A stretch of DNA of 64,000 bases from Sedimentisphaerales bacterium (lineage in GTDB: Bacteria; Planctomycetota; Phycisphaerae; Sedimentisphaerales; SM23-30): positions 96,218 through 160,217 of the forward strand of contig CAXXFK010000021.1 in assembly GCA_963663965.2 (NCBI GenBank), read 5' to 3'. Of this stretch, positions 1 to 64,000 are shown piece after piece. The notes beneath the pieces are model-generated. The model had not been told where the DNA came from and made no database searches. It saw only the letters and a program-made list of their open reading frames with translations. The first letter of the stretch is position 1. Every line of letters begins with the position of its first letter. A program made the position numbers and the translations under genes.

Positions 1-2
1 AT

Positions 3-464
3 GCCTTCCGCAAACTTCTCACTGAACGGATGATCGTTTTCGATCCTGCCGACCTTGACGAACACCGCCTGAGCGTCGAGGCCATGACCGCCTCCATGCA
101 GGGCCGCAAAGTCATCGAACTGGAGGTCCTGGGCGAAACCATGTCCTTCGATGTCAGCGAATTGATGCAGGTCTCAGGCGATATCCACAGCCAGATCTAC
201 GCCCGGGATTTCATGCTCATTGATCAGGCCGATATGATCGTCAGCTACATCCCGCGCCTGGCCGATGGCCGGCCCGGTCTGTCCAGCGGGGTCGAACGTG
301 AACTTCAGCATGCCCACGAAGCCACACGTGAGGTCTACGTCATCTGGCGTCCCGAATCAACCCCCTCACCGTTCATCACCGAAACGGCTACCCGGGTATT
401 CAGTTCGGTCGATGAGGCCATTGAATACTTTATAAAAAAGAAATATATTAAATCGTCGAATTAA
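3..464 (+). CDS. 5'-truncated protein with a C-terminal nucleoside 2-deoxyribosyltransferase-like domain
   Basis: Frame is open to the window edge (AFRKLLTERM...). Motifs RDFMLIDQADMIV and SSGVERELQHA resemble the NDT-like D..D / S.G...E pattern. Confidence 0.45.
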   Translation, partial: AFRKLLTERMIVFDPADLDEHRLSVEAMTASMQGRKVIELEVLGETMSFDVSELMQVSGDIHSQIYARDFMLIDQADMIVSYIPRLADGRPGLSSGVERELQHAHEATREVYVIWRPESTPSPFITETATRVFSSVDEAIEYFIKKKYIKSSN

Positions 465-483
465 ACACCGGAAGGATTCCCTC

Positions 484-1059
484 ATGAAAGCGATCGCGTT
501 TAACGGAAGTGCCCGCAGCAACGGCAATACCGCCATACTGATTAATCACGTCTTTCAGGAACTGAATCAGGAAGGGATCGAAACCGAACTCGTTGAACTG
601 GCCGGCCATCATCTGCGTGGCTGCCTGGCCTGTGGCGCCTGCTTTAAAAACAAAGACCGTAAATGCATTATTGCTAATGATGAGTTGAACGGCTATGTCG
701 AAAAAATGGCGGCCGCCGATGCCATCATTCTGGGTTCCCCGGTCTATTTTGCCGATCTGACCAGCGAATTGAAAGCGCTCATTGACCGGGCAGGCATGGT
801 GGGACGCGCCAATGATGAATTATATAAACGTAAAGTTGGTGCCGCGGTTGTCGCCGCCCGCCGGGGTGGTCCGGTTCACGCGTTTCATTCGATCAACAGC
901 TTCTTCCTCATCAGCCAGATGATCATCCCCGGTTCCATCTACTGGAATATGGGGTTTGGCCGCGAAAAGGGCGAGGTCGAAAAAGATGAAGAAGGATTGT
1001 TAACCATGAAAATGCTGGGGCAGAATATCGCCTGGTTACTTCAAAAAATCAACGGTTGA
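484..1059 (+). CDS. Flavodoxin-family iron-sulfur flavoprotein
   Basis: NGSAR..GNT FMN-binding loop, CLACGAC...C cluster motif, GSPVYF. Confidence 0.9.
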   Translation: MKAIAFNGSARSNGNTAILINHVFQELNQEGIETELVELAGHHLRGCLACGACFKNKDRKCIIANDELNGYVEKMAAADAIILGSPVYFADLTSELKALIDRAGMVGRANDELYKRKVGAAVVAARRGGPVHAFHSINSFFLISQMIIPGSIYWNMGFGREKGEVEKDEEGLLTMKMLGQNIAWLLQKING

Positions 1060-1826
1060 CCATGCTCAGCCCTCAGGACCAACAAACCACCCGGCAGATC
1101 GCAAAACTCTTAACTAATTGCCATCGGGTCCTTTTTATCACCGGCGCCGGTATCTCCGTAGATTCCGGACTGCCCACCTATCGTGGCATCGGTGGACTTT
1201 ATGGTGATATGGCTACCGGCGAAGGGTACGCGATCGAAGAAATTCTCTCCGGGGATATGTTTAAAATCAGGCCCGAACTGACCTGGAAATATATCGCCCA
1301 ACTGGAAGCCACCTGCCGCGGAGCCCGCTACAATCCAGCTCACAAAATTATTGCGGAAGCCCGACACCTCTTCAAAACCGCCCTCGTCCTCACCCAGAAT
1401 ATCGACGGCTTTCACCACGATGCCGGTTCTGCCGATATTATTGACATCCACGGCAACCTGCGTGATCTGATTTGCACCCAATGCGATTGGACAGAACACG
1501 TTACAGACTATCGCCATCTTTCCATCCCGCCATATTGCCCCGATTGCGCCGCGATAATCAGGCCGGACGTGGTCCTCTTTGGTGAATTACTGCCCGAAAC
1601 CAAATACCATCGCCTGATCAGTGAAGTTGAAACGGGCTTCGATGCCGTCTTTTCAATCGGCACATCAAGCCTCTTCCCCTATATCTCCTATCCCGTCTGG
1701 CACGCCAGACAAGCCGGTGCGATAACGATTGAAATCAATCCGGATATGACTGAGGTCTCCAGAATCGTCGATTATAAAATCAATGCCGGCGCCAGCGATG
1801 CGTTAACCGCAATATTTGCGCATTAA
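1056..1826 (+). CDS. cobB: NAD-dependent protein deacylase (sirtuin)
   Basis: TGAGIS..SGLPTYRG, TQNIDG.H, HG, CxxC...CxxC, RPDVVLFGE, IGTS motifs. Confidence 0.92.
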   Translation: MTMLSPQDQQTTRQIAKLLTNCHRVLFITGAGISVDSGLPTYRGIGGLYGDMATGEGYAIEEILSGDMFKIRPELTWKYIAQLEATCRGARYNPAHKIIAEARHLFKTALVLTQNIDGFHHDAGSADIIDIHGNLRDLICTQCDWTEHVTDYRHLSIPPYCPDCAAIIRPDVVLFGELLPETKYHRLISEVETGFDAVFSIGTSSLFPYISYPVWHARQAGAITIEINPDMTEVSRIVDYKINAGASDALTAIFAH

Positions 1827-1828
1827 AA

Positions 1829-1860
1829 AAGCCGATCCGTAAATTGAATCGGCTTGATTT
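1829..1860. terminator. Probable bidirectional intrinsic terminator between convergent genes
   Basis: Inverted repeat aagccgat (1829-1836) / atcggctt (1848-1855) with an A-run on the left. Confidence 0.6.
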
Positions 1861-1876
1861 ATGGTTCGATTCTCCA

Positions 1877-2683
1877 TTACGCACTCTTTTTGCGGCGTAT
1901 GGTTAGCATTCCTACCCCTGCCAGCGCCAGAAATGCCGCACCGGGGACGGGTACGATTGCCGGGGTGGCCTGCGGCGGACCGGCCAGGATGACCGTTTCA
2001 TTAATATAGGTACCGCTTAAGCTGCCCGGCCATACCTTTAAATTCAATCCAACAATCAGATTCCTGTTATTGATCGCTGTCAGAATATCGCTGGTTCCCT
2101 CGGCAGTAAACGAAAAGGAAATGGATTCATCCTTTTCAACCCGGGCATCATCATCCGCGTTATTGAAATCGACAGGATTTCCTGCCGCGGAAAGTGACAG
2201 GTCCAATCCCGTTAAAAGACTGTTGGATGACAAAGGACCATAACTGTTCCCTTTGGCGCTATCGAACAGATACACCGAGGAAACCGCTGAGTTGGACAGG
2301 TCATTCAACGCTTTCTTAAGAAAATAATCCACCCCACTGTCGCCGCCATTATCTGCGTCATAAACAGTGGGATTACTCAGAATAAATTCTTCACCGGTTG
2401 TGGCAAAAAATATGGAATCGATCATTGCCTGCTTTTTGCCGTTACCCGTGGTCATATCAATATTGTTCTGAATAGTAAAATAAACAATACCTTCATTATC
2501 CACTTCACCATAAACCAGCGTCAGTCCATCGCCAAAATCACCCAGTTGGGAACTCTTGCCCAAAATCGGCTGAAAATAAGTCTGGCCTGCAAATGAAAGC
2601 GTACCTAACAACAACACAAAATAAACAATTTTGAGTTTTTCCACTTTACTGTTCCTACTAAAAAGAGTCATTATCTCAAACAA
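1877..2683 (-). CDS. Secreted protein with PEP-CTERM-like (VPVPGA) exosortase sorting signal
   Basis: N-terminal hydrophobic signal; C-terminus VPVPGAAFLALAGVGMLTIRRKKSA (motif + TM + basic tail). Start codon uncertain. Confidence 0.75.
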   Translation of the reverse strand: MFEIMTLFSRNSKVEKLKIVYFVLLLGTLSFAGQTYFQPILGKSSQLGDFGDGLTLVYGEVDNEGIVYFTIQNNIDMTTGNGKKQAMIDSIFFATTGEEFILSNPTVYDADNGGDSGVDYFLKKALNDLSNSAVSSVYLFDSAKGNSYGPLSSNSLLTGLDLSLSAAGNPVDFNNADDDARVEKDESISFSFTAEGTSDILTAINNRNLIVGLNLKVWPGSLSGTYINETVILAGPPQATPAIVPVPGAAFLALAGVGMLTIRRKKSA

Positions 2684-2943
2684 CTCTTCTCCTCTTAAGA
2701 TTCTCTTCTTTTAAATAGTATGCCAGACTGTTTATTTTTTTCCAGAAAAAAAGCGCTACTTTTTATCGGACATTGCTTAAATCGCGCGATATATATCGCA
2801 TGATCCTATATTTCAACCACTTACAAACGCCATCCCTTGCCCGTTTTTTTACTGGTTACCCAGAATTCCCTGGATATTTTCCGAACTTATGCCCATCTTG
2901 CCTACACAGATCTCCTCTCTCAACCGGAGTTTCAATTTAGTTC

Positions 2944-2972
2944 TTGCCTGAAAATCATAATCTGGTTATAGT
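2944..2972 (+). promoter_or_regulatory. sigma70-type promoter of rpsO
   Basis: TTGCCT-N17-TATAGT upstream of rpsO. Confidence 0.6.
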
Positions 2973-3107
2973 GGTGAACTTGGAGTCTGTATATGGACAC
3001 CCTTTTTACTGAATAAACACGGTGTTTATTCGATCTTTATTATCAGGGATATACTTCTATGCTGAATGTCTCCGTAGTTCGGATCATTCGGGGAAGGAAC
3101 GTAATTT

Positions 3108-3374
3108 ATGTCAAACAAAGAAGTTAAAACTAAAACGATTCAGGATTATGCCACCCACCAAGGGGATACTGGCTCACCGGAAGTCCAGGTAGCGATTCTG
3201 ACTCAGAGAATCAATCACCTGACCGGTCACTTGAAAAGCCATAAAAAAGACCATGCCTCACGACGTGGTTTGCTCATGATGGTCGGTAAAAGAAATCGTC
3301 TGCTCAAATATTTGCAGCAAATCAACTATGAACGCTATACCTCGCTGATTAAGCGTCTGGGATTGCGTAAGTAA
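3108..3374 (+). CDS. rpsO: 30S ribosomal protein S15
   Basis: [13 protein letters not shown]...[29 protein letters not shown]; directly upstream of pnp. Confidence 0.99.
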
Positions 3375-3429
3375 AAGAGATATCACAGTGCTTTCTGTTA
3401 ATATCGCTTCTAATGCTTCAAAAATCTTA

Positions 3430-3472
3430 AAAAGGGTTCGCCGAACTGTTACGGAGAACCCTTTTGTTTTTT
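3430..3472 (+). terminator. Intrinsic terminator after rpsO
   Basis: aaaagggttc...gaaccctttt stem followed by a T-tract. Confidence 0.75.
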
Positions 3473-3620
3473 CGGTGTAGTTTTTATCTTGATTATCTCA
3501 AATCATAAATATTGATAAGTAATTTGTTATCATGAAGTTAAATTTAATTGTGTCTGATGGAAGTAGTAGTATTTTTGTCGGTAAGTAGTATAGGAATAAT
3601 TTTTTGACAGGTAGTTGGCT

Positions 3621-5750
3621 ATGACAATGATTTACAAAGTAGAAAAAGAAATTGCGGGTCGTACATTAAGATTAGAAACTGGTAAACTGGCCAAACAATC
3701 CCATGGCTCGGTTTTGGTGAGTTATGGAGAAACAATCGTTCTGGCAACCGTGGTCTATGCCGATCCACGGGAGGACTGCGACTTCTTCCCCTTGACCGTG
3801 GATTACCGTGAGCGAACCGCCGCTGCCGGTAAATTCCCCGGTGGATTTATCAAGCGGGAAGGACGCCCCAGTACCAAAGAAATTCTCACCATGCGGATGA
3901 TCGATCGGCCGCTTCGCCCATTATTCCCTAAAGGGTTCTTTAATGAGGTGCAGATTCAGACCATGGTGCTCTCCGCCGATCTGCAGAATGAACCCGATAT
4001 CCTGGCCATGATCGGCGCCTCCGCATGTCTGGCCATCTCCGAAATTCCTTTCGACGGCCCCCTTGGCGCAGTCCGTATTGGCCGGATTAACGACAATTTC
4101 GTGATTAATCCAACTTATCGCGAACTGGAAGAATCATCATTGGAACTGGTTCTGGGCGGCACCCGGGATCTGCCCAATATGATCGAAATTAAAGCCACCG
4201 AGCTTCCCGAAGAGGTCATCGCCGATGCCATAGAATTCGGCCATAAAACCATTGTGGAGATCTGTGACTTGATCAGCGAACTGGCCCAGGCCTGTGGCAA
4301 AGAAAAAATCGCCTTTGAAGTTCCCGATACCGCTCCAGTAGTGAAAATGTTACACGAAAAAATCGGCCAGGATTTCATTGCCGCCCGCGCTATTGAAGGC
4401 AAAAAAGAACGCGACAATACCATCGATGCTTTGTTCGATAAATTCAAAGAGGAAATCTTCCCCGAAAACTCCGACCAGCCCCCGCTATTCGAACCCTCCC
4501 TGGTCAGCCTGGCGATCGAAGACTTTAAAACCGAAATCATTCGTACCGATCTCATGCAAAACCGGCGCGCCGCCAATCGTGGCATGGATGAAATTCGTAC
4601 CCTGAGTTGCGAAGTCGGCTTGCTGCCCCGCACCCATGGCTCAGCCCTGTTCACCCGCGGCGAAACCCAGTCCATGGTCTCGATCACTCTCGGAACCACG
4701 TCTGATGAACAGATCATTGATGGGCTCCAGGAAGAATACGGCCAGCGCTTTATGCTCCATTACAGCTTCCCGCCCTTCTGCGTCGGCGAAGTCCGCCGCA
4801 TTACCGGGCCGGGCCGCCGTGAAATCGGACATGGCGCCCTTGCCGAAAAATCGCTCGAACCGATTATCCCCAGCAAAGAAAAATTCCCCTATACCATTCG
4901 CATCAACAGCGATGTCCTCGAATCCAACGGATCCAGTTCCATGGCCACCGTCTGCGGCGGAACCCTCGCCCTCATGGATGCCGGCGTGCCAATCAAACGG
5001 CCCGTCGCGGGTATCTCCATCGGTATGGTCAGTGAAGGAGACAAATACCTGCTTCTCACCGATATCCTGGGCGAAGAAGACCACTTCGGCGACATGGACT
5101 TCAAAGTCGCCGGCTCCCAGAAAGGCATCACCGGTATCCAACTCGACCTGAAAGCCCGTGGCCTTAAATTCGAAATCATCCGGGAAGTCCTCCAGCGCGC
5201 CCGTGACGCCCGCATCGCCATCCTGAAACATATGCTCCAGGCGATCGATAAACCGCGTCCGGAAACCTCCGAATACGCCCCGCGTATCACCACCATCACC
5301 ATCCCGGTCGATATGATCGGCGCGGTCATTGGCCCCGGCGGTCGCGAAATCAAACGCATTCAGGAAAGCACCGGCACCAAGATCGATATCGAAGACGATG
5401 GCACTGTCCACATTTCCTGTGTGGGTGGCGATGGCCACATGCGCGCCCGCTCCATTGTCGAATTAATGACCATGCCCCTGCAGGTTGGCAAGGTTTACGA
5501 AGGCCGCGTGGTCTCTATCAAAGAGTTCGGCGCCTTTATCGAACTGGCGCCCGGCCGCGAAGGACTCTGCCACGTCAGTGAACTGTCCGGCAGCTTCGTG
5601 AAAAACGTCAGCGACTTCTGCAAAGTCAATGACATGCTCACTGTCAAAGTCATCGCCGTCGATCCCCAGGGCCGCATCAAACTGTCCCACAAAGCCGTTG
5701 AAAAGAAAAGCGGCAAGAAACCGGAACAGGAAAATAACGAAGAATCCTGA
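3621..5750 (+). CDS. pnp: Polyribonucleotide nucleotidyltransferase (PNPase)
   Basis: DFFPLTVDY, GGFIKREGRP, RREIGHG, SNGSSSMA, GDMDFKVAG, C-terminal KH and S1 domains. Confidence 0.99.
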   Translation: MTMIYKVEKEIAGRTLRLETGKLAKQSHGSVLVSYGETIVLATVVYADPREDCDFFPLTVDYRERTAAAGKFPGGFIKREGRPSTKEILTMRMIDRPLRPLFPKGFFNEVQIQTMVLSADLQNEPDILAMIGASACLAISEIPFDGPLGAVRIGRINDNFVINPTYRELEESSLELVLGGTRDLPNMIEIKATELPEEVIADAIEFGHKTIVEICDLISELAQACGKEKIAFEVPDTAPVVKMLHEKIGQDFIAARAIEGKKERDNTIDALFDKFKEEIFPENSDQPPLFEPSLVSLAIEDFKTEIIRTDLMQNRRAANRGMDEIRTLSCEVGLLPRTHGSALFTRGETQSMVSITLGTTSDEQIIDGLQEEYGQRFMLHYSFPPFCVGEVRRITGPGRREIGHGALAEKSLEPIIPSKEKFPYTIRINSDVLESNGSSSMATVCGGTLALMDAGVPIKRPVAGISIGMVSEGDKYLLLTDILGEEDHFGDMDFKVAGSQKGITGIQLDLKARGLKFEIIREVLQRARDARIAILKHMLQAIDKPRPETSEYAPRITTITIPVDMIGAVIGPGGREIKRIQESTGTKIDIEDDGTVHISCVGGDGHMRARSIVELMTMPLQVGKVYEGRVVSIKEFGAFIELAPGREGLCHVSELSGSFVKNVSDFCKVNDMLTVKVIAVDPQGRIKLSHKAVEKKSGKKPEQENNEES

Positions 5751-5779
5751 ATCCCGATTTAATAACCAGACCAACAGCT

Positions 5780-5808
5780 GGCCGTTGACTTCAACGGCCG
5801 GTTTTTTT
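5780..5808 (+). terminator. Intrinsic terminator after pnp
   Basis: ggccgttga-ct-tcaacggcc followed by a T7 run. Confidence 0.8.
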
Positions 5809-6430
5809 ATTTCAATTTCTTTTTACCCGCCAGCGCCAAAATCAATTCAACCTCGCCAATCGGCCGGGACATTCTTCGCGCGATCTCCAAAGCATTATTG
5901 CCCTGATCAGCCATCCGAATCACCTCCCTGGCCTCCGGAGACAAGCGCTCATAGTCGATTTCTATCACTGGCGCGACCACTTCATCCTCCTCCTCGTCAA
6001 CCTCAGATATCTCCACGACCTGACTCGCTGCCAGGTTCCCGGTCACCAGACTATCCTCATTCGACCCGTCCTGTTTCTCCAGCCGTTCCAGTATTTCCTC
6101 AGCCCGCTCCATCAAAATCTCCAACCGCGCGATTCGGGTATCGATCTGAGAGTTAATCTGGCGCGACAGGTCTGCCAGCGTCGCCATATATTCACCCGCC
6201 TGATCGATCACCTGGTGATTCGACGCCTTTTGCCGGGCAACTTTCTCTTCCACCGACAAATAATTATGCATTCGAGACCGTTCCACCCGCCGCCAGGTTG
6301 TCCGCAGCATGAAAAAAGCCACCAGTATAATAATCCCCAGCCAGAAATAATGCTGCGGTACAATATCCAGCAACCGCTTGGCGGGCTGATCCTCGGCCAG
6401 AATACTGCTTATGATTACTGAATTCATCAT
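5807..6430 (-). CDS. Membrane-anchored coiled-coil protein with a DUF2802-like C-terminal HTH
   Basis: One TM segment and a coiled coil; ends LEIARRMSRPIGEVELILAL. ATG at 6430 overlaps the larC TGA (ATGA). Confidence 0.6.
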   Translation of the reverse strand: MMNSVIISSILAEDQPAKRLLDIVPQHYFWLGIIILVAFFMLRTTWRRVERSRMHNYLSVEEKVARQKASNHQVIDQAGEYMATLADLSRQINSQIDTRIARLEILMERAEEILERLEKQDGSNEDSLVTGNLAASQVVEISEVDEEEDEVVAPVIEIDYERLSPEAREVIRMADQGNNALEIARRMSRPIGEVELILALAGKKKLK

Positions 6431-7629
6431 TTGACTGTTGTGTCCATCCGTTCCCAAGCCAGCAGCGCCGCGTGAATCACGGTCTTCAATGGCACGCCAG
6501 ACCGGCTTGCCGCGTTCTGACAATCGCCATACTCCGGCGCGACATTCCGCCGTACACCCTCCGCGCTCCGGGCAATTTTCATCCCAATCGGCCCATACAC
6601 GGTTTCAACCGTCGCAAACTCGCGCTCCAGGATATGGCGCCGGCATGCCATCCGCCGTATCCCCAGCGTCGGCGTCTGCTCAAATAACAGCATCTCAATT
6701 TGAAGCGCCTGTTCTGGCCGGCAAATCACCGTCAATTCCACCCCGGGCCGGTTCTTCTTCATGCCGATAGCCGTATAATACACATCCAGCGCCCCCGCTG
6801 CAAGCAGCAGTTCGCTGACATAGCCAACCACCTGACCGCTCACATCGTCAAGACTGGTCACCAACACCACCACATCCTCCAGCTTAACCCCATCCCCCTG
6901 ACCATCTTCACCAACGGTAAGCCGAACCACATTGGGTATGTTTTCAAATACTTTCTGACCCGCGCCATAACCCGTCGCGACCGCCGTCATCGCCGGGGTC
7001 GGCCCGAATTGTTTCGCCAGTGTCTTCAAAATCGCCGCGCCCGTCGGCGTCAGCAACTCGCCCCCGGCCTCACCCGCCACCACCGGGATCCCTTTAATCA
7101 ATTCAGCCGTAGCCGGCGCCGGCACCGGCAGCACCCCATGTTCACACCGCACGGTCCCGCTGCCCACGGCCAGAGCCGAGCTGTAGACCACATCGATCCC
7201 CAGCAACTCCAGCGCCACACATGCCCCGACAATATCCACAATCGCGTCCGCCGCGCCCACTTCATGAAAATGCACTTGATACAGTGGTATATCGTGAACC
7301 CGCGCCTCCGCCTCACCCAACCCATTAAAAATCAACAAAGCATTATCCTTCACCCACTGACTGAGCCGGCCTCTCTGAATAATATCAAATATCGCCGGCA
7401 AATGTCTATGGTGATGCCCACCATCATAATCGCCCTGAATCACCGGCGTAAACAGGGTCGCGGCAATCCCGTTCCGCTGCACCTTTTCTTTCTGCAAACG
7501 CACCTCAGCCAGCCCCAGCGAGTCGATCTGTTCACAGAACGCCTCCCAGTCAGCCCCGGCATCGAGGCAGGCCCCCACGATCATGTCTCCGGCCGCGCCG
7601 GAAAAACAGTCAAAATACGCAATCTTCAA
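6427..7629 (-). CDS. larC: LarC-family nickel insertion protein
   Basis: YFDCFSGAAGDM, His-rich segment, VHFHEVGAADAIVDIVG, PVPAPAT, ELLTPTGAA, MKKNRPG, PEY.DC. Confidence 0.93.
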   Translation of the reverse strand: MKIAYFDCFSGAAGDMIVGACLDAGADWEAFCEQIDSLGLAEVRLQKEKVQRNGIAATLFTPVIQGDYDGGHHHRHLPAIFDIIQRGRLSQWVKDNALLIFNGLGEAEARVHDIPLYQVHFHEVGAADAIVDIVGACVALELLGIDVVYSSALAVGSGTVRCEHGVLPVPAPATAELIKGIPVVAGEAGGELLTPTGAAILKTLAKQFGPTPAMTAVATGYGAGQKVFENIPNVVRLTVGEDGQGDGVKLEDVVVLVTSLDDVSGQVVGYVSELLLAAGALDVYYTAIGMKKNRPGVELTVICRPEQALQIEMLLFEQTPTLGIRRMACRRHILEREFATVETVYGPIGMKIARSAEGVRRNVAPEYGDCQNAASRSGVPLKTVIHAALLAWERMDTTVK

Positions 7630-7686
7630 TACTGGCCTCTTTATGATAATGGATTTCGCCTGACAGACACCGCCAGGCCGCCAACA

Positions 7687-8676
7687 TCAATATCCCATCG
7701 TCTCCATCTTATACCGCTTCTGGCTCCACCACGCGGGATTTCGCAGATACTCTTTCATGAACAGCGCCGACGCCACACCATCCGCCACCGCCGTCACCAG
7801 CTGCATCGCCGCGCCCGTTCGACAGTCGCCCGCCACAAACACACCCGGCACATTCGTCCGCAGATGCGCCGGATCGCACTGGATAAATCCGCTCTCATCC
7901 AGTTCGACAAAACCTCGCAAAAATCCGGTATTGGGATTCATCCCCACAAAGATAAACACCCCGTCACAGCCCACGTCCTCACTCTGTTCACTCTTAACAT
8001 TCTTGACTGTTGCCGACTCAACCTTATCCCCGCCATTGATACTGGTAACGGTACTATCCAGTTTTAACTCGATCTTGCCACTCTCAACCGCCTCCATCAA
8101 TTCTTCCACCAGCACTTTCTCCGCCCGGAACTCCTGACGGCGATGCACCATAATCACTTTGCTGCAATACTTGGCCAGATGCAGCGTATCCTCAACTGCC
8201 ACATTACCGCCCCCGATCGTCACCACCGTCTTATCCCGGAAGAACGGCGCGTCACAGGTCCCGCAATAACTCACCCCCGTCCCCGCCTGCCGGAACTTGT
8301 CTTCACCCGGCACACCCAACTTGCGATAATCGCTGCCCGGCGACAGAATCACCACCTTCGCCAGATACACATCATCATCCGTCACCACTTCCAGTATCCC
8401 ATCCTCGCGCCGCTTCAATCCCGTAACCTCCGTACTCATCTTGATCTCCGCCCCGAACGTCGTCGCCTGATCCACCATCAACTGCACCAGATCCGGCCCG
8501 CTCACCTGCTTGATCCCCGGATAATTCTCGATCCGATCGGTCAGATTAATCTGCCCCCCCGGCACAAACTTATCCAATACCACCGTCTCAAATCGGTTCC
8601 GCGCCGAATACAACGCCGCACCCAATCCCGCCGGCCCGGCCCCAACAATAACGATCTCTTTTTGTATCTCAGCCAT
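7687..8676 (-). CDS. trxB: Thioredoxin-disulfide reductase
   Basis: GAGPAGL, IENYPG, GVSYCGTCD redox motif, GGGNVAVE, PGVFVAGD. Confidence 0.92.
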   Translation of the reverse strand: MAEIQKEIVIVGAGPAGLGAALYSARNRFETVVLDKFVPGGQINLTDRIENYPGIKQVSGPDLVQLMVDQATTFGAEIKMSTEVTGLKRREDGILEVVTDDDVYLAKVVILSPGSDYRKLGVPGEDKFRQAGTGVSYCGTCDAPFFRDKTVVTIGGGNVAVEDTLHLAKYCSKVIMVHRRQEFRAEKVLVEELMEAVESGKIELKLDSTVTSINGGDKVESATVKNVKSEQSEDVGCDGVFIFVGMNPNTGFLRGFVELDESGFIQCDPAHLRTNVPGVFVAGDCRTGAAMQLVTAVADGVASALFMKEYLRNPAWWSQKRYKMETMGY

Positions 8677-8988
8677 AGTCTATCTCTGCCTTTCTGATCA
8701 ATTTAGATGCATTTTTTCAATTTCGAGGTCCTATCACCTGATATCCCAGTATTTTAGAGCCATTCACACCCGAAGTCAAAACCCGAAAATCCAGTTTTAC
8801 CAAAATACCCGCAACCAATCGCACCACATCTTACCCATTTTAACACCCCTTGCCTCATTTTCCCTTATGATTCTTCCCTCAAATAGTATAAAAATTTGGG
8901 TACCTCCAAAACAATTTGAGAGGCACCCATAAGATTGGCCAATAATTCCACGGCAGAGAATCTGTTGTCAGGAATATCGTCGTACAGG

Positions 8989-11900
8989 CTATTTATCCCC
9001 ATGATCGAACACCCCACCCAGATTGCGAACCAACATCCACAATCGTCCCAGATAACCGGCGTTCATTTCATTATTACCCGATCCATTTTCTCCCTGATGG
9101 GTAAGATCGGAATGGATTTGTGAATCAATATCAACGGAATAACCATCCTTCATTTCTGCCTCATAGAAAGTTGAATCCGGTACTTCATCAAAAAGCTCTT
9201 CAAAAGATTGGCCATTGACATATTCATGGGGAATTTCCAGGGCATCGGCAAGTTGTTCTGAATTCCACTCAATGTCAGATTCAATAAACTCTTTTTTAAC
9301 CGGCGTTACTGTAATCAATTCATTATCAAATCTGACCATGGCTTGAATGGATTCTTGCATGATAAGATCAACATTATGATCATTGGAATAATAAACCGAA
9401 GGACCTTCGTCGTTAACGGCAAAAGCGTCTTCATCGACATGATGCTTTGTTTCGGATGTGTCATCAAAATTGTCAGATGGAGTCTCATTGGGTACCTGAG
9501 GAGGCAACGGTTCCAATGGATCATTATCTGGAGTTTGATCCTGCCGGTTTGAATCCCCTTCAACAACCAGAGTAACATGATCGGTACTGGTAACCGTCCC
9601 ATCGGAAACTTGTAGCTCCAGGGTAATTTCAGCATCGGAAGATATTCTGGATGGAACGACGACAGGATTGAGGGTATCCTGATTCAGAATCGTAACTTTG
9701 GGACCGCCTGTCTGGACCCAGGTATAGGTTAACGCGTCATTATCGACATCAGACGCCTGGCCATTCAGGACGATCTTTTCGGTCGAACCGGCAACAACAT
9801 CCTCGCCGGCATCGACAATCGGCGCGTCATTCCGGGCGTTAACCCGGATAGTTACAGTAGCCGTATGACTGCCGCCATGACCATCATTGACTTGATAAAC
9901 AAAACTGTCCTCACCGTGATAATTCAGATCCGGTGTATAGGTGAAAGTCCCGTCATTACCCCTGGTGACAGAACCATGCTCCGGTTGTGAATAATCAAGA
10001 ATTTGTAATACATCACCGTCCACATCCGTATCATTCGATAAAAGGTTGTCAAAAGATAACGGGGTATCTTCATCGGTGGTTAAAGTGTCTTGAACTGCGT
10101 TCGGATTGTCGTTAATCGAATGGACATCCAATTGAACCGTGGCCGCGCTTTCTCCGCCCTGCCCGTCTGAGAGAATATAACTGAAAGTATCATTGCCATG
10201 GAAATCGCTGTCAGGAATATAAATAAACGAGCCGTCCGCTTGCTGGCTGACCGTGCCGTGTTGGGGCTGGGAATAAGCGATAATCGTCAAAACATCCCCA
10301 TCAGGGTCATTATCGTTACTGAGCAGATTCCGAATGACCAGCGATTGATCTTCATCCGTGGCATAGACATCATCGCCCGCCTGAGGAGCGTCATTGACAG
10401 CCTGAACATTTACAATGATCACCGCCTGACTGGTACTGCCATGGCCGTCGTCAATCGTATAATAAAAGGTATCCTGCCCATGATAATCGACATCAGGAAC
10501 ATAGTTGAGGGTTTGATCACGATTCAAGCTGACCGTTCCGTGTTCCGGTTGGGTATAACTGACAATCTGCAGCAGATCCCCATCAATATCAGTGGCATTG
10601 CTCAAAGGATCCAGCTGGATGGAGACATCCTCATTGGTTACCGACGCATAATCGCTGGCAACGGGTGCATCATTAACGGCCCGCACTTCGATTTGCACGA
10701 CAGACTCCGTCATGCCACCCTGGCCGTCCGATACGACATAGACGAATTGATCAATGCCGTTAAAATCCGTATCCGGGGTATAGCTGAAAGTCCCATCGTT
10801 GAGTTGGATAACCCGACCATGTTCCGCCTGACGGTAATCGGCAATTTCCAGAATATCACCATCAACATCACTGTCATTATTGAGAACCGAAGTAATAACA
10901 ACTGGAACATCTTCTTCGGTACTGATAAAGTCATTAGCGGCATCCGGCGCGTCATTGGTTGAAATCACTTCCAGTTGAACCGTGGCGCTGCTTGTTCCGC
11001 CATTGCCATCACTCACCGTATATACAAACTGATCGGCGCCATGGAAATTGGCATCCGGAATATAGGTTATGGTCCCATCGCCATGATCAACAACTCTGCC
11101 ATGTTCGGGTTGCGTCAAATTCGATAGGGTCAGGGTATCATGATCGACATCAGAAGCAGTCAGGTTCCAGGCAATAACCGTAGCCGCATCTTCATTAAGG
11201 GTTAATGCACTATCGGCAACTTGTGGCGCATCGTTGACTGAGCTCACTTGAATCGTAACCGTGGCTTCATCCAGACCGCCCAGGCCGTCACTGACCGTAT
11301 AGGCAAAACTGTCATTGCCGTGATAGTTCGCATCGGGCGTATAAGTGAAAGTGCCGTCCGGATTCAACACCACCGAACCATGCTCCGGCTGGGTAAAATC
11401 TGCCACCGACAGACTGTCATGGTCCACATCGCTATCGTTATTCAGCACATTCACCGTAATGGCAGTATCTTCTGCCGTCGCCTGAGTGTCACCCGCGGCA
11501 ACCGGGGCATCATTAACCGATTGAACCGTCAGTCGGACCGTACCGGTGGTCGTCGCGCCGTTGCCATCGCCCACCGTATACGTAAAGGTATCATTGCCAT
11601 GATAATCGGCTTCCGGCGTATACGTAAAACTGCCATTACCATGATCCACCAGAGTCCCGTGTGACGGCTGCTCAAAATGAAGCAATGTCAATGCGTCGCC
11701 ATCTACATCAGACACCTGGTCCCGCCAGTTGAACTGATAGCTGTTATCCTCATTAATAGTTGTCACTTTTTCCAGGGCAATCGGCGTATCGTTAACCGAG
11801 TTCACTTGAATCGAAATCGTGCCCTCATCCAGACCGCCCAGGCCGTCACTGACCGTATAGGCAAAACTGTCATTACCGTGATAGTTCGCGTCGGGCGTAT

Positions 11901-14900
11901 AGGTGAAAGCTACCGTCCGGATTTAGCACCACCGATCCATGCTCCGGCTGGGTAAAATCAACCACTGACAGACTGTCATGATCCACATCGCTGTCATTAG
12001 CCAGCACATTCAATATAACGGCGGTATCCTCAGCCGTCGCCTGAGTATCGCCCGCGGCAACCGGGGCGTCGTTAACCGATTGAACCGTCAGTCGGACCGT
12101 ACCGGTGGTCGTCGCGCCGTTGCCGTCACTGACCGTATACGTAAAGGCATCGTTGCCGTGATAATCGGCTTCCGGCGTATAGGTAAAGCTGCCATCACCA
12201 TGATAGACAACCTGACCATGGGCCGGTTGGGTATAATCCGTAAAGGTGATGTCATCACCCTCGACATCACCGTCATTGGCCAGGACATTAATCGTCGTAA
12301 CGGATGTGTCTTCATCGGTAGTAAAATGATCACTGCCCAGTCGGGGCGCATCGTTAACCGGTGTAACCGTCAGCTCAAAGGTTGCGGTGGCAGTCCCCCC
12401 CCGGCCATCACTGATGGTATAAACAAACGCATCATTACCGTAATAATCATCATCCGGACGATACTCGAACGTGCCGTCGTTCTGATAAGTGATCGTTCCA
12501 TGCTCCGGTTGGGTGTAATCGACCACGCTTAAATCATCACCATCGACATCCCTGTCATTGCCCAGGACATTCAGCGTCTGAACGGTCGTATCTTCTGTCA
12601 GGGTCATTGTCTCGCCCGCGGCGACCGGCGCATCGTTGATTTCCCGGACATTGATCCGGATGGTGGCGTTCTTGACAGCGCCGGACGGATCGGCAACGGT
12701 ATAAGTGATGTAGTCGTAGCCATGATAATCCGGATCGGGCGTATAACTGAATGTACCATTGCCATTATATTCAACGCGGCCATGGGCCGGTTGAGTAAAA
12801 TCGGTGATGGTAAGGGCATCGCCGTCGACATCGCTATCGTTACTCAGCACATTCCCTGTGGTATATGGAGTATCCTCCCAGGCGTTATAATAATTATTGA
12901 TAGCAACCGGAGTATCGTTTATGGATGCGATATTCAGCTGAACGGTAACGGTATCACTGCCGCCCTGACCATCGATCACGGTATAGGTAAATGCATCACT
13001 GCCATGATAATTGGCGTCAGGGGTATAAGTAAACGTGCCATCCTGATGATAAACCAGCGTACCGTGTTCCGGCTGCGTGTACCAGGGTATTGAAAGGGGG
13101 TTACCATCCACATCGGTATCGTCCGCCAGCACATTGCCAGTCGTCAGCGGGGTGTCTTCATCCAGATTATAGCTGTTGTTCTGACCCACCGGAGCATCAT
13201 TCACCGGCCGCACCGTAAGCTGAACCGTCGTTTCAACCGAAACCCCTTCTGCATCCACTACCGAATAAGCAAAACTGTCCGAACCGTTATAATTCTCGTC
13301 GGGGGTGTAGGTAAATGTGCCATCCTGGTTATACGTAACGGTTCCATGGGCAGGCTGGGTATATTGCCCGATGACCAGTTGATCGCCATCAATATCGGTA
13401 TCATTCGCCAGCACATTGCCGGTAGTTATCGCCGTATCTTCATTGGTACTATAGTGATCCGACTCCGGGACCGGTGCATCGTTCACGGGAGTCAGCTGAA
13501 TATTGACCGTCCCGATGGAACTGCCGCCCTGGCCATCGATAACCTGGTAAGTGAAACTGTCCGCGCCATTATAATCGGCGTCTGGAGTAAATTCAAAAAC
13601 CCCGTCCCCTTTATACCGTACCGTTCCATGTTCCGGCTGAGTGAAATCGTAAATAAAAAGAGGGTCACTGTCGACATCCAGATCATTCGTTCTGACATCC
13701 CCGCTTAATAAAACCGTATCTTCATTAATCACATAATTGTCGGATACCGGAACCGGAGCATCATTGACGGAAAGGATTTTGAGCGACACGGTTTCGCTAT
13801 GGGTGGCGCCGCCGGGATCCGCAACCGTATAAGTAAAACTATCCGAGCCGGAATAATCGGCATCCGGCGTATAAGTAAACGTGCCATCCTGATGATAAAC
13901 GACCGCGCCGTGTTCCGGCTGGCTGTAATCAATCAGCGTTAAAGCGTCGCCATCGACATCGCTGTCATTACTTAACACATTGCCCGTGGTCAATGGCACA
14001 TCTTCCCGGGTGACATAAGAGTCCGCTTCGGTATCAGGTGCGTCATTGACGCCATGGACCGTGACCGTTACGGTCGCGGTATCGTGATGACCGTACCCAT
14101 CATAAATCATGTAGGTAAAACTGTCCGTACCATGAAAATTATCATCAGGGATATAGGTAAACGTGCCGTCATCATTGTAACTGACCGTTCCATGCTCCCC
14201 TTGCGAATAGTCATGGACGACCAGAGTCCGATTCCCTTCGATATCGATATCATTACTCATCACGGTGGTGGTCACCCCGATATGATCCTCATCGATTTCC
14301 AGCGTATCGTCATTCGCGATCACACCGTCTTCAATCCCGGCAATCTGGAAATGAAGGGCGGCGGTGTCTACGCCACCCTGACCATCACTGACCGTATAAG
14401 TGGCCTGATCGCTGCCGTAATAGTTCTCATCAGGGGTATACGTAAACGTCCCATTGTCATGATAGACCAACGTGCCGTGTTCCGGCTGGGTAAAGCCAAT
14501 GATCGTCAGCACATCCCCGTCGGCATCGCTATCATTGGCTAAAACATTCCCCGTCGTAACCTGAGCATCTTCATCCAGCGAATAATAATTGGCTGACGCA
14601 TTGGGCGCGTGATTACCGGGCGCAACCTCAATGGTGATCGTGGCGGTATCGCTGCCGCCACGGCCGTCACTGACCGTATAGGTAAATTGATCGGTACCCA
14701 CAAAATCTGCGTCAGGGGTGTAAATCAAAGCGCCATTCTCACCCGAAGTTACCTGACCATGGCCTGGAACCGTGTAACCCGTGATCGTGAGCGAATCACC
14801 GTCAGAATCGCTATCGTTACCGAGCACATCGATGGTTACTGCGGTATCGTTATCCGTCACCGTATGATCATTCACGGCATTCGGATCGTGATTAACCGGC

Positions 14901-17900
14901 AGCACCGTTATACGTACCGTGGCGGTATCGCTGCCGCCCTGCCCGTCACTGATGGTATAGGTGAAACTATCCGTTCCGGTATAGTCACCGTCGGGAGTGT
15001 AGGTAAAAATGCCATCCCCTTGATAGCTGACCGTGCCATGCGCGCCCTGCGCGTAATCCGCCACGGCCAGCGCATCATTGTCGATATCCGTATCATTGGC
15101 CAGAACACTGGTTGAAATGACGGTTTCATTTTGATTGGTCGTCAGCGTGTTGTCGCCGGCAACGGGAGCGTCATTGACGCCATGGACCGTGAGCGTCACC
15201 GTTGCGGTCGCGGTTGCGCCATGTCCGTCCGTAATGGTATAGGTAAAGTGATCGATCCCGTTATAATCTGAATCCGGGGTATAGGTAAAGGTGCCGTCAT
15301 TATTATTGATTAACTGACCGTGCGATGGCAGGGTAAAGTCGGTAATCCCCAGCAGATTCTCTTCTACGTCCGTATCGTTGGCCATAACAAAACCGGTCGT
15401 AACCGACCCGTCTTCATTAACGTCATAACGGTCCGCTCCGGCAACCGGCGCGTCATTGACCGACAAGACCTGGTAGGTCACGGTCGCGCTGCTGCTGCCT
15501 CCGGAACCATCCGTGATCGTATAGGAAAAACTGTCCGTACCATAAAAATTGGAATCGGGTGTGTATCGGAAAGTCCCGTCGCCCAGATGAACCAGGGTGC
15601 CATGCTCAGGCTGGTCGAAATCCACCAGACTTAAAAGATCGCCATCAACATCCACATCATTGGTAAATAGTTGGGTGTCCACCGGACCCGAATCTTCATG
15701 GAGGATGACGGTATCATCAAATGCTTCCGGCGCGTCATTGACCGCCGCCACATTCACAAGAACCGTACCGGTATGTTCGGCCCCATTTCCATCGATTATG
15801 GTGTAGGTAAAGCTATCGATCCCGTTATAATCCGCTGTGGGTGAATAACGAAACACGCCATTGCCTTCATAACGAACGACACCATGACCAGCCTCCGAAT
15901 GGCCGACCAGCACCAACTGGTCTCCATCGGCGTCCACATCATTCTCCAACACGTTTCCTGTGCTGAACGGGGTGTCTTCATTCGTCGTGTATATACTGTC
16001 GCCGGCTACCGGAGCGTCATTCACGGATCGGACTGAAACCACCACCGTGGCGGTATCGGTTCCACCCTGACCGTCGCTGACCGTATAAGTAAAACTGTCC
16101 GTGCCATAAAAATTATTTTCCGGAGTATAAAGGAATGTGCCGTCGTCATTATAGCTAACAGACCCATGAGATCCCTGCCCATAAGCCACCACGGTCAGCA
16201 CATCCCCATCGATATCCGAATCGTTTTCCAGGACCGAACCGGTTACAACCGGGGTATCTTCATCGGTGGTGACCTGATCATAATGACTGCTGGGAGCGTC
16301 ATTGACCGGCGTCACTTCAATGGTAACCGTCGTCGTGCTTTCACCGCCCACCCGGTCGATCACGGTATAGGTAAAACTGTCCGTGCCGCAATAATCCGGA
16401 TCCGGCGTATAAGTAATAATGCCATTGCCCTGGTAGAATACGGTTCCGTGCTCCGGATTGCTGATGCCATGGATCATCATGTCATCGCCATCCACTTCCG
16501 TGTCATTCGCCAGAACATTGCCCGTGACCAGCGCCTCATCTTCCTGGGTAACATAATGATCCGCTGACAATACGGGATTATCGTTCACCGAGGTGACGCT
16601 TAAATGGTACGTGGCGACACTGGTCCCACCCGCACTGTCCGATACGGTATAAGTAAAAGAATCGGAGCCATGATAATTGGAGTCAGGGGTATAAGTAAAG
16701 GTGCCATCCCCATGATAGACCACCTGGCCATGGGCCGGTTGGGCAAAATCGGCGATCGACAGGGAATCGTTATCGACATCCGTCGCGCGGTTCAAAACAT
16801 TCGTCGTCATCAACGGAGTATCTTCCAGTGTCGTGCCATTGACAGTCTGGGCAACCGGCGCGTCATTCACCGAATTGACCGTCAGATTCACCGTTGCGGT
16901 ATGAGTCCCTCCGTTCCCGTCCGAAACCGTATAGCTGAAAGCGTCATCCCCGTGGTAATCCGCGGCCGGCGTATATGTAAAGGTTCCGTCCTGGTTGTAA
17001 ACCACCTCGCCATGTGCCGCCTGACCATAATCGGTTACGGTTAAGACATCCCCATCCACATCGACATCATTCGCCAGCACATTCACCGTCACCACCGTAT
17101 CTTCATCGGTGGCAACCTGATCGGCTTGGGCAACCGGCGCGTCATTCACCGGGGTGACAGTCAGGTTCACCGTCGCGCTATGAATCCCTCCGTTCCCGTC
17201 CGAGACCGTATAGGTGAAAGCGTCATCCCCATGGTAATCCGCGGCCGGTGTATACGTAAACGTGCCGTCCTGGTTGTAAACCACCTCGCCGTGCCCGGCC
17301 TGACCATAATCGATCACCGTTAAGGTATCCCCCTCGATATCGGTATCATTGGCCAGCACATTCACCGTCACAATCGCGGTGTCTTCGTTCGTAGTGGCTT
17401 GATCGCCCTGGGCAACCGGCGCGTCATTCACCGAATTGACAGTCAGGTTCACCGTCGTGCTATGAGTCCCTCCGTTCCCGTCCGAAACCGTATAGCTGAA
17501 AGCGTCATCCCCGTGGTAATCCGCGGCCGGCGTATACGTAAAGGTTCCGTCCTGGTTGTAAACCACCTCGCCATGTGCCGCCTGACCATAATCGGTTACG
17601 GTTAAGACATCCCCATCCACATCGACATCATTCGCCAGCACATTCACCGTCACCACCGTATCTTCATCGGTGGCAACCTGATCGGCTTGGGCAACCGGCG
17701 CGTCATTCACCGGGGTGACAGTCAGGTTCACCGTCGCGCTATGAGTCCCTCCGTTCCCGTCCGAGACCGTATAGCTGAAAGCGTCATCCCCATGGTAATC
17801 CGCGGCCGGCGTATACGTGAAGGTTCCATCTTCATGACAGGCCAGATCGCCATGGTCGGGTTGGGTATAATCCGTAATCGTCAGACTATCCCCGTCGGCA

Positions 17901-18571
17901 TCGGTATCGTTAGCCAATACATTCAGATGAACCGAAACCGTATCTTCCGTCACATTGAAATGATCATCCAGGCTGACGGGATCTGCATTATGATCGCCGG
18001 TAAGAATTGTTTCAATACCGCTGTATTCTATTCTGACAGAACGCCCTTCACCCAGAGCAACCGTGAGTACCGATCCGGTGTCATCGATCTGGCCAGAGGA
18101 AAATTCCGACAGATCGATGGTATCCTGCCCGGCGCCTCCCTCGATGGTGATCGTATCGCCATCTTGCGCCCCTGTGATATAAAATAAGTCATCCTGCTCC
18201 CCGCCATCCAGATAATCATTGCCGCCGCCACTGATCAGAATATCGTTATGGAGACCGCCGTAAAGGGCATCATCCCCGATGCCGCCGTTTAGAATATCGT
18301 CCTGATGTTCACCGTAAAGGATATCGTTGCCATCGCCGCCGTTGAGTATATCGGCCCCCATATCGCCAAACAGGATATCGTCGCCTCCCAGCGCGTCGAC
18401 CAGATCATTATCATGCCCGCCATAAAACAGTTCACTTCCATCGGTGGGGCCATTAATCGCTTCCCCGGTGTCGGCATCCACCCAGGTGGCGGACAGCATG
18501 ATACGAGGCTCAAGAGCGGTTACTTGAATACGTTTTTGATTATCGGATGCTTTATCTTTCATGATCCTCAA
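8989..18571 (-). CDS. Giant cadherin-like (tandem-95/Ig) repeat adhesin with N-terminal LEPR-xLL motif and RTX-like Ca2+ repeats, and a C-terminal PKD-like domain; split by a +1 frameshift near 11908
   Basis: ORFs 11873..18571 and 8989..11805 join if one base near 11906-11910 is removed. LEPRIMLSA, GGxGxD repeats, 29 NDAP-type ~94-aa repeats counted. Confidence 0.88.
11270..12190. repeat. Intragenic direct repeat, offset 558/559 bp
   Basis: 11281 matches 11839 (offset 558); 11519 matches 12078 (offset 559). Confidence 0.8.
16850..17826. repeat. Near-identical intragenic direct repeat, offset 561 bp
   Basis: cttcatcggtggcaacctgatcggcttgggcaaccggcgcg at 17101 and 17662; encoded repeat peptides are almost identical. 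Confidence 0.9.
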
Positions 18572-18892
18572 TGATTCCCTTAGTGTTATAAGTTTTCTAT
18601 TAACTAGATAAGGTAAAAACCATTAAAAAGTAAAATATACCCCAACTTTTTCCAAACTTATCCTATGATTAATTTGACTTTTTGGTTTGAAAACCTTTTC
18701 ATTTTGAGGTATAGTACGGTTGTATCGATTTGAACACCTCCAGACACAGCTGAATTTCCCAATACCAGGTCCCTGTTCGAGTCTAATGATACGGCTTACA
18801 ATTGAAAATGCCTCTGGGCTGCCCAATACAGAATGCGTACTGTCTATGCGGCCTTCTCTCAATTCAATCACCCTCATTTCCAAACCCGCCCA

Positions 18893-18921
18893 TTGACAAA
18901 AAGTTAGACGCGTCGTACAAT
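18893..18921 (+). promoter_or_regulatory. sigma70 promoter of the DtxR-Fur-FeoA gene, overlapping a candidate operator
   Basis: TTGACA-N17-TACAAT; the spacer contains AAGTTAGAC-gc-GTC. Confidence 0.7.
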
Positions 18922-18955
18922 ATCCGCTTGTCAATCACCCCACCAACCCAAAACC

Positions 18956-20278
18956 ATGAACAACAACAAACTCAGTTCCAGCCTCGAAGACTACCTTGAA
19001 ACCATCTACCGGCTCTGCCAGGATGATGACACCGCCAACGCCAACCAGATCGCCCAGACCCTCAATGTCAGCAAAAGCTCCGTCACCTGGGCCCTCAACC
19101 AGCTCTCCGAAAAAGGCCACATCCAGTACACACCATACGAACCCATCCGCCTCACCGATGCCGGCCGTCAGGAAGCCCGCCGCCTGCTCAACCGCCACCT
19201 GCTCATCAAAGACTTTCTCCAGCGCATCCTCGGCATCGATGAAAATCTCGCCGAAGAAAACGCCTGCAAAATGGAACATGTCATGGACCGCGATGTCCTG
19301 GAACGCATGGGCCGCTTCTCCCAATTCATCGACGCCTGCCCCCGCGCCGGCCAGGAATGGCTCAACAGTTTCCGTTTCCAGTGCGAAGAAGGCCGCCTCC
19401 CCGAAAAATGCCCCGAATGCATCCGGCAGATCAATATCAATCAGCCACCAACTGTCTCAGATAACAATGAGACATCCACCCTGCCAGAACCACTCCCCAA
19501 ACAAACCAAAGACCGCGATCACCTCCTGATCGACCGCCTCAAAGTCATCCTCGCCGATCAGGGCGAACCACTCACCGATCAGCAAATAATAATAGCAGAA
19601 TCATTTATGAATGATGAGCGCCACCTCACCCTCGACGAACTCCTCCAGAAAACTCACCTGTTCGATAGCACCATCACCCCCAACGATATCCAGACCGTTC
19701 TCGATCTGCTCTGCGAATACCGCCTCGCCCGGGAAGCCCGTTTCGGCGACCAGATTATCTACGAACATTTCCATCCCGAATCCCACCACGACCACTTTTA
19801 CTGCCTCCAGTGCGGCGCTATCGAAGAGTTTTTCGATCCCCGCATCGAATCACTCCAAAACGAAAACGCCCGCAACAGCTCATTCCGACCCCTGCAACAT
19901 ACCCTCAACATCATGGGCGTCTGCTCTCAGTGCCTCCAGCTCGAATCTCAGAGCCGCACCCTCGCCCAGTGCCGCCAGGGCGAACGGGTTCGCATCGCCC
20001 GCCTGCTCGGCGACCGCGCCACCCAAGGCCAACTGGTCGCCATGGGACTCAACCGCGGCGCCCAGATCGAAATTCTCAACGACAACTGCGTCAACGGCGG
20101 TATGATCCTGCTGGTCCACGGCACCCGCCTGATGCTCGACAAGTCCATGATCCAGCAAATACGCATCCGGGCCGCCCGCCCCGGCGATCCCATACTCTCC
20201 GGCGGCCCCTCCCTGCGCCGCCGCCATCGCCACCAGGCCGACCGCCCCGGCCATTGCGACGAAGGCTTCCACTGGTAA
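18956..20278 (+). CDS. Metal-dependent regulator: DtxR/MntR + Fur + FeoA fusion
   Basis: EDYLETIY...SKSSVT...RH...ACKMEH (DtxR); HHDHFYCLQC...EF...GVCSQC (Fur); LAQCRQGERVRI...LVAMGL (FeoA). Confidence 0.85.
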   Translation: MNNNKLSSSLEDYLETIYRLCQDDDTANANQIAQTLNVSKSSVTWALNQLSEKGHIQYTPYEPIRLTDAGRQEARRLLNRHLLIKDFLQRILGIDENLAEENACKMEHVMDRDVLERMGRFSQFIDACPRAGQEWLNSFRFQCEEGRLPEKCPECIRQININQPPTVSDNNETSTLPEPLPKQTKDRDHLLIDRLKVILADQGEPLTDQQIIIAESFMNDERHLTLDELLQKTHLFDSTITPNDIQTVLDLLCEYRLAREARFGDQIIYEHFHPESHHDHFYCLQCGAIEEFFDPRIESLQNENARNSSFRPLQHTLNIMGVCSQCLQLESQSRTLAQCRQGERVRIARLLGDRATQGQLVAMGLNRGAQIEILNDNCVNGGMILLVHGTRLMLDKSMIQQIRIRAARPGDPILSGGPSLRRRHRHQADRPGHCDEGFHW

Positions 20279-20296
20279 TCCAACCTCAGCCCACTC

Positions 20297-20325
20297 TTGC
20301 CATTTCCCGCAAATATCGGTATAGT
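20297..20325 (+). promoter_or_regulatory. sigma70 promoter of hisD
   Basis: TTGCCA-N17-TATAGT, followed by an AGGAG RBS. Confidence 0.6.
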
Positions 20326-20345
20326 ATCTTCGATAGGAGTTTCCC

Positions 20346-21659
20346 ATGACTATTTTAAATATCGTTAATACCCGTCAAACCAGCTTTAATCAGATCTGGA
20401 CCGACCTTGTCCAGAAGCTCAATCTCGAAGGCGAACTGATCCATAACACCCAGCGCCGCGACCAGGTCCGCGCCATCGTCAACGAAGTTTGTCAGCGTGG
20501 CGACCAGGCCGTCGCCGAGTTCACGGCCCGTTTCGACCAGGTCACCCTCACCCCCGATCAGTTCAAAATCCCTGCCGAAACCATGCAACAGGCCCACAAC
20601 CAGATGGACCCAACCCTTATGGCCGCCCTCCGCCAGAGCATCGACAACGTCCGCCACTACCAGGAAACCATCATGGTCCGTCAGCCTGCCGACTGGCAGC
20701 GCAACGGAGTTCGTCTCGGCGTCCGCTACCGCCCGCTCAACCGGATTGGTGTTTGCGTACCCGGCGCCTCGGCCCCGCTCGTCTCCACAGTTATCATGAC
20801 CGTCGTGCCCGCCCAGGTCGCCGGTGTCCGGGATATCGCCGTTATCAGCTCACCCAGCTTCAATGGCTCCATCCACCCCGCCGTTATGGCTGTCTGCCAC
20901 GAACTCGGCGTCAACGACGTCTACCGCATCAGCGGCGCCCAGGCCGTCGCCGCCCTCGCCTTCGGCACCGATACTATCAAACGCGTCGATAAAATCGTCG
21001 GGCCCAGCAACTGGTGGGGCCAGCTCGCCAAAAAAGAGGTCTTCGGCCTGGTCGATATCGACAGCTTCGCCGGCCCCAGTGAGGTCCTCATCATCGCCGA
21101 CGACTCCGCCAATCCCGCCTGGATCGCCGCCGACATGCTCAGCCAGGCCGAACATGCGCCCGGCAGCGCCGTACTGCTCACCGACAGTGATACCCTCGCT
21201 ACCCAGGTCGCCGAAGAAGTCGACCAACAACTCGCCCAACTGTCCCGCGGTTCCGATACCGAACAATACATCCGCGACTATTCCCTGGCCGTCGTCACCG
21301 CCTCCCTTGATCAGGCCATCGAACTGGCCAACGCCTTCGCCGTGGAACATCTTCAGATCCAGTGCCGCAACAGCGATACCATCGCTGAACAGGTCGCCAA
21401 TGCCGGAGCCACTTTCATCGGCCACCACTGCCCCGTCGCCACCGGCGACTACTTCGCCGGCCCATCCCACACCCTGCCCACCGGCGGCTCGGCCCGGTTC
21501 TTCAGCGCCCTCAACGTCAATGACTTCATCAAACAGACCAGTATCATCGCCTATAACGCCGACAACCTTAAAGCCGCCGCACCCCAGATCGTCCGCATCG
21601 CCGACGAAGAAGGCCTCACCGCCCACGCCCGCTCCATAACGATCCGTACCGAACAATAA
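20346..21659 (+). CDS. hisD: Histidinol dehydrogenase
   Basis: GAQAVAALAFGT, VDKIVGP, DSFAGPSEV, DMLSQAEH, GDYFAGPSHTLPT. Confidence 0.97.
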   Translation: MTILNIVNTRQTSFNQIWTDLVQKLNLEGELIHNTQRRDQVRAIVNEVCQRGDQAVAEFTARFDQVTLTPDQFKIPAETMQQAHNQMDPTLMAALRQSIDNVRHYQETIMVRQPADWQRNGVRLGVRYRPLNRIGVCVPGASAPLVSTVIMTVVPAQVAGVRDIAVISSPSFNGSIHPAVMAVCHELGVNDVYRISGAQAVAALAFGTDTIKRVDKIVGPSNWWGQLAKKEVFGLVDIDSFAGPSEVLIIADDSANPAWIAADMLSQAEHAPGSAVLLTDSDTLATQVAEEVDQQLAQLSRGSDTEQYIRDYSLAVVTASLDQAIELANAFAVEHLQIQCRNSDTIAEQVANAGATFIGHHCPVATGDYFAGPSHTLPTGGSARFFSALNVNDFIKQTSIIAYNADNLKAAAPQIVRIADEEGLTAHARSITIRTEQ

Positions 21660-21737
21660 AACTATGTATTTCCTTCTTTAAACTTTCTCACTGTGCTTAC
21701 TACCGTAAATTACCACCATGCCAATATAAACTATCAA

Positions 21738-21852
21738 CCAGGCCCCTGGCCTTCGTGTAGCGCCGCAGGCGCTCTTCGTGAAGCCGCAGGCGCTTCGTGG
21801 TTCAATCGGCTGTTTTTTTGCCTTTTTGCCTTTCGCCTTCGTGGCTTCGTGT
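21738..21852. repeat. Intergenic CTTCGTG short-repeat/hairpin element
   Basis: Five CTTCGTG copies (21751, 21774, 21793, 21837, 21845) and hairpin agcgcc-gca-ggcgct. Confidence 0.65.
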
Positions 21853-21897
21853 GAACTTTTTTTAATTAACGTTACAACCCAATAACCCGGTACCATT

Positions 21898-22944
21898 ATG
21901 ACCCAGCGATTCCGCGACAATATCGAAAACATGGCCGGCTACACCCCCGGGTTCCAGCCCGACGATCCCGCCGCCATCAAAATCAATACCAACGAAAATC
22001 CCTACCCGCCCTCACCGCGCGTCTTCGATGCCCTGCGCAACCTGACCGCCCTGGACCTCTGCCGCTACCCCAGCAGTATGTGGAAAACCTTTCGCGCTAC
22101 CGCCGCCCGGATCTATCACGTCAGCCCGGACATGATCGCCTGCGGTAACGGCGGCGATGAACTGCTCGCTTATCTGGTACGCTGCTGCTGCGATACCAAC
22201 CGTCCGCTGGCCTATCCCGTGCCCACCTACACACTATATCCAACCCTGGCCGAAATCCAGAACTGCCCCACCATCGAAATCCCCTTCAATCCCGATTTCT
22301 CCATTCCAGAGGCCCTGGCCCACACCAACGCACCGCTCACCATCCTCTGCAATCCCAACGCCCCCACCGCCACCTTCGTCCCGCCGGCCGAAATCGAAAA
22401 ACTGGCCCGTCAGCTCAGCGGCATCCTCCTGGTCGATGAAGCCTACGTCGATTTCGCCGAAGACAACTGCCTCGACCTGGCCCGCCGGCTCGACAACGTC
22501 GTCCTGCTCCGCAGCATGAGCAAAAGCTATTCGCTCGCCGGCCTTCGTTTCGGCTACCTGATCGGCGCCCCCGCCATCATCGAAGCCGTTGTCAAAATCA
22601 AAGACTCCTACAACGTCAACGCCGCCACCCAGGCCGCCGCCGTCGCCGCTCTCTCCGATCAGGACTACTTCTACACCACCGTCGCCCGGATCAAACAACA
22701 ACGACGGCGACTCACCATCGCACTCCGCCAACTCGGCTTCACCGTCGGCGACAGCCACACCAACTTCCTGCTGGCCACCGTCCCGCCTCAGACCCAGGCC
22801 CGGACCATCCACCAGCAGTTGGCCCAATACAATATCTTTATTCGATTTTTCAACCAACCCGGCCTGCTCGACAAACTGCGCATCTCCATCGGCTCCGCCG
22901 AACAGATGGATGCCCTCATCCAGGCCCTCACCGAAATCGTTTAG
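21898..22944 (+). CDS. hisC: Histidinol-phosphate aminotransferase
   Basis: NTNENPYPPS, GNGGDE, CNPNAPT, VDEAYVDF, RSMSKSYSLAGLRFG. Confidence 0.96.
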   Translation: MTQRFRDNIENMAGYTPGFQPDDPAAIKINTNENPYPPSPRVFDALRNLTALDLCRYPSSMWKTFRATAARIYHVSPDMIACGNGGDELLAYLVRCCCDTNRPLAYPVPTYTLYPTLAEIQNCPTIEIPFNPDFSIPEALAHTNAPLTILCNPNAPTATFVPPAEIEKLARQLSGILLVDEAYVDFAEDNCLDLARRLDNVVLLRSMSKSYSLAGLRFGYLIGAPAIIEAVVKIKDSYNVNAATQAAAVAALSDQDYFYTTVARIKQQRRRLTIALRQLGFTVGDSHTNFLLATVPPQTQARTIHQQLAQYNIFIRFFNQPGLLDKLRISIGSAEQMDALIQALTEIV

Positions 22945-22950
22945 ACGTAC

Positions 22951-22975
22951 GGAGTACACGCTTCAGCGTGTTTTT
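22951..22975 (+). repeat. REP-like hairpin or terminator between hisC and hisB
   Basis: GGAGT-acacgct-tc-agcgtgt followed by a T-run. Confidence 0.5.
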
Positions 22976-23051
22976 AAAATAATTATCGCGCAGCGATACC
23001 TTAAAAATTCCCGCAGGATCGAAAAACAGCGCAGCTAAAGGACCTCCATAA

Positions 23052-23639
23052 ATGACACAACGCACCAGTACCATCGAACGCACCACCAAAGAAACCTCGA
23101 TCCGCCTCACCCTCAATCTGGACGGCGGCGATTACCAGATCGAAACGGGTGTCGGTTTCTTCGACCACATGCTCACCCACATCGCCAAACACGGCCGCTT
23201 CGGCCTGACCGTCGCCGCCCAGGGTGACCTGCACGTCGATGACCATCACACCGTCGAAGACGTCGCCATCTGCCTCGGCCAGGCCTTCGATCAGGCCCTC
23301 GGCGACAAAAAAGGCATCGTTCGCTTCGGTTCCGCCACCGTCCCCATGGAAGACGCCCAGGCCCAGGTCGCCGTCGATCTGTGCGGCCGCCCCTGCTGCC
23401 TGTTCAACGTCCGCTTCACCTCCGGCAAGATCGGCCAGTTCGACGTCGAACTCGTCGAAGAGTTCATGCGCGCCTTCTCCAACAACATCCGCATGAACCT
23501 GCACATCAACGTCCCCTACGGCGCCAACAACCACCACATCGCCGAAGCCATCTTCAAGGCCCTCGGCCGCGCCCTGGCCGACGCCGTTCGCGTCGATCCC
23601 AACCGCAACGACATCCCTAGCACCAAAGGAGTCCTCTAA
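23052..23639 (+). CDS. hisB: Imidazoleglycerol-phosphate dehydratase (monofunctional)
   Basis: RTTKET, TGVGFFDHML, DDHHTVED, NNHHIAEAIFKA, PSTKG. Confidence 0.97.
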   Translation: MTQRTSTIERTTKETSIRLTLNLDGGDYQIETGVGFFDHMLTHIAKHGRFGLTVAAQGDLHVDDHHTVEDVAICLGQAFDQALGDKKGIVRFGSATVPMEDAQAQVAVDLCGRPCCLFNVRFTSGKIGQFDVELVEEFMRAFSNNIRMNLHINVPYGANNHHIAEAIFKALGRALADAVRVDPNRNDIPSTKGVL

Positions 23640-23641
23640 CC

Positions 23642-24334
23642 GTGCCGGCCGCGCCCCTGGACCACACCCTCAGCGCCCTCATCTTCGATATGGATGACAC
23701 GCTCTATCCCGAAGTCGACTATATCGTCAGCGGCTACCGGCTCATCGCCCGCCAACTGGCCCGGCCCGAAGTTGACGCCGACCAGCTCTACGACGCCCTC
23801 TGGGACACCTTCCTCAACGGCCCGCGCGACCGTGTCTTCAATATCGTCCTCGACCAGCTCGGTATCGGCGCCAACCCCCAGCTCATCGCCGAACTCGTCC
23901 AGAAATACCGCTGCCATCGCCCCGAAATCCAGCTCACCGACGACACCCGCCAACTGCTGATCGACCTGCGCCGCCGCTTCCGGCTCGGCGTCATCACCGA
24001 CGGCTACCTGCCCGCCCAGAAACTCAAGGCCCAGGCCCTCGAACTGCCCGCCCTCGTCGATCACATCATCTACACCGAAGAGCTCGGCCGCGACTGCTGG
24101 AAACCCAGCCCCCGCCCCTTCCAACTCATGAGCCAGACCCTCGGCTGCCCCCCGCAGCAATGCGCCTACATCGCCGACAACCCCGCCAAAGACTTCCTCG
24201 CCCCCAACCAGCTCGGCTGGCTCACCATCCGCCTCCGCAACGACACCCAGGTCCACACCACCAACCCCGCCCCCCCCGGCGGCAACCCAAAAATCACCAT
24301 CGCCGATCTAAATGAATTGAGAACAATGCTGTAA
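23642..24334 (+). CDS. HAD-family hydrolase/phosphatase
   Basis: FDMDDTLY motif I, ITDG, KP, YIADN..KD. Confidence 0.88.
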   Translation: MPAAPLDHTLSALIFDMDDTLYPEVDYIVSGYRLIARQLARPEVDADQLYDALWDTFLNGPRDRVFNIVLDQLGIGANPQLIAELVQKYRCHRPEIQLTDDTRQLLIDLRRRFRLGVITDGYLPAQKLKAQALELPALVDHIIYTEELGRDCWKPSPRPFQLMSQTLGCPPQQCAYIADNPAKDFLAPNQLGWLTIRLRNDTQVHTTNPAPPGGNPKITIADLNELRTML

Positions 24335-24338
24335 TCCA

Positions 24339-25463
24339 TTAATTCAGAAAACTACAAATAACCGGATACACCTTAGGCAACTGATTTTCAATATTTACTC
24401 TCTGCCTAAACATGTCATAGGTATTTCGAATTTTATTTACAATTCTTGGATCATGCAAATCCAGACGATTTAAAGCTTCTCTTAATTTACTTAAAACAGA
24501 ATCCATTCCGTATTGTTTGGCAAACGATACGGCTTTTCTTGACAATTCCTCGCCAATTAGAGCTTGAAGCATTTTTATTTCATGCTCTTCTATGACTTCG
24601 TCATCCAAAATCAAGGCTACTCCTAACCACATTACGGCCATTTCAAAATAGTTTTTTTCCATTTCTGAAAGTTTGCCATCACCCAACTCGTTAAGTCTTT
24701 CTAAAATCATATGATCGACTTCATTAAGCGATATACCCGCTATACCCTGATTAGTAAGTCTGGCATATATCGCTGTATTAGAAAATTGAATTAAGGCCCA
24801 TAGTCGTAGCGGTAGACTCGGATGAAGTTGATAAAGTTCCCATTCTTGAGAAGCCCCTTTATCCTTACGATCGAGTTGTTCAAGAAAACCTTGAATATCG
24901 GGCACAATATGCTCAGAAGATAAACCAGAGGCCATCTTTATCTTGACATTTGCGGCAATTACCAAACTTCGGGTAGCTATCAAACCTATACGATCTGCTG
25001 ATATTTCTGAGGCTCTCGAAATAGAAAGATATCTAAGCTTCTCTAATTCGTTTTTATAGTGATTCTCGCCAGACACACCAGGATGACCCAAGCCTAGATG
25101 TCCCAGCTCATGACCAATAACAAATTGTAGTTCCAATGGTTTCAAAAGATTGACTAATCCACTGGTCAACACAATCAACGGACGCTCCTTGATTCCAAAA
25201 ATCGGGGCAAAAGCATTGGGTGTAGAATCTGGAATAACATACGCCTCCGGTTCCTCCAATAATTGCAGCTGTTGATAAGTGGCCTTTAGTATGTCATGTA
25301 ATTTTGGGGTTAACCGACCTGTGACTCGAACTCCTTTTGCCCTCATTTGTGAACCGAATTCTGCCAGCCTTGCCATTGACTCAGGCTTCTCATTACATCG
25401 GTATATATCATCGCTAAATCGAACGGATTCACAGAGCTTAATAAAACTTTCTTTTTCAGACAT
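24339..25463 (-). CDS. M48-family zinc metallopeptidase with a TerB-like C-terminal segment
   Basis: PNAFA, LTSGL, EL.FVIGHELGH, E.SADR, HP...R; C-terminal DDEVIEEHE. Confidence 0.85.
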   Translation of the reverse strand: MSEKESFIKLCESVRFSDDIYRCNEKPESMARLAEFGSQMRAKGVRVTGRLTPKLHDILKATYQQLQLLEEPEAYVIPDSTPNAFAPIFGIKERPLIVLTSGLVNLLKPLELQFVIGHELGHLGLGHPGVSGENHYKNELEKLRYLSISRASEISADRIGLIATRSLVIAANVKIKMASGLSSEHIVPDIQGFLEQLDRKDKGASQEWELYQLHPSLPLRLWALIQFSNTAIYARLTNQGIAGISLNEVDHMILERLNELGDGKLSEMEKNYFEMAVMWLGVALILDDEVIEEHEIKMLQALIGEELSRKAVSFAKQYGMDSVLSKLREALNRLDLHDPRIVNKIRNTYDMFRQRVNIENQLPKVYPVICSFLN

Positions 25464-26658
25464 TTTGTAAATTGTTTTCCAATTTCTTGCGAGTTCGTGT
25501 TATTGCCTGGATTCGGAGTTCTGCTTGAGTACGCATCTTTTCTTCCTTATGATTGACTCGAGCGCGCCATTTCTTATATTCATTATTTAAAAACTGTATT
25601 TTTTCTTTTTCATCAAGGCCCGATGGCATGTCTAATAAAGCCTCGTCTGAAGACTGGTCAAACATCGAAACCGCAAAATGTTTATCTTGAAATTCTCTTG
25701 CCAATTCATCGGGAATATCCAGTATTTCTGCCAAATGTTTCAATACATCCCGCTCTGATTCCTGCACTTCTTCATCGGCAGCTATTATCCGCACGGCCAA
25801 TTCGTAAGCGGCATGTGCATCACTTTTTCCTCCAGCTTCTTTGAGTTCACTACACGCTGATTCGATGGCAACATGGCTATCTAAGGCGTTCGCCTTATGC
25901 TCGACAAGCGTTGTCTTAAGTATATTATTGACTTCATTTTTAATTCGTTCAGGGTCTTTAAGACGGGCAAATTGCTCTGCAAAATAATTGCGAATAACTG
26001 CTGTTTCGCGCTTATCGATATAGCCATCCGAAGCGCTGACAGCAATTGCGATTCTTGCAATTTTACTATTGATATCAATGCTACGCTGTTCATACTCCAT
26101 ATAACCGTATTCTTTTTGTATATAGGTACGGGTTGCAGAACCAGCCTTTATAATTCGATCCGAATCGCCTTCAGTGACGGCTACATAAATTTTTAGTTTT
26201 CGTTCTCCTCTTTTGGGCATAATCAATGCCTCGGGAGGAAACGCAATAACCGGCATATCTTCAAACGAAGTGATTAAGTATGGCATTTTACTTTCATAAT
26301 GACCACTAAAAAAACCGTGTTCATTAGCCAGATCCGGAATTGTACATAAAACGGGTAATTTTTCATCTTCATCGGAGTCACTGATATCTATTAAATAAAA
26401 TTGGATTTGGCAAGGATAGTTTTGGGATGGCACCAAACAGGTACCACTTATAGTTACTTTATGACAAGGCAATTTCTCCCCATCTTTAGTTTCAATACTG
26501 CTTTCGAACAGCTTGACTTTGAGATCATTATCCAATTCTTTTTTTAAATCTAATAATTTGGAATTGGCTTCCTGCTTTGTTTTCTCATCTTTGGAATCTT
26601 TAACCGCAGAATAAATACAAAATATTACGAAAAGCACTATAAAAATTACCCATCCCAT
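25456..26658 (-). CDS. DjlA-like membrane protein: TM + TerB-like domain + degenerate J-like C-terminus
   Basis: N-terminal TM; ASDGYIDKRE and AADEEVQESE TerB motifs; helical C-terminus without HPD. Confidence 0.7.
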   Translation of the reverse strand: MGWVIFIVLFVIFCIYSAVKDSKDEKTKQEANSKLLDLKKELDNDLKVKLFESSIETKDGEKLPCHKVTISGTCLVPSQNYPCQIQFYLIDISDSDEDEKLPVLCTIPDLANEHGFFSGHYESKMPYLITSFEDMPVIAFPPEALIMPKRGERKLKIYVAVTEGDSDRIIKAGSATRTYIQKEYGYMEYEQRSIDINSKIARIAIAVSASDGYIDKRETAVIRNYFAEQFARLKDPERIKNEVNNILKTTLVEHKANALDSHVAIESACSELKEAGGKSDAHAAYELAVRIIAADEEVQESERDVLKHLAEILDIPDELAREFQDKHFAVSMFDQSSDEALLDMPSGLDEKEKIQFLNNEYKKWRARVNHKEEKMRTQAELRIQAITRTRKKLENNLQNV

Positions 26659-28202
26659 TATTCTATCTCCAAGTCATCAAAATCAGCTTCTACCTCTTCA
26701 ACGAGTTGTTGAGCTCGTAAAGCGTCAGCAGATTCAAGCGTTTTTATCTTACCGGTTTCGACATCTTTAAATTCAAAGTTCATTTGACCATTGACATCAT
26801 AGGAATAGGTCACCTCAATTGGACATCCTGGTGGCCTGCCTTCGGGAAGTTCCAAAGATTCATCTATCAGTATATTGACAAATTCCGGATCTGGATCTTC
26901 CCCTTGAGTAACACTACAGTCAATTGCAGTCTGATTATGGTATCGTGTGTAATAGGTTTTACTTTTCTTGGCTGGTATTGGTGTATTTTTAGATATAATA
27001 ATATCGTTTCTAAGCATATCTCTGCCACCTACATCACAAACCACATATGTCCCAAGGCTGTGTGCAGTCACATCCTGTAATTTTGTACGACTGATGATGG
27101 CTGCTGCCTGTGGAGTCAATTCAGTAAGTCCTTTCTGATGCATCAAAAAACCGGCTTTGATAGCTGCTCCCAAGGCTACCGCCTCATCCGGATTTACATA
27201 GCTGATTGGCTCCTTGCCAAATTTGGCTTTCAGCATTTGTTGGACAGCCGGGATACGACTGGAACCGCCCACCAGCAGCACTTCATCAATGCCGCCCGGT
27301 TCTAAACTGGCAGCTTCCAGGGCATTTTCTACTAACATCTGTGTTCTCATAACCTCATCCGATATCAGTTTTTCAAAAGTGGCTCGCTGGACATCGACGA
27401 CAATCATATTCGCACCCCAATTGGGGCGACATTGTTCCTGACTTGTTTTAGATAGCCCTTTTTTGACAGTTTCGCTTAGATCTATTAGATTTAGCCAGTC
27501 ACCATTTTTTTCATCTTCTTTAATAGAGATATTTTTTTCTTCCAGAAATTTTTGAGTCAGAAACCGAGCTAACCGAATATCCAAATCGCATCCGCCTAAT
27601 TTATGATCCCCTTCTGAGGCGATTATTTTTATATTATGAGCATCCTCAACTTGGACGATAGATACATCAAACGTCCCACCCCCAAAATCATAAACCAATA
27701 TAGTTCCTGGTCGCCCTCCAGTAGAAGCATAGGTCAATGCCGCAGCCGTTGGTTCATTAATTATTTCAAGTAATTCGAGACCAGCAAGTCTAGCCGCATT
27801 CATTGTTGCCACCCGCCTCGTTTCATCGAAATACGCTGGTACCGTAACAACCGCATATTTTATGTGCCCCAGCCTCGCCTCTGCATCTTTTCTTAGCTTT
27901 TTTAATATGATACTGCTTAACTCAATCGCTGAATATTGCTTGCTATTTACGGCAAACCGCCAATCTGGATCGCCCATTTGGCGCTTAATCCATTGAACAA
28001 CCCGATCTGGCTGATGCCCGGCACATCGCTTCGCATGTTCACCAACGATGGTTGTAATATCATCCTGAAAAAAAATCGCGGATCGCGTAATACGTTCACC
28101 TTCAGCATTCGGCACAATTTCCGGACGTCCGGCCGCATTAATCACGGCCAGTGCTGAATAGGTGGTCCCCAAATCAATACCAATACATGGATACGAACTC
28201 AT
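26658..28202 (-). CDS. Hsp70-family protein (514 aa, no C-terminal lid)
   Basis: IGIDLGTT, TVPAYF, NEPTAAA, DFGGGTFDVS, VGGSSRIP, NPDEAVALGAA. Confidence 0.95.
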   Translation of the reverse strand: MSSYPCIGIDLGTTYSALAVINAAGRPEIVPNAEGERITRSAIFFQDDITTIVGEHAKRCAGHQPDRVVQWIKRQMGDPDWRFAVNSKQYSAIELSSIILKKLRKDAEARLGHIKYAVVTVPAYFDETRRVATMNAARLAGLELLEIINEPTAAALTYASTGGRPGTILVYDFGGGTFDVSIVQVEDAHNIKIIASEGDHKLGGCDLDIRLARFLTQKFLEEKNISIKEDEKNGDWLNLIDLSETVKKGLSKTSQEQCRPNWGANMIVVDVQRATFEKLISDEVMRTQMLVENALEAASLEPGGIDEVLLVGGSSRIPAVQQMLKAKFGKEPISYVNPDEAVALGAAIKAGFLMHQKGLTELTPQAAAIISRTKLQDVTAHSLGTYVVCDVGGRDMLRNDIIISKNTPIPAKKSKTYYTRYHNQTAIDCSVTQGEDPDPEFVNILIDESLELPEGRPPGCPIEVTYSYDVNGQMNFEFKDVETGKIKTLESADALRAQQLVEEVEADFDDLEIE

Positions 28203-28222
28203 ACCTGATACTCCTAAATGTA

Positions 28223-28924
28223 TTATTTTCGATAAACGGTAACCCGCGCAGGACGTAATACCTTTTCCTCGATTTCACTAACCTGTTCAATATAACCGCA
28301 CTTATCAACATGCGCTATGGTATCCGGCACACGCCAGAACCGGGCAGGTTCGGCTTTAAAGGATTCCATATAGTTCATGTCAAATACCTCGCCAGGCTGA
28401 GGTTCAATAACATCGATATCATGCTTTGCTAATATCTCTCTTACGAATTTTAATAACTCAATATTAAAATTATCTGGCTCGACAACCGCCGCTTCCATGG
28501 CTTTTACTCTTCGAAACAGCAGGTCGTGTAATTCAAAAAAAGATTCTAAGACATCCATTTTCCCTTGCCTGATATAATCACTCTCTTGACGAACCAATTT
28601 ATCTTTAGCCAAATGGACAAATCGGTTGATTTCATCCATTTTATAATCCATACCCAAAACCACCTGTTTCAATTCCATAAATACTTCGCCAGCCGCTTTT
28701 TTATTTTTAACCGCTTCCTCCGTATTTGCATGATTTGCTTTGATATTTGTTCCCACATCTGCTTTTCCACTAGAAGAAGTGTCGTTGATTTCTTGTTCAC
28801 TCGATAGTGGGGCAGATTCCATATTCCCCTCCTGTGATTCTATAGGACTTTGTTTGGTAAGCTCGCCCTCACTATTATCATTTTCACTGCTATTTTTATT
28901 TTCAAGATTTATATCACTGGCCAT
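28223..28924 (-). CDS. GrpE-like nucleotide exchange factor
   Basis: Acidic disordered N-terminus, long helix, PGEVFD...GY...VLRPARVTV. Start at ATG 28924 is inferred. Confidence 0.75.
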   Translation of the reverse strand: MASDINLENKNSSENDNSEGELTKQSPIESQEGNMESAPLSSEQEINDTSSSGKADVGTNIKANHANTEEAVKNKKAAGEVFMELKQVVLGMDYKMDEINRFVHLAKDKLVRQESDYIRQGKMDVLESFFELHDLLFRRVKAMEAAVVEPDNFNIELLKFVREILAKHDIDVIEPQPGEVFDMNYMESFKAEPARFWRVPDTIAHVDKCGYIEQVSEIEEKVLRPARVTVYRK

Positions 28925-29704
28925 GTCGTCATCTCTCTGTATTTCAAACACATTTTGAAACCTCGTTATCATCGAATAACACAATTGACTCGCAGGCATT
29001 TAAAGCTACGAGTTGATGAACTCAATAAATTGCATTTCTTATCCCTAAAATGTTAACAGCCCGTTTTTGCTGCTTTTACTAAACACAAAACCTAGATAAT
29101 CATCACACATATAATCTCCTTAACAAATAACATAGCAAGAAGATAAAATACGATGTAGAATTAATTATGTATTTCGAGGTCAAGCCAGACAATTATTTTA
29201 CTATACACAATATCCAGAAAAATATAAAGAAATTTATTCCTAATAATTTCATATTTTCTCCATAATAATACTATGTTTTTTCAATATATGGTTTTAATGA
29301 CTTTAAGTCACATTCGGCAATATATAACACAATATAAAATAAAGCCTTACCGAACCAGCACACCTGTCTAACTCATAGGATTAGCATGTCCGATATATGC
29401 AACAATCTAACTTTATTTCATTGTTAATCACCAAAATTTTGTATTAACCAACTACGATATTTCTTGCTCACTACCCTGCGCCGAACGCTGGCAGCAAGCC
29501 CTGACACCCTGACATAAATCGCCAATCCGGGCCCAACCTCCCAATGCCATCATTCTTCACATCATCCTCAAACATCCCCCCAAAAAAAACAACAACCCAG
29601 GCCACACCATAAAGGCGGCCCGGGTCATTGTTTCCATAAATTGGTTTCCTCTCAATACTTCGGCATGGTAACAAATATATAAATACCTGACGGATACATG
29701 ATCA

Positions 29705-31342
29705 TCAATCCCGCAACCATCTCTCAGAAAGAATGGCATGATCGAACATATCCACAACACCATCAAGATTAAAATCGGACTTTAAGCGATAGCCGCTTGT
29801 TCCCTCCATCTGCCATTCCCGGATAAACAGATCCAGATCCCGCCCATCGACTACCGCGTCGCAGTTACCGTCCGCCACCAGCGGATTCTCCCACCACAGC
29901 ATCGCGTAACCGCCCCCCACCGGCAGATACCAGTAATCGTTATTCCCGTCACTGCTGTCACCCACAAAATCGAACGCCAGGTTCGCCGCGTCCTGCATCT
30001 GGGCGGTCGTCAATCCCACTCCCGCTTCACTCACCGAAATCCCCGCCACCTGATAATCCCAGTAGCATCCGGTAATAATATTATAACTGCCATAAGACCG
30101 CCCTACAAATCCGCCGATCTGCTTCACATCATACTGCCCGGTTACGACACAAGCCGCATAACAATCCACCAGATCCCCGCGGTCATTATAACCGATCCCG
30201 CCGCCAATCTTCTCCGCCGCGTAGCTGGCGTTCACACTGCCAGTCGCCCGGCACCTGCTGATCAGACACTGGTTCACCCCGGCAATCCCACCCAGGCGGT
30301 CCGCGCCATATTTTCCATAAATATCGATCTGCGTACTGCAATCGTAAACAAATCCTTCATTTTCATTCACTCCCACAACCCCGCCGGCGGTATAATCCCA
30401 CACGGTAATCATCCCGCGGCTATAACACCGCCTGATAATCCCATTACTCAAGCCGGCAATCCCCCCCGCTTTTTCATAACATTCCACCGTCACATCGCTG
30501 TAACAATCCAGCGCCGTGCTATAGCGCGCCAGTGACCCCACAATCCCGCCGGCCCGTTCTTTGGTCCCGCCGTTGACAGTTCCCTCAAATTGACAGTTCA
30601 GGATATCGTTGTAATCGTTCGCCTCGCCAACAATACCCCCACAAAAACCATTCGACGCATTAACCGTCCCGGCCGCCACGCAACCGGCCACTTCTCCAAA
30701 TTCCATATGCCCGATCACGCCCCCGACATTCTGTTTGCCATCAATAGTCACCGCCGCCGTACACCCGACCAGGGCCCCGCCATTACTAAATCCGGCCACC
30801 CCGCCTACACTGGGCGCATAACCCGCATCCACCACCCCGCTCACATGACAGTTGACAATCTGCCCTCCCAGGTAATTACTGCCATACCCGCAAGCCCCGG
30901 CCACACCACCAATCCTCGCGCCGGTATAAATGGAATAGATGGACACGTCCGTCAAATTCAGATTCGCGACAACCCCGCCACTGCCTATAATCCCAAACAA
31001 ACCCACATTATCCGCATTGCTCTTCATATGGATGCCAAGGTTCCGGATCGTATAACCGTTGCCGTCGAACATCCCCGTAAACACATCCGGTGTACCCGGC
31101 GCGATCACCGCGTTGGAAAAAGTCCCATCACTGTTATCGCCCTGACCACTCAGATCCAGATCACTGACCAGCTTGAAACAGGCGTCATAATCCTGCGTCT
31201 GAGCCGCCAGCAACATCAGATCCGCTTCCGATCCAATCAGATAGGGATTGCCGACGCTGCCGCTCCCCCCGGAATACCGGGCCGGCAAACTGCTCGCCAG
31301 AATCAAAACTACCGCTACAATATTTGCTATAGTAATCCGCAT
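29705..31342 (-). CDS. Secreted GLUG-motif protein with a C-terminal dockerin-like duplicated EF-hand
   Basis: Signal peptide, YSGGSG...PYLI, FDGNGY, many xGGIxG repeats, D.N.DG.VD..D...W motifs. Confidence 0.82.
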   Translation of the reverse strand: MRITIANIVAVVLILASSLPARYSGGSGSVGNPYLIGSEADLMLLAAQTQDYDACFKLVSDLDLSGQGDNSDGTFSNAVIAPGTPDVFTGMFDGNGYTIRNLGIHMKSNADNVGLFGIIGSGGVVANLNLTDVSIYSIYTGARIGGVAGACGYGSNYLGGQIVNCHVSGVVDAGYAPSVGGVAGFSNGGALVGCTAAVTIDGKQNVGGVIGHMEFGEVAGCVAAGTVNASNGFCGGIVGEANDYNDILNCQFEGTVNGGTKERAGGIVGSLARYSTALDCYSDVTVECYEKAGGIAGLSNGIIRRCYSRGMITVWDYTAGGVVGVNENEGFVYDCSTQIDIYGKYGADRLGGIAGVNQCLISRCRATGSVNASYAAEKIGGGIGYNDRGDLVDCYAACVVTGQYDVKQIGGFVGRSYGSYNIITGCYWDYQVAGISVSEAGVGLTTAQMQDAANLAFDFVGDSSDGNNDYWYLPVGGGYAMLWWENPLVADGNCDAVVDGRDLDLFIREWQMEGTSGYRLKSDFNLDGVVDMFDHAILSERWLRD

Positions 31343-31908
31343 TGCTTAACTCCTGATGACTATAATCCATTATTCATACTCAATTCACGCTTGGTATTAG
31401 CTTGCAAGCTAACGAATCCAGAGGATACCGGAAAATTTCACCCGATCGCCATAACTCAAATGTCGCTGCTAAACATCTCAGACAACAATCTTGCCATCCA
31501 GCCGGGCATAAATACTGTTAACAATATCAAATAGCCATGAATCATTTGGATTCACTGTTAAATACACCCAACCCCAATCGATCTTGCGCTTAAAATTTAA
31601 CAAATAACCATTTTTTCCTCTACCCGGCCATTACAGAAAAAATCATTACCCACCCCCCACAGACCCTCTACAGAAAACCAGACCATTAATTCTTTTAAAA
31701 ACAATACGTTATAAACCATAACGGCAATATCCCACCCGGACGAATCCACAAACAATACCGACACAGAAATAAAAACACCCCACACCCGTTTAACTATCAA
31801 CGGCATTAACAGCTCTGTTCATTGGTATCATGGTTTTGCAGGATCGATATCGATATTCTGCGCCAATGATTTCTCTGAAAATCCAATCCGGCCACCAAAG
31901 GAATTATC

Positions 31909-34172
31909 ATGAAAACGCTTTTTCACTACTGCCCTTTCTGGGCATTCCTGATAATAACCGGCATCTTACCGATATCAGACACCGGGCACACGACCCTCTA
32001 TGCCGATATGACCATCGATTCCCCCGTAACCTTTCCAGAAAAGGGCCCTTTGCCCTCCCGGTATCCGCCCGATGTAAAAAACCAGAACTTTGATGCTGGC
32101 GAACCCGATTATTATCTCTTTTCCAGTCCGGTTCGATCCCTGCAACAAATCAAAACCATACAAACCGCCATGCCGCCGGGCTATTTCACGCCGCTAACGA
32201 ATAACTGGCAATTCCTGCCCCAGACTCATCGCATCCTCACCGAAGGGGGCAACCTGCATATCATGGCCATCGGCGATAGTATCGTCAACGACACCATGCG
32301 CAGCGGTTGGGTCGCGCTCCTGCAGGAAGCCTGTCCCAAAGCCCAGATCACCACCACCGTCTATGTTCGCGGCAGCGGCGGCTGTCAGCACTTCAAAGAA
32401 AACAACCGGATCGTCAACCAGGTCATTCCGCGCCGCCCCGACCTGGTCTTTCTCGGCGGTATCAGCCAGGCCGATATCGATAGCATCGCCACCGTAATCG
32501 ACCAGTTGCGTACCGCCCTGCCCACCGTCGAAATCCTGCTGGGTACCGGCTCCTTTGGCGCTGCCGATCCACGCGTCCCGGCCGAACTGGCCCGCGCCCA
32601 TTATTCCGGAACCGGCGACTATGGCCGCGCCCTGCGCAAACTTGCCGCTCGCAAACAAACAGCTTTTCTCGATCTCACCACTCCCTGGGCCCAGTACCTC
32701 AACTCATCCGGCCAACATCCCCACCGGTTCTATCGCGATATCGTCCACGCCAACGAGTTCGGCGAACAGGTACTCGCCAGAATCTTTATGAGCTTCTGGC
32801 AACCGCAAGCCCCCGCCAGCACAAAAACCCTTGCGGCTCTTACCGGATAACCCGCGGTATTTCACCGCCGACGGCATCCATGCCTTATACCTGACCGGAT
32901 CGCACACCTGGCACAATTTACAGGATGGCGGCCTGACCAACCCTCCCCAGCCATTCGATTATGATGAGTTTCTGGATTTTCTCACCCGGGCCAACCACAA
33001 CTTCTTCCGGCTCTGGGCCTGGGAAAGCGACCGAGAAACCTGGGATACCCAACCCCGCTGGGTCCATCCCCTGCCCTACCTGCGAACCGGCCCGGCCCAG
33101 ACACCCGACGGCAAGTTGCGTTTCGATCTGAACCGGTTCGATCCCGATTATTTCCAAAGACTGCGCGACCGGGTCGAAGCCGCCCGGCAGCGCGGCTTCT
33201 ATGTCGGCATCATGCTGTTTCAGGGCTTCAGTGTCGCAAAAAAAATCGCCCGGCGCCAAAGGCTCTCCCTGGCCGGGCCACCCCTATCACCGCGACAACA
33301 ATATCAACGGCATCGATGGCGATCCTGATAACGATGGCAACGGTTATGAAGTTCACACCCTGACCATCCCCGCTATTACCGCGTTACAGGAAGCCTATAT
33401 CCGCAAGGTCATCGAAACCGTTGGCGACTTTGACAATATCATCTACGAGATTTCCAACGAAAGCCACGGCAACTCAACCGACTGGCAGTTTCATATGATC
33501 AACTTTATCAAAAAGTGCGAACATTCCCGCCCCATGCGGCATCCCGTCTGGATGACCTTTCAATACGACAAAACCTTCGGGCCGGGCACCAACCAGACCT
33601 TGTTCGACAGCCCCGCTGAAGCCATTTCACCCAATTCGATCATAGGCAGGAAAGAAGTCTACCGATCCAACCCGCCCGCGGCCGATGGCTCCAAAGTCAT
33701 TTTGCTGGATACCGATCATCTCTGGGGTATTGGCGGCGATGCCGTCTGGGTCTGGAAAGCGTTTACCCGCGGTATGAATCCGCTCTTCATGGACCCCTCT
33801 AAAAGAGAAGCGCCTCTGGATCAATTCGGCCTCAGTTCCAAATGGGATGGCATCCGGGCCGCTATGGGTATCACCCTGAAACTGGCTGAACGTATCGATC
33901 TGGCCACCCTCACCCCACAACCCGGCCTGGCCGACACCGGATATTGCCTGGCTTCCCCCGGCCGGAAATACCTGGTTTATCTACCTGACGGTGGCGAAGC
34001 CACCCTGAATCTAACTGGTATAAACGGCGAGTTCAACGTCCAGTGGGTTCATCCAACCCAGGGCACTCTCTCCTCTATTACGACCATCCCCGGCGATGCC
34101 AGACAAACGCTCAAAGCCCCTTACCCCGGCCACGCCGCAGTCTATGTATGGACCTCATCCCCAAACGATTGA
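31909..34172 (+). CDS. SGNH hydrolase domain followed by a DUF4038/GH140-like glycoside hydrolase with a collagen-binding-like C-terminus; probably one gene with two +1 frameshifts
   Basis: GDSI and D.VH (SGNH); PDNPRYF, RFDL.RFDP.YF.RL, YEISNE. Frames join at A-runs near 32823-32827 and 33238-33245. Confidence 0.65.
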
Positions 34173-34218
34173 CCAGAACCATTCTGATCCGGCGTTGCCG
34201 ATATTGGAGACACCCATC

Positions 34219-35583
34219 ATGACAAAGCGATTCAAATCTATCCATCCCAAAACCTTGGCCGTAGTAGCCACAATTATATGGATAACACTATGCCGCTTGC
34301 CAGTCCGCGCCGACCAGCCAAAACCTTTCGAAACCGATGCCCGTAAATTGCCGGCCGACACCCTGACTGTTACCCCCTGGCAAACCATCACCATCGACGA
34401 ATACGGCGGCAACTGGGTTGTTGCCGGTGATGTAGATAACGACGACGAAATCGAAATCGTCTCCGCTCGCAACTTCGACGAAAATGACAACCACTTCACC
34501 TCGTCTGTCTCAGTCCAGAAACTCGACGGCAGCGTCCTCTGGCGCTGGGGCGATTCCCAGCTCGGCCGCCGGCCGCTCCATCACGATGTGGCTTGCCAGA
34601 TCCACGACATCGACAATAACGGCGCCAATGAGGTCATCGTCGCGGCCGACCGGCAATTAATCATCCTCAATGGCCGCACCGGAAAAGTCTGGAAATCTTT
34701 TCCCATCGAACAGCACGCCGGCGATTGTGTCCTGTTCGCCGACCTCTCAGGCAAAGGCTGGCCTTCGGACATTCTGGTCAAGAACCGCTACAAACAGATC
34801 TGGGCATACTCCACCGACGGCCAACGGCTCTGGACCGTCACAGAGCCCGGTGGCTACCGAACCGCCCATCAACCCTTTCCCGTCGATCTGGATGGCGATG
34901 GCCGCGATGAAATCCTCGCCGGCTACGCCGCACTGAACGCCGATGGCTCCATTCGCTGGACCCTCCAACCCGAAAAGGGGCAGAAATTAGGCGGACACGC
35001 GGATTGCTGGCGCGTCGTCAACCTGGCCCCCAAACCCGAAGACACCCGACTCATCCTGACCATGTGCGGCGGCAATACGCTGGTCCTGACCGATGGCAAT
35101 GGTCAACCCATCTGGCGCGCGACCGGTCAACACTACGAATCGGTCGATGTCGGCAATATCCGCCCCGACCTGCCCGGCCTGGAACTGGTTGTGGATATCG
35201 ACCATCTGCCCAACCCTCCCAAACCTCTCTGCCTGTTCGACCAGCAAGGCAACCCGCTGGGCCGGATCAACACCAGCTACTGCCGCAGCCATATGCTGGT
35301 TGACTGGAACAACGATGGCCTCATGGAGATCGGCACATTCATCCCCCCTTCTCTCTATGATGGCCACGGTCAACCCATCTGCCGCTTCGTTACCGCCCAG
35401 GGCGAAAACCCCACCCTGATCGCCCCCGTCGACCTCACCGGCTCCGGCATGCGCGATGTCCTTTTAGCAACAGCCAAAAATGACACCCTCAAAGTCTATC
35501 TCTATAAAAACAGTAATCCCTCCTCCTCTGGCAAACAACCGAAACATCCAACAGGAACCGGCCCGAATTTCACATTATATTAA
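34219..35583 (+). CDS. Secreted beta-propeller protein with FG-GAP/VCBS-like Ca-binding repeats (distantly PL11 rhamnogalacturonan lyase-like)
   Basis: GDVDNDDEIE, DIDNNGANE, DLDGDGRDE, DWNNDGLME repeats; GGAGA RBS before ATG 34219. Confidence 0.65.
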   Translation: MTKRFKSIHPKTLAVVATIIWITLCRLPVRADQPKPFETDARKLPADTLTVTPWQTITIDEYGGNWVVAGDVDNDDEIEIVSARNFDENDNHFTSSVSVQKLDGSVLWRWGDSQLGRRPLHHDVACQIHDIDNNGANEVIVAADRQLIILNGRTGKVWKSFPIEQHAGDCVLFADLSGKGWPSDILVKNRYKQIWAYSTDGQRLWTVTEPGGYRTAHQPFPVDLDGDGRDEILAGYAALNADGSIRWTLQPEKGQKLGGHADCWRVVNLAPKPEDTRLILTMCGGNTLVLTDGNGQPIWRATGQHYESVDVGNIRPDLPGLELVVDIDHLPNPPKPLCLFDQQGNPLGRINTSYCRSHMLVDWNNDGLMEIGTFIPPSLYDGHGQPICRFVTAQGENPTLIAPVDLTGSGMRDVLLATAKNDTLKVYLYKNSNPSSSGKQPKHPTGTGPNFTLY

Positions 35584-35688
35584 TCGCAACCAATACCAAT
35601 AACCCGGCGTCAGAATAACAACTTGCCCCAAGCCCTGTTTATCAGTAACATACAAACTAATAACTATTTTTCATAAAGGTAATTCAGC

Positions 35689-37068
35689 ATGAATAAATCA
35701 CTATCGATCATAACGCTTATCCTGATTATAACGGTTATCACCCTGGCAATACCTGGTCCGATAACTGCCGCCACCCCCGACCGCCCCAATATCATCTTCG
35801 TCCTCACCGACGATTTCGGCTGGGGCGATCTCGGCAGCTACGGCGGCCAGTTTGTCCCCACCCCCAATATGGACCGCATGGCGCAAGAGGGCATCCGGCT
35901 CACTCAGTTTTACGTCGCCGCGCCCATCTGCTCACCTTCACGAGTTGGCTGCACCACCGGACTCTTTCCGGCCCGCTGCCGCATCACCAGCTATCTCCAG
36001 ACCCGCAAAGGCAACGCCGAATGCGGCCAGGCCGACTTCCTCGATCCCAAATTCCCCACCCTGCCGCGCCTGCTCCAATCCGGCGGCTACGCCACCGCCC
36101 ACATCGGCAAATGGCACATGGGCGGCGGCCGCGACGTCGACAACGCCCCTTCCATCCGCGAATACGGATTCGATGAATGGGTCAGTACCTGGGAAAGCCC
36201 CGATCCCCATCCCGATATCACCGCCTCCGACTGGATCTGGTCCGATCAGGACAAGGTCAAACGCTGGGACCGGACCGCCTTCTTCGTCGATAAAACCCTG
36301 GACTTCCTGCGCCGCCATAAAGACCAGCCCTGCTATGTCAATCTCTGGCCGGATGACACCCATACCCCCTTTGTCCCCAGCCCGGCCATGAAAGCCAGAT
36401 ACCAGGCCGGCAACAACCGCTCCGGCGAACCCAACTTCAAAGGCGTTCTCGAAGAATACGACCGTCAGATGGGCCGCCTGCTGGATGGCTTGCGCGAACT
36501 GGGAATCGAAAAAAACACCCTGGTCATCTTCACCGGCGACAACGGCCCGGCCCCCACCTACGACCACCGCCGCACTGCCGGCCTGCGCGGCTCCAAGCTC
36601 AGCCTCTACGAAGGCGGCAACCGCCAGCCCATGCTGGTCTGGTGGCCTGGCCACGCCCCCGCCGGCAAGGTCAACACCACCACCGTCATGAGTACGGTCG
36701 ACTTGCTGCCCTCATTCTGCCGGATCGCCGGTGTCCCGGTCCCGGCCGCCGTGACCGAATCGATCGACGGCCAGGATCTCAGCCCCGTCTTTACCGGCCA
36801 ACAACCCCTGCGCACCAAAACCCTCATCTGGGAATACGGCCGCAACAACACCTCCTTCGCTTATCCCCAGGACCCCGCCGACCGCAGTCCCAACCTCGCC
36901 CTCCGCGATGGCAACTGGAAGTTCCTCATCAACGCCGATGGCGCCGGCCCCGAACTCTACGACCTTGCCACCGACCCCAACGAACTGACTAACCTCGCCG
37001 AAAAAAATCCCACCCTGGTCCAGACCTACCGCGAAAAACTCCTGACCTGGCGCAAAGCCATGCCCTGA
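35689..37068 (+). CDS. Formylglycine-dependent sulfatase
   Basis: PNIIFVLTDD, CSPSR, GKWH, GDNG, LYEGG; signal peptide. Confidence 0.95.
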   Translation: MNKSLSIITLILIITVITLAIPGPITAATPDRPNIIFVLTDDFGWGDLGSYGGQFVPTPNMDRMAQEGIRLTQFYVAAPICSPSRVGCTTGLFPARCRITSYLQTRKGNAECGQADFLDPKFPTLPRLLQSGGYATAHIGKWHMGGGRDVDNAPSIREYGFDEWVSTWESPDPHPDITASDWIWSDQDKVKRWDRTAFFVDKTLDFLRRHKDQPCYVNLWPDDTHTPFVPSPAMKARYQAGNNRSGEPNFKGVLEEYDRQMGRLLDGLRELGIEKNTLVIFTGDNGPAPTYDHRRTAGLRGSKLSLYEGGNRQPMLVWWPGHAPAGKVNTTTVMSTVDLLPSFCRIAGVPVPAAVTESIDGQDLSPVFTGQQPLRTKTLIWEYGRNNTSFAYPQDPADRSPNLALRDGNWKFLINADGAGPELYDLATDPNELTNLAEKNPTLVQTYREKLLTWRKAMP

Positions 37069-37474
37069 TCATTTCAGGAATACTCCCCGAGATCGACATA
37101 ACTTATCAGACCTCCACCCGCTATCTCCCAATCTAATTTAGCCAGGGTATACCCCACGTCTGCATCCACAACCATGCCCCTGATAGCGATAACACATTGT
37201 ATTTAAACGGGTTGTGCGATCCAGCCTCTTGCGGATCGCATGATTTCTTTCCTTGTTCAAGTATTCCGGGAATCCATAAAAGACGATACGAATAGTGTTT
37301 AGTACTTCCTGACAATATCGCCGCATACTGACGCGAACATTGTCAGGATATATTCAGGCAGATTTCCCAGGGCTTGTCAGAGGAAATTCGTTCTGGTCGG
37401 GGTAGCCTGTTATTCTATTATCCGGCGACAAGGACTATTTCGCCGGCTATCTTGAATATGACCGGAGAAAAATC

Positions 37475-39217
37475 ATGCAATGGTTGTTCCCATCAGTGGT
37501 CGCCACGCTTGCCGGAACCCTGATCCAGACGTTGACGTACTGCTACCTGTATTATCGTGAGCGGCATAAGAGCCTGGCCTTATGGTCGATCGCCTGGTCG
37601 ATTTACGTATTGCGTTTTGTTTTCCTGCTATTAGACCTCCAATCCCCATCACCGGTCTTTCTGATTCTCAATCAAACCAGTTCTCTTCTTAACGGCTTTT
37701 TCCTGCTCTGGGGCATTTACGCCTGGACAGAAAAACGTTTCTCTCCCTATTGGTTCCTGATCCTGCTGGCCGGTCCCGCCTGGATCGTTTGCACCATTCT
37801 GACTCAACAACCTTTCTTACTTATGTCGATCCCGACGTTCACCCTGATCGGCATCACTAATATCTTTACTGGTATCGTCTTCATGAGAAACCGCAATGTG
37901 GATGAACTGGGCCAATGGTTTGTGGGTATCGTTTTTATCCTTTGGGGAATCCACAAACTGGACTACCCTTTTCTGCGACCCATCGAATGGTTGGCGCCGT
38001 GGGGGTACCTGCTGGGCGCCTTTTTCTCGTTCTTCATCGCCCTGGGATTTCTGGTAATCTATCTTGATCGCAACCGTCGCGAATTATTCGAAAGTCGCGA
38101 ACTCCTCCGCTCCATTTACATCGGCGCCGATACCGTCTCCCTGATTATCGCCGATCTGCAGGGAATTCATGCCAGAATACTGACATTCAGTCCCGGGGCC
38201 GAAAAAATGTTCGGCTATCGCGCCAAAGATGTAATCGGCCATGAAGTCGCCATCCTGCATACCCCGGAAGATGTCTTGAAATTCCCAAAGATGCAACGTG
38301 ATATCCGGGAGAAAAAAATCGGATTCACCGGCGAAGTCACCCTGGTTCGTAAGAATGGCGAACCGTTTCCCGCCCTCTTCGCCCTGCGTCCCATCTGCGA
38401 CCAAAAAGGCAATGTCATCAGCGCCATGGGCATCGCTTCCGACATCACCGAACTGAAAAACAGCCGGCGCGACCGGGAAAACCTGATCAATGAATTGAGT
38501 CTGAAAAATACGCAGCTCGAACAATTTGTCTATACCGTCTCTCATGACCTGAAATCCCCCCTCATTACCATCAGTGGTTTCCTGGGCATGCTGAAAGCCG
38601 ACCTGCAAAAAGGTAAAAACGACCAGGTCCAGGAGGATATCACCACCATTCAATCCGCCGTGGATCGTATGAACGCGCTGCTGGCGAGCCTGCTCGAACT
38701 CTCCCGCAGTGGCCGGGAACTGGGTGAGATGACCGAAGTCGATATGAACGAAGTGGGCGCGGAAGTCCTCGAAATACTGAATGGCGCTGTACGAAAAAAT
38801 GCGGTTCGGGTCGATCTCGCCCCGGACTTGCCCCCGGTCAAAGGCGATCACCAGCGAATCGTTCAGGTCTTGCAGAATCTCGTTGACAACGCCATAAAAT
38901 ATATGGGCGACCAGACCCATCCCCGCATCCAGGTGGGCTGGAAAAAAGAACCTGACAATCAAACCATTCGTTTCTTCGTTAAGGATAACGGCATGGGCAT
39001 TGATCCCGTTTGTCAGGACCGAATCTTCAATCTGTTCGAAAAACTCTCACCCAACGGCTCAGGAACAGGCATCGGTCTGGCCGTGGTAAAACGAATCGTC
39101 GAACTGCACGGCGGCTCCGTCTGGGTAGAATCCAACGACCCGGATGAAGGCTCCACCTTCTTTTTCACCTTGCCCTGTTATCTTGCGGAATCGCCGGTTA
39201 TGGCAGCAACGGAATAA
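37475..39217 (+). CDS. Multi-TM PAS-domain sensor histidine kinase
   Basis: About 7 TM helices, PAS, SHDLKSPL H-box, NLVDNAIKY, DNGMGI, GTGIGL. Confidence 0.93.
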   Translation: MQWLFPSVVATLAGTLIQTLTYCYLYYRERHKSLALWSIAWSIYVLRFVFLLLDLQSPSPVFLILNQTSSLLNGFFLLWGIYAWTEKRFSPYWFLILLAGPAWIVCTILTQQPFLLMSIPTFTLIGITNIFTGIVFMRNRNVDELGQWFVGIVFILWGIHKLDYPFLRPIEWLAPWGYLLGAFFSFFIALGFLVIYLDRNRRELFESRELLRSIYIGADTVSLIIADLQGIHARILTFSPGAEKMFGYRAKDVIGHEVAILHTPEDVLKFPKMQRDIREKKIGFTGEVTLVRKNGEPFPALFALRPICDQKGNVISAMGIASDITELKNSRRDRENLINELSLKNTQLEQFVYTVSHDLKSPLITISGFLGMLKADLQKGKNDQVQEDITTIQSAVDRMNALLASLLELSRSGRELGEMTEVDMNEVGAEVLEILNGAVRKNAVRVDLAPDLPPVKGDHQRIVQVLQNLVDNAIKYMGDQTHPRIQVGWKKEPDNQTIRFFVKDNGMGIDPVCQDRIFNLFEKLSPNGSGTGIGLAVVKRIVELHGGSVWVESNDPDEGSTFFFTLPCYLAESPVMAATE

Positions 39218-39586
39218 CGAATCCCACTTCAATCCACTCACGCGCCCAAAAAGCGCACCCCCCCGATTCAATCTTCCCACTGGTCTGGCCCGCGTCCATC
39301 AACCAATATTAACATAACCGCTTATTATTCAAACAGATAAACAGAAATCCACGATATGCCGGCCGGCTCATAATCCAAAATACCCGTATTTTTTCGGTTT
39401 TTTTGGTCGCAAAACCCCTCTCGCCCTCACTATTGATTGAAAACCGCAAATTGACAATGTTATATATACCGTTTACGACTGAAAATGCCCGCCTGGCCGT
39501 GAAATAAGTCTTTTACGAGTCATCTGTTGTGCTGCGAGCGATCAGAAATTTTCATACCCATTGGGTATATATCGAGGTATTTGACA

Positions 39587-40120
39587 ATGGAAAAGGATCT
39601 TTACTATGTAACGCGATGTCTGGATGGCCACCCGGACGACTTCCGCTATCTGGTACGCCGCTATCAACCCATCCTGGTCGCCCATCTTGCCGGCAAGCTG
39701 GGCAACCGCGATCAGGCTGAAGAGGCGGCCCAGGAAAGCCTGGTTCGGGCCTTTTTCAACATGGGCAATCTGAAACAACCGGACAAGTTCTTCTCCTGGT
39801 TGCTGGGCATTGGCGAACGCGTGGCCAAAGAACAGCAGCGCAAGGATAAGCATCGGCGACAACTCGAAAAAATTCACGAAGCCATGTCCGAAACCGCCCG
39901 GCCGGAACTCTCCCTGGACTTCGGCCTGGAATCCGCCGTCACGGCCCTGCCCGAACCCTATCATCAGGTCATCCTGCTCCGTTATTACGGCAACCTGTCC
40001 TGTAACGAGATTGTCGAACAACTCGGCATGCCTCTGGGAACCGTCACCAAAACTCTGTCAAGAGCCTATACCATGCTGCGAAAATCCATGCAGCACAGTC
40101 AAGATAAAATCGAGGTGTAA
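39587..40120 (+). CDS. ECF RNA polymerase sigma factor
   Basis: AEEAAQE...FFSWL region 2; LPEPY...LRYY...LGTVTKTLSRA region 4. Confidence 0.9.
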   Translation: MEKDLYYVTRCLDGHPDDFRYLVRRYQPILVAHLAGKLGNRDQAEEAAQESLVRAFFNMGNLKQPDKFFSWLLGIGERVAKEQQRKDKHRRQLEKIHEAMSETARPELSLDFGLESAVTALPEPYHQVILLRYYGNLSCNEIVEQLGMPLGTVTKTLSRAYTMLRKSMQHSQDKIEV

Positions 40121-40122
40121 TT

Positions 40123-41568
40123 ATGAACTGCACAAACTGTCAGGAACTGTTGGTATCGTATATCGAAGCGCTGCTTGATGACACGCAGACCGCACAAGTC
40201 GAAGAGCATGTCAAAAGCTGTCAACATTGTCAATTGGAACTGGAGAAGCTCCAGGATCTCCAGTTCCGTTTGCTCCAGGACGCTCAAGCCGCGTCGCAAA
40301 GCGACTTCGAAGACGATGTCATGACCCGAATCTTTAACAAACAGAATAGCGGGCTCAACCACGCGCCCCACCCGGGCGCCGGCCTGCGTATCAGGAGATT
40401 GATCATGAATAATCCACTCTCAAAAATAGCGGCGGTTATTGTCGCCGCATTTATATGTTTTTATGCCATCTCGGTATGGCCCGGCGGCCAGTCCGTATCC
40501 CTGGCCGAGGTCTGGACCCGAGTCAAGACGATACAGGCTTACAGGTACCGGGAGACCTCCCGGTCTCACAACGATCCCAAGGGAGACAGTACCTCTGATT
40601 GCACGGTGCTCACCTCCGAACAATACGGCCTGAAGAAAGAGTTAAACACCGTTCACTCCGCCGACAACAAAGCCACACAGATGCAGCTGTACTATCTGCC
40701 CCACGAGCAGAGTATGATCCTGATTAACGTAACCGACAAAATGTATACGCGCATGGACCTGGACGAAGCCACCCTGAACACGGTCAGGTTGGAAAGCTGT
40801 GATCCGCGTCTGATGGTCCAGCGGCTGCTGGATTGCGAGTATACTACCCTGAAACCCAAAACCATCGACAACAAAAAGGTCCAGGGCTACGAAACCCGCG
40901 ATCCCGATTATCTGAAGTTCACCGGCGATTCGTTTGTCGCCCGCTTGTGGGTGGATGTCGAGACGTTACTGCCGGTACGCCATGAAATCGATTTCGACTT
41001 CGGCGCCGGCTGGACCCGCCACCTGGCCCAGTACGATTACCAGTGGGATCTCACGGTCAGCGAATCCGACTTCACTCCCGAGGTCCCCTCCGACTTTAAT
41101 CCCGATCCAACCCATAACACCCAGGCTCCCTCCCTGAGCGAACAGGGCTTCATCGAGGTCCTGCAAATGGCCGCGGACCTGACCGGCAGCTATCCCGCCG
41201 AACTCAACACTCAGGGCCTCCAGCAACTCGCCGCCGGTATCAGCCGGGCCCTCATGACCGATGACAGCGCCCCCGCGCAGCGCTACCGTGAACAACTGGG
41301 CATGGACCGGTCCACAAAACCCTCCCCCCAGATCCAGCAGCAGCTCATCATGAAACTCACCACCCTCACCGCCTTCCCCCGCGTCCTGTCCCGGCAAAAC
41401 GCCGAACCCGTCTATCACGGCGATCTGGTCCGGCCCGGCGATAAACTCCTGCCCCTGATGCACTGGAAAACACCCCAAAACTCCCACCGCGTCCTCTTCG
41501 GCGACCTCCACCTCGAAACCGTCACCCCCGAACAACTCAACGAACTCCAGGCCGCCCTGCCCCAGTGA
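40123..41568 (+). CDS. Zinc-finger (HxxxCxxC) anti-sigma factor with a TM and a periplasmic domain
   Basis: MNC...HVKSCQHC, one TM, immediately downstream of the ECF sigma. Confidence 0.85.
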   Translation: MNCTNCQELLVSYIEALLDDTQTAQVEEHVKSCQHCQLELEKLQDLQFRLLQDAQAASQSDFEDDVMTRIFNKQNSGLNHAPHPGAGLRIRRLIMNNPLSKIAAVIVAAFICFYAISVWPGGQSVSLAEVWTRVKTIQAYRYRETSRSHNDPKGDSTSDCTVLTSEQYGLKKELNTVHSADNKATQMQLYYLPHEQSMILINVTDKMYTRMDLDEATLNTVRLESCDPRLMVQRLLDCEYTTLKPKTIDNKKVQGYETRDPDYLKFTGDSFVARLWVDVETLLPVRHEIDFDFGAGWTRHLAQYDYQWDLTVSESDFTPEVPSDFNPDPTHNTQAPSLSEQGFIEVLQMAADLTGSYPAELNTQGLQQLAAGISRALMTDDSAPAQRYREQLGMDRSTKPSPQIQQQLIMKLTTLTAFPRVLSRQNAEPVYHGDLVRPGDKLLPLMHWKTPQNSHRVLFGDLHLETVTPEQLNELQAALPQ

Positions 41569-41591
41569 TCCAACACAACAACTAACCCCAC

Positions 41592-41619
41592 GGCCGATCC
41601 CCCCGGATCGGCCTTTTTT
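41592..41619 (+). terminator. Intrinsic terminator
   Basis: ggccgatcc-cccc-ggatcggcc followed by T6. Confidence 0.85.
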
Positions 41620-41822
41620 CTTGCCATTAGCGATAAAACCCATTCCAGGCACTACTTTCAAGCGAAACTAGGCACATACATGAGCACAAAATAATTTCCG
41701 AATAAATTCGCAGTTTAGATGCCCCTCTTTGCGCCTTGTATTAATCCGGCTGTTTATAATTCTGAGATCTCAAATTTGAAATCAGGCATAACTATCGTAT
41801 TTAGATCCCATTGCATCAGAGA

Positions 41823-41905
41823 AGCCCGAAGGGCTGTCAGTCTCTAGCCGGTACCGTAAGGTTCCGGAAAGATTCTTGGATATGATCATAAGGCCCGCAG
41901 GGCCG
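41823..41905 (+). repeat. REP-like multi-hairpin element
   Basis: agccc-gaa-gggct, 9 nt, TAGCCgg..ccgtaagg..ccgg, then ggccc-gca-gggcc; same layout as 44766-44860. Confidence 0.6.
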
Positions 41906-42106
41906 AAAGACACCAAACGCTCCCGGCTAAATATCGCCATCAACCACCCCCTTCCCCCTTCGCGATTAACTAGCTGTTCCATTTTTCAAATCTCTAATTG
42001 CTTTCCCCCATATAATTTATCCTGTCGGTCAGCTGAAAGTACCGGATATTGAACAAAGCGAAATCCCGAAAAACAAGCCGAAAGTGATCTTCACCAAAAT
42101 GTGTAT

Positions 42107-44137
42107 TTAGGGAATAATAATAAAATCATAATCACTTTCAGTATATTTATAAATGCTAACGGGCACATTATTCTGCATAAAATCATACCAAACGGCAAAA
42201 GCAAGGCTCGATTCCCATTCCCCTTCATGCAAATGGGGCATCTCTGAGACGCCATCTTCACACTTTAAAAGATACTTAAATTCCTCACCACTTTCATCGT
42301 GATCCAAACCAAAATAGATCAGACTGTTCTGAAGGCTGTTACAGGCACTCCATGGTTCCCACGCCACCGATTCAGGAGTAGTGATATAGTCGCCATCATT
42401 AATCTCAATCAGCAAAGGAATCTGTACCGGTTGTGGCAAAGGATTAGTAGTTTCAGGTACTCCGAAGGGAATAGTCACCGAGTGGATATGACCATTTTGA
42501 TAATATATAATTATTTCATATTCACCATAACCACTGGTGTCATAATCCTGCAAATCATCAAGATTAAATAATTCCGCCTCATACGACCATTCGTACGCAT
42601 TTAAATCAACATTATAATCCCAGTCCGTATAAAAGTTCCCATCCGGGCCTTCAGAGGCCCAATACCCTCTCTTGGGAATCTGAACCGAGTGATTCGATGT
42701 CGTTATGAAATCAATATGGTCAACCGTATTATCAGTCATCACTTTCAATTCAAAATTGTATTCGGTATCGTTATCATCATTCGGACTGCTATAATCATGG
42801 CCGACTCCGATTGTAATTGAGAATATATGATCCGACATTTGATCGATATCTAGCCACCGGTTAACCAGATAATTTAAATCAAATATATCAACGGCCAGAT
42901 CTCCCGTCAAATCTGAATTGTCACACCACCCGCAATCTTTCAATAACCATTGAGCAGTAATCTGAGCCAGGTCATTCCAGTTGACAATACTATTATTATC
43001 AATATCCGGATTATTCCATGCTAGTTTAGGATAATCCTGACCCTGTATCCCCCAGATTGGGCGGACAAAATCCCAACCGGCATTAATAAATGTCGATGAA
43101 TCATGCATTTCATCTGTTGTTTTTCCTTCGCTGCCGGAACTGTCGCCAATCCCGGAAATATCGATATCCCAGAAGCAGTTATGAACAACCCCCTCATTTT
43201 CCGCGTAACCAATAAAACCTCCGACATGATAATCGCCATTCACTTTACATGCTGAATAACAATTGCTGATTCCTTTATCTTCGGCAATCACTTGGCTATA
43301 ACCAATCAATCCCCCAACACTGGATTCACCAGTAACTTGCCCCAGCGCATAGCAGTTCGCTATGGCCACGTGACTCCAATATTCGCCCAATAATCCCCCA
43401 ACGCTATCCACCCCGGTTGTTGTCGTATTGGCAAAGCAGGCAATGGTTTCCGAAGCGCCGCACTGGCCAACAAGACCACCGACTCGATAACCGCCCGTGA
43501 CACAGCCAATCATACCGCAATATTCCAATTTCGCTTCCTCAAGATAGTCATCTGAAAACCATAACCAGGTACTATATCCCACCAGACCGCCAATATTGTC
43601 GCTATAAACATTTCCTTTAACTTCTCCTTCATACAAGCACCTGGTGATATGACTCGCTTCGTTATAACCACACAGGCCGCCCACATACGATGAATTACCG
43701 CCATTAACAGATCCATTTTTTATAGTTAAATTTTTAATGACCGCCTGACTGCATTGACCAAACAGTCCCAGATAATTCGCATCATCATTGACAGGATCGC
43801 TATCCCCCAAGGTATCGATGGTCAAGTTATAGATACATTTGCTATTGCCGTCAAATACACCACTAAAGGCAATTACCACATACCCGGAATTAGGATCATA
43901 TCGAATAGGAGCAATGACTGCTGACATAAAAGGAATATACTTTAAATCAATATCCGCAACTAAAATAAAGTTAGAACAATAATCTTCTGGACTTTGGCCC
44001 AAGGTAACCAAATCTTCAGCAGATGCGATTTGCCAGGGATCACTAACAGTACCATTTCCACCAGAATACTGACCGTAAAGACATACACATCCAGTCAAAA
44101 GATAAAACGAAAATCCAAATAAATAATTCTTGACCAT
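42107..44137 (-). CDS. Secreted GLUG-motif protein with a dockerin-like segment and an acidic C-terminal domain
   Basis: YSGGNGT..DPWQI, FDGN, VGGL.G repeats, AGWDF, D...D..V...DL...WL twice. Confidence 0.82.
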   Translation of the reverse strand: MVKNYLFGFSFYLLTGCVCLYGQYSGGNGTVSDPWQIASAEDLVTLGQSPEDYCSNFILVADIDLKYIPFMSAVIAPIRYDPNSGYVVIAFSGVFDGNSKCIYNLTIDTLGDSDPVNDDANYLGLFGQCSQAVIKNLTIKNGSVNGGNSSYVGGLCGYNEASHITRCLYEGEVKGNVYSDNIGGLVGYSTWLWFSDDYLEEAKLEYCGMIGCVTGGYRVGGLVGQCGASETIACFANTTTTGVDSVGGLLGEYWSHVAIANCYALGQVTGESSVGGLIGYSQVIAEDKGISNCYSACKVNGDYHVGGFIGYAENEGVVHNCFWDIDISGIGDSSGSEGKTTDEMHDSSTFINAGWDFVRPIWGIQGQDYPKLAWNNPDIDNNSIVNWNDLAQITAQWLLKDCGWCDNSDLTGDLAVDIFDLNYLVNRWLDIDQMSDHIFSITIGVGHDYSSPNDDNDTEYNFELKVMTDNTVDHIDFITTSNHSVQIPKRGYWASEGPDGNFYTDWDYNVDLNAYEWSYEAELFNLDDLQDYDTSGYGEYEIIIYYQNGHIHSVTIPFGVPETTNPLPQPVQIPLLIEINDGDYITTPESVAWEPWSACNSLQNSLIYFGLDHDESGEEFKYLLKCEDGVSEMPHLHEGEWESSLAFAVWYDFMQNNVPVSIYKYTESDYDFIIIP

Positions 44138-44615
44138 AGGTTGCACTCCAGAATGCAATAACAATAAAGGCGACTTTTCCAGCTATCCTCAAATATACTC
44201 TATCAATTCGAATATATTTTTTCAACAGTCTTTCATAGTTGCTTAATAACCACAGTGAATATTATTTCCTCAAAAATCACACAATTTATTATTATAAAAT
44301 AACTTAAAACAGGTCTTTATAAAACACAGTGCATGTTATTTTGTTGACAACCTCTGAAAACAACATAAATCTTTAAATAATAAACTATTAAGAATAAATC
44401 AGCCGAATTTTACCCATGAAACTAATCTGTCATAAAAATATAAATACGAAAATATTGTGTTATATATAATAAAAACATAATATTTAAATTGCCTTCAAAC
44501 AAAACGCGGTCTATAATTCCAAAGTCGCCCCAATAGCCCCCAAACCACCCGCCAACCTCCGGCGTGCCCCGCCCCAACCAGCCACGCCCGCAGAGATATT
44601 CTGCGCATGGACTGT

Positions 44616-45530
44616 GGCGCCTTCAAGCGCTTGTGGGTGCTTACCTGGCCCAGGGCTATCTGATGCGGACCAGACCCAACCAGCCAATTTATTTTGGCTG
44701 ATATGAAGGTACGAAAGAAATGGAAATCAACAAAAACAACACAACCCGGCAACCCAGCCATAAAAGGCTTGAAAAGCCGAAAGTAACTAGCCGGGGTCCG
44801 TAAGGCCCCGGTCAGCAATTGTAATTGTTATGTTTATAAACCCACGCCTCGCAGAGGCGTGCCGACAGGATTTCGCACCGGAGGCGAAAGATAAAACCGG
44901 CCATGAACGCAACGAATAACAACACAAAACGAAACGAAGCCAATGATGAAAATAAGCCCTAACCTCAACCATAAATTGACCTTAGCGAAATTTAAAAAAT
45001 CATCCGCCCGCCGGCGGATACCCAAAACGGCCCAACGGGCCGGCATAAAATAGCCCAGGCAGAGCGAATCCCGTAAAACGGGATGAGCGCCACCCTGGGT
45101 AACGAAACAGAATTTGAAAATTTTAAACCCACGCCTCGCAGAGGCGTACCTGCAGGATTTCGCACCGGAGGCGAAAGATGAAAATAGCATGAGCGCAGCG
45201 AATACCAACATAAAACGTTGAGCGCAGCGAAATCCCGATCTATCGGGAAAGCCAACGATGAAAATAATGACCCTAACCTCAACAACCAAATAAGCTTAAC
45301 AAAAAATAAAAACTCATCCACCTCAAGGTGGATACAAATAATATCTCGAAGAGATCAAAAGTGCATAGCCCGCCAATTCATTGGCGGGAATACCCGAACC
45401 CGAGTTAGAAAATTTTAAACCCACGCCTCGCAGAGGCGTACCGACAGGATATCTCGCAAAAGAGATAGATAAAACCAACATGAGCGCAGCGAATACCAAT
45501 GCAAAACGAAACAAACCCAATGCTTAAAAT
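44616..45530. repeat. Tandem ~290-bp structured mosaic repeat (BIME/REPIN-like)
   Basis: Identical 24-mer taaacccacgcctcgcagaggcgt at 44837, 45124 and 45416, with homologous intervening sequence and many hairpins. Confidence 0.85.
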
Positions 45531-45623
45531 TATTGCCATAACATCAATAAAAAAATGACTTTAACGAAACCCGAAAACATCGGGCTAAAACTTATAACAA
45601 TCTTTTAACAGGAGGTACCAACC

Positions 45624-46463
45624 ATGTCATCTTCACTCAGAAGACTACGCGCCAACCGTCGCAACGCCCAGAAATCCACCGGCCCCAAAACCCCCGAAGG
45701 CAAGGCCATCTCATCGAAAAATGCCATCAAGCACGGCCTCAGCGGCCAGGACCCCGCCCATCTCATCGTCCCCGGCGAATCCGAACTCACCTACCTCGAG
45801 TTCAGCGCCGCACTGCTGCAAGACCTCAAACCCACCACCTACCTCCAGCGCCACATCGCCGACCAGATCGTCTCGGCCGCCTGGCGTTTGGAACGGATCG
45901 GCCGCATCGAGGCCGAAATGATCGACGCCCGCGTCTATAAACTCCGCCTCACCAACGAAGAGATCCGTAAAGACACCGTCATCGACCAGCCCTTCGCCCA
46001 TTCCAGCATCTACCTCCCACGCCACAACGAAGTCGGCACTGCCTTCACCCTCGAAGTCCCCGCCTTCAACTGCCTGGCCCGCTACGAAGCCCACCTCAAC
46101 CGAACCTTCCAGGCCAATCTTAAGCTCCTGCAACAATTGCAATTACAACAAAAACCAAACGAAGCCAATGCCTACCCGCCAGAGTACCCATTTCCCGACC
46201 TGCCCCGCATCCACATCCCCGATCCACCCAGAATCCCCACGCACCCCAGCGAAGCCAAATTAGCCCCCGAATACATCAAAGACCGACTCCCCGAATTGAT
46301 GAAAGACCACAGCGTAACTGACGACCAGGTCTTCAGTTACGCCTGCAACCGCTACGAAGCCCTCAACACGTTTGCGAACCAGAACGGCGAAGAAGCCCTC
46401 CACGCCCTCGGTATCCCCACCAAACCACCCGCCGATATCCCCATCCAGGAGGAAAAGAAATAA
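45624..46463 (+). CDS. Hypothetical protein of the ANRRNA-STGPKTPEGK-KHGL type
   Basis: Strong RBS GGAGG; N-terminus RANRRNAQKSTGPKTPEGKAISSKNAIKHGL; host-like codon usage. Confidence 0.8.
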   Translation: MSSSLRRLRANRRNAQKSTGPKTPEGKAISSKNAIKHGLSGQDPAHLIVPGESELTYLEFSAALLQDLKPTTYLQRHIADQIVSAAWRLERIGRIEAEMIDARVYKLRLTNEEIRKDTVIDQPFAHSSIYLPRHNEVGTAFTLEVPAFNCLARYEAHLNRTFQANLKLLQQLQLQQKPNEANAYPPEYPFPDLPRIHIPDPPRIPTHPSEAKLAPEYIKDRLPELMKDHSVTDDQVFSYACNRYEALNTFANQNGEEALHALGIPTKPPADIPIQEEKK

Positions 46464-46619
46464 GGTAACCCCAACTGCCAAAACCAGTGCATAACACCCG
46501 AGGATTGATCAAATCTATCAATCCACCCGGATAAGTTGCGCACCATGCTCGCCACTATCGCAATATTTCTATAGTTGCGATCCCTCTACTTTAAGGTATA
46601 CTAAATTAAGGAATACTAA

Positions 46620-46895
46620 ATGACAATTTCCGATTATGACAACCAGAAAACCCGCTGCCGCATGTTAGGCCACGAGATCGGCTTTGACTACTGCCGATCC
46701 GGCGCCTCAGGCCGCCCCTGCCGCAAAATCTTCGACTGTTGGTTCGAAAAGTTTGACATCCAGCAGTTCATGACCACCCATTACACCCCCGAAGAGATCG
46801 CTTCGATCCTCACCCCACCCAAACCAAAAATGCTTTCACTCGTCGAACTGATCCAGCAGGCCCGCGACAACGCGCAAAACAAACCCAAAGAATAG
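46620..46895 (+). CDS. Small Cys-containing hypothetical protein
   Basis: AAGGA RBS; CRMLGHE..F.YCR...PCRKIFDCW. Confidence 0.75.
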   Translation: MTISDYDNQKTRCRMLGHEIGFDYCRSGASGRPCRKIFDCWFEKFDIQQFMTTHYTPEEIASILTPPKPKMLSLVELIQQARDNAQNKPKE

Positions 46896-46930
46896 GTCGG
46901 ATTCGCTACCGTATATAAGAAAGGAACACC

Positions 46931-47611
46931 ATGTGGACCATCCAGCAAGTCGCCCGCACCATTGACCATGCCGTCCTGAAGCCCAACGCCAACGAACAGG
47001 ATGTCATCGACGGTTGCAAACTCTGCCTGCACTATCAGACCGCCTCTCTTTGTGTGCGTCCCTGCGATGTCCCCCTGGCCGCCCAGCACCTTAAAGGCAC
47101 CCCCGTCAAAACCTGCGTCGTTGTCGGCTTCCCCCACGGCTCCAACTGCCCCGATATCAAAGCCGCCGAAGCCCGCCTGGCCCTGCAACAGGGCGCCCAC
47201 GAAATCGACATGGTCATGAATATCGGTCAGTTCCTCTCCGGCCGCCACCAACTCGTCCAGCAGGATATCCAGGCCGTCGTCACCAAAGCCCGTCCCCATC
47301 AGGCCCTCGTCAAAGTCATCCTCGAAACCTGCTACCTCACTCCAGACCAGATCGTCACCGCCTGCCAACTGGCCCAGGCCGCCGGCGCGGACTTCGTCAA
47401 AACCTCCACCGGCTACGGCCCCGGTTCCGCCACTCCCGAAGCGATCGATATCATGATCCGTACCGTCGGCCAGTCCATGGGCGTCAAAGCCTCCGGCGGA
47501 ATTCGCAACTGGGAAACCGCCGTCGCCTATCTCGAACAAGGCTGCACCCGCCTCGGTATCGGCGCCACTCAGGCTGTTCTCGAAGGTGCTTCCACCAACG
47601 AAACTTACTAA
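46931..47611 (+). CDS. deoC: Deoxyribose-phosphate aldolase
   Basis: IDHAVLKP, VVGFPHG, EIDMVMN, KVILET, FVKTSTG, VKASGGIR. Confidence 0.96.
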   Translation: MWTIQQVARTIDHAVLKPNANEQDVIDGCKLCLHYQTASLCVRPCDVPLAAQHLKGTPVKTCVVVGFPHGSNCPDIKAAEARLALQQGAHEIDMVMNIGQFLSGRHQLVQQDIQAVVTKARPHQALVKVILETCYLTPDQIVTACQLAQAAGADFVKTSTGYGPGSATPEAIDIMIRTVGQSMGVKASGGIRNWETAVAYLEQGCTRLGIGATQAVLEGASTNETY

Positions 47612-47763
47612 AACGCCCAACGGCATTGACACATATAGATAATATTTTTCTAATATTCCGCTTGCATTTCGACCGATAATCATACATAGATATAATATCT
47701 CTTAACATTTGATTCAGGTTCTCGGCAAAATATATAAAGCAAGCCCATCTCTACGGACTGTCA

Positions 47764-48330
47764 ATGATACAATGGTTCTGGAATTTGATCTGCCTGCGCG
47801 GCCTGCCCCGCCCGATGCAAATCGTCATCTACGCCCTGATCGGCGTCGCTCTGGGCGGCGGCATTCTCGTTGCCAGACTCGGCAATGCCCTGTCCTACCT
47901 GTCCGACTCACCCGAAACCTGTATGAATTGCCATGTCATGACCGATGCCTACCTCTCCTGGCAACGTGGCAGTCACGCTCGGGTTGCGCTCTGTAACGAC
48001 TGCCACGTCCCGCATGATAATCCAGTCGCCAAATACGCCTTTAAAGCCCGCGACGGTATGAAACACTCCGCAGTCTTTACCCTGCGTACCGAACCCCAGG
48101 TCCTCGAACTCTCTCATGGCGCCCGCCCGGTTGTCCAGTCCAACTGCCTGCATTGTCATGCCGATCAATTCGCCATGATTCGGCTGGCAGACCAGACCGA
48201 ACGCGCTTGTTGGGACTGCCATCAGGGATTCCATGGTATCGAACGCAGCCAGTCTTCCTCACCACACATTCTCCGGCCGTCTCTGCCCGACGCCGGTTTA
48301 GACATTATGAAATCAGGAGCTAACCCGTGA
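47764..48330 (+). CDS. nrfH: Cytochrome c nitrite reductase small subunit (tetraheme, NapC/NirT family)
   Basis: N-terminal TM, SYLSDSPETCMNCHVM, four CxxCH motifs; upstream of nrfA. Confidence 0.93.
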   Translation: MIQWFWNLICLRGLPRPMQIVIYALIGVALGGGILVARLGNALSYLSDSPETCMNCHVMTDAYLSWQRGSHARVALCNDCHVPHDNPVAKYAFKARDGMKHSAVFTLRTEPQVLELSHGARPVVQSNCLHCHADQFAMIRLADQTERACWDCHQGFHGIERSQSSSPHILRPSLPDAGLDIMKSGANP

Positions 48331-49762
48331 ATCAGACCAATCCCAAGGAAAAATGTTGTGCCCAGCTGCCGCTCTGGGCCGGTGTCCTTATCGTCATCCT
48401 GGTTGCAGGTGTCATCGTCTTGCTTGGCCTGCTGGCCACCTCCATCACCGAACGACGCTGGGAGGCGCAACGACCGGCCCTCGTTGTCAAACCCATCGAT
48501 ACCTGGGAAACCGACAACGCCAAATGGGGCGAAAACTACCCCCGGGAATACGAATCCTACCTCAAAACAAAAATTGATACCACCAAAACCCTCTTTGGCG
48601 GCGCCTACCCGCGAGACTATCTCGATATCGATCCCTATCAGGTCGTCCTCTTTGGCGGATACGGTTTCAGCAAAGACTATCTCCAGGCCCGCGGCCATGC
48701 CTACGCCGTGGAAGATGTCACCAAAACCAAACGCATTAAATCCCCCTTCAACGCCGCCACCTGCTGGACCTGCAAAAGCCCAGACGTGCCACGCGTCATG
48801 AACGCAATGGGGGTTAAAGAATACTACGCCGCCAATTTCCACGATCTCAAAGGCGAAATCACCCATCCCATCGGCTGTCTGGACTGCCATGATCCAGCCA
48901 CCATGAAACTCCGTATCTCCCGCCCGGCACTCAAAGAAGCCTTTACCGCCATGGGTCGCGATATCAACCAGGCCACCCATCAGGAAATGCGGTCACTGGT
49001 CTGCGCCCAGTGCCATGTCGAATACTATTTCAAAAACGATCCGGCCGAAAACAAAAAAAATTACCTCACCTACCCCTGGCAGAAAGGCACAACCCCGAAG
49101 CCATGATTGACTATTACGATGATATGGAATTCGCCGACTGGACCCACCCCGTTTCCCAAACCCCCATGATCAAGGCCCAGCACCCCGATTACGAAATGTA
49201 CACCACCGGCATTCATGCCTATCGCGGCGTCTCCTGTGCCGATTGCCACATGCCCTATATTACCGAAGGCGGCGTCAAGTTTACTGATCATCATGTCCAG
49301 AGCCCGCTCCTGAAAATTTCCGCCAGTTGTTCCGTCTGCCATCGCTGGAGCGAGGAGGAAGTCAAACAACGCGTCGAATCCATCCAGCAGAAAGTGTACG
49401 ATACCAAACTCGCGACCGAACAGGCCATCTCGCTGGCCCACTTCGATATCGCCGCCGCCATGCAGGCCGGTATTGATGACCAGGCCCTCACCCAACCGCG
49501 CCAGACCCTGCGCCATGCCCAGTTCCGCTGGGATTATGTCTCCGCCAATAACGGCATGGGATTCCACTCACCCCAGGAAACCATGCGCATCCTGGCCCAG
49601 GCAACCAACGAAGCCCAGCAAGTCCGGCTAAAGACCGCTCGCCTGCTCGCTTCCAAAACCATTGCCGCCGAACCGAAATATCCGCCCATTGACACACGCG
49701 ATAACGCGACAACTGCAATCAAAGGATTTATCGACGGAACACCCCCTCAATTGATTCCCTGA
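48327..49762 (+). CDS. nrfA: Pentaheme cytochrome c nitrite reductase catalytic subunit; -1 frameshift near 49094
   Basis: CWTCK plus four CxxCH across the two ORFs; ARGH, KAQHP, GFHSP. Frames join at KGTTP/EAMIDYY. Confidence 0.92.
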
Positions 49763-49949
49763 CAAACGAAAATCTTTACTATTGTTTCACTTACATCTCT
49801 TACCTTTGCTGCCGTTTCTCTGGCAGACTTGATCTCTTACTCCTCCAACTCATACATACTTATCACAATATCTTGACATAGTGCCTCCTCTGACTTACAA
49901 TATAAATAAGTAAACAATTAGAGAATATGTACTAAACTTGGAGGAAACT

Positions 49950-50621
49950 ATGAAAAATTGTCGCGTAATTCCATTTCTTACAGCAAGTTGTCTCATCTCA
50001 CTGGCATCGTATCCCTGTCTGGCCTCTACGTTAGCCATCTGGACATTTGGAGAATCTTCATCCCAATACACCATGCAGGTTGAATCCACGCTCTTCATCG
50101 ATACACCCGTAATTTCCATGACTGGCGGTGATATCGACAGTAACGGCAAAGATGGCGTTGATTATACCGACGCTTCTGGTGTTTTTCATGCTGCCGGTCA
50201 AGGGGCGGCCTGGGATGATATCAATAAATCAGGCTCCGATAACGATGCCGCCCTCACGATTCAATTGAATACGACCGGCTTTACCCTCCAGTCCATCCGC
50301 TGGGATTACCGGGGGGAACTCGCCACCAGTTTCGATATGGATTATCGATTAACGCCCGACGGGGACTGGATTGAAATCAGCAATAATGAGCCTCTGACTG
50401 CTGATTACGAATGGCACAGTGTCTTAGTTGATCTAACCTCATTTGCTGCCATCAACAATCAATCCTTCGTACAAATTCGCATCGACGATCTGGACGAAGG
50501 TGACGGTAACGATAAATATGTCTTCGATAACATGGAGATTATCGGCGTTCCCGAACCGGCTTCACTATTACTCCTCGGATTAGGCTCTGCCGCGTTAACC
50601 CGAATTCGCCGCAAAAAATAA
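49950..50621 (+). CDS. PEP-CTERM protein
   Basis: Signal peptide; ends VPEPASLLLLGLGSAALTRIRRKK. Confidence 0.9.
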   Translation: MKNCRVIPFLTASCLISLASYPCLASTLAIWTFGESSSQYTMQVESTLFIDTPVISMTGGDIDSNGKDGVDYTDASGVFHAAGQGAAWDDINKSGSDNDAALTIQLNTTGFTLQSIRWDYRGELATSFDMDYRLTPDGDWIEISNNEPLTADYEWHSVLVDLTSFAAINNQSFVQIRIDDLDEGDGNDKYVFDNMEIIGVPEPASLLLLGLGSAALTRIRRKK

Positions 50622-50644
50622 TTAGACATCGCCATAACTTTCTT

Positions 50645-50672
50645 AAGCCGGTATCTATTACCGGCTTTTTTT
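50645..50672 (+). terminator. Intrinsic terminator
   Basis: aagccggta...taccggctt followed by a T-run. Confidence 0.8.
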
Positions 50673-50825
50673 ATCTCTTATCCAAATCACTAATTAACTC
50701 ATTGGTCCTGTAACAAAAACTCCCGAATTATCCATTAAAATAAGAACATTCGCTATATGGACGATAATAGAATATCTCTTATATACCTGTTTTAAAAACG
50801 TCTCAATCCCACAAAAGAAAACAAC

Positions 50826-53054
50826 TTGAAACGTCACCTGCTCATCACACTACTGATATTCGCGTATCAGCTCTCTTCAAACTGCCCCTGTCCAGCCCAG
50901 AACTCCTGGACCATCAACTGGGACCGATCCACAGAAACGTATGTTTACCATCCGCAAACCGGCGGGGCCTATTATCCACGTCTGATAAAACTAGCCAACG
51001 GGAACTGGCTGTGCGTTTTTGACGCCCTGACCCCGGGAGCATCCACTACCGATGTTTTAGTCTATCGCAGCCAGGATAATGGCACTACCTGGACCTATCT
51101 TTCCAAAGCCTCATTTGGTACTGGCAGCGCCGCCAATGGACAGATAACCCAATTAACAAACGGAGACCTGCTATGTACTTACCGGCTGGTTAATGAACCG
51201 GTTAAAACCCTGAAAGTATCGCGCAGCAGTAATAACGGCCTGACCTGGCAGCATTTATCTACTATAATTGCCAACACCGATGGCGTCTGGGAACCCCATA
51301 TTATTCAAAAACCGGATAACCAGCTTTTGGTGTTTTACGCCCAGGACCAGGAATACGAAGGCTGCGATCAGGTTATCGAAATGCAACGATCCGATAATAA
51401 CGGCCTGACCTGGCATTCACCCCAGGTGATCAGCAAACAATTTGGTTCCAGAGATGGAATGCCCGTCCCTGCCATTCTTGCCAATGGAGACTTATATGTC
51501 GTCCTGGAAGGCCATGATCCCAATCGTCAATGGCAATTTTGCATCTGGTCCGTTCGCAGTAGCAATGGCGGTGACACATGGGGGCCGCGCAAACTGGTTT
51601 ACCAGCCGCCCAGCCTGGACTATTACGCCGCAGCGCCGTACACCATTGAATGTAATCCGGAATCCATTTTAGTTTCATATCAGACCAATGATGTCTCCGC
51701 AGGAGTAAATCGACAAATGGGTATTGTCGGCTCTCTGGATAATGGCGCTACCTGGCAATCGCTTCCCATGCCGTTTATCGACCAAACCAATATCCGCTAT
51801 TCCTGGAATTCCCTGATGTCACAGGCAACCGGCCAGGTTGTGGCTGCTACCAGCATTGGCGGTGTCGGCCCTGATAGCATTAAACTGGTCAAAGGAACCG
51901 TTCACTTTGAACCGGTTATCAATGTTTCAGCCAGCCATATCTATGGCTTACTGGGTGAGCCTGTGAAACTTTCCGCAGATTATCAATCGGATGACCTTAT
52001 CGATCAGGTTGAATGGTTCCGCAATACTGAAGAGGGGCAATCGGTGTTAATGCCGGCCAGTCAAACCGGGTATGATCAGCAAAGCACCCAAATCACCTTT
52101 CCGGCGGCAGCCGAAGAAAATGCCGGCCAGTATTTCTGTCGTGTCCATACCCGTAGCGGGTTGACCAGCGAATCGCCCATAATCAGCCTATCCCTCCACA
52201 ACGGGATTGTCCATCGTTATACCTTTGATGAACCCGAAATATTACCGGGTGATCCATCCATTTATATTCCGGACATCATCGGTGGTCCAATCTGGCAGGC
52301 CAAAGCAATCCAGTATCCGGGTGTTGACTTTCAGTGGGATAACGGCATGATCACATTGGGTAACGATGGCGCCCAGTATTCCAATGGCGCCGGCGACGGA
52401 CAGGCCAACGGTAATTATATCGATTTACCCAATGGGATTGTCAGCCACCTGGGTACTGTCGCGTCGTTTGAATGCTGGTTTGTCTGGGATGGCCCAGCCA
52501 GCAACAATTGGCAACGCGTGTTTGATTTTGGCCAGTCCGCCCTGGGAGAAGATTTATCCGACAATGCGTCCGGACAATATAATCTGTTTGTTTCTCCAAG
52601 AGCCGGAAGCCAGCGATTAAGGGGCGCCTGGCGAAATCCCGCGCAGGAAAAATCCATTGATAGCCCCGCCGGACCAGTATTGGTTAATGGCGGATTAAAC
52701 CAGGTTGTGCTGGTATGCGATGGATATGAACAAAAGGCTGTTTTATACTGGAATGGCCAGTTGGCAGGCGCGGGCACTTTGGATTTCAAGCCCGCCGATA
52801 TGGATGACCGCAATAATTGGCTGGGCCGCTCCCAATGGGGTGACCCTCTTTTCAACGGCCGATATGCCGATTTTAGAATTTACGATTACCCGCTCTCAGA
52901 TGAGGAAATCCTGTCGAGCTGGCTGGCCGGGCCCAACCATCCGGGTTTTCATCCGATTTGTACTGAGATCATTGCCGGTGATATCAACCACGATTGTTAT
53001 ACCGACCTGAATGACCTGATGATCCTTTCTCAAAACTGGTTAATAAAACCCTAG
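50826..53054 (+). CDS. Secreted BNR/Asp-box (sialidase/GH93-like) propeller + Ig + LamG + dockerin-like tail
   Basis: Five S.D.G.TW-type Asp-boxes, YPR, WEP, RDGMP; WQRVFDFG and NNWLGRSQW LamG motifs; GDINHDC..DL.DL. Confidence 0.85.
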   Translation: MKRHLLITLLIFAYQLSSNCPCPAQNSWTINWDRSTETYVYHPQTGGAYYPRLIKLANGNWLCVFDALTPGASTTDVLVYRSQDNGTTWTYLSKASFGTGSAANGQITQLTNGDLLCTYRLVNEPVKTLKVSRSSNNGLTWQHLSTIIANTDGVWEPHIIQKPDNQLLVFYAQDQEYEGCDQVIEMQRSDNNGLTWHSPQVISKQFGSRDGMPVPAILANGDLYVVLEGHDPNRQWQFCIWSVRSSNGGDTWGPRKLVYQPPSLDYYAAAPYTIECNPESILVSYQTNDVSAGVNRQMGIVGSLDNGATWQSLPMPFIDQTNIRYSWNSLMSQATGQVVAATSIGGVGPDSIKLVKGTVHFEPVINVSASHIYGLLGEPVKLSADYQSDDLIDQVEWFRNTEEGQSVLMPASQTGYDQQSTQITFPAAAEENAGQYFCRVHTRSGLTSESPIISLSLHNGIVHRYTFDEPEILPGDPSIYIPDIIGGPIWQAKAIQYPGVDFQWDNGMITLGNDGAQYSNGAGDGQANGNYIDLPNGIVSHLGTVASFECWFVWDGPASNNWQRVFDFGQSALGEDLSDNASGQYNLFVSPRAGSQRLRGAWRNPAQEKSIDSPAGPVLVNGGLNQVVLVCDGYEQKAVLYWNGQLAGAGTLDFKPADMDDRNNWLGRSQWGDPLFNGRYADFRIYDYPLSDEEILSSWLAGPNHPGFHPICTEIIAGDINHDCYTDLNDLMILSQNWLIKP

Positions 53055-53087
53055 GCCGGACAGAGATTTCACGGTATATTATCATTT

Positions 53088-53906
53088 ATGAGAAACCGGT
53101 TGCTGCAATGTTTTATACCGATATTACGCTGGTATCGCGCCCGCGAAGTCCAGCAGGTCAGGACTAAGCTGCTTCCCGAGCTAATGATGAAAATCAATTC
53201 ATGCAAAACGCGTGATGATATCTATAGCAAATTAGGGAAACCCCGGGAGATAAGGCCGGGAAAAGATTACGGCTGCATGACTCGAGAAACAGGACAATGG
53301 AGCCATCCGGATTCGGGTGAATACTATCTGGTTGGATTGTGTGGGTTGCATGTATGTTATAAAAACGACCAAGTTGTTTCAATAAGCGGTCATTGCCAAC
53401 ACTCATCGCTGGATAGCTGGATATGGAACAAACAGTGCCAGAACGCAGAAGAGTATATTATTCTGCATCTCCAGCGGGAACTGGACCGTAAACGGGAAAA
53501 GCTGGGACAGCGCCGGGAACACAAACTGCTCGATCGCAAACTTGATCTTACCAGCCTGGATGAATTTCTATCCTGGTATCTGGCTGAACTTCCACCAGTT
53601 CCTCATACGGTCGAGAATAACCGCTTGCATGAACAGTTTCTCCAGGCCACAACCGAATCGGGCATCTGCCGTAAGCTGGCCGATCTCAAAGAGGCGCTTG
53701 ACCGGACAGCAACCTTCCAAGATCAGTATCCCCGGCTCAGAACCCATTCGGCCATGACCCGATTAGCCGTACGTTGCGCGTTAATCTACCCTCAACTTAC
53801 CGAAAAGATTGAAGATATTCGTAGTTTAATTGATAAAGATTTCCGCAAACAATTACGAAACCAGTTTAAACAGGAATATCCAGATGCCGTATTTCCTGAT
53901 GATTAG
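53088..53906 (+). CDS. Hypothetical protein
   Basis: 272-aa ORF filling the gap between genes; no recognised family. Confidence 0.6.
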   Translation: MRNRLLQCFIPILRWYRAREVQQVRTKLLPELMMKINSCKTRDDIYSKLGKPREIRPGKDYGCMTRETGQWSHPDSGEYYLVGLCGLHVCYKNDQVVSISGHCQHSSLDSWIWNKQCQNAEEYIILHLQRELDRKREKLGQRREHKLLDRKLDLTSLDEFLSWYLAELPPVPHTVENNRLHEQFLQATTESGICRKLADLKEALDRTATFQDQYPRLRTHSAMTRLAVRCALIYPQLTEKIEDIRSLIDKDFRKQLRNQFKQEYPDAVFPDD

Positions 53907-54125
53907 GGCTCAATCCATACTGAATATAACCGAACCATAACCTATCCTGACTTAATGCCAAATAACGGATAACTTGTTAAACGCAAACTGATTATGAAAA
54001 AGCGATAGAATATATTGGCGTTCATCCAATTTCTATGCAGTATAATGTGTTGGTAATCGTTTGCTTATTGAATAGCTCCTGAACTATTCAGCCCCCCGTC
54101 AGTATTAAATAAGAGGTAAGTTCAT

Positions 54126-57011
54126 ATGAATAAGCTATCAGCGATAATGATCTGGATTGGGATGCTCGCATCGATTAGTCTGGGAACAGTCAGCAGTTCA
54201 AGCGAATTCGATCCGCGCTATCTGGCTAATTATGCCTTCGATGGCAAGACCGATACCCGCTGGGCCAGTAAAACCGGCCAGACCCCACAATGGCTGATGC
54301 TGGATATGGGAGAATCCGTGGCTTTTCAAGGTGGCCTGACCATCCACTGGGAACACGCTTACGCGGCCGAATATGAAATCCAGGTTTCCGACGATAATAA
54401 GAACTGGACAAGTATTTATAAAGGCCAGGGCAAAGATGGCAAAGATTCAATCGCTAATCTGGATGGCACCGGCCGCTATTGGCGAATCTGGTGTGCCAAA
54501 ACCGGTCCTCATAATCTCTCTTCCATCTGGGAAATTGAATTTGACGATCCAGAATCAAAACAATATGTGCGCGAAAGAATGGCTGGCTGGGAAAAACAGC
54601 AACAAGAACTAAAACAGCAACGTTTATTGAAACTAATAGATAATGCTCCTCTCGATAAAGTGGTTTTTGCCGTTCGAAAAGAACACACCGACGGCCACTG
54701 GTATGCCAATTTCGCCTATTATGCCGAAAGCAATGAAAGAAAATGTTACGCCGAAGGCGGGCGATTATGCCTGTTGGATGTTAAAAGTGGTGAAGTAAAA
54801 GATTTGCTGGAAGATGACCGGGGCGGTTTTCGTGATCCAGCCGTTCATTATAACGGAAGAACCCTGGTCTTTGCCTGGCGTCGGGGAGGTACAGGCCACT
54901 ACCATCTCTATACGATGGATCTGGAATCGCCCGGCGAGCCGGTCCAGATTACCGATGGCAATGGAGATTACGACGATATCGAACCAGCCTGGCTACCTGA
55001 TGGCGATATTGTTTTTGTTTCTAGCCGATGCAAACGCTGGGTCAACTGCTGGTTAACCCAGGTGGGTATCATCTACCGATGCCGTCCGGACGGATCGCAG
55101 GTACGCCAGTTATCCGCCAATACCGAACACGACAATACACCATGGGTCTTGCCCGACGGGCGAATTCTCTATATGCGCTGGGAATACATCGATCGATCGC
55201 AAGTGCATTATCATCACCTCTGGACCATGAATCCGGATGGAACCAATCAAACGGTTTTTTTTGGCAATCAGTTTGCCGGAAATGTGCTGATTGACGCCCG
55301 GCCATTACCCAACAGTCCAAGTATTGTCGCGATACGCTCTCCCGGCCATGGCTCAAAAGAACATACCGGACACATAGCGATTATTGATCCTAAAAACGGT
55401 CCAGATGATATTGGACGTATGCGGGACATCACCGGTTGGGGATACCGCGATCCATTTCCATTAACCAATGATACCTATATCGCCGCACGGGGCCGAGAGA
55501 TTGTCTTAGTTAAAAACAGCGATGTGGCGCCGATCTATCAGATACCAGCGGACCTCATGGCCGAATGTACTCTCCATGAGCCCCGTCCGGTTCAGAAAAA
55601 CCCGTACGAACAACAAATCGTCAAACGTACCGACTGGAGTCAATCAACCGGTACGCTGGTCTTGACCAACGTTTATGAAGGGCGTAATATGGCCGGCGTC
55701 AATCCCGGTGAGGTCAAAAAGCTTTTAGTCATCGAGAGCCTGCCCAAACCCATCAATTATACCGGAGGCATGGAACCGCTCAGTTATGGTGGCACGTTTA
55801 CCCTGGAGCGGGTGGTTGGCACCGTACCGGTGGAAGCGGATGGCTCGGCCAATTTTGAATTACCCCCGATGAGATCTTTCTTCTTTATCGCCCTGAACGA
55901 CCAAGACCAATCGATCAAGCGAATGCAAAGCTTCACCTCGGTGATGCCTGGTGAAGTCAATAGTTGCGTTGGCTGCCATGAGCCCCGCACACAAACTCCG
56001 GTCAATAACTTTAGTGGAGGTAAAGTACAGGCTCTGAATCGTCCGGCCAGCCTGATCCAACCGGTTGCCGATGTTCCCGATGTCTTCGATTTTCCACGCC
56101 ATATTCAACCCATTCTGGATCGTCATTGCGTAAAATGTCATAATCCAACGAAATACGCCGGACGGGTTATTCTTACCGGAGACCAGGGCCCGCTTTATTC
56201 GATCGCCTATTACAACCTTTCAACTCGCGGTTTAATTGCCGACGGTCGCAACCTGCCTAAAAGTAATTATGCACCACGTACCATTGGCGATATCGCCAGT
56301 CGTCTGATGAAAAAAGTGGATGGCAACCATAACGATACCAAAGTCTCACTACCAGAACGGCGAATCTTGCAATACTGGATTAATACCGGCGCTCCCTGGC
56401 CGGGGACCTATGCCGCTTTGGGCTGTGGAATGATCGGTGGGTATTCAGAAAACCAGTGCGACCGCCAGGACCTGCAATGGCCCGAGATTAAAGCCGCGAT
56501 TAATACTATCAATTCCCGATGCGGGAGTTGCCATCAAGACAAATTGCATATTCCACGTTCACCATCCGACGATGCCACCCCACCCTGGAATATCAACTAT
56601 GAGGATATCCCTATCAGGTTGAATCGCCATCGGCTATACAATTTGAGCCATCCCGATTTATCACCGCTGGTATTAGCCCCATTAGCTAAATCTGCCGGAG
56701 GTTGGGGGATGGTCCAGCGCGGTCCGGATGGCAAAAAGACCGATAAAATAATCGAAATCTTCAAAAGTAAAGATGACCCGGACTACCAAATCCTGCTGAA
56801 ATCGATCGAACGAACCAAACGACATCTCGATACAATTACCCGGTTTAATATGCCAAATTTTAAACCACGTGACGCCTATTTGCGTGAAATGAAACGCTAT
56901 GGTATACTAGCAACCGAAGCTGCCGGCCCCTTTGATGTATATAACCTGGATCGTTTATATTGGGAATCTCTCTGGTATCAGCCGGAGTTGCAAACAGTAA
57001 ACACTCAGTAG
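54126..57011 (+). CDS. Secreted F5/8 (discoidin) + TolB-like propeller + hydrazine-synthase-alpha-like middle domain + c-type heme motifs
   Basis: AFDGKTDTRWAS; DIEPAWLPDGDIVFVSSR; GTVPVEADGSA; CVGCH, CVKCH, CGSCH. Confidence 0.8.
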   Translation: MNKLSAIMIWIGMLASISLGTVSSSSEFDPRYLANYAFDGKTDTRWASKTGQTPQWLMLDMGESVAFQGGLTIHWEHAYAAEYEIQVSDDNKNWTSIYKGQGKDGKDSIANLDGTGRYWRIWCAKTGPHNLSSIWEIEFDDPESKQYVRERMAGWEKQQQELKQQRLLKLIDNAPLDKVVFAVRKEHTDGHWYANFAYYAESNERKCYAEGGRLCLLDVKSGEVKDLLEDDRGGFRDPAVHYNGRTLVFAWRRGGTGHYHLYTMDLESPGEPVQITDGNGDYDDIEPAWLPDGDIVFVSSRCKRWVNCWLTQVGIIYRCRPDGSQVRQLSANTEHDNTPWVLPDGRILYMRWEYIDRSQVHYHHLWTMNPDGTNQTVFFGNQFAGNVLIDARPLPNSPSIVAIRSPGHGSKEHTGHIAIIDPKNGPDDIGRMRDITGWGYRDPFPLTNDTYIAARGREIVLVKNSDVAPIYQIPADLMAECTLHEPRPVQKNPYEQQIVKRTDWSQSTGTLVLTNVYEGRNMAGVNPGEVKKLLVIESLPKPINYTGGMEPLSYGGTFTLERVVGTVPVEADGSANFELPPMRSFFFIALNDQDQSIKRMQSFTSVMPGEVNSCVGCHEPRTQTPVNNFSGGKVQALNRPASLIQPVADVPDVFDFPRHIQPILDRHCVKCHNPTKYAGRVILTGDQGPLYSIAYYNLSTRGLIADGRNLPKSNYAPRTIGDIASRLMKKVDGNHNDTKVSLPERRILQYWINTGAPWPGTYAALGCGMIGGYSENQCDRQDLQWPEIKAAINTINSRCGSCHQDKLHIPRSPSDDATPPWNINYEDIPIRLNRHRLYNLSHPDLSPLVLAPLAKSAGGWGMVQRGPDGKKTDKIIEIFKSKDDPDYQILLKSIERTKRHLDTITRFNMPNFKPRDAYLREMKRYGILATEAAGPFDVYNLDRLYWESLWYQPELQTVNTQ

Positions 57012-57024
57012 CTTGCTACCCAGT

Positions 57025-58770
57025 TTACTTCTCTCCAGCTAAAACTTCTGCGATATTATAGGCATGATCTTTAATACGACGGTATGACCGAAGCATGTCA
57101 GTATATATCAGACTCTTAAGCGGTTTAACGTTACCCGCTTCTACCCGGGTTAAATGTCGGGAACGACTTTCTTTAACATATTTCGTTACCGCGTTTCCTT
57201 TATTTTTCGCTTCGCTTAAAAGAGTTGAATCTTCACGATCAACCGCTTCGGCCACAAGAATCAGGTAATCCTTGACCATTTCATGCAAGGTATCAAGATC
57301 CTGTTTGCCTTCTGGACTTAATGACAACTGCCCATCCTTCATTTTCAAATGCAGTTTTAACAAAGTGGCAATATAGTCACTGATGGACTCAAATTCATCT
57401 GCCATGCGAATTTGTTCACGGCCGTCTGCCGTGACTTCATGCGAGATATTACCAGACATCACATGACCGATAAATTCCACAATCTCTTTCTGCATTACAT
57501 CCAGATCCTGCTCTCCCTGAAAGATTCGCTCGACGATTTCATTATTAGACGCAGGCGATGACATCACCTGTTTTAAATCGTTTAACATATCCAATGTTCT
57601 ACGCCCCATTCGAATGACTTCCTCCCCAGATTGCTCAATAGCAATAGCCGGAGTATCGAACATGCGCACATCCAGATAGGTCAAATGAGGCACTTCCTCC
57701 ACATTGCGATCCGGGATAATGATTTTTAATACTCTGGCTAATATATGAATAAACGGCAGGAAAATAATCGTATTAATGACATTAAATCCTGTGTGGGTGG
57801 CCGCAATGGCGACTTTGCGATAAGGGTATGTCACAATCGAATCTTCATAGACGGAATCATTGGGCAATACATGTTCTGTGGTTTGCACCAGCCAGGTAAT
57901 AAAATCCATATAGTAATGAAATATCAGAGTAATCCAAAACACTCCAATAATATTGAATATCGTATGCGCCAACGCCGCACGCCGTGAATTCGTTGACGTG
58001 CCGATTGAAGCCAGCAACGCCGTCACGGTAGTACCGATATTTTCACCTAATACCAATGCAGCGCCGGTCTCAAAATCAATAGCCCCGGCATATGCCAGCG
58101 ATATAGTAATTCCCAGAGTGGCTGATGATGACTGTACAATCGCTGTTAATAAAGCGCCCACCAGACAGCATTTCAATACCCCAAAATACGTCGAGGGAGA
58201 AAACCGTTCAAACCACTCGACAAAATGCGGATAATTTCTTAGTGGTTTAAAACCGTCTGACATCATCTCCAAACCAAAAAACACCATGCCTAGCCCAAGA
58301 AAAAACATACCCAAAAAGCGAACACGGTCCTTTTTGCTAAATAGATAGACAAACGCAGATACCCCAAGGATGAGCAGACCATATTTGCTTACTTTGAATG
58401 TGAATAACCAACCGGTTATTGTCGTGCCAATATTAGCCCCCATAATCACGCTAATTGACTGAGTCAGATTCATTAAACCTGCATTAACCATACCAACAAC
58501 CATTACGGTTGTCACTGAACTCGACTGGATAATACAAGTAATTAATGTACCCAGTCCACATCCCAAGATTCGATGATTCGTTGCGAGGTTAATCAGCTTT
58601 CGGATCCGGTCACCCGCTACAGCCTGCATTCCCTCCGACATGTTTTTCATGCCTAACAGGAATATTCCTAATCCTCCCAGAACAATAAAGAACATCTGAA
58701 ACAAATCGATTTGTTCTGGATTCGATTCGGCTAAAACACCGCAAACCATATGCGAAATATTTATATCCAT
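57025..58770 (-). CDS. Na/Pi cotransporter family protein with PhoU-like C-terminus
   Basis: GGLGIFLLGM, two QSSS repeats, GANIGTT / GENIGTT. Confidence 0.93.
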   Translation of the reverse strand: MDINISHMVCGVLAESNPEQIDLFQMFFIVLGGLGIFLLGMKNMSEGMQAVAGDRIRKLINLATNHRILGCGLGTLITCIIQSSSVTTVMVVGMVNAGLMNLTQSISVIMGANIGTTITGWLFTFKVSKYGLLILGVSAFVYLFSKKDRVRFLGMFFLGLGMVFFGLEMMSDGFKPLRNYPHFVEWFERFSPSTYFGVLKCCLVGALLTAIVQSSSATLGITISLAYAGAIDFETGAALVLGENIGTTVTALLASIGTSTNSRRAALAHTIFNIIGVFWITLIFHYYMDFITWLVQTTEHVLPNDSVYEDSIVTYPYRKVAIAATHTGFNVINTIIFLPFIHILARVLKIIIPDRNVEEVPHLTYLDVRMFDTPAIAIEQSGEEVIRMGRRTLDMLNDLKQVMSSPASNNEIVERIFQGEQDLDVMQKEIVEFIGHVMSGNISHEVTADGREQIRMADEFESISDYIATLLKLHLKMKDGQLSLSPEGKQDLDTLHEMVKDYLILVAEAVDREDSTLLSEAKNKGNAVTKYVKESRSRHLTRVEAGNVKPLKSLIYTDMLRSYRRIKDHAYNIAEVLAGEK

Positions 58771-59063
58771 ATATAGACCTGATAATTATTGGATTAATCG
58801 TGATGACAATAAAACAAAACCCTAACCTCGCCCTAATATTTCTAGTTATATCCTTATAGAAAATAAACAATTAAAAGTCAACAACAAATTCATTAACCCA
58901 AACAGGAAGGCCCAATTTGACCAGGCGTAACCCTTTTCCTCTTCTCTAAGATATGAATCTAATCGATTTGACTTTGGGATGAGTTGAGTATTTATAAATA
59001 CCCTGCATCCATTGGAATATATCATACAAATCGAATAATATGACTCAAATCACGGCCAGCGAG

Positions 59064-59870
59064 CTAAAACCCTTGATAATCAGCCGTTACAAACGGGATA
59101 TTCACTTTTCCATCTTGGATCAGATGAATTCCCACTCCATATACCCTCTCTAAAACCGACTGATTTATCACTTCCAATCCCTCTCCCATTGCAATAATCT
59201 GCCCGTCGCACATAAAAACCAGCTCATCAGCAAATCGTGCGGCCAGATTAACATCATGACTCACACAAACGACCGCAATTTTCCAGTCATGGGCTAATCG
59301 TTGCATCATACGATAGATCATCAGCTGGTTACGAATATCAAGATGATTAGTGGGTTCATCCATTAAAATGACCGACGGCTGCTGAGCGAGAGCCCGTGCA
59401 ATCATAACACATTGCGCTTCGCCCCCGGATAATTCATCGAGAGTTCGATTTTCAAATCCATCAGTATGAGTCATTCGCATTGCAGCTCGGGCAATATCAA
59501 TATCTTTTTGGGTTGTCAGGCCAAGCACTCCGCCATGAGCGTACCTTCCCATTAATACCAGTTCCAATGCCGAAAATGCGAAAGCAGTACTTGGCGCCTG
59601 TGGCACATACGCCAGTAACCTGGCTAATTCCTTTTGAGGATAATCCCCAATCGCCTGCCCATCGAGTAATATTTGCCCCTTTTGAGGTCGCAGCCAACCC
59701 ATCAAGCACCGCATTAATGTCGATTTCCCGGATCCATTAGGTCCCAGTACACATACAACACGTTCCGGCCTCGCATTAAAGTTAATTCCAGCCAGCACAG
59801 ACTTATCATCCCTGTAAGAAAAAAATAGTTCTTGAGCCTGTAATATATGGCGGTTTTCACCATCGTTCAT
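59064..59870 (-). CDS. ABC transporter ATP-binding subunit (FepC/BtuD type)
   Basis: GPNGSGKST, LSGGE, DEPTNHLD. ATG 59870 overlaps the permease TGA. Confidence 0.93.
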   Translation of the reverse strand: MNDGENRHILQAQELFFSYRDDKSVLAGINFNARPERVVCVLGPNGSGKSTLMRCLMGWLRPQKGQILLDGQAIGDYPQKELARLLAYVPQAPSTAFAFSALELVLMGRYAHGGVLGLTTQKDIDIARAAMRMTHTDGFENRTLDELSGGEAQCVMIARALAQQPSVILMDEPTNHLDIRNQLMIYRMMQRLAHDWKIAVVCVSHDVNLAARFADELVFMCDGQIIAMGEGLEVINQSVLERVYGVGIHLIQDGKVNIPFVTADYQGF

Positions 59871-60913
59871 AATTGCCCTCCTTTTCGCCGCCAGCGAAGC
59901 AACAACACAAAGAATGGGCCGCCAACCAATGCAGTAAACACACCAACGGGCAACTCCCCTAAATGAAAAGCCTGTCCAATCATGCGGCATAAAGTGTCTG
60001 CCAGCATCAGGAACATCGCACCGCCAAATCCACAGACTATTACCAGTTGCCGATGATCCGGTCCAAAGATCAAACGGCATATATGCGGAATCACTAATCC
60101 GATAAAACCAATGGGGCCTGCCAGCGCAACGGCAGCAGAAGTCATGAATGAGACCACTATAAAGATCTCAAATCTTAATTGATAAACGGATACGCCACTA
60201 GAGGCCGCGACTTCATCGCCCAGTCCCAACGTATTGAAGGCGGCTGCACGTAAAAATAGATCCAGCCAGCCAACCAGAATAATCAAGCCACATACGACCA
60301 TCAAGCCCGGTTTAAACCATAATGATTCAGGAACATGACCCATACCCCACCCGATAAAATGAATCATTTCAGTCTGCTTAACAAATTGCAATATCCCCAT
60401 AATCAGTGCGCCATTGAAAACATTTACAATAACTCCGGATAATAAAAGGACATAAGCATCCAGACGACCGTTACGCTGTGCGATTAGATAAACAATCGCT
60501 GTCGTTATCACCGCGCCAAACATTGCTAATAGCGGGACCGTAATCCAATCAGGCAAAACGCCCGCTATCGCCAGGGTTGGTCCCAGCAAAACGCCCACAC
60601 CGGCGCCGCTAGATATTCCCAAAAGATAGGGCTCCGCCAACGGATTCCGCATTAAACCCTGTAATGCCAGCCCCGCAGTGGCCAGCGCTGCCCCAATCAT
60701 ACTCGCGGCCAAAAGACGGTATACTCGAACCTGCCAAATTCGTTCATGCCAGATCCGCCATTCCCAAAATCGCCCACTCATCTCAAATCTGAACTTATAA
60801 TCGCCCAATAAACTACACGCCGCTAAAACAATAAACGTTAATAGGGCACATAAAAGCGACATCATGCACAAATGTCGCATCGATAATAGTTTATAATTGT
60901 CTTTGGGGGGCAT
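59867..60913 (-). CDS. FecCD/BtuC-family permease
   Basis: QGLMRNPLAEPYLLGISSGA, GPIGFIGLVIPH, ELPVG. Confidence 0.94.
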   Translation of the reverse strand: MPPKDNYKLLSMRHLCMMSLLCALLTFIVLAACSLLGDYKFRFEMSGRFWEWRIWHERIWQVRVYRLLAASMIGAALATAGLALQGLMRNPLAEPYLLGISSGAGVGVLLGPTLAIAGVLPDWITVPLLAMFGAVITTAIVYLIAQRNGRLDAYVLLLSGVIVNVFNGALIMGILQFVKQTEMIHFIGWGMGHVPESLWFKPGLMVVCGLIILVGWLDLFLRAAAFNTLGLGDEVAASSGVSVYQLRFEIFIVVSFMTSAAVALAGPIGFIGLVIPHICRLIFGPDHRQLVIVCGFGGAMFLMLADTLCRMIGQAFHLGELPVGVFTALVGGPFFVLLLRWRRKGGQL

Positions 60914-60933
60914 ATTTTGTTGCGTCTAAAAAA

Positions 60934-61790
60934 TCACGGTGTATTTTCACCAATAAATTCGGCCATCCGTTCTGTATAATCCACTAAATGTCCGGCCGGA
61001 ATAGTCCAGTTATCTTCCATAACGATATATACCCTTGCTCTGCCATTAAATAATTCTTGCCAGTAGTGTTTAGCCGGCCGGCTTTGCGCCTCTTCCACCT
61101 GACAAATTACCACTTCAGGCCCCAATGCCAGTATACGCTCCAGCGATGGCTGTTTCCAGTGAGTAAATTCATCATGCAAGATATTCCTCCCTCCCGCCAA
61201 AACAATCATTTCATCTAGAAATGTATCCCGACCTGGCCCCGAGGGTGATCATAACCCAAAACAAATAATACCTTTCTAGGATGATCATTGGATGTATGCA
61301 TTTTTATCCGTTCTAATCGTTTTTCAAAATCATCCTTCGCACTTTTACCGGTATCCCCTTCACCCAGGATGTTTCCCAGGCGCTCCATCGCTAAACCAAT
61401 ATCCCCCAGCGTCTCAATTTGGAAATGCTCGATTTGGATTTCCGGACGCATTTTTAAAACAGATTCAAATTCCCGCGATTTCGTTTGTGTCAAAATAATA
61501 TCCGGGTGTACAGACAGTATTGGTTCAACACGGATATTTAATGTATCACCGACAACTGGAATTGTGAGACCTTCAGGCAATTTGCAGTATTTGGTAACAC
61601 CGGCAATATGGTTATCGAGTCCCAGATCATTAAGGATTTGTGTCAATGCCGGCGAAAAACTGATAACCCGCGGGGATTGAACCTGTCGGCCGCCATGGTC
61701 GTGATTACACCCGATCAGCAGGAAGATTAATAATCCACAATGGACCGATCGATATCTCACCCGAAAACTGGCCGGCTCAATCCGCTCCAT
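60934..61790 (-). CDS. Helical-backbone (BtuF/FecB-type) substrate-binding lipoprotein; -1 frameshift near 61243
   Basis: LLIGC lipobox, RVISFSP, GVTKYC. Adding one base restores HPSGPGRDTFLDEMIVLAGGRN. Confidence 0.82.
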
Positions 61791-61835
61791 GATAGTCCAT
61801 TAATAGCTGCAACGTATAGCAGTAGGGTTTGAAGT

Positions 61836-63313
61836 CTAATTGGAATCTGGCGATTCAACATCTGTTTCCTGCTCGTAACGACCTCGCTCTTGAAATGCTC
61901 GGAGCAACAATTGTGCAATCGGCTTGGGATATAATTTTTCAGAACTGACAACGATGTCATAATTATGAGCGTCATTTACCTCTTTGCCGGTGAATTCTTT
62001 GACAAATCTTATCAGGTCTCCATCGAATTCTTTAATTGTGTTTCTGCATCTTCAACTCGAATTTCATGGGTTCTGGCATAACGACGAGCCCGAACTTCAT
62101 GGGGCGCGGTAATAAATACACGAAAACCTTTCTCTGGGGGTAAAAACAATCCCGCTCCTCTCCCCAAGATCACTACCTCACAATGCTCAGCGATGACCAT
62201 CAGTGTTTCGCCTAAAGCCTTCAGGTAATCGGCATTATTGACTATTGTTTCAGGTTTTCGAGAAAATAATGGGATTAAACGATTTTCAATCCAGCCCTTG
62301 GTTCGTTCATCCACGGTTTCCAGTACTTTGACATGGATTTTCATGTTTTCTGACATATAGTTCAGTATTTCCTGGTCATAATATTGCCACCCGAGCACGT
62401 CGGCCATCATCTGGGCCACTTCTTCTCCTCCGGCACCGATAAACCGGCCAACGGTTATATTTTCGATAGTCAATCCATCAGATAAATGGATAGCTTCACC
62501 ATTATCAATCTGCCCCTGTTCTTCTTTCCATTCTTCCATGTGCCGCTCAACCACCCGGGCAATATCAATCCCCTCCGCCTTCATCTGCTCCTGTTCCAGT
62601 TTTGAATCGACCCGCTTATCGAAGGCGCGCCAAATCAGTTTTGCCATCGAGTCTGGAGAAAACTTTTCCGTGTTGATCACCAGATCGAAATCCCGCATTT
62701 CATCCGGTTCTTTCCAGACGAAATCCTTTAAAAAACGCATATGGTCTGAATCTGCTTTACGGATGATTGTGGCGGCTTCAGCAGAACTAATGTTTTGCTC
62801 ACGAGCCACTCGTTCGCAACGCAATTCAAACGGCGAGATAATCCGGATACTCAAACCCTTGTCTCTGGGCAACACATGTCCGGCTCCCCGCCCGACAATG
62901 ACAGCACGGCCATGACGGGCGATCACCAGCATCGCTTCAACCAGATGTTTGTAATAGCTATACTGATCCATGCTTTGGGAGCCTTTACGGGTAGAGAAGA
63001 ACATATTCAGCGATTCTTCGATCCAGCCCCGCGTTGATTCATCCACGGTAGCCAATACATCTTTATGAACCCCGAAATTCTCCGCCATAAAATCAACCAG
63101 CTTCTTGTCAAACAACCCCCAGTCCATTAAATCAGCCAGTTTTTGAGCGATTTCTTCTCCGCCGCTCCCCATTTGACGACTGATCGTAATATAATCGATC
63201 GGGCCGCCCCGTCCGCCCAGTTGTAACGGTTTGAGGTTTTTATTACGTTCCCACTCTTTCATCCGGCGTTCAACCATGGTTGGAAAACGCTCATTCTGTT
63301 TCATATTCGACAT
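61836..63313 (-). CDS. Protein with two tandem cytidylate-kinase-like (Cytidylate_kin2-type) domains; -1 frameshift near 62042
   Basis: ITISRQMGSGG and ITVGRFIGAGG, two GRGA motifs. The alternate frame continues DLIRFVKEFTG...YDIVVSSEK to TAG at 61836. Confidence 0.8.
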
Positions 63314-63890
63314 CGAATCATCCTTAATACTTAGCTGAAAACCTGTCACCAGACATCGGTCACGCAAGTAATGGCTATATGCTAGACACTCACCTTTTAT
63401 TGTATATTACGTTACTAACATCGGTAAACAAAGATTTGGCAAATTAATGAAAATGTTTTCCTCCCTATCATATCTCACACCAACCATTTCATTTGAAATT
63501 ATGTTAAGCTACCAAAATATTTCCTTCTGGTCTGAATCAGCGTTTTCAGTACTGATATTATAGTTTTTAATAAAATCATATCAGGACATGAATTGATATT
63601 CCTTCGATCAGATTATTTGTATCCTCCTTAATAATAAATAGTTATCAAAATCATATTTCATCAGCCCTGGAAAACTCCCAGAATCAGAATCCTAATTTAC
63701 CTGAAAATTATTTTTAAAAATGTCAAGATAACATTTTAACCTTTCCGATTTGCTGTTATAATTCAATCATTAGTTATTCCGGTACGAAATAACTTTTTAT
63801 TATCCACATTCGCTTGATAAAATATCGAATTTAATATTGGAACTTGCTTTTCGATATTGAGAGAGATGTAGCTAAAAAGGATTTGATGAA

Positions 63891-64000
63891 ATGGATCAGG
63901 GACGATTATTTCGAGTTTTATTCTGTCTGGTTATCGCCATGACGATCGGGTCAGTGGTATTGCTGGCATTGGAAGGCACTCCCATAAAGCCCATGTCTTA
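63891..64000 (+). CDS. 3'-truncated ORF with an N-terminal hydrophobic segment
   Basis: MDQGRLFRVLFCLVIAMTIGSVVLLALEG..., open to the window end. Confidence 0.5.
   Translation, partial: MDQGRLFRVLFCLVIAMTIGSVVLLALEGTPIKPMS

Follow-up and report, generated by a model that had tools for sequence, protein, structure and literature searches.

An operon encoding a lidless Hsp70, a GrpE-like protein, a membrane-anchored J-like helper and an M48 protease recurs across environmental bacteria: a candidate membrane-tethered chaperone-protease system

We describe an operon encoding a lidless Hsp70, a GrpE-like protein, a membrane-anchored helper and an M48 zinc metalloprotease in a 64,000-nucleotide stretch of DNA from a Sedimentisphaerales bacterium, referred to below as the window. 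The four-gene set recurs across many environmental bacteria, and appears to be undescribed: an earlier note made from this sequence had not recognised it as a named system, and no described system was matched in PADLOC or in the literature, where gene-neighbourhood tables in supplements could still list the operon. It may encode a dedicated membrane-tethered chaperone machine that captures and cuts its clients with a non-canonical J coupling, a reading that we hold to be as probable as its negation. Such a machine probably captures specific proteins at the membrane and cleaves them, and both the cell's own and viral proteins are conceivable as targets.

The four tightly packed ORFs lie on the minus strand after the his operon (24339-28924), and the features of the locus are as follows.

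24339..25463, minus strand: soluble M48 zinc metalloprotease, 374 aa (Pfam PF01435 Peptidase_M48)
25456..26658, minus strand: membrane-anchored helper, 400 aa (AlphaFold2, Pfam TerB, VIA-align)
26658..28202, minus strand: lidless Hsp70, 514 aa (Pfam PF00012 HSP70)
28223..28924, minus strand: GrpE-family nucleotide-exchange-factor-like protein, 233 aa (Pfam PF01025)
28925..29704, minus strand: AT-rich upstream intergenic region (GC 0.355), the likely promoter region

The Hsp70 and GrpE-like genes are separated by 20 bp containing AGGAG, the helper and Hsp70 genes share a TAATG overlap at 26658, and the M48 and helper genes overlap by 8 bp at 25456-25463, which confirms the co-oriented, tightly coupled arrangement given in the earlier note. 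The note had also called these genes more AT-rich than the adjacent his genes, and their GC content is indeed 0.38-0.43 versus 0.61-0.64 for hisD, hisC, hisB and the HAD gene, with GC3 values of 0.32-0.35 versus 0.77-0.86. The 4.6-kb block falls in the 3rd GC percentile among stretches of equal size (genome GC 0.486), and at the HAD/M48 junction the GC content drops from 0.68 to 0.34. The flanks consist of the his genes and a HAD hydrolase on one side and a GLUG-repeat/dockerin protein on the other. No specific promoter element was identified in 28925..29704, promoter-like matches over 24000-29800 numbering 23 versus 15.5 +/- 3.9 in shuffled sequence; no Rfam RNA match was present across 23000-32000, and no convincing terminal repeats were found at the cassette. 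Public contigs without a single mismatched letter span hisC-HAD-M48-helper (21757-25928) and helper-Hsp70-GrpE-next gene (26308-30778) and back the assembly, with the qualification that the sequencing runs behind them may come from the source sample itself, which would make them non-independent.

The Hsp70 matches Pfam PF00012 with 362 bits over model positions 2-497 of 599. Its nucleotide-binding domain retains equivalents of DnaK D8, K70, E171, D194 and T199, and no aligned operon Hsp70 departs from these ATPase residues except two 5'-truncated ORFs, which lack only D8. An SBD-β sandwich with mostly hydrophobic pocket columns follows the linker, within the span of the Pfam match. The α-helical lid is missing, the C-terminal tail comprising 20 aa in the window protein and 5-26 aa in all operon Hsp70s versus 134 aa in E. 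coli DnaK (the canonical length used for comparison is about 640 aa, with lid). The C-terminus of these proteins is instead a conserved hydrophobic-x-hydrophobic-acidic motif, present in 49 of 53. The window Hsp70 has about 10-13 additional residues ahead of an altered linker, TKLQDV, which is polar at two of four positions versus VLLL in canonical DnaK, and the position of DnaK R167 is taken by E146; arginine is found there in only 6 of 53 operon Hsp70s. The protein scores under all NCBIfam DnaK and HscA cut-offs (380 versus 648 and 371 versus 823 bits for the DnaK models). In a quick tree, in line with the divergence proposed in the earlier note, 57 operon Hsp70 rows occupy one side, opposite DnaK, HscA and HscC (SH-aLRT 99), in a sampling that holds one HscA and one HscC reference (both E. 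coli), omits E. coli YegD and has long branches flagged. An ordinary dnaK-grpE-djlA duplicate is ruled out: the same genome encodes its own canonical DnaK separately on contig C24 and a canonical dnaJ-grpE pair elsewhere, and this canonical DnaK and the operon Hsp70 share 35% identity and group apart.

The GrpE-like protein matches Pfam PF01025 with 37.9 bits (cut-off 25.8, E 1.9e-9), scores far under the NCBIfam GrpE equivalog cut-offs and is 39% identical to the canonical GrpE of the genome over 69 aa. Membership of the family is clear from these matches, and nucleotide exchange would be the activity expected from it. An alternative upstream ATG at 28999 would extend the ORF to 258 aa. Hydropathy analysis found no membrane anchor in the window protein and an N-terminal hydrophobic stretch in 36 of 48 GrpE relatives encoded upstream in related loci.

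The helper begins with a transmembrane helix (residues 2-20), followed by an Ig-like β-sandwich (45-182), a TerB domain (186-335) and a J-like helical tail (338-399), in an AlphaFold2 model with pLDDT 94. The earlier note had read the protein as TM-TerB-J-like; the TM and TerB assignments stand, the tail is J-like and lacks the HPD motif, and the Ig-like sandwich is an addition. TerB is supported by a Pfam match of 26.7 bits (cut-off 24.4), by a VIA-align superposition on 2ou3 (Z 13.5, rmsd 4.4, 144 aligned) and by a match of the helper profile to the TerB region of DjlA (E 1.5e-6); the Ig-like domain gave a VIA-align Z of about 8. Hydropathy places an N-terminal membrane anchor in 88 of 113 helpers. 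The helix pattern of the modeled tail fits the J-domain fold, with helix II about five residues longer than that of DnaJ. By sequence alone the J-like assignment has weak support (an hhalign probability of 12%, with E 0.0024); the Pfam DnaJ model has no match in the window helper and matches only one of 113 family members (E 0.0011), and Foldseek returned no match to the helper model at E 0.001 or better. The tail aligns with Tim16 (2guz_B) with Z 7.2 and rmsd 2.6 over 61 residues, a score within the chance range for small helical domains, where many helical matches score alike. Tim16 belongs to an Hsp70 motor tethered at the membrane, as a J-like subunit without HPD, and acts beside the HPD-bearing Tim14, whereas this cassette contains no HPD-bearing J gene.

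In the window helper the HPD motif has decayed to HKE (N369-H370-K371-E372). HPD occurs at that site in 23 of 171 parseable family tails (195 in total) and in 10 of the 53 helpers paired with an operon Hsp70. The tail is nonetheless the best-conserved part of the helper, with a mean identity of 35%, where the Ig-like and TerB domains reach 21-22% (TerB 22%); its consensus is EYxKWNxR, and the equivalents of K363, W364, R367, A379 and R390 are kept in 49-51 of 53 helpers. HKE together with E146 in the window pair suggested compensatory co-evolution of the HPD aspartate and Hsp70 R167, which is unsupported across the 53 pairs: none of the 10 HPD-bearing helpers has a partner Hsp70 with R or K at position 167, and the two losses do not go together, so that there is no simple compensation between them. 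A model of the Hsp70-helper complex scored 0.58 (best control 0.02), with at least 78% of contacts shared between runs and a partner pLDDT of at least 80; the band holding 0.58 contained just 18 of 157 solved complexes plus both passing mismatches. The model lends weak support to binding, and its score could reflect resemblance to solved DnaK-J structures. The HPD motif is reported as essential in each J-Hsp70 pair assayed (PMC8215388), and for this reason the helper tail may tether the Hsp70 without stimulating it.

The protease matches Pfam PF01435 with 66.4 bits and carries the HExxH motif, third-ligand Glu and HPX4R plug by which we recognised M48 proteases (definition from PMC7950410) as H118-E-L-G-H122, E153 with D157, and H214-P-x4-R220. 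These motifs are intact in 58 of 59 operon M48s. The best four VIA-align matches are 3c37 (Z 10.6), ZMPSTE24 (Z 10.0), BepA (Z 9.9) and Ste24p, and no TM segment was found in the window protein by hydropathy. Its C-terminal domain (about 260-374) resembles a degenerate TerB domain, a kinship that appears convincing only through a chain of more distant M48s: a profile of Pfam-TerB-positive M48 tails matches 35 of 40 close tails versus 1 of 40 reversed ones (hhalign 87%). The tail has no direct Pfam TerB match, no TerB chain is among the best 50 fold matches listed, and direct profile comparison with the helper TerB is weak (E 0.0034 and 0.016). The earlier note had overlooked this domain, as well as the Ig-like domain and the loss of HPD.

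Co-conservation of the four genes, which the earlier note had proposed to examine, is borne out in metagenomes. In 80 M48 loci, counted after removal of the duplicates L056 and L158, the helper gene lies directly upstream of M48 in 50 of the 65 testable cases, and beyond it the Hsp70 gene is next in 32/32 and GrpE then follows in 25/27. The 31 four-gene loci together with the window form 26 clusters at 90% and 10 at 50% Hsp70 identity, and their GC content ranges from 0.27 to 0.71. A three-gene form without the protease is present in all 23 genomes of a related family, at native GC and with about 72% Hsp70 identity; the second copy in the host genome is also of this form, and the protease is missing from 19 of 20 fetched loci of the host's class. 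The protease is thus a non-obligatory part of the system. A search of 18 further host-family genomes gave no match. Of 11 loci fetched from a phylum sample of 401 genomes, only 3 proved to be of the four-gene form, which was confirmed in 1 of 301 genomes of another phylum; a pattern scan of genome contigs yielded only three loci, the named phyla being thinly sampled, cluster look-ups for 20 proteins yielded one taxon name, and a second, profile-based homologue search yielded only seven proteins.

Several known systems share parts of this design. The E. coli DnaK/DjlA/GrpE cycle has the same TM-TerB-J helper layout, and the window helper shows the N-terminal TM helix and TerB domain expected of DjlA. 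DjlA, however, contains HPD and uses the housekeeping DnaK, whereas the helper here carries an Ig-like domain in addition and lacks HPD; the operon has an Hsp70 of its own, without a lid, and a GrpE of its own that is often anchored in the membrane, and it includes a protease gene. HscC with DjlB/DjlC and HscA with HscB are likewise specialised, sporadic Hsp70 paralogues beside their own J-type partners, and HscC is membrane-linked (PMC8215388). They differ in keeping the lid region, in being described without GrpE use and in having conventional J partners, and the operon Hsp70s group apart from them. EACC1-protease modules with a fused lidless DnaK-like domain also link such an Hsp70, for which a role in sensing phage or misfolded proteins has been proposed, to a protease (PMC12642450). 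Their protease is a cysteine protease and their effector the pore-forming EACC1, and the available part of that source does not mention GrpE, TerB or a J-like partner; the four-gene cassette contains no EACC1-like gene. A GAP1-N2 GTPase conflict system has a private HSP70 and GrpE and a β-sandwich (FNIII) fused to a DnaJ domain, but centres on GTPases and GAP1 and occurs mainly in actinobacteria and firmicutes, with TerB and M48 unmentioned in the available part of the account (PMC7159879). GTPase and GAP1 genes do not adjoin the window operon, whose neighbours encode the HAD hydrolase and the GLUG/dockerin protein. BepA, HtpX and Ste24/ZMPSTE24 share the M48 fold and plug motif with the window protease, but no previously described M48 is known to have a private Hsp70 set encoded alongside.

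These data support the idea, put forward in the earlier note, of a divergent Hsp70 cycle that is self-contained, anchored at the membrane and linked to a Zn protease. Of the three outcomes that the note named as refuting its proposal, none was observed: the genes are co-conserved, the Hsp70 groups apart from DnaK, and neither PADLOC nor the literature gave a match to a named system. In the capture-and-cut reading, the Hsp70 machine would work on the cytoplasmic side of the inner membrane, apart from the DnaK-DnaJ-GrpE set of the genome. The N-terminal helix would seat the helper in the membrane, while the Ig-like and TerB domains, its most variable parts, would select the client or site. The J-like tail would dock ATP-bound Hsp70 through the conserved EYxKWNxR helix rather than HPD, as the complex model weakly suggests, and might stimulate its ATPase. 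With intact catalytic residues the Hsp70 is expected to hydrolyse ATP and, being lidless, to grip an unfolded stretch briefly, which would make it a holder, puller or sensor and not a refolder, and the private GrpE would reset it. In the four-gene form the plug-inhibited M48, probably recruited by its TerB-like tail, would cut the presented client. The likeliest clients would be proteins of the membrane or envelope that are stalled, misassembled or damaged; E. coli M48 proteases serve membrane-protein quality control and are shut by the HPX4R plug (PMC7950410, PMC13655028). The four-gene cassette seems to spread horizontally, the three-gene core being vertically inherited in one lineage of planctomycetes. 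For this reading speak the gene order, which holds across widely diverged loci, the kept ATPase residues and missing lid, the separate grouping of the Hsp70s, the conserved J-like tail, weakly the complex model, the anchors, the protease motifs and the three-gene form at native GC in one family. Against it stand the reported requirement for HPD, the weak sequence evidence for a J domain and the lack of simple compensation between HPD and R167.

The patchy distribution and the defence neighbours fit phage defence equally well, and this is the main rival, possible though clearly short of probable. Here the lidless Hsp70, aimed by the helper, would sense an unfolded or incoming phage protein and activate the latent M48; as a tentative outcome, the protease would destroy the phage protein or cleave a host target, possibly the membrane helper, and abort infection. 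The AT-rich insertion at a variable site, the lack of matches in the 18 other host-family genomes and the rarity of the four-gene form speak for it, as do the lidless DnaK-like domains of EACC1-protease antiviral modules (PMC12642450), the HSP70 and GrpE of predicted GAP1-N2 conflict systems (PMC7159879) and a sister clade of the protease whose partner is a YbjN-like gene, joined at some loci by a STAND-like ATPase. The patchiness that the earlier note had proposed to test is present, and the enrichment near defence genes is modest: 10 of 127 flanking protein clusters of the four-gene form have strong PADLOC matches versus 1-2 of 122 for the protease-less form (Fisher p 0.010-0.035), with criteria chosen after the hits were seen, clustered neighbours and a control from one order. 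Of the 39 four-gene loci with flanking genes, 7 have adjoining defence genes, and restriction-modification, McrBC, HNH and candidate genes are directly adjacent in L117, L119, L127 and L059; a strong defence neighbour is absent from the other 32 and from the window. The core genes have no match in PADLOC-DB 2.0 beyond weak partial hits (PDC-M34B, E 0.0017; capP, E 0.039), on which ground a known defence system was rejected, and contain no recognisable toxic effector (nuclease, NADase or pore). Neither a plasmid match for the helper nor a viral-contig match for the protease was found. With his and GLUG neighbours at the window, and with the three-gene core retained in 23/23 genomes of one family like a housekeeping operon, the defence role suggested in the earlier note is not established.

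Two further explanations seem improbable. TerB domains might bind a small molecule or metal and switch on the Hsp70 cycle and protease in a stress response; the cassette has two TerB-related domains, L112 and L125 carry extra TerB paralogues upstream, TerB is a predicted ligand-binding domain (PMC7824862, 10.64898/2026.10.19.760177), and E. coli HscC with DjlB/DjlC confers cadmium resistance (PMC8215388). No ter-operon gene was seen, however, among the annotated flanking proteins in a general annotation that used no dedicated TerC/TerD models, TerB is poorly conserved and the protease copy is degenerate. Equally improbable is a chaperone that would help to assemble or take apart a specific membrane machine, for instance a type IV pilus or type II secretion system, and for which the protease would be an optional clean-up unit. 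In 3 of 19 protease-less loci of relatives (L038, L041, L044) the gene directly upstream encodes a PilB/GspE ATPase, and a PilM-like gene lies at the second copy of the host genome, but an unrelated 620-aa membrane protein takes the upstream place in 8 of the 19 and the remainder vary; no pilus gene adjoins the window copy, and the annotations of the flanks of four-gene loci name none.

Three types of bacterial Hsp70 are usually distinguished, namely DnaK, HscA and HscC (PMC8215388). The operon Hsp70s would represent a separate widespread lineage that has kept the ATPase and dropped the lid and R167, with the J-like tail of the helper under selection despite HPD decay, and would offer a natural test of whether Hsp70 can be activated when HPD is absent. 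The constant association with a latent M48 suggests a direct chaperone-to-protease hand-over at the membrane, and if phage proteins are the clients, a chaperone-sensed branch would be added to bacterial immunity. A bolder version, which we consider doubtful, makes these proteins a fourth widespread bacterial Hsp70 class, in which a J-like domain without HPD acts through a new interface, the EYxKWNxR helix, to drive a lidless Hsp70, the tethered cycle directly licenses the plug-inhibited M48, and the mobile four-gene form senses foreign proteins in phage infection; were it true, this would be a bacterial extract-and-degrade motor, comparable to the import motor of mitochondria combined with a Ste24-type protease. 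All four proteins are of a size that permits reconstitution.

The four minus-strand genes at 24339..28924, encoding a GrpE-like protein, a lidless Hsp70, a helper protein (25456..26658) and an M48 protease, have the 20-bp gap and two overlaps originally described, and constitute a real and conserved system that is apparently undescribed. Literature searches for the combination, its parts and the J interface found no description of the operon (subscription papers and supplements lay outside their scope), and PADLOC returned no matches for the core genes, in agreement with the earlier note, which had recognised no named system. The synteny search proposed there was carried out on metagenomes, using the best 80 of 215 confirmed protease relatives. 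The helper lies directly upstream of the protease in 50 of the 65 loci with at least 400 bp of upstream sequence, followed further upstream by Hsp70 (32 of 32 testable loci) and then GrpE (25 of 27), and the complete four-gene set is present in 26 of the 80. Metagenome and genome loci with all four genes total 31 and range in GC from 0.27 to 0.71. The 15 loci lacking a helper directly upstream include the rearranged L062 and several members of a sister clade whose partner is a YbjN-like gene.

The GrpE-like assignment of gene 1 was borne out by a Pfam match above cut-off, and the protein bears only a distant likeness to the canonical GrpE of the genome. The window copy is a soluble protein; an N-terminal hydrophobic stretch occurs in 36 of 48 relatives. 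Alignment of the operon Hsp70s against E. coli DnaK showed equivalents of D8, K70, E171, D194 and T199 in all copies, two 5'-truncated ORFs missing D8 only, so ATPase activity is expected. No copy has a lid, 5–26 residues lying beyond column 505 versus 134 in DnaK. A quick tree of 62 rows, which carries a long-branch warning, places the 57 operon Hsp70 rows apart from DnaK, HscA and HscC (SH-aLRT 99), so that grouping with DnaK, named at the outset as grounds for refutation, was not seen. R167 of DnaK is reported to be the binding partner of the HPD aspartate (PMC8215388); in the operon proteins this position is unconstrained (G 17, Y 8, N 7, R 6, A 5, E 4, others 6; n=53). There are also about 10–13 additional residues ahead of the linker, a hydrophobic/polar alternation in place of VLLL, and a C-terminal hydrophobic-x-hydrophobic-(mostly acidic) motif conserved in 49 of 53 sequences.

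The helper had been called a TM-TerB-J-like protein, of which the TM and TerB parts held; the tail lacks HPD and a Pfam DnaJ match, so the protein does not qualify as a J-protein. The predicted model (pLDDT 94) comprises a TM helix, an Ig-like sandwich, a TerB domain matching 2ou3 (Z 13.5) and a helical tail. The family forms 640 clusters at 50% identity, and among 113 aligned members Pfam TerB is found in 104 and DnaJ in one. The start of the tail is J-domain-like (LLGI, with the G in 49 of 53), helix II is about five residues longer than in DnaJ, and the helix ends in T/N-H-x-D. Of the 171 tails that could be parsed, 23 retain HPD and 79 have H-x-D; the window protein has HKE at this position. 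The tail is nevertheless the best-conserved region (35% mean identity versus 21–22% for the Ig-like and TerB domains), with K363, W364, R367, A379 and R390 fixed, and we read it as J-derived and functional. A large J-protein census excluded sequences without HPD (PMC10410713), which may be why this family was overlooked. The system is a variation on the theme of a dedicated Hsp70, J-protein and exchange factor, with an unusual J interface and a protease attached.

A model of ATP-bound Hsp70 with the helper scored 0.58, compared with 0.02 for the best control; at least 78% of the contacts recurred from run to run, and partner pLDDT was no lower than 80. Of 157 solved complexes 116 pass the mark, as do 2 of 215 mismatches; among those that pass, only 18 solved complexes but both mismatches scored 0.60 or below. 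The model thus lends weak support to binding, and its pass may be a product of resemblance to solved DnaK-J structures.

Gene 4 was confirmed as an M48 protease, with HExxH, E153, D157 and the HPX4R plug all present. It is soluble, and its fold matches 3c37, ZMPSTE24, BepA and Ste24p. In BepA the plug His is a fourth zinc ligand and the enzyme stays shut until this residue moves, as described in PMC7950410 and PMC13655028; by analogy the window protease is probably latent. No direct TerB match was found for its C-terminal domain, which is tentatively tied to TerB via remoter M48 relatives carrying Pfam TerB (their profile matches 35 of 40 tails versus 1 of 40 reversed).

The observations from which a mechanism can be proposed are the identity of the parts, ATPase and protease sites that remain intact, the loss of lid, HPD and R167, the membrane anchors and the fixed synteny. 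We give about even chances to triage of membrane proteins by an Hsp70-protease machine. The helper, whose topology we take to be cytoplasmic after the DjlA precedent, would select a client at the inner membrane, and Hsp70, docked via the conserved helix of the helper, would briefly hold or pull it; the GrpE-like protein would reset Hsp70, and the latent protease would cleave the presented client. Phage defence through identical chemistry is a less probable reading. Among 127 protein clusters flanking loci that have both helper and protease, 16 match PADLOC with E no higher than 1e-8, and for 10 of them, spread over 7 of 39 loci, the match is strong (roughly half the model or more, with E below 1e-15). 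Flanks of the protease-less form give 4 of 122, with 1–2 strong (difference p 0.010–0.035). This enrichment is modest evidence, because the criteria were post hoc, several matches are to candidate systems, the neighbours are clustered and a single order supplied the control; most loci are surrounded by metabolic or unknown genes. A stress response to a TerB ligand appears improbable, and assembly of a pilus-type machine would be similarly surprising. Triage of membrane proteins is the reading we prefer.

The operon is more AT-rich than the adjacent his genes, as first noticed (GC3 0.32–0.35 versus 0.77–0.86), and the GC of the block is 0.40 versus 0.486 for the genome, in the 3rd percentile among windows of the same size. 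A convergent HAD gene lies 4 bp from its end. The operon is absent downstream of hisB-HAD in all 14 family relatives fetched, and where sequence is available there the genes differ from one another, which marks the site as variable. Public contigs, which may derive from the source sample, span both borders with zero mismatched letters. No match was found in 18 other genomes of the host's family (completeness 62–99%). The helper profile matches 34 of 301 genomes of the host's class (4 weakly, in the TerB part only), among them all 23 of family f2 and 5 of the 10 in f4; the protease profile matches 23 of 401 genomes of the phylum, with the operon in 3 of 11 loci fetched. The host is probably a planctomycete, since the named sequences nearest to helper and protease belong to Sedimentisphaerales. 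In the quick tree the closer relatives of the window Hsp70 are a metagenome locus and a record titled Dehalococcoidia, its own paralogue on contig C36 being more distant. The Dehalococcoidia contig is 4.8 kb long and nothing else in 301 genomes of that phylum matched, so it could be misbinned. Distribution, relatedness and composition together indicate that the window copy was gained horizontally.

Of 20 loci fetched from the host's class, 19 are three-gene GrpE-Hsp70-helper operons at native GC and one has four genes. The protease-less Hsp70s form a single branch nested within the protease-bearing ones (quick tree), which suggests, subject to rooting, that the three-gene form arose via protease loss. 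The host itself has such a copy, with a TM-GrpE, a lidless Hsp70 and an Ig/TerB/J-like protein without a TM:

L001 7216-12432 (host genome G000, contig C36): second host copy, three-gene core at native GC, behind a PilM-like gene

About 1.5 kb past this copy, the opposite strand carries a membrane M48 gene. Elsewhere, a PilB/GspE-type ATPase with an MshEN domain is directly upstream of the three-gene operon (L038, L041, L044), and in eight f2 genomes (L045–L050, L053, L054) the GrpE-like gene is preceded by one for an uncharacterised protein, about 620 aa long, whose N-terminal third is hydrophobic and whose tail is helical; its only match is a weak one to YfiO. Two loci (L176, L177) encode short helpers of 229–236 aa after Hsp70, with TerB and the J-like tail only, followed in L176 by a distant M48-like gene; extra TerB-containing helper paralogues occur upstream of the four-gene operon in L112 (1-2309) and L125 (2-1387). 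The sister clade of M48-TerB proteases, in which the helper gene is absent (L068, L069, L071, L072, L073, L078, L094), has a YbjN-like upstream gene (Atlas 0.91–0.93, TM 0.66/0.83), adjoined in some loci by a STAND-like AAA+TPR protein, and this pairing is possibly a second chaperone-fed protease module.

Three further features of the host genome and window were recorded:

L003 6699-8360 (host genome G000, contig C28): divergent Hsp70, 553 aa, at the end of a gene cluster
Window 11873-18571, minus strand: 2232-aa protein
Window 18956-20278, plus strand: 440-aa fusion protein, upstream of hisD

The C28 cluster resembles a contractile injection or type VI system, and a putative reverse transcriptase and a putative transposase lie beside the Hsp70. 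The 2232-aa protein is presumably built of cadherin-like repeats in tandem, with RTX-like repeats as well and a LEPR motif at the N terminus, and the 440-aa protein, with DtxR-like, Fur-like and FeoA-like domains, we take to be a single metal regulator.
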